From: Amoebidium appalachense
Taxonomy: Eukaryota > Protista > Ichthyosporea
Reading direction: 5' to 3'
NCBI GenBank assembly: GCA_963693365.1
Contig: CAVNZM010000019.1
Location: forward strand, 165,621 to 229,620
DNA: 64,000 nucleotides
Positions 1-64,000 of this stretch are shown here, piece after piece. How positions within the stretch are numbered: position 1 is the first letter of the stretch; each line of letters starts with the position of its first letter. The notes under the pieces are model-generated. The model did no database searches. It was not told the origin of the DNA and saw nothing but the letters and a program-made list of their open reading frames with translations. Position numbers and translations under genes: made by a program.

Positions 1-10175: not shown

Positions 10176-12247
10176 ATGAGCATAGCCCAACAAAATATTC
10201 AGCGCCAGCTGCATGCCCTGGAAGCCCTTGGCCAGCGCGACCAGCGCTACCCACCCGGGCAGCCCCCTAATCAGCGCGATCTTATGGTCCTTGGGCAGCG
10301 CGACGGGGGGGGGGCAGGGCCGTGTTCGGCGCGATCTCAATGTCATGGGGAACCCCCCGCAATCTTCCGAGGAGACCCGCTATGACAGTGTTGCCCTGTG
10401 CAATGCCGGTGCGCCGACCTCTGTTCTTTCCCAAGACACAAACCTAGATGTTCGGGACTCCTGTACATTGGAGCACATGACCGTCCACGACCTGTGCACT
10501 ATCGGGCCTTCTACGGACACGTTGCACATGCGCCTGGAAATAGGGGGGGAGGTGTATTCGAAGGAAATCAAACTGGACCACGGCCCATATGAATTAAATG
10601 ATCTTGTCAAGATGCTGGAGACTACATTGAATCACAGCAGACCGTGTGCTAAAAACCTCGGCCTATCCAACGCTGTTCCTACGGTTGTTGGGCACGGCTA
10701 TGCGCTGCGTGGGAGCGCCCTTGTAGGCAACGCGCCAATGTATGTACGCTATGACCTAGAAGGCCCCATGGCATTAGTTGCTCAGTTAAGGCGTATGCAG
10801 TACCAAGACCCGAATGCCATTCTTGTCGTGGGCGGACTTGTTGGGGACCACAGACACCACCATACCCGAAAAATCTGCCGCGGCTGTTGTGTATCGCTTT
10901 ACGTCACAAACACTTCCAGATGTTGAACTGATTGATGAACCGGGTTCGTCGCTGCTCATTTTTCCGCACAAGGCATCGTATGGCGAAAGGCTCTTACTTT
11001 ACGAGCCCAATGCCGTCCTCGATCCGACCAGTCTGGTCAAGGGCACAATTCCAAGGGATGTTTATGAGTACGACTTCTTGTATGCACTGAAAGAAACCGA
11101 GGTTCTTCCTGACTCGGACTTTCAGCACCGGGACCACTGGGCGCTATGGCCAGCCCCAGTATGGCAGGCCTTGCAGGTGGCGCTGGCCATCTCCTCACGG
11201 GACGAAACCCTGGTATCAAGGGCTCTTTTCTACATGGTCGAGTCTCAGGTTTTTATACGCGTCGTTGTCAGCCACACAAACTACGAACAGAACGGGGTCC
11301 TATTCGGTTCAACAGAGGCTGACCCCTATATCAAAGCAAACTTCTTGGTTACCAACGTACACGGCCTCACTATTCCATTCAACATCCCCACAGATCTGCG
11401 GCCAAACCTGTTTGAACCGGACAAGTTCCTTTCATCCATTTACCAAGACCCACTCGACGACGCCGACGCGGAACCGTACCCGTTGTATCACTTTTCTGTG
11501 CGGAGTGTCCAGCAGCTTTCTGATGCCATTGTCAATGTCAATCCCCCACCACCCTTTTCTACGTATGAGCGTCTCGACAGCTACGATGATATCATGATCG
11601 AGACCGTAGAACTGGCCGCAGTATATCTACAGGTTTTCCCCCGTGAGGTCGACCTCGGTGCCTGGCGCAGACTCCTCTTCAACATCCAGATGGACCCCCA
11701 TAACTACACTCACATGTTTCGCGGACGGATTGTGATATCATTGAGACCCTTTTTTGCGTATTTCAAAGCCAGCGCGAGGCTGTCCTACGCGCTACTCTTC
11801 AGCACCAGAAGCATCACCTTCTCGTTCTCCGGCCCTGCTGCCCGGTCTCTGGGGCTGCAGAACAACGTGTGCAGCAAGGACCCCTTTGTCGATCGTCCTG
11901 TGCTCCTGGTCCCTCCCTGGGGGCAGCAGGGTACAATATCGCCTGGGCCGTTCGGGCACGCCACCAGCATGCTGCAGGCAATCCCGTACACCCGTGAGAC
12001 ACCGCCCAAGCGACTGTTTGTGCACCTGGACGTCAACAACACCCGGGTCAAGGGCAACGTGCGGGGGCTGCGCGCGCTGGCCGTGGTCCCGACACAGAAG
12101 GCGGTGAACGATGTGTACGAGCCCGTCATGCCGATCTACACGTCGTTGGTGGGCTGTGGTTCCATCCGCACCATCGGGGTGTCGATCGAGGACGAGCATG
12201 GCACGCCCATAACGGGGGAGTACACTGTCATGCTGCGGTTGAAATAA
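10176..12247 (+). CDS. penton/minor-capsid-like single jelly-roll protein with a large insertion (two frameshifts)
   Basis: C-terminus RLFVHLDV..LAVVP..YEPVMPIYTSL..IRTIGVSIEDEHGTPI..YTVMLRL and N-terminal IKLDHGPYELNDLVKML resemble Polinton/NCLDV pentons; three ORFs join at G-runs near 10310 and 10845. Confidence 0.6.
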
Positions 12248-12266
12248 AGTCTGTGCCCACGACTAA

Positions 12267-13226
12267 ATGATGCGCCTGTTGATGTCGGCCATGCTGTGTG
12301 CGTCCACGGCGCAGTGCAAGAGGTCGCAGTGCCCGGCCGGGTCCGCGCTCCTGTTCTATCGCACGTTCAAAAACGTCGCGGACGGACCCTACGCGGTCGA
12401 GTTGTTGCGCAAGGACGTGCCCAACGTGACCATGGCGACCGGCGATGCCAGGAACATGATGGCACACCAGGGCAGCCTGCGCATGAAACTCCCGGCCGGG
12501 TGCGTCGGCACCCAGGAGTGCTCGTTCCAGTGGAAGGTGGGCCTCGACCGGACTTTGGAGGCCATGTACGCATACAGCGTCAAGTTCGAAAGCACGTACG
12601 ACTTTGCCAAGGGCGGCAAGCTGCCTGGGCTGTGCGGCAACACGTGCCCGACGGGCGGCCGCGACTCATCGATGGGCTTCAGCGCGCGCAACATGTGGCG
12701 CACGAACGGCGAGCTCGTGAGCTACCTGTACCTCCACGGCAAGAAGGAGAGAATGGGGCGGGATGTGGTGTGGATGAACGCCACGAGCGGCAAACCGCTG
12801 CGGCTGCCAACGGACCAGTGGGCGTTTCTTTATTTCTGGGTCCGACTCAACACAATCGGGAAGAACGACGGGCGGCTTGTTGGATTCTACAACGGCGAGG
12901 TCGCTGTCAACATCAAGATCGACTGGCGCAAGAGCGAGGACGTGTTCATCGACACGTTCTACTTTTCCAACTTCTACGGGGGCGGGGACAGCAGCTGGGC
13001 GCCGGACAGGGACATGTACATCCGGTTCAACGACCTCCAGGTGTGCACACGGGACGGATTTGGGTGGCTGAAGTACTACCAGGCACCCCCTAAGAGCAAC
13101 ACCACGACGGCAGAAGGGGTCGGGAAGGACGTTGTGTCACAGACAGTGCCGGGCCTGCCAGGGCTCACGAAGCCAGCCCCCGCACGGCCATACGGGGCGT
13201 GCGTAATCCCCATACCCGAGCCCTAG
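12267..13226 (+). CDS. polysaccharide lyase family 14 (chlorovirus vAL-1-like), secreted
   Basis: signal-like N-terminus; YSVKF..DFAKGGKLPGL, GFSARNMWR, FSNFYGG..SWAP. Confidence 0.88.
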   Translation: MMRLLMSAMLCASTAQCKRSQCPAGSALLFYRTFKNVADGPYAVELLRKDVPNVTMATGDARNMMAHQGSLRMKLPAGCVGTQECSFQWKVGLDRTLEAMYAYSVKFESTYDFAKGGKLPGLCGNTCPTGGRDSSMGFSARNMWRTNGELVSYLYLHGKKERMGRDVVWMNATSGKPLRLPTDQWAFLYFWVRLNTIGKNDGRLVGFYNGEVAVNIKIDWRKSEDVFIDTFYFSNFYGGGDSSWAPDRDMYIRFNDLQVCTRDGFGWLKYYQAPPKSNTTTAEGVGKDVVSQTVPGLPGLTKPAPARPYGACVIPIPEP

Positions 13227-13227
13227 T

Positions 13228-13767
13228 TTAGTCTACGCCAAAAGGTTTGTACTTCTTGAATGCCTTGCTGCGCCCATTGACGTAAAGGGAGTCCGGCTGC
13301 CGCAGCACGACGCCCTCGCCGCCCGCGCCGGTGATACGGTTGAACATCCGGTACAGCGCACGGTTGTTCCTGACGCGTATATGACGAACCACCCGGATGG
13401 TCTTTGCCCGGAGTCGGGGCGGACCACCGATTCGGGTTGCAAAGGGCACCCGCTTTGCGGGCATGTCGAACACCATAAAGCGCACCTTTGGCCACCATTT
13501 GTTCTGTATGTTCCGAACTATGCCCACAATCCGCGGCCGGGTGCCGTAGCCCGCGAACAGCTCGCCGTCCAGCACACGCTTGGGAAACCCTCTTGTAAAC
13601 CAGAGGGGGGCAGGGATCCGCTTGCCGTGGCGTGTCCACAGGCTTCGGCCGTCCCACACGCAGCGGATGCCGTCGTATTTCTCTGAGGCATACCAGCCGG
13701 TCATATCCTCCAGCGGTTGGTTGTGGCTGTCGGTGCGCAGTCGGCGGCCCAGCATTGGCTTCATCAC
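13228..13767 (-). CDS. ATP-dependent DNA ligase, adenylation domain only
   Basis: SEKYDGIR (KxDG), DGELF, FMVFD, EGVVLR, KKYK; no OB domain follows. Confidence 0.85.
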   Translation of the reverse strand: MMKPMLGRRLRTDSHNQPLEDMTGWYASEKYDGIRCVWDGRSLWTRHGKRIPAPLWFTRGFPKRVLDGELFAGYGTRPRIVGIVRNIQNKWWPKVRFMVFDMPAKRVPFATRIGGPPRLRAKTIRVVRHIRVRNNRALYRMFNRITGAGGEGVVLRQPDSLYVNGRSKAFKKYKPFGVD

Positions 13768-13777
13768 TGACAGGGGG

Positions 13778-14485
13778 CTACAAAGGGGCCACCGTGCGGT
13801 TGTGAATGTGCTGTTCCAGCAAGCGGCTGGTCTCGGTGAGCGCGGGGTAGAAGGCGTCCTGCAGGTGCTCCGTCATGACGCGCTTGCGGTTGGATTTGCG
13901 GCACAGCGCCAGGGCTTCGGTTAGGACGCACTCGGTGAAGGATTGGATTATGCACGCGCAGGCGATGCCACTGATGACACTGACGCGCCACTTGACGGTA
14001 GGGTCAAGAGCGAGAAGGGTGTTGCGAAACCGTGATGGGGGGAACACCAACTTGCACCTGCGCGTAATGGTGGTGCGCGTGCCGACAGTCAGGTTGTTGT
14101 CCTCGTACAGGGCGAGGCTCTCCTGAATGCGCGTCAACATGCCACGCACCACGCTGTCCGAAAGGAACACGCGGGCGGCCCCGACCACGTGCCTGAGCTT
14201 GACGGTGACGTGGCGTGCGTCGCCCAGCATGTGTACGATGCACATGCCGATCTTTTCCTGTAGTGCGGTCTGGAACATGTTGAGGTAGTCCAGGGCGTGT
14301 TTGTTTATGGCAAGCGTAGACATGCGTTTGAGCAGGCGGTATGTGTAGGCATTGTAGGACTTGCACTTTTCCCGGGGCAAAAGCGCGTCAGGGGACGGAA
14401 ACGCCGTGTCGGGGTAGTAGCACGGTAGCACCTCGGGCAGGCAGTTCAGCACGCCGTTGTTCTGCGCATGGCATGGTATCTCCAT
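13778..14485 (-). CDS. viral histone doublet H2B-H2A
   Basis: H2B-like KSYNAYTYRLLK..AINKHALDYLNMF..TVKLRHVVGAARVFL, then H2A-like ITRRCKLVFPPSR..RVS..EALALCRKSNRKRVMTEHLQDA. Confidence 0.85.
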   Translation of the reverse strand: MEIPCHAQNNGVLNCLPEVLPCYYPDTAFPSPDALLPREKCKSYNAYTYRLLKRMSTLAINKHALDYLNMFQTALQEKIGMCIVHMLGDARHVTVKLRHVVGAARVFLSDSVVRGMLTRIQESLALYEDNNLTVGTRTTITRRCKLVFPPSRFRNTLLALDPTVKWRVSVISGIACACIIQSFTECVLTEALALCRKSNRKRVMTEHLQDAFYPALTETSRLLEQHIHNRTVAPL

Positions 14486-15004
14486 GTTGGTGCGAGAGAT
14501 TTATTTGTGGCCCACATTCACGCTTCAGCCACGCAATCCGCCCGCTATGTAATGTCGTCGATGAGACTCTACGCCGCAGAGAGGGAGGGCTACACGAGGG
14601 ACGTGCTTCGCTCACGGACGTATGTGGACATCCCCGCCAACATTGTGGGAACACGGGACGATACATGCGCGAGGTACCCGCTGTGCACGCCCGAGACCAT
14701 GGATGAGTGGCAGCAGTACAGATACTGTGGGGAGGGTGCTCATGAAACCGGCAGCCTTGCAATGGAGGTAGACATGTGGAGCGACATCCGCCGTCAGGAG
14801 GACCTGGTGAACACGATGTCGGCAAGGCTCGGTGGCCCGTTCATCAGGTATCCCGTACAGGAAAGCATCTGCTCCTTCGGTAGCCCGTCACCCGACACCC
14901 CGCGCTGGTTTGCCGACCGTATGGACAGGTACATCAACCTGCCGTCCGAAGCTCCGGTTGGTCTTTATGTCTCACACCCCGAGATGCAATTGATCTTTCT
15001 TTAG
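14468..15004 (+). CDS. hypothetical protein
   Basis: 178-aa ORF; real start may be near 14552. Confidence 0.5.
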   Translation: MAWYLHVGARDLFVAHIHASATQSARYVMSSMRLYAAEREGYTRDVLRSRTYVDIPANIVGTRDDTCARYPLCTPETMDEWQQYRYCGEGAHETGSLAMEVDMWSDIRRQEDLVNTMSARLGGPFIRYPVQESICSFGSPSPDTPRWFADRMDRYINLPSEAPVGLYVSHPEMQLIFL

Positions 15005-15061
15005 CCTCCCCCGCCCGCAACCCAAAAACACGAATAAATATTTTCTATACCAAAAGGTAAA

Positions 15062-15418
15062 ATGGGTGAAACCAAGTCCAAGAAGAAGGTCGGTATCCGC
15101 AAGCAGTGGAAGCTCCTGTGCGAGTACGCCGTCGCCCACGACGGGGACATCGACAAGATGGGTCTTGACGACCCGCTCTTTGAAGGCGGACCCACAGTCG
15201 GACAGTTCCTGTTGCGCCACTACCTGAACCGCTGCATCGCTCCGTTCATGAAGGCCCAGGCTAAGGCCCAAAAAGCCGAGGCCGAGTCTGCCTCTGCCCA
15301 AGCCGCCCCCGCCCCCCCAGCAACCGAGGAAGCCGCCCCTGCCCCCCCCGACCAATGCGACACCCGACACCAGTGCGGAGAAGCGCCAGGCCCAGGCGGA
15401 CCCGCCCGGCGCTCCTAA
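15062..15418 (+). CDS. hypothetical protein
   Basis: 118-aa ORF with an Ala/Pro-rich tail. Confidence 0.5.
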   Translation: MGETKSKKKVGIRKQWKLLCEYAVAHDGDIDKMGLDDPLFEGGPTVGQFLLRHYLNRCIAPFMKAQAKAQKAEAESASAQAAPAPPATEEAAPAPPDQCDTRHQCGEAPGPGGPARRS

Positions 15419-15600
15419 AAAAAAGGCCCGCAAGATAGCACCGAAACCACCAGCTGGTATAGTGGTTCATGCGTAATCGTGTGAAGCGCCCGGTGGGTGG
15501 CAAAAACGGCAATAAACAACCAACCCCAACACGCCGAATCCGTACAAACACCGCTTGCCCAAAGGGTATAAATAACCCATTCGCACGGGCAGTTTCCTAA

Positions 15601-16178
15601 ATGGCTCTCTACCCCGACTACCCCAACCCCAACCACATCGCCCCCCCCTGCCCGACCAACGCGTTTCTCCGGGCACTGTTGTGTCCGTGAACCCCGTCAA
15701 CCTGACGCAAAGTGTGTGCCACTACTGCTGCCACCCGTTCACGGGGCCGCTGGTTGCCATACCAATACGATTCAAAGCGGAAAAGGAACTGTTTTATTGT
15801 ACACCCAACGTGTTTTGTTCTTTCGCGTGCGCGCGGGCACATCTGAAGGTGATGCCCGGATACGTCAAGGCCCGTGCCCCCTCTTTGCTGTCGATGATGT
15901 TCCGAAGAATGGGGGGAAGCTGGAACACGTGGCCGAACCCCGCCCCTCCGCGGTCTGTGCTCAAGCTGTTTGGGGGCAACATGGACATCGAGGAGTTCCG
16001 TGCGGCTTCACAGAAAGGGGCGCATCCCGTGCAGCTGTCCAGCTGCCCGTTCGTGCTGGAGGAGCTCTACGTGGTGTCCCGACACGCCATCAAGGAGGGC
16101 CCCAGGCGCCCCGCTCCGCTTCCCGCACCCCCACGGCAGACGGAGGCCAGCATCATGGGGTTCCTGACGGCACGGTGA
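15601..16178 (+). CDS. VLTF2-like late transcription factor (FCS zinc finger)
   Basis: CHYCCHPF..IP..FCSFACARA..PAPPRSVLKLFGGNMDIEEFR; ATG at 15601 joins via the C-run near 15645. Confidence 0.85.
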
Positions 16179-16364
16179 CAACGTTAGAAGGGGTCAACAT
16201 CGAGCTCCCCAACCGGATTGACCTTGATGAGACCCCAGTTGTGGTCGGACGGCACACGGATGTAGCGTGGATCGCGCCAGAAGCTGCACTGCCGCGGCAT
16301 CCACCTCCTGCGAGCCTTCACACATGCGCTGTACCCACGCCTAGCTGAACGTCCCCATGGCTGC

Positions 16365-16856
16365 CTACGTCTCGTCGCTCGGGGCATTTGTGTCTGGAAC
16401 GAATAAACCCAGAAGGTTATCGCTTGGGATTTCATAATGTGGCTGAATCCATGGGACAAGCAACCCCAGCCCCTCCAGGGGCACAAACCCCCTCTTTAGA
16501 ACCAGCCCCGACCCGAGAATAACGTGCACGTGCTCTCCCCTCGCCAGCGTGTTCGCGATTTCAAGAAGCTTGACGGTATCGAGCTCAAAGGCGGTGCCCT
16601 CGAAACGTTCGCTGACCCGCCGCAGGGCCTGGAGCGCGCGCAGCAGCAGGTCGTCCCCGTTAAGGTGTAGGTGTATCACGGACGGGCTGTTGATGAACCG
16701 GTGGGTCTCCCAGCGGTACACGGCACTGCGGGCCATCTCGACGTACATGCGGCCTTCTAGGTGCGCCGGCAGACGTGCGTCACATCCGTGACTCCGGTAG
16801 AAGGCGACGGCAGCCTGGTAGGCCAGCGAGGTCTCAGAAGAGCGGAGTGTCATCAC
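16365..16856 (-). CDS. hypothetical protein
   Basis: 163-aa ORF directly downstream of the coiled-coil gene. Confidence 0.55.
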   Translation of the reverse strand: MMTLRSSETSLAYQAAVAFYRSHGCDARLPAHLEGRMYVEMARSAVYRWETHRFINSPSVIHLHLNGDDLLLRALQALRRVSERFEGTAFELDTVKLLEIANTLARGEHVHVILGSGLVLKRGFVPLEGLGLLVPWIQPHYEIPSDNLLGLFVPDTNAPSDET

Positions 16857-17394
16857 TGAGCTTGGTCAGCAGCTCCTTGTACTTTATACGCGACGGCGGC
16901 TGCGGCATGACCTTGGCGAGCTTGCTGTCGATGAGGGCCTCCAGCTGGCGATCGCGCTCGCGCCTGCGCTGCTCGCGCTCCTCGCCCTGCTGGTCACGGG
17001 TGGCCTGCAGGGACGTGGTGTGCTTCTCGAGCATCTCGCGCTGCTGCTGCACCTGCTGCTCGAGGGCGGCGATGTGCTCGCGGGCCTTCTCGTACTCCTC
17101 GAGGCGCTTGTCGAGCTTCTCGTAGTTGGTGCGTGCCTGCTCCCAGTACTCGGCCTTCATCTTCTCCATGCGGTCGGCAAGCTCGGTTTTGGACACGATC
17201 TGCTGCTCCAGCTTCTCCTGCGTCTCCTTGACCCAGCGCTCCAGCTCCTTGTTGCGGCGGTCGTAGGCCTCGAGGTCGGTGTTCTTCTGCAGGATGGCGC
17301 GGCGGTACTCCTCCTGTGCGGCCTTGAACTCCTCCTGTGCGGCCTCGAACTTCTTCTCCATCATCTTGGCATCCAGAATAGCTCCGATGTCCAT
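16834..17394 (-). CDS. coiled-coil protein
   Basis: 186 aa, E/K/Q/R-rich heptads. Confidence 0.7.
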   Translation of the reverse strand: MDIGAILDAKMMEKKFEAAQEEFKAAQEEYRRAILQKNTDLEAYDRRNKELERWVKETQEKLEQQIVSKTELADRMEKMKAEYWEQARTNYEKLDKRLEEYEKAREHIAALEQQVQQQREMLEKHTTSLQATRDQQGEEREQRRRERDRQLEALIDSKLAKVMPQPPSRIKYKELLTKLSDDTPLF

Positions 17395-17429
17395 TAGTAG
17401 AGGGACACAGAAAATAAAAGTGCAGGTTT

Positions 17430-18134
17430 TCAGTCCTCGTTGCCGTACGACTGGAACTTCCTGTCGCCCGCCCGGAAGCGGATGGACGGCTCGGCCCGCC
17501 AGTAGTAGAGCTTGTCCTCGGGGCGATTTGACTTGTGGGTGCGGTCCAGGACCAGGATGCCGTAGTTCTGGGTGTACTCATTCAGCAGCTCGTTGAACTC
17601 CCTGAAGGACTCGATGAAGCCGAAGAAGCTCTCCCACAGCTTCCGGCGTTCCAGCTGGCTGTCCTCGGCGAACACGAAGAGACAGTTGATGTTGTTGCGG
17701 TACTCGGGCGGGATGCTCTTTGCGTACTGGATGCTCATGAGGTAGAACCAGTTGAAGTGGCGGCCGTTGAAGAAGATCTGGCGGATGGTGGGGTCGTTCT
17801 TGAGCTGCTTGTCGTAGATGACGTCCTCGGCAATGCAGAAGATGTTTGGGGAGGTGCGCTTGGTCCAGCCCTTGACCCTGTCCTTCTGGCGCTCATAGAG
17901 CTGGCGCAGCTCGGTGGGGCGGAACTCGTTGTAGATGAACGCCTTGTTGAGGAAGCGGCCCCAGAACTGGTTGCCGTCCTCGGTGGCGCTCATGGCGATG
18001 CCGGCGCTCAGGTACTTGCGCTTGTGGTAGAGGACGTTGGCCATGGCGATGCTCTTGCCGCTGCCGCGGGGCCCGACAAAGACGCACACGGCCTCGGGAG
18101 GGATGGTGTTTGGGTAGAACGGCTGGAGCTTCAT
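17430..18134 (-). CDS. A32-like virion DNA packaging ATPase
   Basis: Walker A GPRGSGKS, Walker B CIAED, FFNGRH..SIQY family signature. Confidence 0.92.
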   Translation of the reverse strand: MKLQPFYPNTIPPEAVCVFVGPRGSGKSIAMANVLYHKRKYLSAGIAMSATEDGNQFWGRFLNKAFIYNEFRPTELRQLYERQKDRVKGWTKRTSPNIFCIAEDVIYDKQLKNDPTIRQIFFNGRHFNWFYLMSIQYAKSIPPEYRNNINCLFVFAEDSQLERRKLWESFFGFIESFREFNELLNEYTQNYGILVLDRTHKSNRPEDKLYYWRAEPSIRFRAGDRKFQSYGNED

Positions 18135-18781
18135 GTCTGCAGTAGGGCGAGAAATCATCTGGGCGAGGCACAAGTCAAGCAAAGGCACAAGAGAACGGCA
18201 AGCGTGAGGTAACCCGGCAAACGGGTGGGGGTATTATCTATCCCCACTGTGATGACCTCACCATCCCCTCCCACGCACCGTGGCCCCAGCCCCCCCCTGC
18301 CCCTCGCCCTGAAGGGGGTGAATAGAATTGGCGCGGGCCACCTACCAAGAGCTCCGCAAACGGGCGCGCCGCCCCCGCGCCCGCCCCGCCCCCCGTTTAG
18401 CACCCCCGCACCATCATTTCGGCTGCACCGGCAACAAGCCCGCCGGCAAGCGCGACAAAACCCGTGATCCTACCAACTGCCGCTGGCGCCCCTTAGACAG
18501 GGACCATGCCACGCCATGGAGGCCACGTAAGACACTTGTCCGTGAGCACGCGTGACATGCGGCGCACTGGAACAAGGACCACGACGTCCCAACTCCTCAT
18601 CAGAGTGCAATATCTGATAAGCATGTGGTGTGTGTGTGTGTGTGTGTTGTGGGGGGGGGGTTACAACTTCTTTCCCTTCTGCTTCCTGTGTTTTTTCGGT
18701 CTCTGTTTATTTTGAAAAGCTGTCAGCCTCCACACAAAACACCTTCTTCATCCGTGCCATACCCGTGGCCAATAAAAGCTT

Positions 18782-19351
18782 TCAGCTACACTGCACGCGC
18801 TTCTCCCTGATGGCCGCCGTGATGCCGTCCAGGTCGATATCATCGGACAGCTCAATCGGCCTGTTCGGATGCAGGAGCGCGTTGGCCAGCAGCACCACAA
18901 ACGCCCGGTGCCCCACGTTGTACGGCCTCGACCGGTCGAGCGCCACAATAAACACGGCCTCGTCCGACTCCTTCTTGACCACGAACGACATGAGCGACCC
19001 CTCGTTCTCCACAAACGCAATAACCACGGCTCCGGCCTCGACCTTGCTCACGAGCCTCTGCAGCTCCATGAGCTCGCCGGGGCTGTCGGAGATCAGCAGC
19101 TTGGAGAACAGGCTGAACTGGATGCCCGTGAAGCTGTTGAGCGCGCGCAGCAGGAACTTGCCCAGCGAGTAGCTGTTCTCCACCAGCAGGCTCTTGAGCG
19201 AGATCATGGTCTCCTCGCGGTCCGGCCGCGGCATGCTCTCGAGCGCGGCGGCGGCGTCAACCGAGTCGTACACGCACTCGTACCAGCTCTTGTATCCGGT
19301 CACGGGGAGGGCATACTGGTGCCATTCGACATAGAAGCGCATCGGCATTGA
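18782..19351 (-). CDS. hypothetical protein
   Basis: globular part of ORF 18782..19636, downstream of the long C-run; start approximate. Confidence 0.55.
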   Translation of the reverse strand, partial: SMPMRFYVEWHQYALPVTGYKSWYECVYDSVDAAAALESMPRPDREETMISLKSLLVENSYSLGKFLLRALNSFTGIQFSLFSKLLISDSPGELMELQRLVSKVEAGAVVIAFVENEGSLMSFVVKKESDEAVFIVALDRSRPYNVGHRAFVVLLANALLHPNRPIELSDDIDLDGITAAIREKRVQCS

Positions 19352-19372
19352 GTAGGGGGCAGATAATTGTGA

Positions 19373-19422
<50 letters not shown>

Positions 19423-19821
19423 CCCCCCCCCCCAGCGAAAGGCGGAGCCGTGGAGGCGCCTGTCGTGCTCCAGCGTTATCACTTGAATGGTGGAGGGTTG
19501 ATGTGTTCCATGTTGGCGCTGGAATGGACTGGCCATCACCAGTGGGTGTTGTCTCTTTTATACACACGATTTGCTGGTTCGCCTGCATTGCAGGAGCGTC
19601 CGGGACCGGGTTTTTTTTTTTGGGTGCTGTTAGCACCCCCTAAGAAAACTCACACCCGTACCCGTTTTTGTTTTGGTACCCGAGTTCCCTGGACGACCCT
19701 GTTCTCTAATAAAAGGTACCCCAACCTGACACAGCCAGTCACGAACACGGCACGGAGAACACCTCCAGCCGCGACCGGTTACGACCAAGACAGACATGAG
19801 AACACGAACTCCCTGAAATTA

Positions 19822-20676
19822 TCACAGCTTGCTGGCAGCTCGCTCCAATTGTTCGGCCTGCAGCTGCTGCTGCCACAAGCTGAACAGCAGCGAGTCCGTC
19901 TTGCGTGTGCATGCCAGGAGCCCATTGACCCGACACGACACGTTGGTCCCGCCCACGCCCACGCAGCCATTGCTGAAGCACAGCGTCTTGCCGTTGCTGC
20001 CCTTGTGGGCGTTGATGAGGTTGCCGGCCAGCGTTGCCTCGGTCGTGTGACCGGACGCCTTGTCACTGTGGAACAGCTTCATGAAACGCGTTGCCTCCCT
20101 CTTGGCAGCATCACGGTCGATGGGTATGGGGGGGAGTAGATGATCCTTCTTGAGCCCGTCAAAGTAGAATGAGCCAAACAGGGAGTGGAGCCAATCCTTG
20201 CAAAACTTTGCCTTGTCGGCCGCAAAGGCCAGTCGATGGAGACAGTTCTCACCCCATTGAACCTTCCCGCTTAAAAGCTCCACCAGGACCCCATCCAAAT
20301 TTTTCCGGAGTGAAACCGCCAGGTCGACAACTTCCTTCTTCCGACCCTTCCGGGTCATGGTTTTCTTGTAACGATTCTTGGCGGCCTGTGCGTTAGCCCG
20401 AGTCTTGGCTTTAATGTTGGGTCGGTCAAGGATGCAGCGCTCGTCCTTGCACTTGGCAGCATGGGTGGCGTGGGCGGTCCAGGTTCCCGCAACGTACCCA
20501 CACGCCGACCTTGTGAGACCCAGCGCCGACAACCATGAATCCGTGGGGACGCACTCTGGGTGTGTCTTACGGCGCTTGTTGATGTGTCGCACCAGCTGGT
20601 AGCGATGGCTCTCAAAGCCACACGCACAGGCGGCCTGGTTCCATGACTGGAGTGGCATGATGTAAAGCTGCGACAA
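19822..20676 (-). CDS. Cys/His-rich protein with a J-domain-like segment
   Basis: N-terminal CACG..H..HPEC; DAAKREATRFMKLFHSDK resembles J-domain helix II plus HPDK. Confidence 0.45.
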   Translation of the reverse strand: MSQLYIMPLQSWNQAACACGFESHRYQLVRHINKRRKTHPECVPTDSWLSALGLTRSACGYVAGTWTAHATHAAKCKDERCILDRPNIKAKTRANAQAAKNRYKKTMTRKGRKKEVVDLAVSLRKNLDGVLVELLSGKVQWGENCLHRLAFAADKAKFCKDWLHSLFGSFYFDGLKKDHLLPPIPIDRDAAKREATRFMKLFHSDKASGHTTEATLAGNLINAHKGSNGKTLCFSNGCVGVGGTNVSCRVNGLLACTRKTDSLLFSLWQQQLQAEQLERAASKL

Positions 20677-21011
20677 TAAAAGGAGAATAGGGTTGACGTG
20701 TCGCCCCGTTCTGTTGCGATTGGGGAGAAAAAGATGAATTGGGGTATGGTTTTCTGATTGATTTTAGGAGAAGGAGTGGAATCGATTAACCTGTTCTCTA
20801 TGAAAACGTGGACCAGATGGTGACAGAATTCGGCGACTTCTCTCTGGTTTGGTAAGAAAAGGGTTGTGTTGATCAGAAGTGTTGATCTGGAGAATATGTT
20901 ACGCTTATATACCTGCACCCCCCCGATCTTGTTCTGGTGGAAGAACTGTCCTCGGAACTGACCTTGGTATCTTCTTTATGCTGGCGTAACCAGTACACGC
21001 GCTCATTAGCG

Positions 21012-21326
21012 CTAGCCTCTGACCAAGGAGTGTCCTAGGCAAGCGCCAAGGTCGACCAGCCCTAGGCCCGTGTAACCAAAAGCAATTGTGTTGTCAGGTA
21101 GATTTATGAAGTAAAAACAAGCACCATGTCTTGCCGCAGAAGTTTGGACTGTATTTAGACCGCTTATGATATGGTATCGTGCGTCGAATGAGGGGTTGAG
21201 GGCATCCAGGTCAGCCCGGATGGCCTCTACGTATTTTCTATACTGGCGCTCAAGCTCACGTTTTCTCCTCAGAACCTCCAAATCCATGATCGTGTCTAAG
21301 TCCATAGCGAATGCAGAAATGAACAA
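21012..21326 (-). CDS. hypothetical protein
   Basis: 104-aa ORF with a TATA-like motif upstream near 21347. Confidence 0.5.
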   Translation of the reverse strand: MFISAFAMDLDTIMDLEVLRRKRELERQYRKYVEAIRADLDALNPSFDARYHIISGLNTVQTSAARHGACFYFINLPDNTIAFGYTGLGLVDLGACLGHSLVRG

Positions 21327-21385
21327 ATAAACAGATATTGATCGCTTTTATAGGTTGAGTGCCCTGTCATCCACAGAAAACCAGA

Positions 21386-22723
21386 TCACACCAGCCGAAT
21401 ATCATCCTCTCCGTAAACTTCCTTGAACGCATTTGAGACGCGTACATAGTCCGCGGCAAACATCTCCCGCTTGTTCCCAACTGCACACCTCACCGGCTTC
21501 AGTTGGTTCTGCACCAGTTTCTCGAACTGCTCGGCCTCCTTCTTGTTGCGGTGGGGCATGCACAGGATGATAAGCTCCTTCATGTCGTGAGACCAGAGGT
21601 CATACTTGTAGCGTTCGAATAGAGAGTTCCCTGTGTGTCCAATCTTGATGTAGCCGTCGATGTGCAGTGCGTACACACACGCCCCTGCCGCCGCCTTGAG
21701 AGACCACTCGAAGTTCAGCTGCCGCCAGGCCACAAAGTGCACATCCAGTCCCTTGAGCTCGGCCTTCATCTCGCGCACAGCCTTGACCATGGCAAGCGTG
21801 GAGTCGATGCCCCGCTGTATTGTGTCCTGTTTGGCTTTCTCGGTACGCTCAGCCTCCTCGGCGCGCTTGACAGCGGCGAGCGCTTCGGGGTTGTCATTGG
21901 TACAGAAATCGCGATGTACAGTAACCACAAAGTGGTGCAGCTGCTTCATGGCCGTGTCAAAATCAACCCCGGGTTTGAACCAGCGATCCGGATCGAGCAT
22001 GGCATCCAGTGTGCTTCGTTTGACCACTGCCGACTCTGCGTCCTCTTCTCGCTCACGCTTCCGGGACCCCTCGTCCATGTCGATGGTCACGGACCGAGTC
22101 CTGCATCCATCACCTCGTCCCTGGTCGGCAATGCGAATCAACTCGGGGAAGAAGTCCATCTGGCCCAGGTGCGACTTTACCATCACCCCGTCCCAGAACT
22201 GGCGCAGGTCGGGAAAGCAGTAGCGCAGAAAGGGGGCGGTCAGCTCGAACGCCATCCAGGTGCCACGAAACATCTCGAGGGTGGGTGTCAGGACATGAGT
22301 TGCGAACCCTTTTATATCGGGCTGGACTTGGGGGATCCTCTTAATTTTTGAGTGTTCAGAACGAACCAGCCAATCAGAGGAAAGTAGGGGCACCCCTTCT
22401 TTCCCCCCTACATTCCTTGTTTCCAACAATCTGGCAATTTCCGAAACAGTTTTTTCGTTGTCCTTCTTCCAATCCACAGGGCTCTTCTTCACGCCCGCCT
22501 CCTCAGCCCCCTTGCCCGCCGAGTACCCGGCGTTGAAAAACACGTGCCCGTCGAACTTGCTGAGCCACGTGAGCACCCTCTGCCCGTCGGGCGCGTAGAA
22601 CGGGCGCACCCCGGGCCAGTCGGGCACGGACGAGGTGTCGACACGCGCCTCATTGCCAGGAGCGGGCTTCCAGGTGGGCCCGATGACGGGAGTGGAATAG
22701 GGCGGGGGGTTGTACCGTGCCAT
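21386..22723 (-). CDS. KilA-N plus T5orf172 (GIY-YIG-like) domain protein
   Basis: FFNA..PVDW..RGTWMAFEL..FLRYCFP (KilA-N-like); VYALH..YIKIGHT..R..E..REMF (T5orf172/MUG113-like). Confidence 0.7.
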   Translation of the reverse strand: MARYNPPPYSTPVIGPTWKPAPGNEARVDTSSVPDWPGVRPFYAPDGQRVLTWLSKFDGHVFFNAGYSAGKGAEEAGVKKSPVDWKKDNEKTVSEIARLLETRNVGGKEGVPLLSSDWLVRSEHSKIKRIPQVQPDIKGFATHVLTPTLEMFRGTWMAFELTAPFLRYCFPDLRQFWDGVMVKSHLGQMDFFPELIRIADQGRGDGCRTRSVTIDMDEGSRKREREEDAESAVVKRSTLDAMLDPDRWFKPGVDFDTAMKQLHHFVVTVHRDFCTNDNPEALAAVKRAEEAERTEKAKQDTIQRGIDSTLAMVKAVREMKAELKGLDVHFVAWRQLNFEWSLKAAAGACVYALHIDGYIKIGHTGNSLFERYKYDLWSHDMKELIILCMPHRNKKEAEQFEKLVQNQLKPVRCAVGNKREMFAADYVRVSNAFKEVYGEDDIRLV

Positions 22724-22977
22724 GGCGGAGGTGGTTTAGACTGGCGTTTGTCGCCCTTTTATACCTTCGAGGAGGGTGGTGGTCGTGTACCGGACACGAG
22801 GCAAGAAAACAAACCCCCCAAAGCCCGAGGAGGAGAGCAGCGTGGGTGCTACTGTCCTCACTGAGGGAGAGTAGCTCGTGGAGGTATTGTCCTCAACCCG
22901 AGGAGAGGCGCTCGTGAGCGCAGGTCCTCCTTTGGGGTCTACATAGAGGAGTAGGACCATCCCTACTGTCCCTTTCT

Positions 22978-23235
22978 CTACAAACCCCCCTTTGTGATTT
23001 CCAGCGCCAGGATCAGCAGCAGCAGCAGCACGATGAAGTCAAGGCGCCTGAGCACGGGGTCACGCGAGAACCAGCGCCCCCCGGGCTGGGTAGCCCCACG
23101 TAGGTAGCCTATGCCTGGACCACCGTGTGTGCGCGCCACGCGGCCTGGATGCCGCTGCACGTCGGTGGTGATGGGCGGGAACAGGGCGTCCAGGGGGTTG
23201 TCGACGTTGAAGTTGACCGAGTTGTACAGACTCAT
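22978..23235 (-). CDS. small C-terminally anchored membrane protein
   Basis: ends LDFIVLLLLLILALEI. Confidence 0.5.
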   Translation of the reverse strand: MSLYNSVNFNVDNPLDALFPPITTDVQRHPGRVARTHGGPGIGYLRGATQPGGRWFSRDPVLRRLDFIVLLLLLILALEITKGGL

Positions 23236-23237
23236 TG

Positions 23238-24152
23238 CTACAAGCGCCGTGCAAAATCTGCGAGAGTGCCCGAAGCCACATGGACAATGACCTCGTTTTG
23301 CCGGCCCTGGATCCACACGCCCTCCGCGACCTGCTGCGGGGGCGGCATACCGCGGTCAAGCAGCTGGCCCTGCACGCGCACGGTCTCGCTGCGCAGCCAG
23401 GTCACGGTGGGGGATGGGTGGGTGGTGGCGGCCTCGTCGAGCATCTCCTGCAGCCGGCGCAGGTTGGTCTGCACCTCGAGCTGGAAGCGGCTGCCCTGGT
23501 TGCAGATGCTGCAGAACTCGTCAAACAGCCGCGAAAGCGCAATGTGCGCCTCGACGGACACGTTTGAGTAGGGGTCTGCGGCGTGCAGGCGCTGCAGCTG
23601 CTCGGAAATGCGGCTGACCAGGTCCGCCAGCATCCGGTCAACGAGCACCATGGCGTCGTGCTCGATGACGGCGGCCATCTTGGTGCGCGTCAGGTTCTCG
23701 GTGCGCAGACGCACACACAGCGCAAACACAAACCCGGTGCACTGGTCCAGGCGTGCGAGCTCGGCTGCGCTGAAGGGGGTGTTGGCAAACGGGTCACGGA
23801 GGTTGCCGGTCTTGCTGATGTAGTCGGCCAGGGTGGCCGCATCGCATCCGTACACGTGGCCAGCGCGCGTGTACTTGAAGCAGTCCCGGGCCAGCGGCTC
23901 CAGAGAGAAAGGGTCGGTGTCGTTGGTGAGGTTGGGTGGGCGCCTGCGCAGGAAGTCGAAGACACGGAACACGCGCCGGAAGAGCAGGCGCAGGCCCGGC
24001 ACGGCCTGTACAATCGAAACCAGTTCTGCGTGCCTCTTGTGCGTGGGCAGGGCAAAGCCTCCGTAGCGCCTGGCGATGTAGCAGATCATTTCCTTTCGCA
24101 CGTTCACCAGCCTCCCCTCCACCATACCAGCACGCGTCAATAATCGGGTCAC
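23238..24152 (-). CDS. NCLDV-type protein with a U-box-like motif
   Basis: NDTDPFSLEP..YGCDAATLADYISKTGNLRDPFANTPFSAAELARL. Confidence 0.5.
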   Translation of the reverse strand: MTRLLTRAGMVEGRLVNVRKEMICYIARRYGGFALPTHKRHAELVSIVQAVPGLRLLFRRVFRVFDFLRRRPPNLTNDTDPFSLEPLARDCFKYTRAGHVYGCDAATLADYISKTGNLRDPFANTPFSAAELARLDQCTGFVFALCVRLRTENLTRTKMAAVIEHDAMVLVDRMLADLVSRISEQLQRLHAADPYSNVSVEAHIALSRLFDEFCSICNQGSRFQLEVQTNLRRLQEMLDEAATTHPSPTVTWLRSETVRVQGQLLDRGMPPPQQVAEGVWIQGRQNEVIVHVASGTLADFARRL

Positions 24153-24370
24153 AACCTCGAACCTACAAACACGTCGATATCGTGACGAGAGAACGGCTTG
24201 TTTCTGTAGCGGCGTGTCACTTGGGCCTCCAGTCTGCGAGTGGTGGCGTTGTCCACGTTGCTGCGGCTTTTATACTTACGCATCACGGCGCTGAAAATGC
24301 GCTGGAGGTTGCGGTTGCCAGTCAGGCGGAGGAGGCCGAACCGTTTGAGCTTGCGCTTGGCGAATGGCAT
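24149..24370 (-). CDS. small basic protein
   Basis: 73 aa, R/K-rich; its stop overlaps the next start. Confidence 0.45.
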   Translation of the reverse strand: MPFAKRKLKRFGLLRLTGNRNLQRIFSAVMRKYKSRSNVDNATTRRLEAQVTRRYRNKPFSRHDIDVFVGSRL

Positions 24371-27300
24371 AGTGCCAGGTGAAATTATTTACGGGCGTGG
24401 ACATCTGCGACTGCGGGTTGGGGAACGGCGAGGGCGGGGGCGGTATCAGGTAGGCATGGCTCAGCGGGGGCCTGGCGGAAATTGCCTGCGCCTGTGTGTT
24501 AAACCGGAGCTGCTCGGGGGATGGCATGTGCGGGAAGGGAGTCCCGGGCGAACCCAACGTGTTCGTGGATGGGACAAAGGACAGTGGCTGCAGCGGGATT
24601 GCGGGCCGTGGCAGGATACGCCTCGGTCCGGGATGAGCTCTCCCTGGAGACCACATCTGGCTGTAGGCTGTACCCAAAACGCTTTGACCTTCCGGGGGCT
24701 GCTCAGTGCGCGACCGCTTGGCCCCACCGCCCGGGCCGGAGACCTCATCCTGGTCTTCAGACCGCGTACGCTTCCGGGGAGATCGAGGAGGCGGTGCAGG
24801 CGTCGGCGGGTCCAAACTCATGGGGGTCATGGGGTTGTAAGAGTCCAAACTCGCGGGGGTCAGGGGGTTGTAAGAATCCAGGTCCATAGGGACCTGAGGG
24901 TTCAAGTACTCGCGCTGGTGGATGGCCTGGTTCGGGTCGGGCGCAGATTGGGGCGGGTCGGGGACCTTTTCCTTTTCCTTCTCCTTCGCGGCTTCTTTTG
25001 CTCTTGTGCTGACACGCTTGTCGTATATGGCCGCAAACATAGGGTTTATGTTGTCCGTAGCACTCACGCGGCCCGCTTTGCTCCGCAGATGGTCCAGATC
25101 ATCGCGGACTTTCATGCTCTCGTGCAGTTCGGCCTTCAGTTTCTCGTTGAGGGCCGCCAGCACTTTATCCGCCCTGTCTCGGGCGGCCTGGAGGACCGCG
25201 GGATTGGACGTGAGGACCTCTGGAAGCACAGGGGTGGCTGGGGCCTGGGGCTTCACAGGCTTCTGCTTGGCAGGACGCTGTGTGGCTACCAGCTCCTTCC
25301 GCTGCCAGGCCTTTGGGTCCGTGCTGAACAGCTGCCATCGGGGATCTCCGGTGGTGGGGGCGGTGCGCGTGTACGCACGCGCCAGGTCGGTGGTGGCGTG
25401 CCCCCTGTTGAGGGCATCGATGACGGCCGTGCGTCCCGTTTCGGTCAGCCGCCACAGGGCGCCGGCGTGGCTGATAAAGCACGCGGGGTTCTCCAGTATG
25501 CTGTTGCGCAGGCGGCGCAGCTGGGACCGTGGCCAGTTCGGGTTATCGGGCCACTTGAGGGGTTTGTCCTGGGGGTTTGTGATCTTGACAACGCGAGTGT
25601 AGATGGTGCCTTCTGGTGCAAAGAAGCCCATGCGGTCCTTGCGGATGTTGGCGTTGCGGGTGATGTTGATGGGCAGACCATAGCCGCACTTCTTCATCCA
25701 GTTGACGATGTAGTCCGGGTTCCGCTCGATCAGTGAGCAGCCGTCCTGGATCAGCTTGCGAAGGTGGTAGTAGGTCTTGGGGTAGTGGGAGCGCACGTGC
25801 TGCTTGACAAAGCCGATGGCCAACTCGGCGACGTTGTACTTGGAGTTGTAGGGGGGGAGCCACTGGAAGCGCCAATGCTTGCTCACGGCGAGCTGCCTGA
25901 TGTCCGGCAAGTTTTCCTTGGTGTTGTGCACGGGGGCGTTGTCCATGCACAGGATTGCGCCGTTCGTGCGTGGGTCGGCCCCCAGGACGTACTCCAAGAA
26001 CACGTAGAACGCACGACCGTCAAGCTCGTCAGGCACCAGGCTTTCGTTGGAAAGCTCGGCTTGGGGCTCGCGGCCGTGGGGGGCGAGAGGCCGGTAGTTG
26101 AACAGCGGGTCGTCGGACGGCCGAGGACTGAGAATCAGGTAGTTGACCACGGCCCGCATGTTTCCATCGTTGTCCGCCTTGGGGAACCCCACGGAAATCA
26201 GCAGCTTTGTGCCGATGCCGCGCAGCTTGGGCTTGGGGGTTTTGTGATGCGAGCCGCGGTGCCCCCACACGCGGCCAGGGGTCTCATCCAGGTACACGGA
26301 GGCCTCGTCGATGAAAAGCAGATTCTGGCGGTTGTCCTGCAGGTGTGGCAAGCGCTCGACCTCAAAGTACTGGGTGGCGGCAGCCACGGACCTTACAAAG
26401 GTGTTTGTCGGGTCGCCCTCCCCACGGCGGTACGTCAGCCCAAGCCGCTTGCGCCACTTGTTGAGCGTGGACACCGACACGTTCATGCGCTCGGATTCGG
26501 GCAGGCCAGGCAGTGCGTTGTAGGCGGCCATGAGCTTCTCGCTGGTCAGGTTGGGTACCTTGGTCGTGAGCTCGTAGAGCACGATCTTCTGTGTGTCCGT
26601 CAGCTTGGTGGATTTCTCATGGGCCCTTGCGAGGTTGGTGCCGTGCCGGCTGCTGAACTCGCCGTGCTTGAGGGCACGTGCTATTACCCGCCGCACGGTC
26701 TGCGTGCTGACCTTGAGCCTCTGTGCGGTGTCCGTGAGCCTCTCGTCCCGCAGGTGCGCAAGCAGGATGGCATCGCGGATGTCCTGCGTGTATGCCTTCC
26801 CACGGCCCAGGCGTCCTACGGGCTGTTCGGCAGTTCTCAGCGTGTGCACTTCGACGTCTGCGGGCAGGGGCTGTGCGAGGGGTTCCTCCCCGTACCAACG
26901 CCCCCCGGCACCAGCAGCAGGCGGGCGCCCCCGGGGCCCACCACCCACAGGGCCTCCTCTGCCCCCAGGGCGACCTTGTTGTCGGGGAGGAGCCTCAGCG
27001 TGAAGGAGCCTTTCGATGCCACGGTGCTTCGGGATGGCAGGGGTTCATAGACCACGGAGCGGACAGGCGAAGGGCTGTCAGGCGCGTCGACGTTGAGAAG
27101 ATCACCTGTGGACTCCAAGGGCATCAGCCGCTGGCGCTCCAGCTGGTACAGCGCCAGAGGGGGGTTTCCCCCGGGCTGGGGTGGGTAGAACCCCGCGACC
27201 GTGGCCTTAGACTTGTACACAACGGGCCTGCCCGTGTGCTCGATGACGTGCATCGCCACGAGCATTGCGCGCGGGACAAAGCGGTCGAGCCTGACGACCA

Positions 27301-28686
27301 GGTACGTCATCGGCCGGAAGTGCTTGGAGATGTGCGGATCCACAAACACGATCCCGCACACCGAGTCCGTAATGTCGGATGTTGTGTTGACGGCGGTGCC
27401 CGGCGACCGGGGCCTCCCGGCGGTGTACAGGCCCGCAAGCTGCTCCCGCTTCCGGTCGGCCCAGGCGGCGATGGCCGTGCGAGCGTTGTCCGGGCTCACG
27501 CCCAGCGCATGTGCAACCGTGGCAAGTTCCTGGGCGGTGGAGTCGGCAGTGGTGGGTGTGGGCGCCTCTGCTCTTCGGCGGGTCGAAACGGCATTGGCAA
27601 CAAGACGGCTGCGGGCGTCATCGAAACGGGTTTCTGAGAGCTCAGGCCGGCCGAGATCGGCGTAGAAGCGTTTGTGCATCTCCCTTTCATCATCGATGCT
27701 GGTGGCTCCGGGGGGGCGTGTGACCCGAGGTGAATACGCTTACCATCTCGAAGGTCAAGATCCTGGTCATCGGCAAGGGCCCGCAGGATGTGCTGGACAC
27801 GGCCGTAGTACTCCTGCCCTGAAAGGTCGCGCGCAACACTCATGGTCAGTTCCTTGAGGGCCTGCCGCATGGTCGCACGATCGGTACCGGCTGCGCGCAG
27901 CTCCTTGGCCAGCTTTGCACGCTCGGCGATGAGTGTCTGGAGCGCGTGCTTGTAGGGGTAGGCCCGTTCGTCGTCCTCGCGGTGGACTCCTTCCACAAAC
28001 TCAGGCCGTGGCAGCCCGGGCACCATCAGGGCGAGCGCCTCGAGCATGTTGGGCTCTCCGGGATCATCGGAGTCTTCCGGCGCTTTGCCCTCCTTTGCTT
28101 TCTGGGAATCCCTTACGTTTTTTCCAGCTATGCGCTGGGCCTCCGCAAGGGCGGCATACGCCATTCGGATGCGCTCGGGATGGTCCGGTGTCGTGGGGTG
28201 GCGTGCCTTCCGATTTTCCACCTCCTTGGCGAAAAGCGCGTGGCCCCTAGAGTCCGTGACACCCTCGAGCTTGACCAGGCGCGGCGTGCTTGTGCGAACA
28301 TACGCCTTGCTCAGTATCCCCTGAACGTTCTCGGCAGTTACACGGGCATCATCGAGGGGTTCTTGGGTCAGGTCCTTGCCTGCAAGCTCCTCCCACCAGG
28401 TCTCGGATCGGGACGGTGGGGTTTGCGTAGGCGGGGCGGGTGCGTACATGGGATCACGGACGCGGAATCGCAGGTTCAGATTGCCATCCCTGGCCTGCCT
28501 ATCGGTGCCGGTGTTGTATGACGGGTGACGCGGGTCCTGCACCAGCTGTGCGAGGGGGAAAGGGTCATCGGCTCGGGATTCTAGAAAGAAGCGGCCAGGA
28601 TTCTCGGCACTTGGCCAGGCATCGGCCACGACTTTATTGGACTGAGTGTCCACCACAACATACCCCGGTCTACGGGACCGGTCCAT
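24276..28686 (-). CDS. giant protein (about 1450 aa) with a central IS630/Tc1-like HTH and DDE transposase/integrase domain
   Basis: AYTQDIR..LKVSTQTVRRVI HTH; LFIDEA / CMDNAPVH / LPPYNSKYNVAE triad; ORFs 27496..28686, 26837..27679 and 24276..26948 join at homopolymers near 27713 and 26903. Confidence 0.75.
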
Positions 28687-28705
28687 GCCCCAGGCGTGGA
28701 AAATC

Positions 28706-29491
28706 TCACAATGGGCACAGATGGAAGGCTAGGACGCCTAAGTCACTGACGGCGTACTCGAATCGGATGAGCTTGTTACTGGACATGTGTATCCTGACGT
28801 TGCTGTTCACGCACGCGCCCTTGCAGAACGCGCTGAGATACTTGACCATGAACTGCGCCTTGACCTTCTCGATCGGGACCTTCTTGAACTCCACACCCGT
28901 GGCTTTTCCCCTTCTGATCTTCAGCGCGTCCTCTCCCTTTTCGGGGATGTCTATCCTGCACTTCCCCAGCGCGCCCAGCGCACGCAGCCGGAGCGTGCGA
29001 TCCGCGACAGTGATCTTCACGACATTGGACACGGCCTGGATGTCCCTCAGGTAGCGCGCAAGCTCCTGGGCGTCGATGACAAAGACACAGTCGTAATCGA
29101 GCGATGGGGCGTCGAGGATTTGCCGCACCTCCTTGACCAGGGTCATGTTGTACACGATGCAGCTGCTGTCATCGGTGGTCTCCATCTTGACCTGCAGGGT
29201 GTCGTCCGTGGCGGTGAATGCGATGCTGTTGAAGCGGTGGGCGGTGGCGTTCTTGACGATCTTGTACAGGTTCTGGATCTCGAACGTGGCGGTCACATCG
29301 TTGGGTACGTCGAAGATCTCAAACTTGTCGGGGTGCAGCTTCATGTAGACGTAGGCCTTCTTTGCATTGTCAACTGCGGGCAGAACAAAGCCCTCCTTCC
29401 CACTGAACAGCACGGTCACCTCGCCGAGGATGTCCTTGACGCTGTCGATGGCGCATTTGAACGTGTTGACTTGCACGGTCTTGACGAGCAT
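28706..29491 (-). CDS. PCNA: PCNA sliding clamp
   Basis: FKCAIDSVKDIL..AVDNAKKAYVYMKL..FMVKYLSAFCKG..V.IHMS..IRFEYAVSDLGVLAFHLCP; 261 aa. Confidence 0.92.
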   Translation of the reverse strand: MLVKTVQVNTFKCAIDSVKDILGEVTVLFSGKEGFVLPAVDNAKKAYVYMKLHPDKFEIFDVPNDVTATFEIQNLYKIVKNATAHRFNSIAFTATDDTLQVKMETTDDSSCIVYNMTLVKEVRQILDAPSLDYDCVFVIDAQELARYLRDIQAVSNVVKITVADRTLRLRALGALGKCRIDIPEKGEDALKIRRGKATGVEFKKVPIEKVKAQFMVKYLSAFCKGACVNSNVRIHMSSNKLIRFEYAVSDLGVLAFHLCPL

Positions 29492-29579
29492 GGTGGGGGA
29501 CTGACGCTGAACGTGCCGGCAACGCTGTTTTTATACCCTTGGGGGCCCGGGGGTTGGGGCTTTTTTCTATACAACCGGT

Positions 29580-30410
29580 ATGAATTCTGGATCCATGGAC
29601 CGCACGCTGCTGTACATGGGCATCATCGCAGCTGGCTTCTACTACTACAACAAGAGGGCGTCGGCATGGCCAACAGCACCTACGTTCCAGCCTGAGGACA
29701 GTGACCCGGGGCAACAGCCCGGAGGCAACAACGACCCTGGCATGCAGTGGGGGCTGCAAACCTCCGACAGCCCATTTGACCGAGACCTGGCACTTGCATA
29801 CCGGGACAGTGCTAGGGGGTTCGACGACGATACCGTCGCCATGGGCAACCAGGAGTACTTTGGAGACGAGGAGGACGAGTACGTGCTCGGCTACGACGAG
29901 TACGCCACGGCCGACGGCGGGGGCACGGTCGTCAACACGGGCAACGGGCCAGTTACGGTACCGCAGGCGCCTCCTTCGACGCGGGCTGTGCAGCAGGCTT
30001 CGGTGGTTCCCTCAGGCACACCGTCAGCGCTCATCGGCGCGCCCGCACGTCCGGCTGTGCACCCCAACCTTGTGCAGACCGTGCATCGGGCAGGGCCAAA
30101 CGTCAGCAACTCCACCATGGACGCGATCTCACAGATCCGGGGCACGGGCCTCTTCACGGGCAGCGAGATGCGGCCGCGTGAGAGGCTGAGCGTGGCGAAG
30201 CTGACGCCGCAGGAGGTGCTTGCCGCCACGACACGTCCCCGCAACGTGGCGGCACCCGCCGTGTACAAGAAGAACGGCAACCTTCAGCTACGACCCGACC
30301 CAGCGATCCACAGCGCCGGGTTGGACAACCTCCCGTCCATCAGCACACAGCGCGACCTCAGGCAGCGCGAGTCGTTCTCAAACGAGCTGGCGTCGACACT
30401 GCTTTTTTGA
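29580..30410 (+). CDS. P11-like minor capsid protein
   Basis: N-terminal TM helix, disordered middle, C-terminal KNGNLQLRPDPAI motif resembling NCLDV NANLQLRSEPP. Confidence 0.55.
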   Translation: MNSGSMDRTLLYMGIIAAGFYYYNKRASAWPTAPTFQPEDSDPGQQPGGNNDPGMQWGLQTSDSPFDRDLALAYRDSARGFDDDTVAMGNQEYFGDEEDEYVLGYDEYATADGGGTVVNTGNGPVTVPQAPPSTRAVQQASVVPSGTPSALIGAPARPAVHPNLVQTVHRAGPNVSNSTMDAISQIRGTGLFTGSEMRPRERLSVAKLTPQEVLAATTRPRNVAAPAVYKKNGNLQLRPDPAIHSAGLDNLPSISTQRDLRQRESFSNELASTLLF

Positions 30411-30427
30411 ACGAAATAAAGGGGGGG

Positions 30428-30712
30428 ATGAAACCCCCCCCCCCCCCCCTTCCCCAAGATGCACCGACCGTGTTCTCCCCCCGAGCAGCCCGATCAGCCC
30501 GCACCATGTTCTTCTCGAACCAGAGAGAACAGGACGGCGGGCGCGACCCTTTGGCCCGCGAATTCGTAGAGAAAACGGTCCTCAGCCCCACCATGTCTCC
30601 CGCGGACAAAGAGAACACCGTGGCACCCGTTGCAATGTCTCCGAAATTTCTAGAGAACAGGGTCGTGGGGTTGACCCTGTTCGCCCTGTCCAGGACCGCT
30701 TTTATTGAATAA
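30428..30712 (+). CDS. small hypothetical protein
   Basis: ORF whose stop lies inside AATAAA. Confidence 0.4.
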   Translation: MKPPPPPLPQDAPTVFSPRAARSARTMFFSNQREQDGGRDPLAREFVEKTVLSPTMSPADKENTVAPVAMSPKFLENRVVGLTLFALSRTAFIE

Positions 30713-30816
30713 AGGAGCCCCTCCCGGAATATAGGCAAGCAAAATATTCGATCAGTGGATTGCATGATTATCATCGGCGCTGTAAGCAAATGTTGCGTTG
30801 CAAAGAACTGGTGTGC

Positions 30817-32035
30817 ATGGAGCAGGCACTCGTGCCCCACTCCATCTCATTCGACACGGGCACCCTGAACCTCGAGGATGCGGCAGCGTGCGTGGCCCAA
30901 GTCCTCCCCTACTCCGTTCCGGTTGAGGGGCCGTGCGCGGGGCTGACGCTGGGCGCGGCGGTGGGGGTCCTGAACAGCGCGCTGACGGTCAAGGACGATA
31001 ACGTGTTGTCCACGGTGAATGAAATCAACGCAACATTGAGAAGCCATCAAGCTAGTCTGGCTCTCAAGGCTGAGAAGACTGCACTGGCAGCGCTTGCCGA
31101 GGTGGTTAATACAAAAGCAGATGAAGTTAGTGTGGCGGAGCGCCTAGACCAGAAAGCAGATAAGATCACGATCGACACAACTCTCGATGGCATCACGCAG
31201 GAGTTTGGTGACCGGTGCACAAACATCGAACAGCAAGTCCTTCTAAAAGAAGAGAAGAGTGTTGTGGCCCAGCTCAGAACTGAGTTCAGCAACCGGACGG
31301 CCTATGTTGATGGTGAATTGGAGACTAAAGAGACCAAGTTGGTCGTTGCACAGCTCAGAGAGGACTTCACGGATCGTACCGCCTATGTAAATGCTGAACT
31401 CGCCACCAAGGAGACCAAGGCCATTGTTGCCCAACTCCGAAGCGATTTCACCGACAGGACCACCTACGTTGATGCACAATTGCTCAGCAAGGCCAGTGTG
31501 AACACCGTGCAAGCGCTGCAAACCACAGTAGACACGCACAGCACCGCCCTGGTCGCAAAGGCCGAGAAATCATTTGTCGACGAGTCTCTTGCTGAAAGCG
31601 GACAAGGTGGTGGTTGACCAGCTGCGCGTCGATTTCACAGAAAGGACCACCTACGTTAACGGGGTTTTGGTCACCAAAGCGGACTCAACCACAGTTCAGG
31701 CACTCCAGACGACCGTCAACACCCAAGGAACGACCCTGGCCGCAAAAGCTGATAAATCCTATTGTGATAATCAATTGAACACAAAAGCGAACACCAGCGT
31801 GGTCGGCACCTACACCACCCCCACCACGGGCCCCGCCGCCACCAAAACCACCATCTCAGCCGCCGTGCTCGCGCTGAACGCGAGCGCCCCGCCGGCCAAC
31901 GTGGGCACGTGGGCCGCGCCGACCGTGGGGCCCGCCGCGGGCAAGGCGACGATCGCCGAGGCCGTGCTGGCCATCAACGACCATGTGGACCGGCTGACGT
32001 CGGCGCTCGAGGCGCTGGTCGCCCGGCTTGAGTAA
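30817..32035 (+). CDS. fibre shaft-like coiled-coil protein (frameshift near 31585)
   Basis: 27-aa (81-bp) repeats KETKxVVAQLRxDFTDRTAYVxxxL and KADKS(Y/F)xD units typical of viral fibres. Confidence 0.65.
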
Positions 32036-32047
32036 AGTCTGACAAGT

Positions 32048-33676
32048 TCACGCATTTATGTTGAGATACCAGCCGGCCCAGTCGCACCAGCGCCACGTCA
32101 GGTTCCGTGTGGCGTCATAGTAGTCCACGTCCTTGTACTGCTGCGCGTCGACGGTGCCATCTGGCTTTGCGCCCTCGAGGTCGTCCAGGCGCACGATGCT
32201 TCCCGTGTAGTAGTTGCCAGTCGTTTGTGCGGGCCACGGGGAGCCCGTGTAGAAGGAGGACACCAGAGGTTCATTGTTGTCGCTTGTAAAATCAAATTTC
32301 GCACACGAAACGCCTGGGTTGGCGGCCTCCATGAGGCGCCCCATTTCGTTTGTGTCCCAGAACGGTTCCGTACTATCCCTGACCGACTGCTTTGTTTTTG
32401 CGGTGTTGATTGCCACATTATAAGGCAGTGCCACGTATCTGTACTTTGTAGCCTGAGGGACAACACAGACAAACTTTGTTTTGTGGCCGTACGATACGCT
32501 TATCTCATCCATGCCGACGTCCAATAGTATGTTCTCGTTGTTGATGGCGCCTCCGAAAATATAGGAATCGCTTCTCCCGTCGCTGACAAGATAGGCGGGA
32601 ACGGGTGTGTTCGAGAGCCAACTGAGGGACTCCGTGCAGAGGGCGCCTGGTGGGGCGGTCCAGCTATCCGATCCGAAGCTCGGGTACCTCCTCTCAACGG
32701 CGACAAAGCCCGGCTTGGGGACAAGGTAGAAGAAGTTGTCCGTTTGGAACATGTTGCGGTACAGAGAGGGCATGCCTGCGACATCTGGTGCTGCATACGT
32801 GCCTGCAAGGGACCCGGTGGTAACATTGACACATCGGACCGTTCCAAATTTCGAGCCGTGCGCCCACGTGAAGCACAAAGCTGCGAAGGTAGGACCCTCC
32901 TTGTAGATTATCCCAAACGTCACGGCCCCGGGCGGCACGCGCGGGCTGCGGACCCAGCGGTAGCCGGGCCCGTCGATCTCGTTGAGCACGAGCGAGCGGG
33001 CGTCGCGGCCGGGCACGCCCAGGTCGTACGTCCACAGCTCGATGTCCTTGACGGCGTGCTCGGTGTAGTCGGCCGTGGATGTGTAGGCGCACAGCGAGAG
33101 AAAGGTACTGGCGGTGGATGAGGGGGTCAGGTCGGCCAGTGTGTATGTCAGGCGCAGCCGGCCGAGCGAACAGAACACGTAGCCGGCGTCCGGGGCGATG
33201 CTTATGACGCACGTCTGCCAGGCGCCGTTGGTGCCGTTGGCCGGCCATCCCAGGAAGTTGAACGAGCCGTTGGGCTGGTAGGACACGACCTTCCCGGACC
33301 CCGGATTGAACTGCAGGCGGAACTCCTTGCCGGCGACGGCTCCGTTTGGGAACGAGGTGGCCTGGTTCCACGACACGTACAGGGCCTCCTTCTGCGGGGT
33401 GGACCCGGCGCCGGTCCTGAACTTGAAGGACAGCACGAAGCGCTGCCCGGGGCACACGGGCCAGTACACGTAGCCGGTCTGGTTGGCGGCGCGGTTGGTG
33501 AGGCGGATCTCGGCATTGGCCCTGTTCATGTAGGCGCTGCCGCCGAGCGTGCCGGTGGTGGGGCACGCCCAGTTGGTGCGGGCCCAGTTCTCGGGGGTCT
33601 CCTGGAGCACACATCGGGGGGGCGAGCCCTCGATGTTGAGGATGCGCTGTGTGAGGCGGGCGAGGCGGTCCGCCAT
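32048..33676 (-). CDS. lectin-like (ConA/L-type) plus DM9-like protein, head paralogue 1
   Basis: starts MADRLARLTQRI; GGSAYMNR..EIRLT..Q.GYVYW; VPPGAVTFG; ends WRW..GWYLN. Confidence 0.65.
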   Translation of the reverse strand: MADRLARLTQRILNIEGSPPRCVLQETPENWARTNWACPTTGTLGGSAYMNRANAEIRLTNRAANQTGYVYWPVCPGQRFVLSFKFRTGAGSTPQKEALYVSWNQATSFPNGAVAGKEFRLQFNPGSGKVVSYQPNGSFNFLGWPANGTNGAWQTCVISIAPDAGYVFCSLGRLRLTYTLADLTPSSTASTFLSLCAYTSTADYTEHAVKDIELWTYDLGVPGRDARSLVLNEIDGPGYRWVRSPRVPPGAVTFGIIYKEGPTFAALCFTWAHGSKFGTVRCVNVTTGSLAGTYAAPDVAGMPSLYRNMFQTDNFFYLVPKPGFVAVERRYPSFGSDSWTAPPGALCTESLSWLSNTPVPAYLVSDGRSDSYIFGGAINNENILLDVGMDEISVSYGHKTKFVCVVPQATKYRYVALPYNVAINTAKTKQSVRDSTEPFWDTNEMGRLMEAANPGVSCAKFDFTSDNNEPLVSSFYTGSPWPAQTTGNYYTGSIVRLDDLEGAKPDGTVDAQQYKDVDYYDATRNLTWRWCDWAGWYLNINA

Positions 33677-33709
33677 TGAGTAGGGCAAAACAAATGTGCG
33701 CAGTGGGCA

Positions 33710-35311
33710 ATGGCGGACCGGCTGGCGACGCTGGACGCGCGAATCGACAAGCTGGCAGGGCGGCACACGACGACGCTGGTGCTTGAGAACGCCGAAACGT
33801 GGAGCGCCACGCAGCAGGGCACGGCGTGGGTGGCGCCGGCGGCGGGCGTGCTGGGGGGGACTGCGTACATGAACAGGGCGGGGGGGGAGATCCGGCTGAC
33901 GGACAAGCAGAGCAGCCAGCACGGCTATGTGGTGTGGGTAATGCCACCCGTGGACAACTTCCAGCTTGCTTTCCAGTTCAGGGCCGGCGACGGCACGACC
34001 AGCGGTGCCGATGCCTTGTGGGCCAACTGGTTTAGCTTGGGGCAACGGTACTCCGGCCAGCGATACCAGGGGGAAGACGAGCTGCTGCAGCCCGGGGCGT
34101 ACCGGCTGACGTTTGACGAGTACGAGGCGCAGTCGCGGGTGTACTTTGGCGCCACGGTGCTGGGCACAGCCACGTACCCCCGAGCCGGCACCAACGGGGT
34201 GTGGTGGACGTGCATGGTGCGGTTTGCCGCCAAGACCAACGGGCTGCAGGTGCTGCTGGACAAGGGAGCGGGCTGGACGCAGCTGCACACCCAGACACCC
34301 ACACAGCCTGCCCCCACGCGCGCGACCATCCTCTCACTGTGCGCACGCACGGGCGGGCTCTCGTGCGAGCACGCCGTGCGCAACATCACGCTCACCACCA
34401 ACACGCCGTCGCCCGGGTGCGACGCCGCGCTGACGGCCATCAACGAGCTCGAGTTTCCCACGCACACGCTTGTGCGTGCGAGCCGACCGCCGCCGGGGGC
34501 CGTGACGTTTGGGGTACATGTTAATCTGGGGCCGATCTATGCGGGGTTCTGCGCATCAGCACACGGCATGGTGCCGTGCAAGATTTCGGCGATCGGAAGC
34601 CCGATGACGGCGTACTACGCCCTGGGTGGGGCGTCCTACTCAAGCACAACGTTCTTCTATGTGGTGCCCAAGGCCGGGTTTGTTGCAACGCGCAGGCGGC
34701 AGATCGGGGGACCGCCCAATAGCGCGCTGTACATCGGCAAACCACGGGCAGCGCAAGAGCGTGGCGCCCTGTACCTCATCTCTCTGGAACGCACGGACAC
34801 GTTCACGTACGGCTCGTACGAGCCGGGGGGTTCGATCCTGTGTGAATACATGGGCGCTATCACGCTTACAGACGACGGGTCGTGGGAGTACGTGTGCGTC
34901 GTCCCGCAGACCACCAAGGGGCGGTACGTGACGCTCCCACGAGGCGTCTGCACAAGTTCTGTAGGTGGTGAGTGGTCACCGGCGACTACCTTCACGGGCC
35001 TGGACGTGGACGAGATCGTGGCGGAGGGCGAGCGCATGGCGGCCGCAAAAGGGGTCACGCTCATGGCCGTGGACTACTCGTACAAGCCGGCACTGGGGCG
35101 GGGGTACTACTTCAAGCCGGCCCCGTCGTGGCCGGCCAAGACCACGTGGCGGGACGGGGCGTGCATCATCCGCACCGACGTGTTCGAGAACGCCAAGCCG
35201 CGTGTATCGCCAACGGCGTACACCAACGCCGACTACACGGACACCAACCTGCTGGTGTGGCGCTGGCACGCTGCCTGTGGCTGGTACCTGAACATGGCCA
35301 TGCTCGCCTAG
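33710..35311 (+). CDS. lectin-like plus DM9-like protein, head paralogue 2
   Basis: EIRLTDKQSSQHGYVVW..FQLAFQFR..SGADALW..LTFDEY (L-type lectin pattern); PPGAVTFG; WRW..GWYLN. Confidence 0.7.
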   Translation: MADRLATLDARIDKLAGRHTTTLVLENAETWSATQQGTAWVAPAAGVLGGTAYMNRAGGEIRLTDKQSSQHGYVVWVMPPVDNFQLAFQFRAGDGTTSGADALWANWFSLGQRYSGQRYQGEDELLQPGAYRLTFDEYEAQSRVYFGATVLGTATYPRAGTNGVWWTCMVRFAAKTNGLQVLLDKGAGWTQLHTQTPTQPAPTRATILSLCARTGGLSCEHAVRNITLTTNTPSPGCDAALTAINELEFPTHTLVRASRPPPGAVTFGVHVNLGPIYAGFCASAHGMVPCKISAIGSPMTAYYALGGASYSSTTFFYVVPKAGFVATRRRQIGGPPNSALYIGKPRAAQERGALYLISLERTDTFTYGSYEPGGSILCEYMGAITLTDDGSWEYVCVVPQTTKGRYVTLPRGVCTSSVGGEWSPATTFTGLDVDEIVAEGERMAAAKGVTLMAVDYSYKPALGRGYYFKPAPSWPAKTTWRDGACIIRTDVFENAKPRVSPTAYTNADYTDTNLLVWRWHAACGWYLNMAMLA

Positions 35312-35334
35312 CACATTTTGTGGGGGACTGCATT

Positions 35335-37719
35335 ATGGGCGACCGTGTGAGTGCCCTTACAGCTCGCATTGCGTGGCTGCCCACCAGCCAGCAGGGATCG
35401 CGGTGCCTCGTCTGGGAGACCCCGGACGTGTGGGCCGCCACGGGCTGGCAGGCCCCGGCCACAGGCCACCTGGGAGGATGTGCGTACTTGGACAAGACAG
35501 GGGGGGAGATCCGGCTGACCCCGGGCACGGCCAGCCAGCTGGGCTACGTGTTCTGGCCCCTGCATGCGGGCCGCCGGTTTACGCTCAGCTTCGAGGTGCG
35601 GGTCAAGCGCTTCACGGCGCTGCCGGGAACCAAGATATGGGCGGCCGTGTGGAGTCCCGTTCTGGGGCACGCATCGAGCAGTGGAAGCACCAACGTGGAC
35701 CTTCGGCTGACTATGGACGGCCAGGCCGGTACGCTGAGCACCGAGACGCTCACGCAGTCCGTGGATCTCGACTCCACGTACACGACGACGGGGGCCTGGA
35801 CGCCAGTTGTGATTGACGTGGTCCGGGACCAGCGGGTGACGTACGTGCACGGGGCAGCCACAAAGACCGTCACAAGCACGGCTGTGACGACGTCCGTGTC
35901 GCCCAGCAGCAGCTACGTGTGCATCGGCGCACAGACGGGCAGCAGCTACAGCGAGGTGGGCGTGCGCAACGTGGCGCTGCACTGCATGGATCCCGAAGCC
36001 ATCGGGCGGGACGTGCGGCGGCTGGCGTGCAACGAGGTGGAGTTTGAGACCTACACGCTGGTGCGCCGGGCGGTGCCACCGCGCAATGCCGTGATGTTCC
36101 AGTGCGACGCGTATGGACCGGTGTGGGGGGGCTTCTGTGTGACTAAGGAGCACGGGCTGATGCCATGCAAGATAGTGAGCAAGAACAACACCGAGCCGGT
36201 GGCTGTCTACGGGGTCGGAACCTTAGACATGTCCACATCCGATTTCGTTGATAAACCCGAAGGCGAGTCCCGTCAGATAACGGCGTCCGTATTCTTCTAC
36301 CTAGTCCCAAAGCCGGGCTTCGTGGCGTGCCGGCGGCCCCAGATCAGAAGTGTGGCTGCCGGGGCCGTGGCCGTAACGTGTGCAAGCATGTCAGGGAGCC
36401 GCACGCCGCTGTACCTGATCTACTGCGAGTACAGCAACGCGTTCGGACGGTACGACCCCAGCAAGTTTGCCGAGGTGCAGTCGTCGCAGGACAGGTGGAC
36501 ACGCATGCTTGACTGCGGGAGTTGGGACTACGTGTGCATTGTGCCGCAGACCACCCGAGCCCCCTGGGTACAGCTGGCAAGGAGAACTTTTTCGGCGGGT
36601 GCCTCGGTATCCAACCCAGCTGGAACAAACCATTGGGCGGCAATAGTCGCGTACGCAGACACAAAGGGTTACACAAAGGTTTGCTACGAAACCACCAGCA
36701 GTGCGCCCAATCTTAACTGTGTGTCTGGTGACATCAACACAAACGATGTCATGGTCCCCAATGGGGTGCGGTCGGCAGAATCTGTGGTGGTGAGGGCGGA
36801 TCTTTTGACCAAGACCATGCCGGGCGCAGCGACAAACACCTCGAGCTACGTGTCTACCACACTTGTCAACTCGTGTGTGCCATGGCGCTGGAACAACTGG
36901 TCGGGGTGGTACGTCTACATGCCGTATGCACGCTCGCGCTGGTACGTGTTTGACCAGCTGGCCGACCACAGCACCAGCAACACATTCAACGACTGGACAG
37001 ATGCCAGCAATTTCGGATACGCAAGCCCGCAGCAATGCATGGCACGTGCAGAGGCCACCTCGGGGTGTCGGCAATTTGGCTTTGCGCCCGTCGTCAATGT
37101 AGGCGGTGTCTATGGCTACTGCTATATGCGCAAGACGGTGGCAGCGTGGCCGTTGCAGGCCTGGACAAATCCACCCGGTATTTCCGCCTGGACTTACAGT
37201 ACGCAGCAAACATATATCATGGAGCCTGATGTTCCAGAGGCCTACCGGAACCAAGGAGTCCTGTGCGAATGGAACGGCTATCACATTCGGAGATGGGCTG
37301 TTGAACTTGGCACGTACCCCATGTCGCCCTGGGGCTCGGCATCGGGGTTTGTGACCACTGTCGCAAAGTGGATCTGGTCCGTGCCTAACGCGCATCTGGG
37401 TTGTATGCCCAGCTGGACGTACGGCTACAAAACCTACGACAACGGGAGCTCCCCCCTTGATGTTGTGATTCATGCGCTGTGCGACAAGACGATGCAAGTG
37501 AGTGTGAACGGCATTAAGCTCGGAGTGGTAGTCGGTGGCTGGACGACTACCTCCTACCCCAAGATCAATGCTACCCTACAGCCCTTTGGAAACGTCGTTA
37601 GTTTCGTGGCCAATAACGGCACAGCAGCAAGCACCGCGGGAGTGCTGATTGCTGTGGTGCGCAGGGACAATGGCGCCGTGTTGTTTGTGAGCGATGGGTC
37701 ATGGACGAGTTCCATTTAA
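35335..37719 (+). CDS. lectin-like plus DM9-like protein with extra PAN-like and galactose-binding-like domains, head paralogue 3
   Basis: same scaffold (MGDRVSALTARI, EIRLT, CIVPQTT, WRW..GWY); extension QQCMARAE..CR..CYMR and AKWIW..CDK..VNG..N..AGVL..SDGSW. Confidence 0.65.
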   Translation: MGDRVSALTARIAWLPTSQQGSRCLVWETPDVWAATGWQAPATGHLGGCAYLDKTGGEIRLTPGTASQLGYVFWPLHAGRRFTLSFEVRVKRFTALPGTKIWAAVWSPVLGHASSSGSTNVDLRLTMDGQAGTLSTETLTQSVDLDSTYTTTGAWTPVVIDVVRDQRVTYVHGAATKTVTSTAVTTSVSPSSSYVCIGAQTGSSYSEVGVRNVALHCMDPEAIGRDVRRLACNEVEFETYTLVRRAVPPRNAVMFQCDAYGPVWGGFCVTKEHGLMPCKIVSKNNTEPVAVYGVGTLDMSTSDFVDKPEGESRQITASVFFYLVPKPGFVACRRPQIRSVAAGAVAVTCASMSGSRTPLYLIYCEYSNAFGRYDPSKFAEVQSSQDRWTRMLDCGSWDYVCIVPQTTRAPWVQLARRTFSAGASVSNPAGTNHWAAIVAYADTKGYTKVCYETTSSAPNLNCVSGDINTNDVMVPNGVRSAESVVVRADLLTKTMPGAATNTSSYVSTTLVNSCVPWRWNNWSGWYVYMPYARSRWYVFDQLADHSTSNTFNDWTDASNFGYASPQQCMARAEATSGCRQFGFAPVVNVGGVYGYCYMRKTVAAWPLQAWTNPPGISAWTYSTQQTYIMEPDVPEAYRNQGVLCEWNGYHIRRWAVELGTYPMSPWGSASGFVTTVAKWIWSVPNAHLGCMPSWTYGYKTYDNGSSPLDVVIHALCDKTMQVSVNGIKLGVVVGGWTTTSYPKINATLQPFGNVVSFVANNGTAASTAGVLIAVVRRDNGAVLFVSDGSWTSSI

Positions 37720-37740
37720 GGACAAAATGTCGCCCCCATG

Positions 37741-38116
37741 TATGCGGCGGCAGTCGGTTCTCTCCGAGGGCCTCGGGCTCGGCCGGCTGATGCGCAACGA
37801 CGTGTACGCGCGCGTGCGGTCGCTGAAGGAGGACGTGGCGCGCCTGGAGCACGAGAACGACCGCAAGGCATCGTTGGTTGAGCTGTACGTGCGCGAGATC
37901 GACGCCATGCGCAAGGACCTGCATGCCGTGTACGACAAGGTGGGCGAGCTTATTGACAACCTCGCCGACATGCAGCACGACCACAACGACTTTGTGCGGG
38001 AGATCGTGCGGCTGCGTTGGACGGTCATGCACATGGGCGAGGACCTGCGCCGCATGCAGCAGCATCCACCCGTGGAGCCCTCCTCGCCACGGTGGCAGTG
38101 GAACGCGCCCCGCTAG
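37741..38116 (+). CDS. coiled-coil protein
   Basis: heptad pattern LKEDVARLEHEN; start approximate. Confidence 0.55.
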
Positions 38117-38138
38117 CGGTATTTTCCGCGCGTCAGGT

Positions 38139-39110
38139 ATGTCGTATGAACCCTCGACGCTGAAGGGATACCTAGCCGCCAACCATGATCTGCGGGCAAA
38201 TGTTGTGAATCGCGGCAAACCGGCGCAGGCCAAGAATCAAGTCGAAGCACTCGGTGGGGGAAACCCGCCGATCCTTGCCCCCGAAGACCGCCAGAAGCTC
38301 CTGGGATGGCTGGCACGCGCCAGCACCGACCTCAAAGAGATACTGCTCGTGGACCGCGAGGAGGTGACCACGACCCATGCTCACATGGCTGCAAACCAGA
38401 AGGTGCTGCTGTACGGACCGGCCGGTGGCGGCAAGCTGCACTGTGTCTTCTCGGTGTGTCGGCGGGTCGGCGTGTTTCCGTGGGTGGTCATGGTAGGCGA
38501 GCTGCTGAACACGGAGAACCTGCCCTTGCTAAACTGGATTGCACAGCACGATCGACGAGGAGCCCTTGTTGTGCGAGATGCCCACAACCTGACGGAGCAG
38601 AGCATCTCGGTGCTTGTGCTCGGCCTAGCGTACGCGATTCCCATCATCGGGCTCGCGAGCACGGCATCGGAGGCGTCGTGTGCGACACGCAAGTACTTTG
38701 ATGCGACTGTACACTGGCCGGCTCTGCGCGAGTCGGAGGCTAAGCTGTGTATGCAGCTGTTCGAGACCGAATTACTTGAAAGGGATCAGGATGTGTTCAA
38801 GGGCCTCCTTGTTGCCGCTGAAGACCTGACGGTTGGTGCACTGGTGGGAGCCCTACAGGTGGCAAGACGTACCCTCGCCGAACAAATGTCTGTTTGTGCA
38901 GTCGGGAGGGGCGATGACGGTGCGGTGTTTTTTGACACGCGTGCTGATGTACAAAGAGTTGTTCTAGCGGATGCCGGCGACAAGTTAAACTGGAACGCGC
39001 TTAGCTCAAGCGTACCCCATACCATCTATGCAGTCATGCTCCTGTTGGCATGGGTCCAGGGCATGCTCTTGTCACCTGTCGACGCAACCGATTTTGCTTG
39101 CTACAGGTAG
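38139..39110 (+). CDS. degenerate AAA+-like ATPase
   Basis: VLLYGPAGGGKL Walker A; ALVVRDA in the Walker B position. Confidence 0.6.
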   Translation: MSYEPSTLKGYLAANHDLRANVVNRGKPAQAKNQVEALGGGNPPILAPEDRQKLLGWLARASTDLKEILLVDREEVTTTHAHMAANQKVLLYGPAGGGKLHCVFSVCRRVGVFPWVVMVGELLNTENLPLLNWIAQHDRRGALVVRDAHNLTEQSISVLVLGLAYAIPIIGLASTASEASCATRKYFDATVHWPALRESEAKLCMQLFETELLERDQDVFKGLLVAAEDLTVGALVGALQVARRTLAEQMSVCAVGRGDDGAVFFDTRADVQRVVLADAGDKLNWNALSSSVPHTIYAVMLLLAWVQGMLLSPVDATDFACYR

Positions 39111-39111
39111 A

Positions 39112-40149
39112 ATGGATCTGGACGAGTACACCCGAAGTCTGCTTACCATAGACCTCAATCCGGGGCCTATTAGTAAAGAAGAGGCAAGAGACTATTCCGA
39201 ATCGAATGTTTCATCGCTTCGCTGCCTCCTGTTTGCCATCCAGCTTTGGCTGGTCCGCGATCCTCAAACCCCCTTGGACCTGGTCGTGGATGACTCAGGG
39301 CAGACCCCGGCGCTGGTGGTTCCTGGTCTGGATTGGCGCGTTTTGAAGCTCCCGCTCTTTGCCCCGGCTTTCGCGATCCCGTATCCGGTTGCCAAACCAA
39401 CGTCGTTTGTGCAGCACGCGAACGACAGAACCTACGACAAAGACGAGCTTGCCGATCTGGTGACGGCCATGGTCCCGGGCATCCGGAGCATGATGCTCAC
39501 CCGGCCCCGCACGCACGCACGGCACCCCGTGCTGCCGGCCACCATGGCCGAGGCTGTGACGCGCGTGGACCCCGCCTTCGACAAGGTGGCCGCCCAGTTC
39601 GCCGACCTGGTGCGGGCGAGCACCCCGAAGGACTCGATGGAGGTGCTCAAGCGCGACCGCGAGATCAAGCTGCTGCAGCAGTGCCTGCTGGAGCTCGAGC
39701 TCGAGTACTTCCGGCTGCAGGCCGAGAACGAGCACCTGAAGGAGCAGGAGGCCGCCATGGAGAAGAACTTCCTGCTGCCATGGTTCAAAGCGCAGGAGGA
39801 CGTCTCGCAGCGCATGGCAATGTTCGAGGCGGCCGAGCGCGACGAGTACTCGCGCATGCGCAACTTCCAGCAGCAGGTGTCGGTGCAGGCGTTCAACAGC
39901 AGCCTGCAGGCGCAGAACAACGCGCTGCTTGCGGCGTCGGGTGCCGCCATCAACGCTCGCCCGACGGCGGACTTTGCTGCGATGCTCTCCCGCAAGCGCG
40001 AGCTGGATCTGGACGACTTCGAGGAGAGCATGAAGCGCATACGCATGGCAGAGGACCAGCAGAAGGCAGCCACCATCAACCCCGACACCTACCGTGACAA
40101 CATGACCATGCGTGAGGGCGTGACGTTCCCGTATTCGGCTGCAAAGTGA
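39112..40149 (+). CDS. hypothetical coiled-coil protein
   Basis: long ORF with strong GC3 codon bias. Confidence 0.65.
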   Translation: MDLDEYTRSLLTIDLNPGPISKEEARDYSESNVSSLRCLLFAIQLWLVRDPQTPLDLVVDDSGQTPALVVPGLDWRVLKLPLFAPAFAIPYPVAKPTSFVQHANDRTYDKDELADLVTAMVPGIRSMMLTRPRTHARHPVLPATMAEAVTRVDPAFDKVAAQFADLVRASTPKDSMEVLKRDREIKLLQQCLLELELEYFRLQAENEHLKEQEAAMEKNFLLPWFKAQEDVSQRMAMFEAAERDEYSRMRNFQQQVSVQAFNSSLQAQNNALLAASGAAINARPTADFAAMLSRKRELDLDDFEESMKRIRMAEDQQKAATINPDTYRDNMTMREGVTFPYSAAK

Positions 40150-40206
40150 ACAAAACCTAAAAACAGAGTTTGCGTTTCGGCTGCAAGGTGAGCGCCGGCG
40201 CCGAAA

Positions 40207-40572
40207 ATGCATGCAAGAACCATGACCCGCCGGCGACACTCCTCCACGGCTAAAACCTGCAAGAAACGCAAGGGAAAGAGACGTTGCTCAAGCAGGCACA
40301 CCCACAAACGGCCGGCCAAGCGGCGTAGCTCGCGCAGCGACAGAGAGCGCAGGCGCCATCGGTACAGGACGCAGTGGCGCACCAAGTACCTCGTGCTGCC
40401 TTCCCGCTTTTATGGTGACAGGCAGCGCACATCTCCAAGCGCTCCCACCACAAAGTATGACCCACCGGTGCGCACGACCTCGAAGGCTTCAGGGTGTGGC
40501 TACAATGTCGGCCCCGGGGAAACTGGTCGGCCATGCAAAAACATCCATGACGTAGCCGAACCGGAGTTTTGA
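40207..40572 (+). CDS. Arg/Lys-rich protamine-like protein (putative core protein)
   Basis: N-terminal half extremely basic (TRRRHSS..KKRKGKRR..RERRRHR). Confidence 0.5.
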   Translation: MHARTMTRRRHSSTAKTCKKRKGKRRCSSRHTHKRPAKRRSSRSDRERRRHRYRTQWRTKYLVLPSRFYGDRQRTSPSAPTTKYDPPVRTTSKASGCGYNVGPGETGRPCKNIHDVAEPEF

Positions 40573-40730
40573 TCTGGATCTAATTATATCTGATTTTCAA
40601 TCGGTTGCGCGCGATCCGATTGGTCGGCATGGGTCGACCGATCTGATTGGCTGGCATAAAACGTGGCTTCCTCACTTCGCTCCGGATCGCGCCGGCACGG
40701 CCAGTCCCATCTGAACTGCCTGCCGCGAAC

Positions 40731-41441
40731 ATGCATGTCTTTTGTCTGTTCTTGCTTGTGCTTGGGTGTAAGATACGTGCTCAGACGTTGTCCCGCTACG
40801 GTTCTGGGGATGGAAACGTGCTGTTTGCATACGAAGGGGTGGCCAACATAGACCGCTATCCCGATGTTGCACATCTCGCACACAGCCACATTGTGAGGGT
40901 GACGCATGCAGTTACGGGCGTCGGTTGGACATCGGGGACATACATACCGGACGGGACAGGCAACGGAGTGTTTGTGCTGACGTGTGCGCACGGGCCCCCC
41001 ACCAGGCACCCGGACCAGCTGGCGGTGGTGTTCCCGGACGGCACCGTATCCAACGCCACTGTGCGATACAGGAGCGCTGAGCATGACTTTGCCATCCTCC
41101 ATTCGGTATACGCACATGGGATGCACGACGACCGCTTTTGTCGCTACTACGCACCCCCCGCTGCCCCTGGCATGTCCGTGCTGGCCATCGGGCTCCCTGC
41201 GGGATACAGGGGTGTGCAGTTCAGTGTGGGGACGCTCTTGGACATACAGGGTTCCACGCAGGAACTTGTGTTCAGCGGGGCCGTAGACCGTGGGAATTCG
41301 GGGGGGCCCCTTGTGGACATGCGTGGGTGTTTGATAGGCGTTGTCACGAGGCGCAGGTACCGCATGAATGGCAGGGAGGTGTTTATTGGGATAGCGGTGT
41401 CTATTGCGGCCGCCCTGGAGGCGGATGCGCGCGGGTATTAA
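40731..41441 (+). CDS. trypsin-like serine protease, secreted
   Basis: signal peptide; LTCAH, HDFAIL, GNSGGP triad. Confidence 0.85.
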   Translation: MHVFCLFLLVLGCKIRAQTLSRYGSGDGNVLFAYEGVANIDRYPDVAHLAHSHIVRVTHAVTGVGWTSGTYIPDGTGNGVFVLTCAHGPPTRHPDQLAVVFPDGTVSNATVRYRSAEHDFAILHSVYAHGMHDDRFCRYYAPPAAPGMSVLAIGLPAGYRGVQFSVGTLLDIQGSTQELVFSGAVDRGNSGGPLVDMRGCLIGVVTRRRYRMNGREVFIGIAVSIAAALEADARGY

Positions 41442-41469
41442 AGCAGTCGCACGGGCAGTGCCCGTCACA

Positions 41470-42147
41470 ATGGACCTGATTTCGCGCCTGAAACAGCACG
41501 AGCTGCCGTACCCACAGGGCTCCCAGGCATGGCTGCGGGAGCGCTCCTGCATGCTGACTGCCTCCGACGTGGGTGCGGCTCTGGGGGTCAACCCATACGA
41601 GACCCGCCAGGACCTTATACGGCACAAGGCGGGCCTGGAGAGGCGCTGCGTGGACCCTGTCTTTGTTGCGTTCGGCCACAAGTACGAGGATGAGGCGGCT
41701 GATGCGTACGCCCGGAGCACAGGCCGGTCGTGTTTCTCCCTCGGGCTGGTGCGGCACCCCGTGCATCGGTGGCTGGGCGCGAGTCCGGACCGGGTGACGT
41801 TCTGTGGGCGCGTGGTGGAGATCAAGGTGCCCTACAGGCGCAGGTTCATGGAGGGGCAGGAGATCCCGGGACACTACCTGGCGCAGGTGCAGACGCAGCT
41901 GTTTGTCCTGGATCTGGACGTCGCGGACTTCGTGCAGTACGATCCACGCGACGGCTCGCTTAGGGTGGACGAGGTTTTGCGGGACCCCAACTGGTGGAGG
42001 GACAACGGGCGCAGCCTGATGGCATTCCAGGGGAAGGTGCTGGACGTGCGTGCCGACCACGAGCTGCAGGCGTGGGAGGAGGAGGAGCCAGCCGAGCCAG
42101 GCAAGTGCATGGTGCCATCCACGACGACACTCACGGGCTCTTCTTGA
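41470..42147 (+). CDS. YqaJ/lambda-exonuclease-like viral recombinase
   Basis: QGSQAWLRER..LTASD..GHKYE..LGASPDR..VEIKVP..YLAQVQTQL. Confidence 0.92.
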   Translation: MDLISRLKQHELPYPQGSQAWLRERSCMLTASDVGAALGVNPYETRQDLIRHKAGLERRCVDPVFVAFGHKYEDEAADAYARSTGRSCFSLGLVRHPVHRWLGASPDRVTFCGRVVEIKVPYRRRFMEGQEIPGHYLAQVQTQLFVLDLDVADFVQYDPRDGSLRVDEVLRDPNWWRDNGRSLMAFQGKVLDVRADHELQAWEEEEPAEPGKCMVPSTTTLTGSS

Positions 42148-42645
42148 GCTTCCTGTTCACAAAGAACTTTAGGACCGGCAGCGGTACGAAGACAAGAACG
42201 TAGGGGTGGACGGCAAGGTAGACAAGCAGCAGACACCTGCTCAGCCAGTGCGCGTGACTCCTGTGGTCGGTGTGTACGTGTTGTGGTTCGCGCTGTTGTA
42301 GTGCTGGCGAAAACGGGTCGGAGGAGTGCATGGCGGTGTTTGGTGTAGGGCATATACAATGTCACGGAAGGCCGGCGCCACGCAGTGCTGCAGAAACAGC
42401 CGCACGGCCGCGCGACGCAGGGCAAAGAGAGCCCGGGCAAAGCGGAAACGAAAAGCAAAGCGGCTACGAGGGCTGTGGGAGCCGGAGTACCACGTTCAAG
42501 ACTACACGTGGGGTTTGCCATTCAGGACGGCTATGGCTGGGGGGGAGACAGTGACTACGACATATCCTTTGAGATTGGTCAGAATGGTGTGATCCCGTGT
42601 TTATTTGAATAAAACTGCCCTGCCAGAGGGAAGAGAAATCCACCC

Positions 42646-43048
42646 CTACTCGTCGTCTACAACGGACTCGGTTTCGATGTAGTTGTCCTTGTCGATGTGC
42701 TTTAGAGACTGCTTCGTGGCCACCTCCTCCTCGGGGACGGCGGAGAGAAATGCCAGGAGGTCGTTGGCCTGCTTGGTGTCCTTGAAGTACACCTCGAACT
42801 GCTTTCGCAGATAGTTCTCGCTCAGCGAGGGCTTCTTGACGGCCTCGTGGAGAATCAACAGGTCCTTGGTGGGCAGTTCCAGTGACCGCACGTTCTCGGT
42901 GGACATATACTTGAGAATGGCCTTCTTTATCGTGTTCAGTTTTCGGCTGATGGGTTTGGTTTGTGCGCTCTGCTCCTTGAGCTGGGCGTGGAGCGTCGTG
43001 TAATCCCGGAGCACACCTTTCAGGCCGTCAATAGAGGATATTTCCATG
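42646..43048 (-). CDS. conserved NCLDV coiled-coil protein (DUF5760-like)
   Basis: LHAQLKEQ..ILKYMSTENVRSLEL..KKPSLSENYL pattern. Confidence 0.55.
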
Positions 43049-43109
43049 CCAGGACGTCCCATTACCAGTGGAACAGAAAATAAATGGCAGCCCAAGATGC
43101 TACACATGT

Positions 43110-44411
43110 TCAATACATGTGCCGGTAGGGCGTGTTGTGGAGATACAACAGGTCCGCGCGCGTCACCTCATCCGGCAGGGCACTCTCGGGCACGCACGCA
43201 CGCGTGTTCAGGAGCAGCAGCAGCGCAAAGACGTGCTTGAAAAACGCCAGGGCCAGCTCCTCTGCGGGAAGGCTCGCGTGGTTGATTCGCGCCAAAACAC
43301 TGTACCAGTCCGGTGTCTCGTCGTGCATCAAGAAGCGCCTGTTCGGGGCGTTCATGTGAGACAGGACGCGGTACAGGGCGGCACGGCTCAGTTGCTCGGC
43401 CCCTATGTACCAGGCGAACTCCGCGAGTTCAAAGAGGGCCGAGAGCGTGTGCTTGTCGTCGGCCGGGAGCTCGATGTTGCCCATGTGGAAGTACTGCAGG
43501 ACACAGTGAAACACCCGTGTGGTTACTGCCAGACGAGGGCCTTCGGTGTGCTCCATGTACCCGGTGCCCAGGAGCACCCTGAAGAAGCCGTTCGAATGGG
43601 ACAAGAGTTCGGCGCAGGCATTCACGCTGCCGTCCAACAGGGTTATGTGCCTCCCACCCGGAAAGTCGGCTAGGACACGCCTGCAAGGCGCTTGCTGGGT
43701 GGAATAGCCGAACAGTGCGTGCCGGGTTATGCGGTACAAGCTGATTCCCGAAGCCATGTAGATTACAGGGCCAGACACGGCAATGTGCACGGCCGCGTGG
43801 GATTCGCCTGTAATTTCGGTGAACGGCCCCGCTACATATCCGACCCCGTGCACCGACACCTCGAAGACGCACTGTGTCGTGGTGTCGAATATCCAGCTCC
43901 TGGTTTCTTCTCTGTCGTGCTTGTGGTAGCCGCGTGTGGACATGTGATTGCAGCACCATACACCGCCTATCAGGGGCGACAGATCGCGGACGGGCATCGG
44001 GGGGCGGGGCGAACATGCTGGCACCCCATTCTCGAGGTATAGCTGTTGGTGGTCGTCAGCCACAAACCCCACTTGGTGTGCTTGTATGATGCCAGGGGTG
44101 TAGCTGTCAAGGACAATGTACTCCGTTGGAGATCCAGCTCGGCCGACAAGAACAGGGTCAACGAGTGTCCGGTCCGATGGGACAACGGCCGTGATGACCT
44201 TGATGCGTTTCCCTGGATTCAGCTCGGCACTCCGGTTAGTTATCCGACCGGCGTTGTTGACTTGAAAAACAAGATGTTCCATCGCCATGTACAATATACC
44301 ATCCACCACGCCCAGACCGGTGATGTTGCGATCCAGGTTGGCGTAGGTGATGCGCTCGCATTTCATCACGTGGGGCACGGAGGCAGATTCGACTGTCGTC
44401 CACTGGTTCAT
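43110..44411 (-). CDS. beta-propeller-like plus BTB/POZ domain protein
   Basis: ACAELLSHSNGFFRVLLGTGYME..VFHCVLQYFHMGNIEL..ALFELAEFAWYIGAEQL matches BTB. Confidence 0.65.
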   Translation of the reverse strand: MNQWTTVESASVPHVMKCERITYANLDRNITGLGVVDGILYMAMEHLVFQVNNAGRITNRSAELNPGKRIKVITAVVPSDRTLVDPVLVGRAGSPTEYIVLDSYTPGIIQAHQVGFVADDHQQLYLENGVPACSPRPPMPVRDLSPLIGGVWCCNHMSTRGYHKHDREETRSWIFDTTTQCVFEVSVHGVGYVAGPFTEITGESHAAVHIAVSGPVIYMASGISLYRITRHALFGYSTQQAPCRRVLADFPGGRHITLLDGSVNACAELLSHSNGFFRVLLGTGYMEHTEGPRLAVTTRVFHCVLQYFHMGNIELPADDKHTLSALFELAEFAWYIGAEQLSRAALYRVLSHMNAPNRRFLMHDETPDWYSVLARINHASLPAEELALAFFKHVFALLLLLNTRACVPESALPDEVTRADLLYLHNTPYRHMY

Positions 44412-44447
44412 CTTGAATATGACACATGAGACATGGCAGGTCGTCGC

Positions 44448-45557
44448 TTATATACCATCCACCGAATCCTGGATGGATGAGGATTGCAGGGCCTGTATGT
44501 AGCCATGGACCGCCTGTGTGTCCCCGGACAAGTCTTCCCGCGTGGGCTCGTGCGTTGCTTCAGGGTCTCCCTCCTTCCCAAAACCACATGACCGTGCAAA
44601 GCAGTTTGTTGTAACGTGTGCTATCGTCCACAGGCCCGCCATTGCGTGTTGGTATGCCAGCATGCACCCATAAGCAAAGTCCTGGTCTCCGGCAAACAAC
44701 AAGACATCCACAGATGACTCCATGAATGTCACACCATCAAACATCTCGACTTTTTTGGCCGTGCATCGTTGGAGGGGGATCACTATATATCTGTTTGATC
44801 CTGGGATTTTCAGCACCCAACAGTTGGACCCTCTTTCTCCTTGAAACACCATCAGGCCTGAAAAAATGGCCCTCTTGATGATGCCGTCGCACAGAACCCA
44901 GGGTGATTGCGCTTGGACAAACACCTTTCCGCTGTATATGTCAACAAAAGTGGCCATCCAAACATCCGAATCTCGGGGCCTGTAATGATAGCCTGTCGTG
45001 TTTGTTCCTCGGGTGTTGCTGCTTGATTGTACGATCAAGGCTTCCAGCCTTCGTTTGTACTCGGTCGTGTTTTTTCCGGATATGTCAATTGCGTCAATCA
45101 AGGATCTGTTGTTTTCTAATTGGGCCGCGAGCTTGCCCAGCGAAGCGTTGAGTGTGTCGGTTTCCCTTGATATTTTCTCGGCAATGTTTTCAGACCCCAA
45201 ACTGGCGACAACCTTGTTTCTGGTGTCTCTCACCAATTCATTGAACTCTCCTAGAGTTTTGAGAGCCTCTCCCAGTTTGGTGGACTCGGACTTGATTCTT
45301 TTTATTTTATTTTCGATGTTCTTGAATTTTACAGACTTCGAATCTAATGCCTTACTGGAAGTCAAGAGCGGCAATACATTTGACATTGTTTCCAGTACAG
45401 CCTGTGTGACTCCTGGGGAGACTGTCGTTCTAGTCTTGGTCTCGAGGTCATCTAATATGCGATGGATTTTCTCTTCAATTACTTTGTGCAGTGTCATTTC
45501 AGTGGTTTCGGTGTGTTTTTTGTCTTCTATGGAGGTCTCTACTTCCTCTGACGCCAT
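44448..45557 (-). CDS. hypothetical protein with N-terminal coiled coil (lower GC)
   Basis: 369-aa ORF. Confidence 0.6.
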   Translation of the reverse strand: MASEEVETSIEDKKHTETTEMTLHKVIEEKIHRILDDLETKTRTTVSPGVTQAVLETMSNVLPLLTSSKALDSKSVKFKNIENKIKRIKSESTKLGEALKTLGEFNELVRDTRNKVVASLGSENIAEKISRETDTLNASLGKLAAQLENNRSLIDAIDISGKNTTEYKRRLEALIVQSSSNTRGTNTTGYHYRPRDSDVWMATFVDIYSGKVFVQAQSPWVLCDGIIKRAIFSGLMVFQGERGSNCWVLKIPGSNRYIVIPLQRCTAKKVEMFDGVTFMESSVDVLLFAGDQDFAYGCMLAYQHAMAGLWTIAHVTTNCFARSCGFGKEGDPEATHEPTREDLSGDTQAVHGYIQALQSSSIQDSVDGI

Positions 45558-45652
45558 GGTGGGTGTATCTGTCTTACTCTCCTAAAATAATTTACAGCCA
45601 CCAAACACCTATCATCCTCAACCTAGATTTGTCTATCCCAAACCACCACGCG

Positions 45653-46795
45653 TCAAACAAGTGCCGGCTCCATGGCAAGCGGCTGGACCCCCGTGTACTT
45701 GGACTCCAGGAGGTCCACCACGTCGCTGAAGTTGTGTGTGTGCTGTGTCTTGGGCATGTGCAGGCACAGCCAGTCCCGTGCCCTACTGAGCACCGTGTAC
45801 GCCTCGAGCACCGTCATCTCCGTGCAGTAGGTGACGTTGCGCTTCCACCCCTCGATGATCCGGCGCTTGATGGCTCCCTGCACTGCCGTGCGGGCAAGCA
45901 CCACGCTCACGCGCCCCTCCTTCTCGTCCCAGATGCTCACGCCGATGGTGTCCTTGACGAACTTGCGGATCAGCCACGCCTCGCCCGATGTCTGGTCGGA
46001 GAACAGCGCACTCACCACGCTGTTGGCAAAGTTGAGCAGGCGTGCGCGCAGCACCTCGCATCCGACGTCCAGTGCACACTTGCCCACGTCATCGGGCAGC
46101 ACGCGCTCGTTGAGCGTGTTGGGGTCCGAGTTGATCTGCTCGCGCATCTGGCGGATGGCCCCGTTGCGCAGCGCAATGGTCAGCCGCTGCTCGTCCATCA
46201 GCTCCATGGCAACCTTCAGCAGCTTGGTCTTCTCGGCCACCAGCTCCTCCAGCTGCGCCTCGCGGGCCGTGCGCTTGGCCGCGCGCTCGGGGGTCTCCTC
46301 GACGCCGTTACGGAAGAACTCGCGCTCCTCGGGCGTGCTGTTGGTGTAGCGGGCCTCGATGTCGTCGATGAGCGACAGGTCGCCGGCGAGCAGACGCGAC
46401 ATGTACGCCGCGCTGGTGCGGCGCACCTCGTGTGCACGCTTGCCGGGCAGCAGGTAGATGATCTCGAGCAGGGTCTTGAAGGGGGCCATCGGGGTGGGCT
46501 TGCTCATGCCTGGCAGGCGAATGTCGACTTGACGTCATCACCTGGAGTAAGTTCTGTCCAGTCAAGTCAGACCTTACTGCCGGTAGGTTTGACGATTGGG
46601 GCGCTCTGACTGGTCATTTTCATGTCATGCCAAGCCTTGTGTGCGGCATTGCGATTCCCCAGCACCAGCGCAATGGCGTCCAGAACACTGGCCTTGTTGG
46701 TAGCCTGGTCGACTCGCACTACCGGCGTTCTTGAACATGGGGAACTGCTTGGCGAGGCTGTCCATGTTGATGCTGGCTGGGGTAGGGTTGTCCAT
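45653..46795 (-). pseudogene. Bro/antirepressor-like DNA-binding protein, frameshifted in the 5' part
   Basis: INMDSLAKQFPMFK / VRVDQATNKASVLDAIALVLG / TPMAPFKTLLEII..LAGDLSLI; paralogous to 47304..47762. Confidence 0.55.
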
Positions 46796-47115
46796 GTTGA
46801 TGGGAGTGTTTCGGGATCCGTGTTGCTGGAAGGGCTCCTTGGGTGGACTGAATGATTACTACAGACGCGCGCGACTCCTTTTATACCTTTGGATGAGACC
46901 GTCCAAATTGCCGAACGGGCAAGTCGTGACTGAATTTCATGAGCAGCAAGCCGCTTTGCGATTCTCAATCCTACTGGAGTAAGATTGATGTGATTGGCCG
47001 AATTCATCTCGATGACGTCATACATCACCAACCCCACCGTTTCCACCAATCAAATCGACGTTCCTGAGACGTTACCAGTTTTGGTCTGGTCAATTTTTCA
47101 AGGTTAACCACGAGT

Positions 47116-47762
47116 TCATGTATTGATTTTCTCTGCCAACTCAAAAATATCACTTACGACCTGGTACACACTAAAGTCTTCTGTGTGTGGGTTGTATCGT
47201 AGCCACCTGCACCCCAGTTGTTTGGTGATGTGGTTCTGGCGTTCTTCTTCGTAGATAGGGTCGCGGTCATCGTGGTTGTGCTCATCACATTCAACCACGA
47301 GGTTTAGACGTGGGAAATACAGGTCCACTCGGTAGGGCTCTGACATAGAACTGTGGATGGCTGTCGTAAACAAGCCGTACACTGGCGAATGATGCTGATG
47401 GTCTCACTCTCGACCGAAGTCCGCAGCAGCGCCACAGGAAGATCTGTCAATCCAAACACGTACACCCAGTACCGCTTCTTATTCATAGGCAACTTACAGC
47501 CTTGTAATACGATCCGAACAATTTCCCGAATTGTGTTGAAGGGGGCTACAGGTGTCACGTTGCCACGATTGTTGATTTTGATGCCCCCTGTCCCAGTCAA
47601 AAAACGATGACTCTTCTGTATGCGCATCCAAGCTGTCTTTGCAGCCAACATGTTGCCAAGAACGAGAGCGATGACGTCCAGAATGCTTACTTTGTTGGTG
47701 GAATGGTCAATTCGCACGGTTGCACCCTTCAGCATTGGAAACTCCCGTGTTAGACTCTCCAT
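47116..47762 (-). pseudogene. Bro-like N-terminus fused to a DUF559/Vsr-like endonuclease (frameshifts near 47340-47385)
   Basis: VRIDHSTNKVSILDVI..TPVAPF; YRVDLYFP..LVVECDEHNH..RD..RQ..LGCRWLRYNP. Confidence 0.65.
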
Positions 47763-47986
47763 GTTGATTGCCGGATTGAAAGTTTCAAGTGATGGCGCAG
47801 CATTGAATAGGCTAAAGGCTTTTATACCTTTGAACTTTGAGTTCACTTCGCCACAGACACGGGATCCAAGTCATGAGGAACTTGGCGGTAGCGACATCAG
47901 ATACCGTCTACAACGAATAAATCTCTTGGCGCCCAGGTATATAAGCCCCTCCCCGCTCCCGTCCTTTCATTCCGCCCCCTGGTAAC

Positions 47987-49426
47987 ATGGACGACTACCT
48001 CGCCTTCGAAGACACCGCCGCCGGCCCGCACTTCGGCATCCCCTTCGTCCCCGACGCCTGCCTGGACCACGAGTGGACCCCGGAGCTCGCCGTCGCCTAC
48101 CTGCGCAGCAATGTCGCCCACGTCAAGGGCTGCTCGACGTACATCCTCAAGCAGTGGTGCCAGGACAGGCTGAAGTACGAGCACCGCATCCTGGGCAAGC
48201 GCGACATGCAGGACACGCTCGCCAAGTTCCACTTCCCGCTGCTGGCCGACCGCCCCAACCAGCAGCCCGCCGCCCCCTACCGCGGCCGCGAATACCTCAA
48301 CAGCCCGTACATCCTCATGTACGACCGGCTGGTGTTCGATCCCGCCAGCCCGGACCCGCGCACGGGGGTGTACAAGAAGTCCTCCGGGCCCTACCGCACG
48401 TTCAACCTGTTCACCGGGTTCCGGTTCACGCTGAGCAACATGCCCGTAGCCCGGCGTGACGAGCTGGTGGCGCCCTTCGTCTCGCACGCGCGCGACGTGC
48501 TGTGCGGTGGCGACCCCGGGCTTTTTGACTACCTGATGCTGTGGATGGGCCACCTGTTCCAGCACCCGGCGTCCAAGCCCGGCAGCGCGCTGCTGCTCGT
48601 GTCCAAGCAGGGCGCGGGGAAGAACATCTTCTTCCAGGCGCTCATCGACGCCATGGGGGTCGAGCACTCGGTGTACGTCAACCGGCGCGACCGCATCCAG
48701 AACCACTTCAATGCGCACCTGCAGAACAAGCTGCTGGTGGTGGTCGACGAGGTGCTGTTCAGCAACTCGCGTGAGGTCAACAACATCATGAAGTCGCTCA
48801 TCACCGAGTCGTCCAACATCCTCGAGAAGAAGGGTCAGGATGCCGTGGCTGTGCGTGCGTGCGAGCGCTACGTGCTGCTGACCAACGAGAGCAACCCCGT
48901 GCTTGTCGAGCCCAGCGACCGCCGCTACGCGTGCATGGCCGTCAGCAACGCGCGTGTCGGCGACACGGCCTACTTTGCCACGTTTCACCAACACCACAGA
49001 GACCCCGAGGTGCTGCAGGCCATCCACGACCTGCTCGTGTCCGTGCCCGACGTGCCGCCCGTGCTGCCGCCGCCGCCCGTGACCGACCTCAAGAAGGAGC
49101 TGCGTGGCGCCACGCTTGACGACAACGTGGCGTTCCTTCGTGACATCGCCACGGGCGCAGACGGCTGCGAGGACCTGGCCGTCGCCGACGGCGCTTACGT
49201 GACCACTTTCGGGCTGGCCGAGCGCATGCGCACGTGGGCCGCACGCAACGGCAAGGACCCCGCGGCCGTCAGTGTCAAGAAGCTGGGCGGCGTGCTCGGC
49301 AAGGTGTTTGGGCAGCGCGTCAAGAAGCAGCGGAGCGCGGTGGCGGTGGGGGGCGTGGAGGGCACGGATCCGGAGGAGTACGTGCACGTGTACGTGTTCG
49401 AACACGCGAAGGTGGCGGGGGCGTGA
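47987..49426 (+). CDS. SF3 helicase (D5/NrS-1-like) with C-terminal wHTH-like domain; no primase domain seen
   Basis: Walker A QGAGKN, Walker B VVVDE, motif C LLTN, DRRY. Confidence 0.88.
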   Translation: MDDYLAFEDTAAGPHFGIPFVPDACLDHEWTPELAVAYLRSNVAHVKGCSTYILKQWCQDRLKYEHRILGKRDMQDTLAKFHFPLLADRPNQQPAAPYRGREYLNSPYILMYDRLVFDPASPDPRTGVYKKSSGPYRTFNLFTGFRFTLSNMPVARRDELVAPFVSHARDVLCGGDPGLFDYLMLWMGHLFQHPASKPGSALLLVSKQGAGKNIFFQALIDAMGVEHSVYVNRRDRIQNHFNAHLQNKLLVVVDEVLFSNSREVNNIMKSLITESSNILEKKGQDAVAVRACERYVLLTNESNPVLVEPSDRRYACMAVSNARVGDTAYFATFHQHHRDPEVLQAIHDLLVSVPDVPPVLPPPPVTDLKKELRGATLDDNVAFLRDIATGADGCEDLAVADGAYVTTFGLAERMRTWAARNGKDPAAVSVKKLGGVLGKVFGQRVKKQRSAVAVGGVEGTDPEEYVHVYVFEHAKVAGA

Positions 49427-49553
49427 GGGGGGGGGGGGGAGCTACAATGGTTTGGGTTTTATTCAAAAAGCAACACAGATATAATCAGCCAGCACAGCGG
49501 CCAATAAACAAACAAGCCTTCAGACAAGATCATGGGTGCCAGCCACGCCCATT

Positions 49554-50402
49554 TCAAAGCGCATGCCCGATGTCGCCCACCTGGTTCCACGGTGTTCTCT
49601 GGTTGTGCATGAATTCGGGGATGTCCCAGTACTCCATGCCGCTGTTGTTGCCGTAGATGGCATGGATGATGTTCTGCCGCAGTGGGAGACCACCCGCTTC
49701 CAGGGCATGCTCAACCTGCGCGAGCCAGGGGTCCAGCCACGTGGTTGTCCATTGCTGCACAGCAGCCTGCAGCTCCTGGAAGGACGTGCCTCCCGGTGCG
49801 GCGGCCTCGGGGGCCTCGTGGTCTATCCCGGCCTGGTACGCCGTCTCGGGCGGGGGCTGCGGCTGCGGAAGCACCACCAGCTTCTCGAAGAGCAGTGCGG
49901 GCATGATCCAATACGGCCACCTCCTGACGCCCAACTGGGCCTCCAGAAATTCCTCCTCCTCCTCCTCCTGCTCGCTTGTAGAGCCGTCCAAGGTGACAGC
50001 TTCCCAAAACACCCACCCACTGCTGGTCAGTTTCATGCCGTATGACGTGTCGTCCATTTGCAGTTGCAGGACGTAGTAGTAGGGGCTGAGGCTGGTATTG
50101 GCAGCGGGATGTCCGGGGCGATACCGACCACTGCCGTAGTCGAAGTTGCATCTAAGACGCCAGACCTCGCTTATGGCGCCGCTGAATACGTTAATGGAGT
50201 TTTCTATTCCCGTGCCATCCGGACCCGTGGTGGTTACCGGTGTTATCACGGGATGGGCAATCCTGTATGCAGACCCCTGCTGTCTCCATGTCACATCCCC
50301 GTCTTCAACACCATATGCTGGATCCATTTCATTTAGAAGCCCCACCAAGTCTTCCTCCGTGGTGATCTGGATTGGGTCCCAGCGTGTGGTCATTACAGCC
50401 AC
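49554..50402 (-). CDS. hypothetical protein; C-terminus paralogous to 59228..59647
   Basis: LQAAVQQW..WLD..V.HALEAGGLPLR..YG.N. Confidence 0.55.
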   Translation of the reverse strand: MAVMTTRWDPIQITTEEDLVGLLNEMDPAYGVEDGDVTWRQQGSAYRIAHPVITPVTTTGPDGTGIENSINVFSGAISEVWRLRCNFDYGSGRYRPGHPAANTSLSPYYYVLQLQMDDTSYGMKLTSSGWVFWEAVTLDGSTSEQEEEEEEFLEAQLGVRRWPYWIMPALLFEKLVVLPQPQPPPETAYQAGIDHEAPEAAAPGGTSFQELQAAVQQWTTTWLDPWLAQVEHALEAGGLPLRQNIIHAIYGNNSGMEYWDIPEFMHNQRTPWNQVGDIGHAL

Positions 50403-50685
50403 ATATCAAAATGTATGAACATTGCCCGAAAGAACCACCGACGTGTTGCTTTATTCAAAAAAGCAGCATGATACACAGATACATAATTATGTCGCAGACC
50501 TCCTCTTGGGAAACCGTCACACCCAAGCCAGCACGCCAACCCCCCCCCCAACCCCAGCAGACTTTCTCCCGGAAGCACATCAAACCAACTTCCATTAGCC
50601 CTCCCATGCTAACACCATCCCATCAAACCAACCCCCATCTAGCTCATGCTAACACCACCCCATCAACCCCCCCCCCCCTCAGCCC

Positions 50686-51549
50686 TCACTCAAGCTCCGC
50701 AACAACCTTCATCACCCAATCATACCCCTCCCGCAGGCGCTGCTCAATCATCTCCATGTCCTGAACAAAATAGTGGTTGCCCTCATCCCACCAAACGGGA
50801 ACCTCCACCGCCCACTCATCGATCGATGCCGCAAGAGCAGAGTCTCTCTCCTCCGCCCCCCACACATCGTCCGAGTCGATACGTTTCCCGGGAGGGTACT
50901 TCGGATCCCTCTGCACTCGATCAAACAGAAATATCTCGCACTGCCGGAGCACGTTGCCACTTGCAAGCTCCCCGGGTGTGAGCGCAAAGGGGACGAGGTT
51001 TGGACGGGGAGAACCGGGGGGGCGGGGAACGTAGGCGAACTGGCCGGGCCCCTCCCCGCCCTGGCGGCGGTGGACACGTTCGGCAATCCGATGGCGCAGC
51101 GCTTGCTTGTTGCGCTCCACAGCATCCTCCGCCGACCAAAAACCCACATACCCGTCCTTAACCGCCCGAGCCGCCTCTGCCATGTCGTGGAGCGCCTGCG
51201 CCACCGCCCGTGCCTTAGCCGCGCCCACGACGTTGCGCCCAGGCTGCTGCAGGTACTGGCGCAGACCCGGCACGACGGACTGTGCAGCCACTGCGCACCC
51301 CCCGAACTCCGTGACCAACGGACGCACCTTGTCGCGCGCGGGCCCGACGGCGTTCTCTGCGGCGACGAGGGCAAGGATGGCGTCCTGGCAGTGGTTTAAT
51401 TCCCTGCACACCTTCACATGCGCGGGGATCTGGTCGCTGTGCATGTCAGCGACACAAGCGCGGCACTTGACCATGTATTTGTCCTTGGTGTTCTTAGTGA
51501 AAAGGTGATCGGTCAGCCATTTGTAGCTGCGCTTGCCTACTTGTTCCAT
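50686..51549 (-). CDS. protein with an N-terminal BED-like zinc finger
   Basis: HLFTK..VKCRAC..IPAHVKVC. Confidence 0.55.
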   Translation of the reverse strand: MEQVGKRSYKWLTDHLFTKNTKDKYMVKCRACVADMHSDQIPAHVKVCRELNHCQDAILALVAAENAVGPARDKVRPLVTEFGGCAVAAQSVVPGLRQYLQQPGRNVVGAAKARAVAQALHDMAEAARAVKDGYVGFWSAEDAVERNKQALRHRIAERVHRRQGGEGPGQFAYVPRPPGSPRPNLVPFALTPGELASGNVLRQCEIFLFDRVQRDPKYPPGKRIDSDDVWGAEERDSALAASIDEWAVEVPVWWDEGNHYFVQDMEMIEQRLREGYDWVMKVVAELE

Positions 51550-51889
51550 GGTGTGTGTGTGTAGAAATGGGGGTGCAAAGCGAAAAATCAGTAAAAGGCG
51601 ACCTAACAAGCGACTTCAAAGCCTTTGATGTTGACACTACAGAAGGTGTGTGAAAGTGACACCCTATCAGCTGTGCCGTGCCCTTAGAAGCCAATTCCCA
51701 ACTGATGCTGACGAAATGATATCCGATGGGCTGGAACAGTCACGCGTTTGATTGGGAGAATGCTTTCAGATCCAGATCACCAGACTGCACGATTGGCTGC
51801 TGGGGATTGGATCACACCCAATTCAAGATCCAATCAGATCCTGCGAAGAGCAGGCAATGCCAGTGCTTCAAGATTTTTACTAATGACAG

Positions 51890-52045
51890 CTGATGGCTTT
51901 TTCTCTCTTCCCTTCCACTCATGTCACCCGCTTATACCTCAATGACCTCCGTATCCTCAGGAGATCGATACGACTTGCTGGTGTCTACACTTCGCTCTTT
52001 CCGCCCTCCAGTCTCATAAGTCGGTCTCTTTCAGACAGATCACAG
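51890..52045 (-). pseudogene. decayed copy of the PD-(D/E)XK nuclease gene
   Basis: ccctccagtctcataagtcggtc and caatgacctccgt closely match 56250-56340. Confidence 0.7.
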
Positions 52046-52091
52046 CTCAGAGCCTATCCAAGATCTTCAACGCTTTCATCAATCATCGAAC

Positions 52092-52206
52092 AGCGGCCGG
52101 GGGGCCTGGGGGCATGCGTGGCTCGCCCGCCCCGTGCCGACCTGTGAGACCACTGTGCCTCCCCGGCCGTGCATGCCTCGCGTGCCCCTCATGCCCCCGC
52201 CCCGCT
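52092..52206. repeat. GC-rich hairpin repeat, copy 1
   Basis: shares GGGGCATGCGTGGCTCGCC and GTGAGACCACTGTGCCTCC exactly with the copy at 57081. Confidence 0.75.
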
Positions 52207-52471
52207 CCTAGGAAAAAGCAATCGGCGAACAGGGTCCACCCCCGGCACCTGTTCTCCAAGGATCCGGGAGACATGGTTGGGGATGCCATGGTGTTCTCTT
52301 GGGTTCCGGGAGACATGGGGGGGACCGGCGATGCTGTTCTCTAGCAAATTACGGGCCAAACGTTCATGGGCACTGCCGTGTTCTCTCTGGTTTGTGGAGA
52401 AATCGGTGGACTGGGTAGGGGGCGGGGGCAGGAGAACAGGGTGGTGAACGCGCAGGTGGATATGGGCCGGG

Positions 52472-53338
52472 TTGTTGCCGTGTGACGTAAAGGTCGATTT
52501 TGATAGTTTGTGGTACTTTATCTGTCGGTTCAACACCGTGATGTCTCAACTCAGCGAAGGGGCTGTTGTGCGCTGCCTCCACCTGGTGCGCACGTTTTTG
52601 GATAACGATAAGAGCAGCGCTTTGTTCATGCAGGGATACACAACGCACCACCTAGTGTTATACATCAAGCACCTGATGGAATTGGAAATAAACGAAAAGG
52701 TCCCAGTCGAACATATTGAGAGGCTGATCTCCTGCCCCGATGAAACGTCCGAACACACGCGCTCATCGAAGAAACTGAAAAACGTCGTTATAGCAGTTCG
52801 CGAGCTGTTCCCCACACCGTGGGTTTGGAAGGGGATTGATCCAGGCACGTTTACGGTGGAGCTCGCTAGGGAGGTCCATCGCAAGGTCATGGACGGGCTG
52901 CTCGATAGCGCTGGACGGTATCGGGTGCGCTTTGCGCTTCCCGCAGGCTGCAGTCATCAGTACCTTGCACCGTTCAAGATCGAAGAGGCTCTCAAGCGTC
53001 TGTTCGAAAGGACACGCACCGAACTCCAAGGCTGCAATGACGTTCTCGGTGCCATACAGGTCACCGCCCGTTTCCTCGGGGAGTTCCTCTACATCCACCC
53101 GTTCAGCAACGGCAACGGGCGCGTCGCCCGTCTGTTGGTCAGCGTGCTGCTCTCGCCCTATATTGCCGTTCCCCTCTCGTTGTACACAGACCGCAGCTCC
53201 CGCGAGCGCTACCACTCGCTGCTGCTGGCCGCGCAGAGCCAGCCGCCGCCCCACGACTACTCCGAGCTGGCGGCCTTCGTGCTGGACTGCGCAAGGGCAA
53301 ACCTGGTCTCGGTGTGCAACGCCCTGGATTTGGAATGA
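52472..53338 (+). CDS. Fic/Doc family AMPylase
   Basis: HPFSNGNGRVAR motif; GRYR flap. Confidence 0.92.
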   Translation: MLPCDVKVDFDSLWYFICRFNTVMSQLSEGAVVRCLHLVRTFLDNDKSSALFMQGYTTHHLVLYIKHLMELEINEKVPVEHIERLISCPDETSEHTRSSKKLKNVVIAVRELFPTPWVWKGIDPGTFTVELAREVHRKVMDGLLDSAGRYRVRFALPAGCSHQYLAPFKIEEALKRLFERTRTELQGCNDVLGAIQVTARFLGEFLYIHPFSNGNGRVARLLVSVLLSPYIAVPLSLYTDRSSRERYHSLLLAAQSQPPPHDYSELAAFVLDCARANLVSVCNALDLE

Positions 53339-53370
53339 AGCCGTCAACTCTTATCGCGCCCTACATCAAC

Positions 53371-54246
53371 ATGGACACACCCTCCCAAGCCAGGACACGT
53401 GTGCGGATCCTGCTGCCCGGGGGCGGCGTCAAGGGCTGCTTCCAAGTCGGGTTCATGCAGGGGATGCTCGCGTCGGGGCTGTACCAGGTCGACAGGGTGT
53501 ACGGCACGTCCGTCGGCGCGCTGGTGGCGCCGTTCGTGGTTGCCGACCGCCTGGACGACCTGGCGCGCGAGCTGGGGAAGCTGAAGTGCGTGGAGGACAT
53601 TGTGGAACCGTGGGGCGGCGCAATGGCGCTGCTTCCGAAAAGCTGGAGGACGGTTGTGGGGTCAATGCTGTACGGGGCGGCGTACAGCCGCTTCACCCTG
53701 CAGGAGCGTGCGGCGGCGCTTCTGGAGGGCATCGACGCGGACATCTACACGCGCTGCCACTGCGTCGCCTGGGACTTCCTCAACAAGAAGGAGCGGTGGT
53801 TCACAGGGCCCGAGTACCAGGTCGGCATGCGCGCGTCTTCGGCCCTTCCACTCGCGGTCCCCCCCGTCGAGTACGACGGCACCGTGTTTCTGGACGGCGG
53901 GGTCTCTGAGCTGGTGCCCCTCACCAAGGCACTCGAGGATGCCGCAGATGGGTTCGACGGCATCTACGTCACGGTGCTGTGCGACTCGCTGGCGCACTGC
54001 CCCGCAGAATCCGTGCCAAAAACGGGCATGGAGCTCTGCTATGCTCTGCAGCGTGACTCGGGCACCGAGCTAGCGGCCACCGAGTTCGCCAACCTCCGCA
54101 CCCGCCTCGGAGACCGCCTCGTGGTGGTCGCTCCGGAGCGGAGGCTGTTTGCGTCGCCCATGGACGTCGACCCCGGGAAGGTCGCGCAGGCGCTTGCGGA
54201 TGGCCGCACGGCGTTTGCTGCCTGGGCCGCCGCGGCACGCCAATAA
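53371..54246 (+). CDS. patatin-like phospholipase
   Basis: GGGVKG, GTSVG, DGG motifs. Confidence 0.92.
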   Translation: MDTPSQARTRVRILLPGGGVKGCFQVGFMQGMLASGLYQVDRVYGTSVGALVAPFVVADRLDDLARELGKLKCVEDIVEPWGGAMALLPKSWRTVVGSMLYGAAYSRFTLQERAAALLEGIDADIYTRCHCVAWDFLNKKERWFTGPEYQVGMRASSALPLAVPPVEYDGTVFLDGGVSELVPLTKALEDAADGFDGIYVTVLCDSLAHCPAESVPKTGMELCYALQRDSGTELAATEFANLRTRLGDRLVVVAPERRLFASPMDVDPGKVAQALADGRTAFAAWAAAARQ

Positions 54247-54281
54247 ACCCCCCGGGTCCAGTCCATATCTGCCCCACCCAT

Positions 54282-54429
54282 CCGGGCCTGGGTGGCTGGG
54301 GGTGGCCGGGGGTGGCCGGGGGTGGCTGGGGGGGCTCCTGTGTCCCCCCAGCGCACGTGCCTCGCCCGCCTCCTGGTCCTTCCGTGCCCCACTTGCCACT
54401 CCCAGCCCCCCAAGCCCCGGGCGCAGTGT
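54282..54429. repeat. GC-rich hairpin repeat, copy 2
   Basis: G-rich arm (GGTGGCYGGG x4) and C-rich arm; shares TGGGTGGCTGGGGGTGGC with copy 3. Confidence 0.65.
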
Positions 54430-54545
54430 CTCTTTTGAGACATATTGCAAGACCTGCTTGCTCACTGGTGCCAGGTTTATTGGGTGATGGTCCAAAGCAC
54501 CTTTGCCCCGATTCTGGGGGGGGCGGTGGGGGCCTGGGGGCGCTC

Positions 54546-55235
54546 CTAATCCTGAAAGATCCTTGAAGCCCACAGGTAGTAGCAGTCTGACTTGCCACTG
54601 GCACCTGTTGGTGGGTGCAGTGGCCATTTGCAAACTCTAGGTTCGAGCGTGCATTTTGTGTGTCCAAGAATTTTTGTAATGGCCATCCCAAATGCCCGAG
54701 TGCTTGGCATAGGAGTTTGGGCAGCGTTGACGTTGTGCCATTCCTGAAAAAGCTGATACAAACCGGTTGATGTCACGGCACAACCGTCGTGGATGAATGT
54801 GAATTTTTCACATCCGTTTCTGTGTGACAACAGATCCCTTAGGAATTGCATCTCATTGTTAGCTGATGCGCACTCTGCCACTGGCTCTTCGGCCTCCACA
54901 TCCAGCGCTGGAAGTGGGCTCCAAATGAGCTGCAGGGTGTCTGGTTCGATCGTGGCTCTGATGCCCAGGCGCGTCATCGTTTCGATCGCCACTTTCAAGC
55001 AATCTAGGGACGCAATATCGAACAGATGTACCCGAGGTCGATGGTTCGGACAGTAGGCTTGATAGCACAGGACCTGCCCAACGGCGGATTTCCATTTAGA
55101 AGCGCGCTTGACTTCGATGACTTCCGTGGCCGTCAGCAGGTCGATCCGTCCTGCGGGCGTGCGTACCTCAATGGTTCCACCTTCGAGCTTGGCCAGCCTA
55201 TCCCTGACATATGACTCGTCGTAGGTAGCCATCAC
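54546..55235 (-). CDS. PD-(D/E)XK nuclease fused to a helicase-type wHTH domain
   Basis: GRIDLLT..EVIEVK..WKSAVGQVLCY; C-terminal FLRDLL..GCE..VTSTGLYQLFQEW..FGMAITKILG. Confidence 0.75.
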   Translation of the reverse strand: MMATYDESYVRDRLAKLEGGTIEVRTPAGRIDLLTATEVIEVKRASKWKSAVGQVLCYQAYCPNHRPRVHLFDIASLDCLKVAIETMTRLGIRATIEPDTLQLIWSPLPALDVEAEEPVAECASANNEMQFLRDLLSHRNGCEKFTFIHDGCAVTSTGLYQLFQEWHNVNAAQTPMPSTRAFGMAITKILGHTKCTLEPRVCKWPLHPPTGASGKSDCYYLWASRIFQD

Positions 55236-55285
55236 TTACAACACAAGAAAATAAAAATCACCCGCAGTCGATTGTTGGTTGCCAG

Positions 55286-55382
55286 TGGGTGGCTGGGGGT
55301 GGCTGGGAGGGGCCTGTGTGCACCGGTGCCCCGTCAGCCACGCGTGCCTCCTGTGCCTCGCGTGCCCCCCAGGCCCCGCGCT
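55286..55382. repeat. GC-rich hairpin repeat, copy 3
   Basis: begins right after the zinc-finger stop; CGTGCCTC..GCCTCGCGTGCC shared with copy 4. Confidence 0.65.
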
Positions 55383-55641
55383 AGTTTCGGGTCCGATTCG
55401 GGCTCCCCGGTTCTTTGGTGTGCTGCTGCATGTGCCGCTTGAGGCTCAAGGCATACCGAAACTGCCGCCCGCACCCCGCATGCGCGCACACGTGCCGCAG
55501 AATCCCCGCATGCCTGTCGCTGTGCGCCGCAAAGTTGCTGTTGCGGGTGGTGGAGTAGCCGCAACCGTCGACTGTGCACCGATACACCTTGTACGGGCGG
55601 ACCATGATGCCTTGGGGGGTCTTGCACGTACACAGATACAT
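55381..55641 (-). CDS. C2H2 zinc-finger protein (two fingers)
   Basis: YRCTVDGCGYS..FAAHSDRH and HVCAHAGCGRQF..LKRHMQQH. Confidence 0.85.
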   Translation of the reverse strand: MYLCTCKTPQGIMVRPYKVYRCTVDGCGYSTTRNSNFAAHSDRHAGILRHVCAHAGCGRQFRYALSLKRHMQQHTKEPGSPNRTRN

Positions 55642-55677
55642 GGTGTTATTGAGGGGGGAGAAAATAATTTCCAACGG

Positions 55678-56373
55678 CTACTGCTGCTCCGGGCTGTTGA
55701 TGACCTGACCATCGATCCTGTAGCAATAGACAACCTTGTTTGTTTCGGACACGCGAGGGTGGTCTGGCCAGCGCGTAACTCTTTTTACTTTGGCAGCTTT
55801 GGGTTTTCCCAAAATCTTCCTGAGGGTCATGCCGAAGATTTTTAAACTTGGAGCCGCTGTGGAAGAGAGATTCAGTTTATGCCATGAAAGGTATAGCTGG
55901 TACAGCCCCGATGATCTCACCAAGCAGCTATCCTTTATAAATGTCATGTCCTCACATCCGTTGGTATGGGAGAGCAAATCTCTTAAAAATTGCCGTTCTA
56001 CTTGCTTCCTCTGGGCATTCTTGGGCTTTGTAGTTTCTGATTTGGGGTTTGGACCCCATATATGCTGCAGTGTATCATGTTCTGCCGTGACGGTGATGTT
56101 ATGACGCATCATGGTCTCCACAGCTACCTTGTACGTGTCAGCGGAGGCATAGCCATATAGATGGACTCGCGCACGATGGGTGGGGTAGTGGTCTTTGTAT
56201 GCAAGTACCTGCCCCATCGCCGATTTCCAATATTGAACCTTCTTTACTTCAATGACTTCTGTGTCCGTCAGCAGGTCGATCCTACCGGCGGGAGTATGCA
56301 CCTCGCTCTTCCCACCCTCCAGTCGCATAAGTCGGTCCCTCACCAAACCTTCGTCACACAGCGTGCTAGCCAT
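55678..56373 (-). CDS. PD-(D/E)XK nuclease fused to a helicase-type wHTH domain (paralogue)
   Basis: GRIDLLTDTEVIEVK..WKSAMGQVLAY; FLRDLL..GCED..GLYQLYLSW..FGMTLRKILG. Confidence 0.75.
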   Translation of the reverse strand: MASTLCDEGLVRDRLMRLEGGKSEVHTPAGRIDLLTDTEVIEVKKVQYWKSAMGQVLAYKDHYPTHRARVHLYGYASADTYKVAVETMMRHNITVTAEHDTLQHIWGPNPKSETTKPKNAQRKQVERQFLRDLLSHTNGCEDMTFIKDSCLVRSSGLYQLYLSWHKLNLSSTAAPSLKIFGMTLRKILGKPKAAKVKRVTRWPDHPRVSETNKVVYCYRIDGQVINSPEQQ

Positions 56374-56430
56374 TGTAGTTGGCGCTAGAAAAAATATACA
56401 AGCCACGACACCCGATGCTGTGCATACCAG

Positions 56431-56531
56431 TGAGGGCTTGAGGGGCTGTGGGTGGCTCCCGTGGCACACGTGCCTCGCGGGCCTCGCGTGCCTCGCATGC
56501 CCCTCAGGGCCCCCCAGGCGCCCCCGCAGTG
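56431..56531. repeat. GC-rich hairpin repeat, copy 4
   Basis: TGAGGGGC..GCCCCTCA stem; truncates the adjacent helicase fragment. Confidence 0.65.
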
Positions 56532-57004
56532 TTGAACGTACGGCTGTGGGTAGACGTGTATCGCTGGTTACGGACACGGGTCTTGGGGTCGGGGTCGCTG
56601 GGGTCGAAAACAATACCACCGTCGTAGACGACCATTTGGCTGCTGTCCAGATGCCATGAGCCCTTGTATGTTTCCACCTTTTTGCCCGTCGGGTTGTATT
56701 TGAACTTGTACTTGGACAGCATGTCGGCCACCTTCTTCTTGGACTTGACCTCATGGACGAATCTCCCATCCTTGAAACGCTTGAAGAGGTACACACCGTC
56801 CGGGCGGGAATAAGCCACTAGTGTACGACAGAACGTGTGGATCTGCTCCTCGGTCCACTCGTAATTCTCGACAATGTCTGCGTCCAACCAGTTGTTGCGC
56901 GTGCCTGTTGTCCGCTCAAACTCTTCGTATGTCGCCAGTTTGCGCTGCTCGTTCTCGGACATGTCCGCGGCGATCTGCATGTATAGATCGTCCATGTTGT
57001 CCAT
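56504..57004 (-). pseudogene. N-terminal fragment of the SF3 helicase family (no P-loop)
   Basis: EWTEEQI..VAY..YLFK..VFDPSDPDPKT..RTFN matches the N-termini of the 47987 and 57230 helicases. Confidence 0.75.
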
Positions 57005-57080
57005 TGTAGAAAGAATGGGGAGAAAATGAACCCGGGTCTGCTTAAGTACCCCCCCCCCTATAGCTAGCATCTGTTGGTTC

Positions 57081-57220
57081 CTGAGGGGCTGTGAGGGGCA
57101 TGCGTGGCTCGCCTGCCTCGTGCTGCCCGTGAGACCACTGTGCCTCCTCTTCCTCCCCGGCCCCATGCCCTGTGTGCCACCCCCAGCCACCCCCAGCCCC
57201 CCATGCCCCCGCGCAGCGTT
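57081..57220. repeat. GC-rich hairpin repeat, copy 5
   Basis: two 19-nt blocks identical to copy 1; lies just after the helicase stop. Confidence 0.75.
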
Positions 57221-57229
57221 GGGGAATGG

Positions 57230-58714
57230 CTAGGCCTGTTTGATCTTCTCGTGGTCCAACAAAAAAGCGTACGACGTTCCGGTTGGGGACAGCGCAGGCA
57301 TCCCAGGTGCAACAGTCAGGTGGTTGTTCCGCACCCCTTTGTTGGGTCCAAGTATCTTGCTGAGCATGGAGCCCATGCTCTTCACACTGGCGTACGGGAT
57401 GCTCTTGGTCTTGCCGTTGAGTGAAAGCCACTCCTTGTACAGATGCAGCATCGTGGTGGCTGTAACACGGGCCCCGTTGGGAAGTTGCTCGATAGACATG
57501 CCCTCGGCGCCTGTCGCCATGTCTTTGAGAAACAGGAGTTCATCTGGCTGTGTCATTTCACGCAGTTCGCACCAGAGTTCGGTCTTGGGTGGAAGCGGAA
57601 GAACACGGGGGACATTGGGCATCTTCATGAAGTAGTCACAGACAGCCTGTAGGTTTGCAGGGTCTTCGTAAAATCGTGTAAAGTTCTGGTAGTAGGCTCT
57701 TGGATAGACCACTGGGGTCCCCTGCAAGCACACCCAACGACGGTCCGATTCCTCCACCCGAACGGGCCATTTCTCGTTTGAAAGCCAGACATAGCGTTCG
57801 AAACTCTTCACACACACAGCGTCCTGCCCCTTTCGCTCGATCATGTTCACCTGCTGGGTGATGCGAGCCTTCATCAGGTTCGCAATTTCCCTGTTACTGC
57901 CAAGACCCATTTCGTCGCACACAACCAGTAGCTTGTTCTCCAGATGCGCGTTGAACTTCCCCTCCAAATGCTCTCTGTGTGTGATATAACCACAATAACA
58001 ACTGCCAATGATGTTGGCGATGATCTCCCACCAGATGTTTTTCCCTATTCCCTGTATCGATCTCATGAGAATCGCTGTGCCAGACTTGACTTCAGGATAC
58101 TGGAAGATGTGTGCGACCCATTGCATCAGATAATGAAAGCTCTCCCGGTCATTGTTGCAAAGCACCTCAAAGGCGTGGCGTTCGAACAGGGAGACAGAAC
58201 CTGACTGCCAAGAAACGTTCTCGGGTTGGTGGGGTAGCGCCAATCCCTTGAACATGTTGTATGCCCGGCAACGTTGGACAAGGTATGCTGGCTTCGTGTT
58301 TCCAGTGCGTGGGTCTGGGGATGACGGGTCAAAAACAAAACAGGTGTAGTATGGAAAGCAAGGTGTTTTCAACACGTTTGCACCGTTGTACGTATCCTGT
58401 TTGCCGTTTGCATGCGGAACAAGCTGAAATAGAAAGGCTCCCAAAAACTCTTGGAGTGCAGCCTTTGTCTTGCGATGGTGTTTGTACAGGTTCGTGTCCT
58501 GGTCAAAAATCTTGACCAGATAGGCACCTTCCCTGCTGACATATGCGATGTTTGGGCTTAAAAAGGCAAACACCTCATCCAAAGTCCAATTTGCGCGTTG
58601 AACACATGTGTGGGGGTCAAACAACATGCTATGGTCAACCGAAAGGTCTTCGAATGCATCATAAGATGGTGGAACACTCATGATGCTTACAGTAGACTGA
58701 AGAAAAAAAAGCAT
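57230..58714 (-). CDS. SF3 helicase (D5/NrS-1-like) with C-terminal wHTH-like domain
   Basis: QGIGKN, VVCDE, WLSN, DRRW; paralogue of 47987; likely start near 58681. Confidence 0.88.
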   Translation of the reverse strand: MLFFLQSTVSIMSVPPSYDAFEDLSVDHSMLFDPHTCVQRANWTLDEVFAFLSPNIAYVSREGAYLVKIFDQDTNLYKHHRKTKAALQEFLGAFLFQLVPHANGKQDTYNGANVLKTPCFPYYTCFVFDPSSPDPRTGNTKPAYLVQRCRAYNMFKGLALPHQPENVSWQSGSVSLFERHAFEVLCNNDRESFHYLMQWVAHIFQYPEVKSGTAILMRSIQGIGKNIWWEIIANIIGSCYCGYITHREHLEGKFNAHLENKLLVVCDEMGLGSNREIANLMKARITQQVNMIERKGQDAVCVKSFERYVWLSNEKWPVRVEESDRRWVCLQGTPVVYPRAYYQNFTRFYEDPANLQAVCDYFMKMPNVPRVLPLPPKTELWCELREMTQPDELLFLKDMATGAEGMSIEQLPNGARVTATTMLHLYKEWLSLNGKTKSIPYASVKSMGSMLSKILGPNKGVRNNHLTVAPGMPALSPTGTSYAFLLDHEKIKQA

Positions 58715-58734
58715 GCATGCTCCTTTTATACCCT

Positions 58735-58851
58735 GTTGAAGAGTTAAAGCTGTTGAAGCTGTTGAAGGGGGGTTGTTTAAAATAGAAGTGTGACGGGCTG
58801 TGTGTGTGTGTGGGGTGATCTCGCGGACCTCAACGGTTCAACGGCTTCAAC
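58735..58851. promoter_or_regulatory. inverted GTTGAA/TTCAAC iteron cluster (candidate origin or operator)
   Basis: GTTRAA at 58735, 58743, 58752, 58761; YTCAAC at 58829, 58837, 58846. Confidence 0.55.
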
Positions 58852-59227
58852 AACAACCCATCATAGTGCCCCGCCCCCCCCCCCCCCCCCCCCTACCACC
58901 TGTACACCAGCACGCCGGCCAGCAGCACGAGCAGCACCATGCATGCAAGCGCTATGCCCCTCCACATCGAAGCGCTCTTGAGCTGTGCATCATGGTCGTC
59001 CAATGAAGTGCCCATGTAGAGCATGAAGCGCGTGCTGTTGTCGATGGTCAGGTGGTACTCGTGCGGGTCGGCGGCAATGTCATCCCTGCGCACCCACGAG
59101 TTACTCGGGTTGTCAAATCTCAGGTTTGCAATGTTCGGAGAAGTCATACCTTCCGAAGAGATAGTTTGGAGCGCCCCCTCCCCAGCAACTCGGGGAGCAC
59201 ACACAGAGATTATGCATCGCAGTGCTA

Positions 59228-59647
59228 ATGGAACCTAAAAACCGCTGGGACGTAGGGCGCGCCAAGACGGAGGACGCATTGCTCTTCGAGACCCTTGTCA
59301 AAGAACCGCCCCTGACCAAACCTCGGACCCTGCTCGAGTCCGCCTACCGTGCCGGAGTGTCACACGGCGCGCCCAGCACCATGGCGCCCGGCGGTGCAAC
59401 CACCGAGGACCTGAGCACAGCACTTGAAGATTGGGGTGAGCGCTGGCTTGACTATTTTTTCAAAGAGGTCGGCCACGTGGTGGAGGCAGCAGGGCTGCCG
59501 CTGCGCGAGGGTGTCTTTGACAGAGCCTACGGGCGCAACCGCAACCAGGAGTTCGAGGGGTGGGTGCGGACCTTGATGAGTGGAACGAGGGGACCCCCTG
59601 GAGCAACGCGGGCAACGTGGGGCATGCCTTATAGCAAAAAATCTTAA
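59228..59647 (+). CDS. hypothetical protein, paralogue of the 49554 C-terminus
   Basis: LSTALEDWGERWLD..VGHVVEAAGLPLREG..YGRN. Confidence 0.55.
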   Translation: MEPKNRWDVGRAKTEDALLFETLVKEPPLTKPRTLLESAYRAGVSHGAPSTMAPGGATTEDLSTALEDWGERWLDYFFKEVGHVVEAAGLPLREGVFDRAYGRNRNQEFEGWVRTLMSGTRGPPGATRATWGMPYSKKS

Positions 59648-60302
59648 ACAGTTTCGGGGTGAATATATAATGTAAATCCAACGATCCAAATAATGGTTTT
59701 GCAACTTCACATCGGGGTGAATATACAATGTAAATCAAACAACAGAAATAAAAATATCAATGTGCTTGGCGCTTTACTCGCACACTCTGTCGGAGCACCA
59801 GTCTCCGGTATTTTGGCATGAACTCGTCTGCATACACGTACTTCCTTGCACGTCTGTGACCCCTCTTTTTGGACCGACCTCTTCGTTTTGACATGACGTT
59901 CACCCAAAAATTGTGGGCAACCTCTCCTAGTGAAACCATTTCCTCCTCTTGCACCCAGCCGCGCACAGGTTGCTGGTCCACGCACCCTCCTCGAGCTCGA
60001 GGGACACCTTGCGCCACCCGGATTCTGCGCGCTTGATCTCGCACGCCACCACAATGTCTCCCGGTCGCACACCTGCGGTCCACATGCTTGTGCAACAGCG
60101 CACGCTCAGCACCTCACACTCCGATTCGGGCCCACGTACACACACGCCGAAACACGCAAGCGCGCACTCGTGGTCATGCAGCGCCTCGAGAACTGGCACC
60201 TTGCGAATGAGTGTGCGCCGACGCAGGCGGGGACTCTGGAGGGTATAAAAGCGTGTGTCTGACACGGGGAGCTGCCAGTCTGAATCTGCACCAGAACCGA
60301 CC

Positions 60303-60821
60303 ATGGCTTTTGAGCAGGACCTGAAGCTATTTGTCAATCGGCTGTCGCTGCTTGTATCCAACATGACGTTCGACTCGAACGGCGCCGGGAGGGTGGCAAG
60401 CCGGCCGCTACAGCTCCACGCAAGACTCGGCAAGGGCGACACGATGCTGTCGGACACGATGCTGCCGCTGCAGTCGGTGGAAACGTCGAACAGGACTGGA
60501 CTCAACCACCTGGTGTTTTCGACGTGTCCACTGGAGGGGGCCGGGGATGCGGTGACCATCGACCTGGATTGGGGCAAGTCGTTTCGGCTGACCTGGGAGC
60601 GCTGGGACACCACGCTGTCGCTGCTGCCACCGAGGGATCCGACGGAGGAGGAGGGCATGAGCGAGGGACGAGCTGTCCCCATGGAGGCAAAGAGAAAACG
60701 AACAACCCTTCTGCGAATCGACTTTTTGAAGGACTTCCTTTGGCATGACATGGGGTGCGACATTCTGTCGCTGCAGTTATATGAATCAGTACAGAAAAAT
60801 AGGCGGCAGTGTAGAGAATAA
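60303..60821 (+). CDS. hypothetical protein
   Basis: ATG at 60303 preceded by GGGTATAAAA at 60241. Confidence 0.6.
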   Translation: MAFEQDLKLFVNRLSLLVSNMTFDSNGAGRVASRPLQLHARLGKGDTMLSDTMLPLQSVETSNRTGLNHLVFSTCPLEGAGDAVTIDLDWGKSFRLTWERWDTTLSLLPPRDPTEEEGMSEGRAVPMEAKRKRTTLLRIDFLKDFLWHDMGCDILSLQLYESVQKNRRQCRE

Positions 60822-61098
60822 TGCAGGTATCGCGCAGTGCGTGTGTGTGTGCGACTGCGGGGGCCCCGGATGGTGCAGCACGCGTATATAAGCAGGGCCA
60901 CACCCAACGTGTCGTCCGAGCGCATGCTTGTGTGTGCGCACACAAATTTGATTAAAAAGACCACACGCGACCCAAAGACCACCCCGGGTCAGACCAAGGA
61001 CCCCCCCCCCCCCCCCCAAAACCAGCACACCCGGCTCCGCCCACTCGGCCGTCACCCCCAACGGAGGTAACTAAAAAAGCCAACGTTTTCCTTTGCCC

Positions 61099-61415
61099 TG
61101 AGTAATTCAAGTTACTCTGAGCATAAAATTAATGGTTTTTTATTTGTTTCATGAGTAACAATATCTTACTCAGGGTACTCATTCTGAGTAACACAGACAA
61201 GTTTCCCCCACTAGATGTTACTCACCCAAATATGGTAAAGGTTTCCTTTTTAGGTATAAAAATATGCAATTGTCATATAGTGAGTAGGATGAGTAGAATG
61301 AGTACGTACTCATCTACTGTGGGCTACGGGTATACCTAAATCTCAATCCAAAAGGAAATTGGAACACCCGGGGGAGACCAGATGAGTAGGTACTCAAGCT
61401 ACTCATCCTACTCAC
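61099..61415. promoter_or_regulatory. AT-rich TGAGTA/TACTCA iteron cluster (candidate replication origin)
   Basis: 14 hexamers counted; 16-bp palindrome 61298-61313; 17-bp inverted repeat 61280-61296 / 61399-61415. Confidence 0.65.
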
Positions 61416-61690
61416 CCCATCAAAATGGCCTCAAAATTTAGGTGGTACCCCTTACACCTCCCCTGGACACACAAACTCATTCCATTAACTTTGTCCCCGA
61501 AAAGCTTCGAGAGGCATTCGCCCACTTGTCGCAGGCTGGCTGTCTGCGGGTTCTTGCCGTTTAAGCGCATCCACTCTTGAAGATGAAGGTGGACTCGGTT
61601 GCTGTCACAAACTTTCGGTCGGTGAGGGCCATTCTTTCCAGTGTCCTCCCCATGACAACATCCTTCAAAAAGGACAGACAGTCAGATCGG
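61412..61690 (-). pseudogene. remnant of the helicase C-terminal wHTH-like domain (one frameshift; absent from the ORF track)
   Basis: manual translation: DCLSFLKDVVMG..FVTATE / HLHLQEWMRLNGKNPQTASLRQVGECLSKLFG..GYHLNFE. Confidence 0.7.
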
Positions 61691-61698
61691 GAAAACGA

Positions 61699-62343
61699 TG
61701 TTCAGACGTCTCCTTAGGATGGTGCAGACGTGTACTTAAAGGGTGGGGCTGTGCAGACGTGTACTTAAAGGGTGGGGCTGTGCAGACGTGTACTTAGGAT
61801 GGTGTAGAGGTACTTAGGGCTGTGCAGACGTGTACTTAGGATGGTGTAGAGGTACTTAGGGTGGTGCAGACGTGTACTTAGGGTGGTGCAGACGTGTACT
61901 TAGGGTGGTGCAGACGTGTACTTAGGGTGGTGCAGACGTGTACTTAGGGTGGTGCAGACGTGTACTTAGGGTGGTGCAGAGGTGTACTTAGGGTGGTGCA
62001 GACGTGTACTTAGGGTGGTGCAGACGTGTACTTAGGGTGGTGCAGACGTGTACTTAGGGTGGTGCAGAGGTGTACTTAGGGTGGTGCAGACGTGTACTTA
62101 GGGTGGTGCAGAGGTGTACTTAGGGTGGTGCAGACGTGTACTTAGGGTGGTGCAGACGTGTACTTAGGGTGGTGCAGAGTGTACTTAGGGTGGGGCTGTG
62201 CACGAAGTGTACTTAGGGTGGTGCAGACGTGTACTTAGGGTGGGGCTGTGCACCACAGTGTACTTAGGGTGGTGCAGACGTGTACTTAGGGTGGGGCTGT
62301 GCACCACAGTGTACTTAGGGTGGTGCAGAGTGTACTTAGGTGG
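61699..62343 (+). repeat. 22-bp tandem array GTGTACTTAGGGTGGTGCAGAC (roughly 28 units)
   Basis: read directly; homogeneous centre, degenerate ends. Confidence 0.95.
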
Positions 62344-62745
62344 GTGTCTTGTGGTGAAAGTAAAGTTTATGGCATACAGGCAGATGTGTGCTTTAAGCCT
62401 TAGGGAACTGTGGGCAGACATGTCAACACTTGGGCCTATGGGTAGACGTGTACACACTTAGTGTATTTGTTTGTGTCTCTCATGGTTATTTTATAGCATG
62501 AAGCACTGCAAAAAATGGTGTATGTTTCCGTGGTCCACGTACACAGAATCCTTTAATATGAACACAAGTGATTGTATAGAAAAAGAGTAAGTACGTACAT
62601 GATAGTCTAGTCAGATTACAAAGAACAAATCAACTTGGACCGAGTATATTCAAATACAAACTAAAAGAGAAAAGAAACAAATAAATCAAGACCGATCAAT
62701 TCAAATACAAATCAAAAGAGAATGCCACTTAGTCGACCAATCAAA

Positions 62746-63931
62746 TCAGTACATCTCATGCTCATACTGGTCAAACTCTTCCTGGTCAAGATCAATGAGG
62801 GGAATTTCTTCAGTTTGTTTATGTTTGGGTTCAGGTTTGCGGTCATACACGACCGACTCACGATCAGACGCAGATTCGTCATCTGTCATATCATCGAGTA
62901 CCTGATTTGCCCGTCGTTTGAGCCGCTTGGGGTTGAATGCTTCATCTGAGTCCCAATCACATTGATCATGGACGCGTTTGGCGGGTGAGGCAGGTGAAGA
63001 GACAGACTCATTACCACCTGTGTATGCCTTCAAGTTCTTCTCCCGTCGCAGAATCTTCCTTCGGATGCTTTTTATGGTGTTTTGGGCTGCACACACAGCA
63101 GCAATGGCCAGGCCCTCCGCCATTTCATCTTCAGCCGCCTTTGCCTCTTTGACACGCTCTCGAGCATTCTGGAGCTCCCCCCTCACACTAGTTAGCTGTG
63201 CATCGAGGTCCATCGTATGGTCATGCAACGAAGTCTCAGGTGTTTTGGTGTGCTTGGGCCTGGGCTTAGCGGCAGGGGTGGTCTTGGCAGGAGTGGTCTT
63301 GGTGGTAGGGGTGGTCTTGGCAGGAGTGGTCTTGGTGGTAGGGGTGGTCTTGGCAGGAGTGGTCTTGGTGGTAGGGGTGGTCTTGGCAGGAGTGGTCTTG
63401 GCGGCAGGGGTGGGGGCAGTCACAGGGGCGGTCTTTGCGACAGGGGTGGGGGCAGTCACAGGGGGTGGTCTTTGCGGCAGGGGTGGGGGCAGTCACAGGG
63501 GCGGTCTTTGCGACAGGGGTGGGGGCAGTCACAGTGGTGGTGTTGGCGGCAGGGGTGGGGTCAGCAGTCACAGTGGTGGTGTTGGCGGCAATGGTAGTCT
63601 TGCGAGGGCCACTGAAAATGTAGTTTTCATAGGCCACCTGGCCATCCCGACGGGGTGCTGCAGCCCGTTGCAGGCTGGCAAGCTCGGCCTGCAGGGTCTT
63701 GATCTGCTCTTCGGCTGCCCTCAGTCGTGCCTCTACATCAGAGGGCTGGGGTTGGGGGGGTCGGGGGGTACGCGCAGCATTCTCATTGGTCACTTGACTG
63801 CGGAGGCTGGTGAGGTCGGTGCGGAGGCTGGTGACGTCGGTGTGCAGGGCCGTTAAGCGAGACGAATGGTCCGTGTACAGAAAATCAAAGCGCTTCTGCA
63901 GCTGTTGAAGCTCCTCTTTCCAAGAATCCAT
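62746..63931 (-). CDS. coiled-coil plus Thr/Pro-rich (mucin-like) repeat protein, frameshift near 63465
   Basis: 33-bp repeats encoding KTTPTTKTTPA and TAPVTAPTPVAK; ORFs 63266..63931 and 62746..63459 join. Confidence 0.7.
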
Positions 63932-64000
63932 GTTTCGTGTGAGTGTTTGAAAAACAAGTTTGTTGTGTGTCGCCTTTTACTATTGAGTGTCAGTGTTGAA

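Follow-up and report, generated by a model that had tools for sequence, protein, structure and literature searches.

Background

The principle of a nuclease directed at replication origins is already known from phage. Odn (Gp88) of vibriophage ICP1 joins a T5orf172 (GIY-YIG-type) nuclease to a RepA_N domain with 42% identity to the corresponding initiator domain, and its satellite target is proven (PMC8263062). SaPI Rep and PriRep5 are self-loading SF3 helicases with a downstream ori, and in PriRep5 the wing is the element that reads the iterons (PMC9371898; bioRxiv 10.64898/2026.10.17.759575). We found no published report of an origin-directed nuclease fusion in eukaryotic viruses. The preliminary description of this DNA, which knew of no account of the fusion, needs correction as to the concept, published for phage as Odn (PMC8263062).

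We analysed a 64 000-nucleotide stretch of Amoebidium appalachense DNA (the window), in which two predicted nucleases (N1, N2) and two helicases (H1, H2) end in the same domain. Like Odn and other T5orf172-RepA_N nucleases (PMC8263062; PMC10055350), N1 and N2 would combine a mobile nuclease domain with the origin-binding domain of an initiator. Here, however, the parts are a PD-(D/E)XK domain and an SF3-helicase tail, the setting is a eukaryotic giant virus, both domain orders occur and the arrays lie in cis. We do not count N1 and N2 as members of the Odn class, which they would resemble in predicted mode of action only.

As in SaPI Rep and PriRep5, an SF3 ATPase is followed by a C-terminal winged helix, with opposed penta- or hexanucleotide iterons directly 3' of the gene. 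In contrast to SaPI Rep, the window has no visible primase partner, its G-rich arrays appear to lack an AT-rich centre, and there are several tandem cassettes together with nuclease chimeras. The mobile D5-like helicases found beside T5orf172 nucleases in entomopoxviruses are likewise repeated accessory helicases of a nucleocytovirus, repeat-flanked, adjoining nuclease genes and bearing signs of recombination; the nuclease class differs, and the parts of that paper considered here describe no domain shared between helicase and nuclease (PMC11296320; the word ‘winged’ is absent from its main text). Finally, Nucleocytoviricota nucleases fused to KilA-N or Bro-N (mimiviruses, HaV01, FirrV-1 A34, TetV-1; BFVD) share the minimal nuclease domain of N1 and N2 (Foldseek E 1e-8 to 2e-4), but there its partner is a KilA-N or Bro-like domain, in most cases at the N-terminus, and iteron arrays were not found behind tail-less relatives. 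The features of the locus are as follows.

47987-49426, +: H1, primase-less DUF5906/SF3 helicase, 479 aa (PF19263, E 3e-19)
49118-49423, +: predicted winged-helix tail of H1
51922-52029, -: decayed remnant of an N1/N2-type nuclease, N-terminal motif only (tblastn E 1e-8)
52100-52200: array A, G[GTA]GGC units in opposed orientation, 9-bp period
52250-52390: TGTTCTC/GAGAACA repeat cluster without 9-bp periodicity
52472-54246, +: Fic-domain and patatin-like genes within the variable island (Pfam)
54289-54420: array B, G[GTA]GGC units in opposed orientation, 10-bp period on the left and 9-bp on the right
54546-55235, -: N1, predicted PD-(D/E)XK nuclease (aa 1-97) with winged-helix tail (54549-54860)
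55286-55378: array C, with three units at 10 bp on the left and six at exactly 9 bp on the right
55381-55674, -: small gene for a C2H2 zinc-finger protein, lying between N2 and array C (PF00096, E 3e-8)
55678-56373, -: N2, predicted PD-(D/E)XK nuclease with winged-helix tail (55681-56004), 231 aa
56433-56513: array D, upstream of N2 and overlapping the helicase fragment at its broken end
56504-57001, -: N-terminal piece of a third H1/H2-family helicase, lacking the ATPase part
57083-57210: array E, beginning 20 bp beyond the H2 stop
57230-58714, -: H2, primase-less DUF5906/SF3 helicase, probable start 58681
57233-57547, -: predicted winged-helix tail of H2
58733-58852: array F, upstream of H2, with opposed GTTGAA units in a 9-bp period
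61098-61415: arrays G and H, 14 TGAGTA units
61412-61690, -: remnant of a helicase-type winged-helix tail, frameshifted and split over two frames
61722-62344: tandem repeat of a 22-bp unit, about 25 copies, adjoining the remnant

A C-terminal domain common to helicases and nucleases

A domain of about 100 aa closes H1, H2, N1 and N2 and survives in the frameshifted remnant. When each tail was run against the window by tblastn, the other copies were recovered (E 8e-12 to 2e-6), as was the remnant (E 5e-5), while the best unrelated matches among those listed had E 0.04 or worse. All six pairs of the four intact tails scored above 2000 of 2000 shuffles, and a 13-sequence tail profile found six matches in the six-frame translation of the window, one in each of the four genes and two in fragments of the remnant. 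The five copies of one domain claimed in the preliminary description are thus where it placed them. Its motif agrees with the invariant columns (F,L,D..G..V..W..N..S..G..K..G) in all but one position: the G of ‘NG’ is confined to helicase tails and missing from those of the nucleases.

AlphaFold2 models of the tails comprise three helices and a wing (pLDDT about 85-90), and the H2 tail (pLDDT 89.7) was modelled as a three-helix bundle with a β-wing. The 50 listed matches from a VIA fold search with this model are mostly winged-helix proteins by title, at middling Z-scores of 3.9-5.7; comparisons include NrS-1 616-718 (Z 4.4, rmsd 3.5, 79 aligned), ASFV PrimPol 830-907 (Z 4.3, rmsd 3.5, 76 aligned) and RFX1 (Z 4.1, rmsd 3.7, 74 aligned). 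The P4 alpha domain is absent among these 50, an absence that excludes nothing. Alignment by hhalign with the tails of DUF5906 primase-helicases reached a probability of 89% (E 2e-6), and one of the 13 tails matched PF03288 (Pox_D5) weakly (E 0.092). Foldseek against the PDB returned nothing at E<=0.001 for the tail or nuclease models; Pfam, PHROGs and PDB sequence searches returned nothing for the tail or the nucleases, and a word-index search for longer tail-bearing proteins gave back only its three input sequences. Going by the models and profiles, we conclude that the tail is a winged helix homologous to the tails of DUF5906 primase-helicases. The earlier assignments of a winged helix, at the level of a predicted structure, and of a helicase-type domain on the nucleases are both upheld.

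H1 and H2 each match PF19263 above the cut-off and carry GxGKN, vvDE, N and DRR motifs (Walker A/B, motif C, arginine finger). No primase Pfam domain was found in these 479-494 aa proteins, and the PHROG primase profile phrog_1156 was matched only from position 522-529 of 855, its last third. By sequence criteria, they are SF3 D5-like (DUF5906) helicases but not D5-type primase-helicases. The fragment of a third helicase matches five members of the family (blastp E 4e-18 to 1e-9), and the tandem repeat replaces the upstream part of the tail remnant. The helicase fragment and the nuclease remnant, the latter surrounded by stops and frame changes, were missing from the preliminary description.

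Catalytic residues (E8, D33, E42, K44, Q55xxxY59) are intact in N1 and N2, and family domains conserve an E...D...E-x-K motif (163/167) and GQxxxY (166/167). The nuclease domain aligns with NucS in VIA (Z 8.7, rmsd 2.6, 88 aligned). Neither protein has a Pfam match at E<=0.1, hence none to T5orf172 or RepA_N, and the ESM Atlas offered a sub-threshold NucS_C lead only, plus a KilA-N cluster for one homologue. The 372-aa ORF listed for N2 has its start placed too far upstream; the gene itself encodes about 231 aa. Prediction of an N2 homodimer scored 0.34 against a mark of 0.42. As modelled, the fold is NucS-like PD-(D/E)XK and both proteins are predicted nucleases, making N1 and N2 chimeras in which a minimal nuclease domain of this class is joined to an SF3-helicase winged-helix tail.

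Repeat arrays behind helicase genes

Three types of array are present in the window, built from G[GTA]GGC (five copies), GTTGAA and TGAGTA. Array B lies about 125 bp from the N1 stop and array C upstream of N1, while array H, with three and three opposed units at 9 bp, starts at the stop codon of the tail remnant; the inverted arrangement of arrays G and H has a z-score of -8.7. Array F has no adjacent cognate tail on its downstream side. Opposed arrays thus stand directly downstream of H2 (array E) and of the remnant (the TGAGTA array), but not of H1, for which the exact-hexamer array detector found none. This detector fired in 4/277 window tiles, solely in the GTTGAA and TGAGTA regions, and a first, stricter scan gave just two clusters. 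Because the G[GTA]GGC motif was picked only once the sequence had been viewed, significance is overstated by its shuffle control (mean 0.01, 0/100 reaching 5). The spacer between iteron sets is 51% AT in array H and 45% in F, compared with 29-36% in A, B, C and E, and four of the five G-rich arrays appear to be without an AT-rich centre. Hairpins or terminators were ruled out as an account of the G-rich arrays (folding z between -1.8 and +0.2). The repeat regions 58735-58851 and 61099-61415, proposed earlier as probes for the nucleases, are real, being the only exact-hexamer detections, but the nucleases adjoin G-rich arrays instead. The five degenerate G[GTA]GGC arrays flanking the nucleases had been missed.

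We then turned to helicase loci of other viruses, using an array detector written after the window arrays were known and before any helicase locus was inspected. An opposed hexamer array, mostly 9-bp-periodic, lies right behind the stop codon at 23/25 DUF5906 helicase loci, or 11/13 distinct loci after dereplication (locus L023, with too little downstream DNA, was left out). The corresponding counts were 4/438 for control windows, 4/172 for other ORF ends, 0/8 for upstream windows, 0/13 for helicase loci at a wrong period and 0/41 for loci encoding the same nuclease without the tail. An unrelated phage record (L171/L207) has the same TGAGTA 9-bp array just behind its DUF5906 helicase; a TGAGTA triple-repeat scan gave 139 loci, of which one had the opposed layout and none, within the DNA retrieved, matched any of three profiles. 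As a correlation, therefore, it is shown that DUF5906 helicase genes carry their own iteron-like 9-bp array downstream, in phages and polinton-like contigs alike. These arrays probably act as replication start sites.

Public contigs show that the island varies between genotypes. N1/N2 depth falls below that of the flanks in the contigs of four runs (contig depth is not copy number), and seven of the 12 listed joints have one end inside an array, short-sided joints being possible mis-mappings between array copies. The Fic-domain and patatin-like genes are likely cargo or neighbours. An excised circle (52174-57145) was ruled out, its joint resting on about 20 bases common to arrays A and E. It had been suggested that the nucleases resolve the virus's own origin, which is unlikely because the helicases lack a primase and the island is variable. 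We consider it very improbable, more generally, that these genes initiate or resolve the copying of the entire viral genome: origins of giant viruses are largely unknown and the long tandem repeat next to the island might be the sign of a genome terminus, but three array types and several broken copies are present, coverage of the island is low and variable across runs, and the sole giant-virus-bin helicase among the loci examined (L010) has no array.

Recurrence and origin of the nuclease fusion

The preliminary description had proposed a search for the nuclease–winged-helix fusion in viral genomes. In our database search the fusion occurs in eight of the best 150 rows (one of them in the query), six in the forward and two in the reversed order, and 141 of the best 150 rows of the nuclease search lack the tail. 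Scans of IMG/VR and JGI yielded neither a locus with the fusion nor a close relative of the virus. In the nuclease tree all tail-bearing nucleases form one group (SH-aLRT 93). In the tail tree they do not (AU p=0.0096, with P0180 and P0179, long or near-duplicate, removed from the test set and P0058 added). The two sequence trees together show that one nuclease lineage captured the tail from helicases more than once and at either end. Repeated tail swaps and decayed pieces support the rapid turnover postulated earlier, and Odn and related nucleases likewise have repeatedly swapped binding domains and frameshifted copies (PMC8263062; PMC10055350).

The same nuclease domain is also joined to many other DNA-binding modules unrelated to one another, among them KilA-N, Bro-N, Rha and HTH, and shuffling of this kind requires no conflict. 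A selfish or accessory nuclease might simply pick up any DNA-binding domain, the tail conferring general affinity for DNA or self-repression at an upstream array, and the arrays having arrived with the captured 3' end of a helicase gene. Consistent with this, a relative (P0142) ends in another domain, like that of window gene 45653-46507 (E 1e-22); arrays A, C and D sit, like operators, a short way in front of nuclease start codons; specific DNA binding is not known for the tail of ASFV C962R (PMC10516667); and Pox_D5 is already placed, in a table row, within an NCLDV protein cluster with Bro-N, KilA-N and T5orf172 (PMC8715426). Against it, one lineage returns to one tail family in both orders, its catalytic residues are retained and its tail-less relatives are array-free. 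We regard shuffling without a specific target as a real but rather unlikely alternative.

The N1 and N2 tails share 50 and 46% identity with the tail of an outside helicase, P0037, and only 23-28% with those of the resident H1 and H2. The former values resemble the 42% between Odn and its donor; the P0037 tail presumably binds an origin. This kinship bears on another possibility, that the nuclease nicks the array of its own cassette, from which a primase-less helicase would start strand-displacement copying or mobilization. The absence of a primase, the arrays flanking the nucleases as direct repeats, and a similar nicking role proposed for the nucleases beside mobile entomopoxvirus helicases (PMC11296320) would all fit such cooperation, as might a linkage of P0001 and P0037, which may be neighbours since the longest contig for each is 7624 bp. 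The distance between N1/N2 and resident helicase tails points the other way, as does the 33% identity of the P0001 and P0037 tails, and the sole back-joint reflects similarity between array copies rather than a circle. To our knowledge, PD-(D/E)XK enzymes also form no covalent link with DNA, unlike rolling-circle initiators. Cooperation of this sort seems to us unlikely.

A predicted role in conflict between replicons

We tentatively favour, at a little under even confidence, the prediction that N1 and N2 are Odn-like origin-directed nucleases in a conflict among mobile helicase-origin cassettes. By analogy with SaPI Rep, the helicase tail would read the downstream array and load the helicase; by analogy with Odn, the captured tail would direct the nuclease to an array, and the nuclease would probably recognize and cleave the iteron arrays that belong to rival cassettes. 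If an array in a co-infecting genotype or small parasitic replicon were broken, that cassette could be blocked, or the break could be repaired from the nuclease-bearing allele, which would explain the array rearrangements and the accumulation of decayed pieces of helicase and nuclease genes. Arrays recognized by a P0037-type helicase are the most probable substrates, with the G[GTA]GGC arrays on either side of the nucleases as the local candidates.

N1 and N2 are themselves array-flanked: self-cutting must be avoided, or those arrays are not targets. The wing, the iteron-reading element of PriRep5, is where N1 and N2 differ most (12/37 identical, versus 62/98 in the nuclease domain), which speaks for an origin-directed role. 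Against it, wings often vary for structural reasons, and one N1 allele has six amino-acid changes, none of them in helix 3 or the wing.

On a broader reading, which is possible but on balance doubtful, the locus would represent a reprogrammable anti-replicon system in a eukaryotic giant virus. One nuclease lineage would repeatedly take origin-reading tails from the SF3 helicases of polinton-like viruses and mobile helicase cassettes and cut iteron origins, the arms race being recorded in swapped tails, changed hexamers and decayed cassettes, with a general tail-to-hexamer code for locating origins. If the origin-directed role is true, nucleases of this kind would no longer be limited to one phage-satellite system but would also occur, assembled independently and from other components, in eukaryotic giant viruses, which would suggest how these fight small parasitic replicons without CRISPR. 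Whatever the role of the nuclease, the helicase-array rule allows origin recognition to be tested directly, with domains of 100 aa and probes of 130 bp.

Viral setting of the island

The window is part of a GC-rich nucleocytovirus. Besides a DUF5760 gene it carries a minimal ATP-dependent DNA ligase, a histone-fold protein, an A32-like ATPase, PCNA and a YqaJ exonuclease, which place it in the Nucleocytoviricota; a search of IMG/VR yielded no close relative of the A32-like ATPase. The feature studied here spans 14 kb and comprises a pair of helicase genes, a pair of nuclease genes and several decayed fragments.

13228-14485, 17430-18158, 28706-29491, 41425-42147: ligase, histone-fold, A32-like ATPase, PCNA and YqaJ genes
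47987-49426, + strand: H1, helicase with tail
51922-52029: decayed nuclease remnant
54546-55235, - strand: N1, PD-(D/E)XK nuclease with tail
55678-56373, - strand: N2, PD-(D/E)XK nuclease with tail
56504-57001: decayed helicase N-terminal fragment
57230-58714, - strand: H2, helicase with tail
61412-61690, - strand: tail remnant in two frames

Elsewhere in the window, two predicted multi-pass membrane proteins (844-3733, hydrophobicity judged by eye) adjoin an RGS-domain gene (PF00615, E 3e-13), possibly a G-protein signalling module of a giant virus. An IS630/Tc1-type DDE transposase at 24276-26948 has a long, proline-rich C-terminal extension.

A common winged-helix tail

The preliminary description held that one C-terminal domain is common to H1, H2, N1, N2 and the remnant, and sequence comparison bears this out: the last 100-110 residues match one another at E 8e-12 to 2e-6, each pair of intact tails aligns better than 2000 of 2000 shuffles, and the four tails match the two-frame remnant at E 5e-5. 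Abutting this remnant is a 22-bp tandem repeat of about 25 copies with TTAGGG inside (61722-62344), which could be a genome end mark or a recombination scar.

H1 and H2 belong to the DUF5906 SF3 ATPases; both keep the motifs intact, lack a primase domain and have few close full-length relatives (P0018, P0019 and P0037). The H2 tail was modelled with confidence (pLDDT 89.7), and its structural neighbours, at middling Z-scores of 4-5.7, are mostly winged-helix proteins, including RFX1 and the tails of NrS-1 and ASFV PrimPol. One report likens the ASFV tail to RFX1 and the P4 alpha origin-binding domain, and leaves direct DNA binding by the ASFV tail unclear (PMC10516667). Of 13 tails of the present family compared with PF03288 (Pox_D5), one hit it, at E 0.092, and P4 alpha was absent from the 50 structural neighbours listed for the H2 tail. 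The N2 model consists of a 97-residue PD-(D/E)XK domain (NucS match, Z-score 8.7) followed by the same winged helix as in the helicases (ORC winged-helix match, Z-score 6.6). Catalytic residues are intact in both N1 and N2.

Repeated capture of the tail by nucleases

The nuclease family comprises 2124 proteins at E ≤ 0.001. Among the best 150, which we inspected, six have the nuclease-then-tail order (P0001, itself part of the query, P0032, P0034, P0035, P0036 and the partial P0039), two the reverse order (P0033 and P0058) and one, P0037, is a helicase. A further full fusion, P0179, is an NCBI hypothetical protein on a 183-kb contig of a Daphnia sinensis assembly, a contig that we presume to be viral. 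Of 57 nuclease domains placed in a tree, the 12 with the tail all lie on one side of a branch (SH-aLRT 93, below the star mark). The tail tree mixes nuclease tails with those of helicases: nuclease tails grouped together in 0 of 200 bootstrap trees, and an AU test run after an earlier tail tree had been seen rejected their grouping (p 0.0096; 9 versus 5 rows). The fusion thus arose more than once. Since the P0037 tail is 50% identical to that of N1 and 46% to that of N2, whereas the H1 and H2 tails reach just 23-28%, the nuclease tails were not derived from the resident helicases.

The nuclease domain is promiscuous in its partners. Fifty scanned family rows also held fusions to KilA-N (four), Rha (two), Bro-N (one) and HTH families (four), and in BFVD the domain follows KilA-N in mimiviruses and HaV01. 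We regard generic module shuffling, or self-repression, as a somewhat unlikely account of N1 and N2. Three related Bro-like genes or pieces and a DUF559-type nuclease ORF (47116-47382) cluster at 45653-47846, where contig depth is as low as in the island; the gene at 45653-46507 shares its C-terminal domain with another nuclease fusion, P0142.

Iteron-like arrays in the window and behind related helicases

Two repeat regions flagged earlier proved to consist of opposed units at 9 bp, GTTGAA in one and TGAGTA in the other, and contain all four positives of an exact-hexamer detector run over 277 window tiles. Five more arrays, of degenerate G[GTA]GGC (a motif chosen post hoc) at 9-10 bp, lie inside 52.1-57.2 kb, and almost all spacers flanking N1, N2, H2 or the fragments contain one; the five fold no better than shuffles and have no AT-rich centre. 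In SaPI Rep, the C-terminal winged helix binds iterons of five or six nucleotides that lie in opposed orientation just past the end of its gene (PMC9371898; bioRxiv 10.64898/2026.10.17.759575), with the wing reportedly reading iteron bases (bioRxiv 10.64898/2026.10.17.759575). The window has this layout for H2 with array E, one of the G[GTA]GGC arrays, and for the remnant with its TGAGTA array; H1 does not fit.

Across the family, the helicase gene goes together with an array behind it. Of 26 helicase loci obtained by protein homology alone, one was too short and was left out; 23 of the remaining 25 had an array within 400 bp past the stop codon, versus 4 of 438 other windows. After dereplication the figure was 11 of 13, against 0/650 shuffles, 0/13 with a wrong period and 0/8 upstream windows; none of the 41 loci of the tail-less nuclease had an array. 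The tails at these helicase loci align with the window tails (probability 89%), and the commonest gap between units was 9 bp (28 counts). Across loci L011-L035 and L207, a phage record found through its TGAGTA pattern, opposed hexamer arrays, mostly of 9-bp period, follow DUF5906 primase-helicase genes, each gene with its own hexamer; in L207 a TGAGTA array lies right behind the helicase. By gene content, judged from six selected loci (36 of 66 ORFs scanned), L011, L017 and L018 look polinton-like (A32 ATPase, GIY-YIG, PriCT-2), while L024 and L026 are tailed phages (lambda-like terminase).

Variation of the island

Twenty listed sequencing runs carry part of the island. Single-contig depth in run X17 is 797 and 303 in the flanks, 20 over the Fic region and 5-8 over N1/N2 pieces, with smaller drops in X1, X5 and X7; because contig depth is not copy number and alleles split depth, this only suggests that the island varies between genotypes. 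Of the 12 joints listed for 54.2-57.4 kb, seven have an end within an array (sides 21-67 bases; array copies can mis-map), and several of these skip N1 or N2. Beyond the point where the helicase fragment breaks off, two X7 contigs run on into different sequence, so some genotypes lack the truncation. A diverged copy of N2 occurs in X5 and X7; it shows 53 differences over 393 bases and gave no alignment at 85% across residues 169-194, the stretch of the turn, helix 3 and the start of the wing. An N1 allele has six replacements and five silent codons, none of the replacements in helix 3 or the wing, which counts against diversification.

A predicted origin-directed role

The fusion is real and has good comparative support, and its predicted function resembles a known one. 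Odn of vibriophage ICP1 joins a T5orf172 nuclease to a captured RepA_N domain and cleaves satellite origins (PMC8263062), and coliphages have similar nucleases with swapped domains (PMC10055350). N1 and N2 follow the same principle, a nuclease with a captured, putatively origin-binding domain; by analogy, they are likely Odn-like in function while lying outside that family. A T5orf172-domain gene at 21386-22723 (PF10544, E 5e-4) carries no tail. Mobile, repeat-flanked helicases adjoining T5orf172 genes have been described in entomopoxviruses (PMC11296320), and a table lists PF03288 within a Bro-N/KilA-N/T5orf172 protein cluster (PMC8715426), so that annotated genomes may already contain fusions of tail and nuclease that have gone unnoticed. 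In open-access literature outside supplements, which could contain such architectures, we found no account of an SF3-helicase tail joined to a PD-(D/E)XK nuclease and none of an origin-directed nuclease of a eukaryotic virus.

We tentatively favour the reading that the captured tail aims N1 and N2 at arrays, against rival cassettes. The tail would bind the array and so direct the nuclease to it; a cut would then block the rival cassette or lead to repair from the nuclease-bearing allele. N1 and N2 themselves adjoin arrays, which are either spared, through other specificity, methylation or repression, or hitch-hikers. That the two proteins are cooperative nicking initiators is, in our view, unlikely, and a core replication role seems highly improbable. 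A C5 cytosine methyltransferase (PF00145) is encoded at 8432-9346 and, speculatively, could shield GC-rich arrays against self-cutting.

For the DUF5906 helicase family, helicase and downstream array repeat the layout of SaPI Rep and its ori, and downstream hexamer arrays would provide a general rule for finding origins.

What the first reader, a model, noticed from the sequence alone, without database searches (positions are those of the whole stretch)
61099..61415. Origin-like iteron field (14 x TGAGTA/TACTCA, 9-nt spacing) abutting the stop codon of the wHTH remnant
Seen: TGAGTA at 61281/61290/61299 mirrored by TACTCA at 61391/61400/61409; more copies at 61099, 61152, 61167, 61176, 61185, 61219, 61307 and 61383; perfect palindrome ATGAGTACGTACTCAT (61298-61313); a 17-bp inverted repeat; AT-rich non-coding DNA in a GC-rich genome. 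The remnant's TGA overlaps the last iteron. Known: SaPI-type satellites place inverted iterons directly after the rep helicase gene. Inference: this is a replication origin, and origins are poorly defined for giant viruses.
Basis: partly seen in the sequence, partly recalled or inferred. Interest (0 to 1): 0.75.

Follow-up and report, generated by a model that had tools for sequence, protein, structure and literature searches.

The report
Helicase-loading origin kept by helperless copies
Right behind a DNA-unwinding gene in giant-virus-like DNA lies a mirror-image block of short repeats, laid out like the replication origins of bacterial plasmids and phage satellites; it is likely the start site where that enzyme loads, and in several sequenced samples most copies of the block lack the gene and would borrow the enzyme.

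Summary
The repeats are real: 14 TGAGTA/TACTCA in 317 bp against 9 in the other 63.7 kb. The core is a 36-bp inverted repeat (33/36) around a 64-bp spacer, overlapping the stop codon of a DUF5906 (SF3) helicase with a winged-helix tail. The 'remnant' is largely an assembly artefact: six public runs differ from the window at the frame breaks, and their contigs continue into a longer gene. The same layout, with other words, follows related helicases in 5 of 8 small plasmids and 6 of 17 other loci. A search by DNA pattern alone found a TGAGTA dyad behind another D5-like gene. In 5 of 6 runs the dyad is 2.7-37 times deeper than the helicase end, with a different flank. Best reading: a SaPI/plasmid-type origin read by the adjoining helicase and kept by non-autonomous copies of a small multicopy module, rather than the giant virus's single origin. 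Binding and firing are untested. This scan noted such origins before on other DNA (198 notes, several in giant viruses); I found none described in print for such elements.

The parts
61099..61224 (.). Distal iteron cluster: six TGAGTA/TACTCA copies, five of them TGAGTAA, plus near-matches at 61113 and 61118
   Evidence: 61162-61238 is shared by all variant families in the runs. A diverged variant keeps TGAGTAAC at the 61152 position. The 61099 copy is lost by a 3-nt deletion in a common variant.
61225..61280 (.). AT-rich gap between the distal cluster and the dyad; candidate melting region (inferred); holds a TATA-like word
   Evidence: 71% AT, matched by 0.3% of 56-bp windows. Some copies leave the window at 61238 into other sequence.
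61280..61315 (.). Left arm of the dyad: three copies at 9-bp period plus one inverted copy (palindrome 61298-61313)
61316..61379 (.). Dyad spacer, 64 bp: 34-bp core at 71% AT (61331-61364) between GC-rich clamps; second candidate melting region (inferred)
   Evidence: One base longer in all six runs.
61380..61415 (.). Right arm of the dyad: mirror of the left arm; last copy overlaps the helicase stop codon
   Evidence: 33 of 36 bases match the left arm; stop codon.
61412..61715 (-). 3' end of a DUF5906 SF3 helicase gene (winged-helix tail). Frame broken in the window near 61593 and 61638-61647; cut near 61700-61715
   Evidence: tblastn to both paralogs. The C-terminus aligns and ends like theirs. 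Public contigs differ at the breaks at full depth and run on for up to 1.19 kb.
61422..61423 (.). Junction where many dyad copies leave the helicase gene for another flank
   Evidence: Loose end listed in X1, X6, X9, X17, X18 (5 of 6 runs).
61715..62347 (.). 22-bp tandem array (about 27 units, holds TTAGGG and TAAGTA) replacing the rest of the helicase gene in this window; very high copy; telomere- or satellite-like (inferred)
   Evidence: Summed depth 43,796 in X17. No listed contig bridges the helicase-array joint.
58735..58851 (.). Second, weaker dyad with another word (GTTGAA-like, 4 + 3 copies, 8-9 bp period, 60-bp spacer) just upstream of the intact helicase's TATA-like box
   Evidence: read by eye; it falls below the scan's mismatch limit.
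57230..58714 (-). Intact paralog: primase-less DUF5906 SF3 helicase with C-terminal winged helix; no iteron field after its stop
47987..49426 (+). Second intact paralog (37% identical); no iteron field after its stop
58900..61422 (.). Higher-depth segment that ends in the iteron field; possible non-autonomous unit of about 2.5 kb (borders approximate)
   Evidence: Depth step near 58880 in X1, X6, X9; X17 holds 59377-60831 at 374 against 4-19 for the helicase at 57.2-58.7 kb.

Best explanation
The block is likely the replication origin (loading site) of the SF3 helicase gene whose stop codon it overlaps, and likely serves a small multicopy replicon module inside giant-virus-like DNA rather than the whole virus. 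Shown: the repeats, their mirror layout, the adjoining helicase and its fold, and copies that keep the block without the gene. Inferred from SaPI Reps: neighbouring winged-helix tails of a hexamer would dock on the 9-bp-spaced triplet and the inverted fourth copy; one hexamer would sit on each arm; the AT-rich core or the adjacent AT-rich gap would melt; two forks would leave. The helicase has no primase domain, so priming would come from the host or the virus. Copies that lost the gene but kept the block would be copied in trans, which would explain their excess.
For: 14 copies against 0.045 expected, unique in the window. The paralog folds (pLDDT 93) like NrS-1 C-terminal region (E 4e-19), SaPI Rep1 7pds (4e-10) and SaPI5 PriRep 7ola (5e-10); its tail is a winged helix. 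SaPI origins: 6-12 penta/hexamers right after rep, opposed sets round an AT-rich centre (PMC9371898, passages); SaPI5 L2-L4 are 7-mers 2 bp apart with an inverted L5 (10.64898/2026.10.17.759575, passages). Forward test: opposed-word fields after the stop in 5 of 8 plasmids and 6 of 17 other loci. Reverse test: of 122 prokaryote-genome loci picked only by a TGAGTA triplet, the two with 4 opposed copies lie at 3' ends of helicase-like ORFs; L164 has 13 TGAGTA behind a D5-like gene in nearly the window's order. Dyad and longer helicase gene are on one contig at equal depth in X19. Dyad/helicase-end depth: 2.7, 3.6, 4.4, 31.9, 36.7 and 1.0.
Against: No binding or firing data. The dyad spacer is 50% AT overall, unlike the long AT tracts of the plasmid origins. 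Both intact paralogs in the window lack a field after their stop. 9 of 17 other loci and 2 of 8 plasmids show none; 3 more are weak. No close relative with flanking DNA was found, so the comparison rests on 25-35% identical helicases. Variation among copies is too scarce to show selection on the hexamers: 1 of 6 listed changes touches one, about the 26% expected; one copy is deleted in a common variant and one X9 contig shortens a 9-bp step. The tail's fold match is generic (Z 4-5). Contig depth is not copy number, and the runs are 4 studies at most.
Confidence: 0.62

Rival explanations
1. The block is the main origin of the giant-virus genome itself, fired by this helicase.
For: The window holds PCNA, an A32-like ATPase, a ligase, YqaJ and a histone-fold protein, and no second field of this strength. 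Much of 56-61.7 kb is multicopy, as repeated viral inserts would be.
Against: The block outnumbers its helicase and has at least two flanks on each side. The helicase is a primase-less DUF5906 type present in several copies, not a fused D5 primase-helicase. The giant-virus bin G002 has no field after its related gene. GC skew shows nothing usable this close to the window's end.
Confidence: 0.14
2. The block is a helicase-loading site at the end of a mobile element and serves transposition or recombination (rolling-circle-like or homing), not theta replication.
For: A fixed junction 7 bp outside the dyad (61422), followed by 43-47 shared bases that start with a palindrome before contigs end. 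Mobile, repeat-flanked D5-like helicases are proposed in entomopoxviruses (PMC11296320, section 9 part 1). The same tail is fused to a nuclease-like domain in two nearby genes.
Against: No target-site duplication at the arms. The left flank stays fixed in every dyad contig. No transposase or HUH domain was found next to it. The layout matches plasmid origins.
Confidence: 0.15
3. The repeats are host transcription-factor sites (bZIP-like), or a hairpin RNA or 3'-end signal of the helicase transcript.
For: 5 of 14 sites are TGAGTAA, close to recalled Yap/AP-1 words; a TATA-like word lies at about 61256; the strand folds at z = -7.5.
Against: No exact AP-1, CRE or Yap word among those tested. The fold follows from any inverted repeat. 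A hairpin does not need internal 9-bp repeats. The same word and layout stand behind helicase-like genes in unrelated contigs, one from an archaeal bin.
Confidence: 0.06

Closest known systems
SaPI/PICI replicon: Rep1 or PriRep5 with its iteron ori (PMC9371898; bioRxiv 10.64898/2026.10.17.759575; passages read)
   Same: SF3 helicase with C-terminal winged helix; about 300 bp of hexamer repeats right after the gene; opposed sets; 9-bp step with an inverted neighbour; structural matches 7pds, 7ola, 7om0.
   Different: Eukaryotic-virus-like setting; DUF5906/NrS-1-type helicase without primase and no pri gene seen; 14 copies; central spacer only partly AT-rich; no integrase or phage-interference genes; gene-less copies in excess.
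Small plasmids with a DUF5906 primase-helicase (pMP1 NC_012758, Roseomonas NZ_CP024585, pMNOD07 NC_011890)
   Same: Same Pfam family; triplets at 9-bp period in opposed sets after the stop.
   Different: Other words, longer AT-rich centres, bacterial hosts. I found no paper testing their origins (listing only), so they are a sequence parallel.
Mobile D5-like helicases of entomopoxviruses and Polinton-like-virus end modules (PMC11296320; passages and section 9 part 1)
   Same: Extra, repeated D5-like helicases in large DNA viruses, flanked by repeats, near nuclease genes; inverted repeats proposed as origins.
   Different: No iteron layout in the passages I read; those genes lie in terminal repeats of animal viruses; no gene-less copies in excess reported there.
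Phage P4 alpha with ori/crr; polyomavirus and papillomavirus origins (recalled, no call)
   Same: A helicase-initiator reads short opposed repeats beside an easily melted tract and can act in trans.
   Different: P4 alpha has a primase; SV40 T antigen and E1 use an N-terminal origin-binding domain, not a C-terminal winged helix.

Membership tests
SaPI-type iteron origin | Lies immediately downstream of the rep helicase gene | tested here: met
   Stop codon overlaps the first copy; contiguous with a longer gene in X19.
SaPI-type iteron origin | 6-12 penta- or hexanucleotide iterons over about 300 bp | tested here: met
   14 in 317 bp, 8 in the dyad; slightly above the published range.
SaPI-type iteron origin | At least two iterons on each side, pointing in opposite directions | tested here: met
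   3+1 on each arm.
SaPI-type iteron origin | Central AT-rich region | tested here: inconclusive
   Spacer 50% AT, its 34-bp core 71%; a separate 56-bp gap is 71%.
SaPI-type iteron origin | Cognate SF3 (or MCM-like) helicase with C-terminal winged helix | tested here: met
   Tested on the intact paralog; the adjoining gene's tail aligns with it. The cognate protein itself was not folded.
SaPI-type iteron origin | Winged helix binds the iterons and the site supports replication | not testable with these tools
   Needs binding and origin-mapping experiments.
SaPI/PICI element | Phage satellite in a bacterium, with integrase, pri-rep and helper-interference genes | tested here: not met
   Neighbours are giant-virus-like (PCNA, A32-like, histone fold, C2H2 finger); no such module among the ORFs scanned. 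It works like one but is not filed as one.
Main replication origin of a Nucleocytoviricota genome | One per genome, tied to the core replicon | tested here: inconclusive
   Multicopy with mixed flanks; no whole genome held; no capsid or polymerase gene among the ORFs scanned.
MITE / foldback transposon | Terminal inverted repeats with target-site duplication and variable flanks at both ends | tested here: not met
   No duplication at the arms; left flank fixed in all dyad contigs.
Known structured RNA family | Rfam match | tested here: inconclusive
   No match at E 0.1 in 58.7-63 kb; absence does not exclude an undescribed RNA.

The most novel reading that the evidence does not exclude
A family of transposase-free mini-replicons lives inside giant-virus-derived DNA of a cultured, probably eukaryotic, organism: a primase-less SF3 helicase gene with its own iteron origin, parasitised by origin-only derivatives of about 2.5 kb that outnumber it up to 30-fold in some strains. 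Different helicase copies would read different words (TGAGTA, GTTGAA), as incompatibility groups do in plasmids.
Probability: 0.3. Interest if true: 0.8.

Novelty: new variant of a known kind. Interest (0 to 1): 0.52.

Why it matters
Internal origins of giant viruses and their satellites are barely mapped: the passages I read name only vaccinia's telomeric starts and a 'possible' origin in FsV-158 (PMC13236599). Here a discrete 136-bp dyad, a candidate reader protein and natural gene-less copies occur in DNA from named, apparently cultured organisms sequenced in several studies, so binding and firing can be tested directly. If gene-less copies are amplified in trans, this is a bacterial-style origin parasitism in eukaryotic viral DNA and a way for repeats to multiply without a transposase. 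The origin type itself is well known from bacteria, which caps the surprise.

Tried and rejected
No whole genome is held, so genome-wide word counts and skew could not be done; window skew is dominated by repeats at 62-64 kb. Exact dyad patterns: 0 hits in viral contigs and metagenome contigs. Close helicase relatives with flanking DNA: none in viral contigs or genome contigs; the deep alignment gave no usable pattern. A32 relatives in viral contigs were about 30% identical, and three long records could not be searched. No Rfam match. Sigma-70 and terminator scans were at chance level. Foldseek found nothing at E 0.001 for the tail alone; SaPI tails were not among the 50 VIA rows. A hexamer-conservation test had too few changes. 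The idea that the 22-bp array is a second binding field (TAAGTA is one base from TGAGTA, as FR is to DS in EBV oriP, recalled) is unlikely: no listed contig joins it to the helicase, and it replaces the gene. An HUH-like N-terminal domain in relatives P0012/P0161 was seen by eye only; Pfam gave nothing and the Atlas does not hold them. Lone TGAGTA triplets mean little: 0 of 122 loci had a DUF5906 hit. Rows dropped before the count: L006, L008, L012, L017, L019 (no stop in the contig), L014 and L021 (too short), L016 (frameshift). 8 of 13 plasmid hits and 3 of 334 phage hits were fetched.

Full report
1. The observation. In 2000 first-order simulations of the region no hexamer of any kind exceeded 5 copies. 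The core is a 36-bp inverted repeat, 61280-61315 and 61380-61415, 33 of 36 matched, around 64 bp. Each arm is three copies at a 9-bp step plus one inverted copy. A distal cluster of six copies (61099-61224) follows a 56-bp gap of 71% AT. The dyad spacer is 50% AT, with a 34-bp core of 71%. A scan for a triplet with an inverted doublet found this place alone in the window and nothing in 5 simulated windows.

2. The setting. No genome is held. The window carries PCNA, an A32-like ATPase (below Pfam's cut-off), an ATP-dependent ligase, YqaJ, a C5 methylase, T5orf172, a DDE transposase domain, a weak histone fold and a C2H2 finger. I read this as giant-virus-like DNA (inference); I saw no capsid or polymerase gene among the ORFs scanned. 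The stretch 57-64 kb is held by 20 of 22 listed runs, under three organism codes and four named studies. That points to cultured organisms, probably eukaryotic (inference); one may be the window's source.

3. The 'remnant'. The minus-strand sequence ending at 61412 is the tail of a DUF5906 helicase. It hits both intact paralogs (57230-58714, 47987-49426) and ends where they end. I laid six runs as contigs. All six differ from the window by an indel at 61593 at full depth; X9, X18 and X19 also differ at 61638-61647, and X6 has loose ends there. These are the frame breaks, so they are probably errors of the window. Contigs of X1, X6, X9, X17 and X19 leave the window near 61700 and run on, by up to 1191 bases. 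The first 30 loose bases, read by eye, fit the family's linker motif (Pro-x-x-x-Leu-Lys-x-x-Leu; alignment). In the window the gene is replaced from about 61715 by a 22-bp array of very high summed depth (43,796 in X17). No listed contig bridges that joint, so it may be a rare real join or a misassembly.

4. The protein. The intact paralog folds at pLDDT 93 and matches NrS-1's C-terminal region, ASFV PrimPol, SaPI Rep1 (7pds, E 4e-10), SaPI5 PriRep (7ola, E 5e-10) and poxvirus D5. Its tail alone is a winged helix, tied at Z 4-5 with RFX, Orc1/Cdc6, NrS-1 and ASFV domains: a generic match. Pfam finds no primase domain. A family of about 460-500-aa relatives exists (P0011-P0023), unnamed and without retrievable flanks. 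DUF5906 is described as a likely SF3 helicase common in mavirus-related elements (PMC13215967, passages).

5. Forward test. I scored the best hexamer present in both orientations within 350 bp after the stop, against 200 shuffles scored the same way. Of 17 scorable metagenome, phage and viral loci, 6 stood out (L002, L009, L010, L011, L013, L015; at most 2 of 200), 2 were weak and 9 had nothing, among them three lytic phages and the giant-virus bin L025. Some loci are near-duplicates, and eight were dropped for lack of flank or frame. Of 8 plasmids fetched from 13 hits, 5 stood out (L165-L168, L170), 1 was weak and 2 had nothing; in L165 and L168 one background window scored as high. L166, L167 and L002 show triplets at a 9-bp step facing each other across about 100 bp. 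The window's two intact paralogs have no field after their stops.

6. Reverse test. None had a DUF5906 hit, and 117 had at most one opposed copy. Two had four opposed copies. L140/L164 has 13 TGAGTA behind an 897-aa D5-like gene (P-loop; D5_N E 0.0017, below cut-off) on a contig with C2H2 fingers, in nearly the window's order. L061 has a dyad behind a DUF3631-like ORF piece next to primase genes. Three loci with two opposed copies showed no helicase; L110 lies in an adenylation-domain gene, by eye.

7. Copies without the gene. In X19 one contig of depth 203 carries dyad and helicase together. In the other five runs the dyad is deeper than the helicase end: X1 32 to 12, X6 1556 to 437, X9 369 to 84, X17 1025 to 28, X18 824 to 26. 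These five list a loose end at 61422, 7 bp outside the dyad; read by eye it has a stop in the helicase frame. Other variants branch at 61238, 61162 and 61072; the one at 61162 keeps TGAGTAAC in otherwise different sequence. Depth steps up near 58880, which suggests a unit of about 2.5 kb ending in the field. Contig depth is not copy number, so the ratios are rough. Against strict conservation: a common 3-nt deletion removes the 61099 copy, and one X9 contig shortens a 9-bp step.

8. Mechanism. SaPI Reps are self-loading SF3 helicases whose C-terminal winged helix reads 6-12 short iterons directly after the gene, in opposed sets round an AT-rich centre (PMC9371898, passages). In the SaPI5 structure four tails of one hexamer bind three 7-mers set 2 bp apart and one inverted copy (10.64898/2026.10.17.759575, passages; its supplementary figures were not seen). 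Each arm here has that three-plus-one count and 9-bp step, though the inverted copy sits 2 bp away, not 15. I infer one hexamer per arm, melting of the spacer core or the adjacent gap, priming by a host or viral primase, and supply in trans to gene-less copies. None of these steps was tested. I put this at 0.62; the rivals are an end site for transposition or homing (0.15), the giant virus's main origin (0.14) and host factor sites or a hairpin RNA (0.06).

9. Novelty. The origin type is known from bacteria. I ran nine literature searches (listings only unless cited). 'Iteron' occurred in none of the 25 listed virophage, Polinton and transpoviron papers (433 matched), and only in two papers on prokaryotic elements; one search found no paper. 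The library lacks most subscription journals, so this does not prove absence. The nearest eukaryotic description is of repeat-flanked mobile helicases in entomopoxviruses (PMC11296320). PMC8097291 (passages) names only a putative origin-binding protein for mimivirus. This scan holds 198 notes on inverted iterons beside primase-helicases, several in giant viruses (unchecked AI notes), and none on this DNA. What this case adds is a primase-less helicase, gene-less copies whose share differs among samples, a second dyad with another word before a paralog, and apparently culturable material. Verdict: real; a new variant of a known kind; interest 0.52.

Noticed in passing
window 58735-58851: Second dyad with a GTTGAA-like word (4 + 3 copies, 8-9 bp step) directly upstream of the intact helicase's TATA-like box; possibly another helicase's origin.
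   Followed up: partly
window 61715-62347: 22-bp array holding TTAGGG, degenerate at both ends, very deep in public runs; joins the helicase at a short shared stretch, as telomere healing or a misjoin would.
   Followed up: partly
window 54546-55235, 55678-56373, 51922-52029: Two genes and one fragment fuse a 'GRIDLL' nuclease-like N-terminus (weak PDDEXK_9, E 0.17) to the same winged-helix tail as the helicases; they could compete for or cut at iteron sites.
   Followed up: partly
window 52109-52200, 54284-54390, 55277-55370, 56440-56510, 57095-57210: A family of GC-rich spacer repeats with 9-10 bp periods between the winged-helix genes.
   Followed up: no
window 56504-57001: Stand-alone copy of the helicase's N-terminal 150 residues, right behind the intact paralog.
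   Followed up: no
window 59222-59647 and 49554-50393: Related unknown proteins (42% over 93 aa), each near a helicase; the first has an indel against all four runs.
   Followed up: partly
window 60951-61071: 121-bp piece with a poly-C tract that common copies skip (joint 60950-61072), next to a small hairpin at 60928-60945.
   Followed up: no
window 56000-61740: Several indels differ from all runs at full depth (59556, 61369, 61593): the window's consensus is error-prone, so other 'pseudogenes' here need checking.
   Followed up: partly
window 13778-14485, 17430-18158, 28706-29491: Histone-fold protein, A32-like ATPase with 71-79% identical metagenome relatives and PCNA: a giant-virus lineage without close records in the viral contigs searched.
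   Followed up: partly
L164:1074-4126 (G001:C18): Contig in a Planctomycetota bin with a D5-like gene, 13 TGAGTA copies behind it and C2H2 fingers; looks like misbinned eukaryotic-virus DNA.
   Followed up: partly
L061:1872-4794: Archaeal-bin contig with a TGAGTA dyad between a DUF3631-like ORF and two-subunit primase and Cas4-like genes.
   Followed up: partly
L165-L168, L170, L171: Plasmids with a DUF5906 gene and no replicon type given by PLSDB show clear or likely iteron origins after the gene.
   Followed up: partly
P0012, P0161 residues 30-145: Extra N-terminal domain that looks by eye like a degenerate HUH domain; no Pfam match.
   Followed up: partly
window 46500-47800: AT-richer stretch before the 47987 helicase with decayed KilA-N/Bro-like pieces (by eye).
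   Followed up: no
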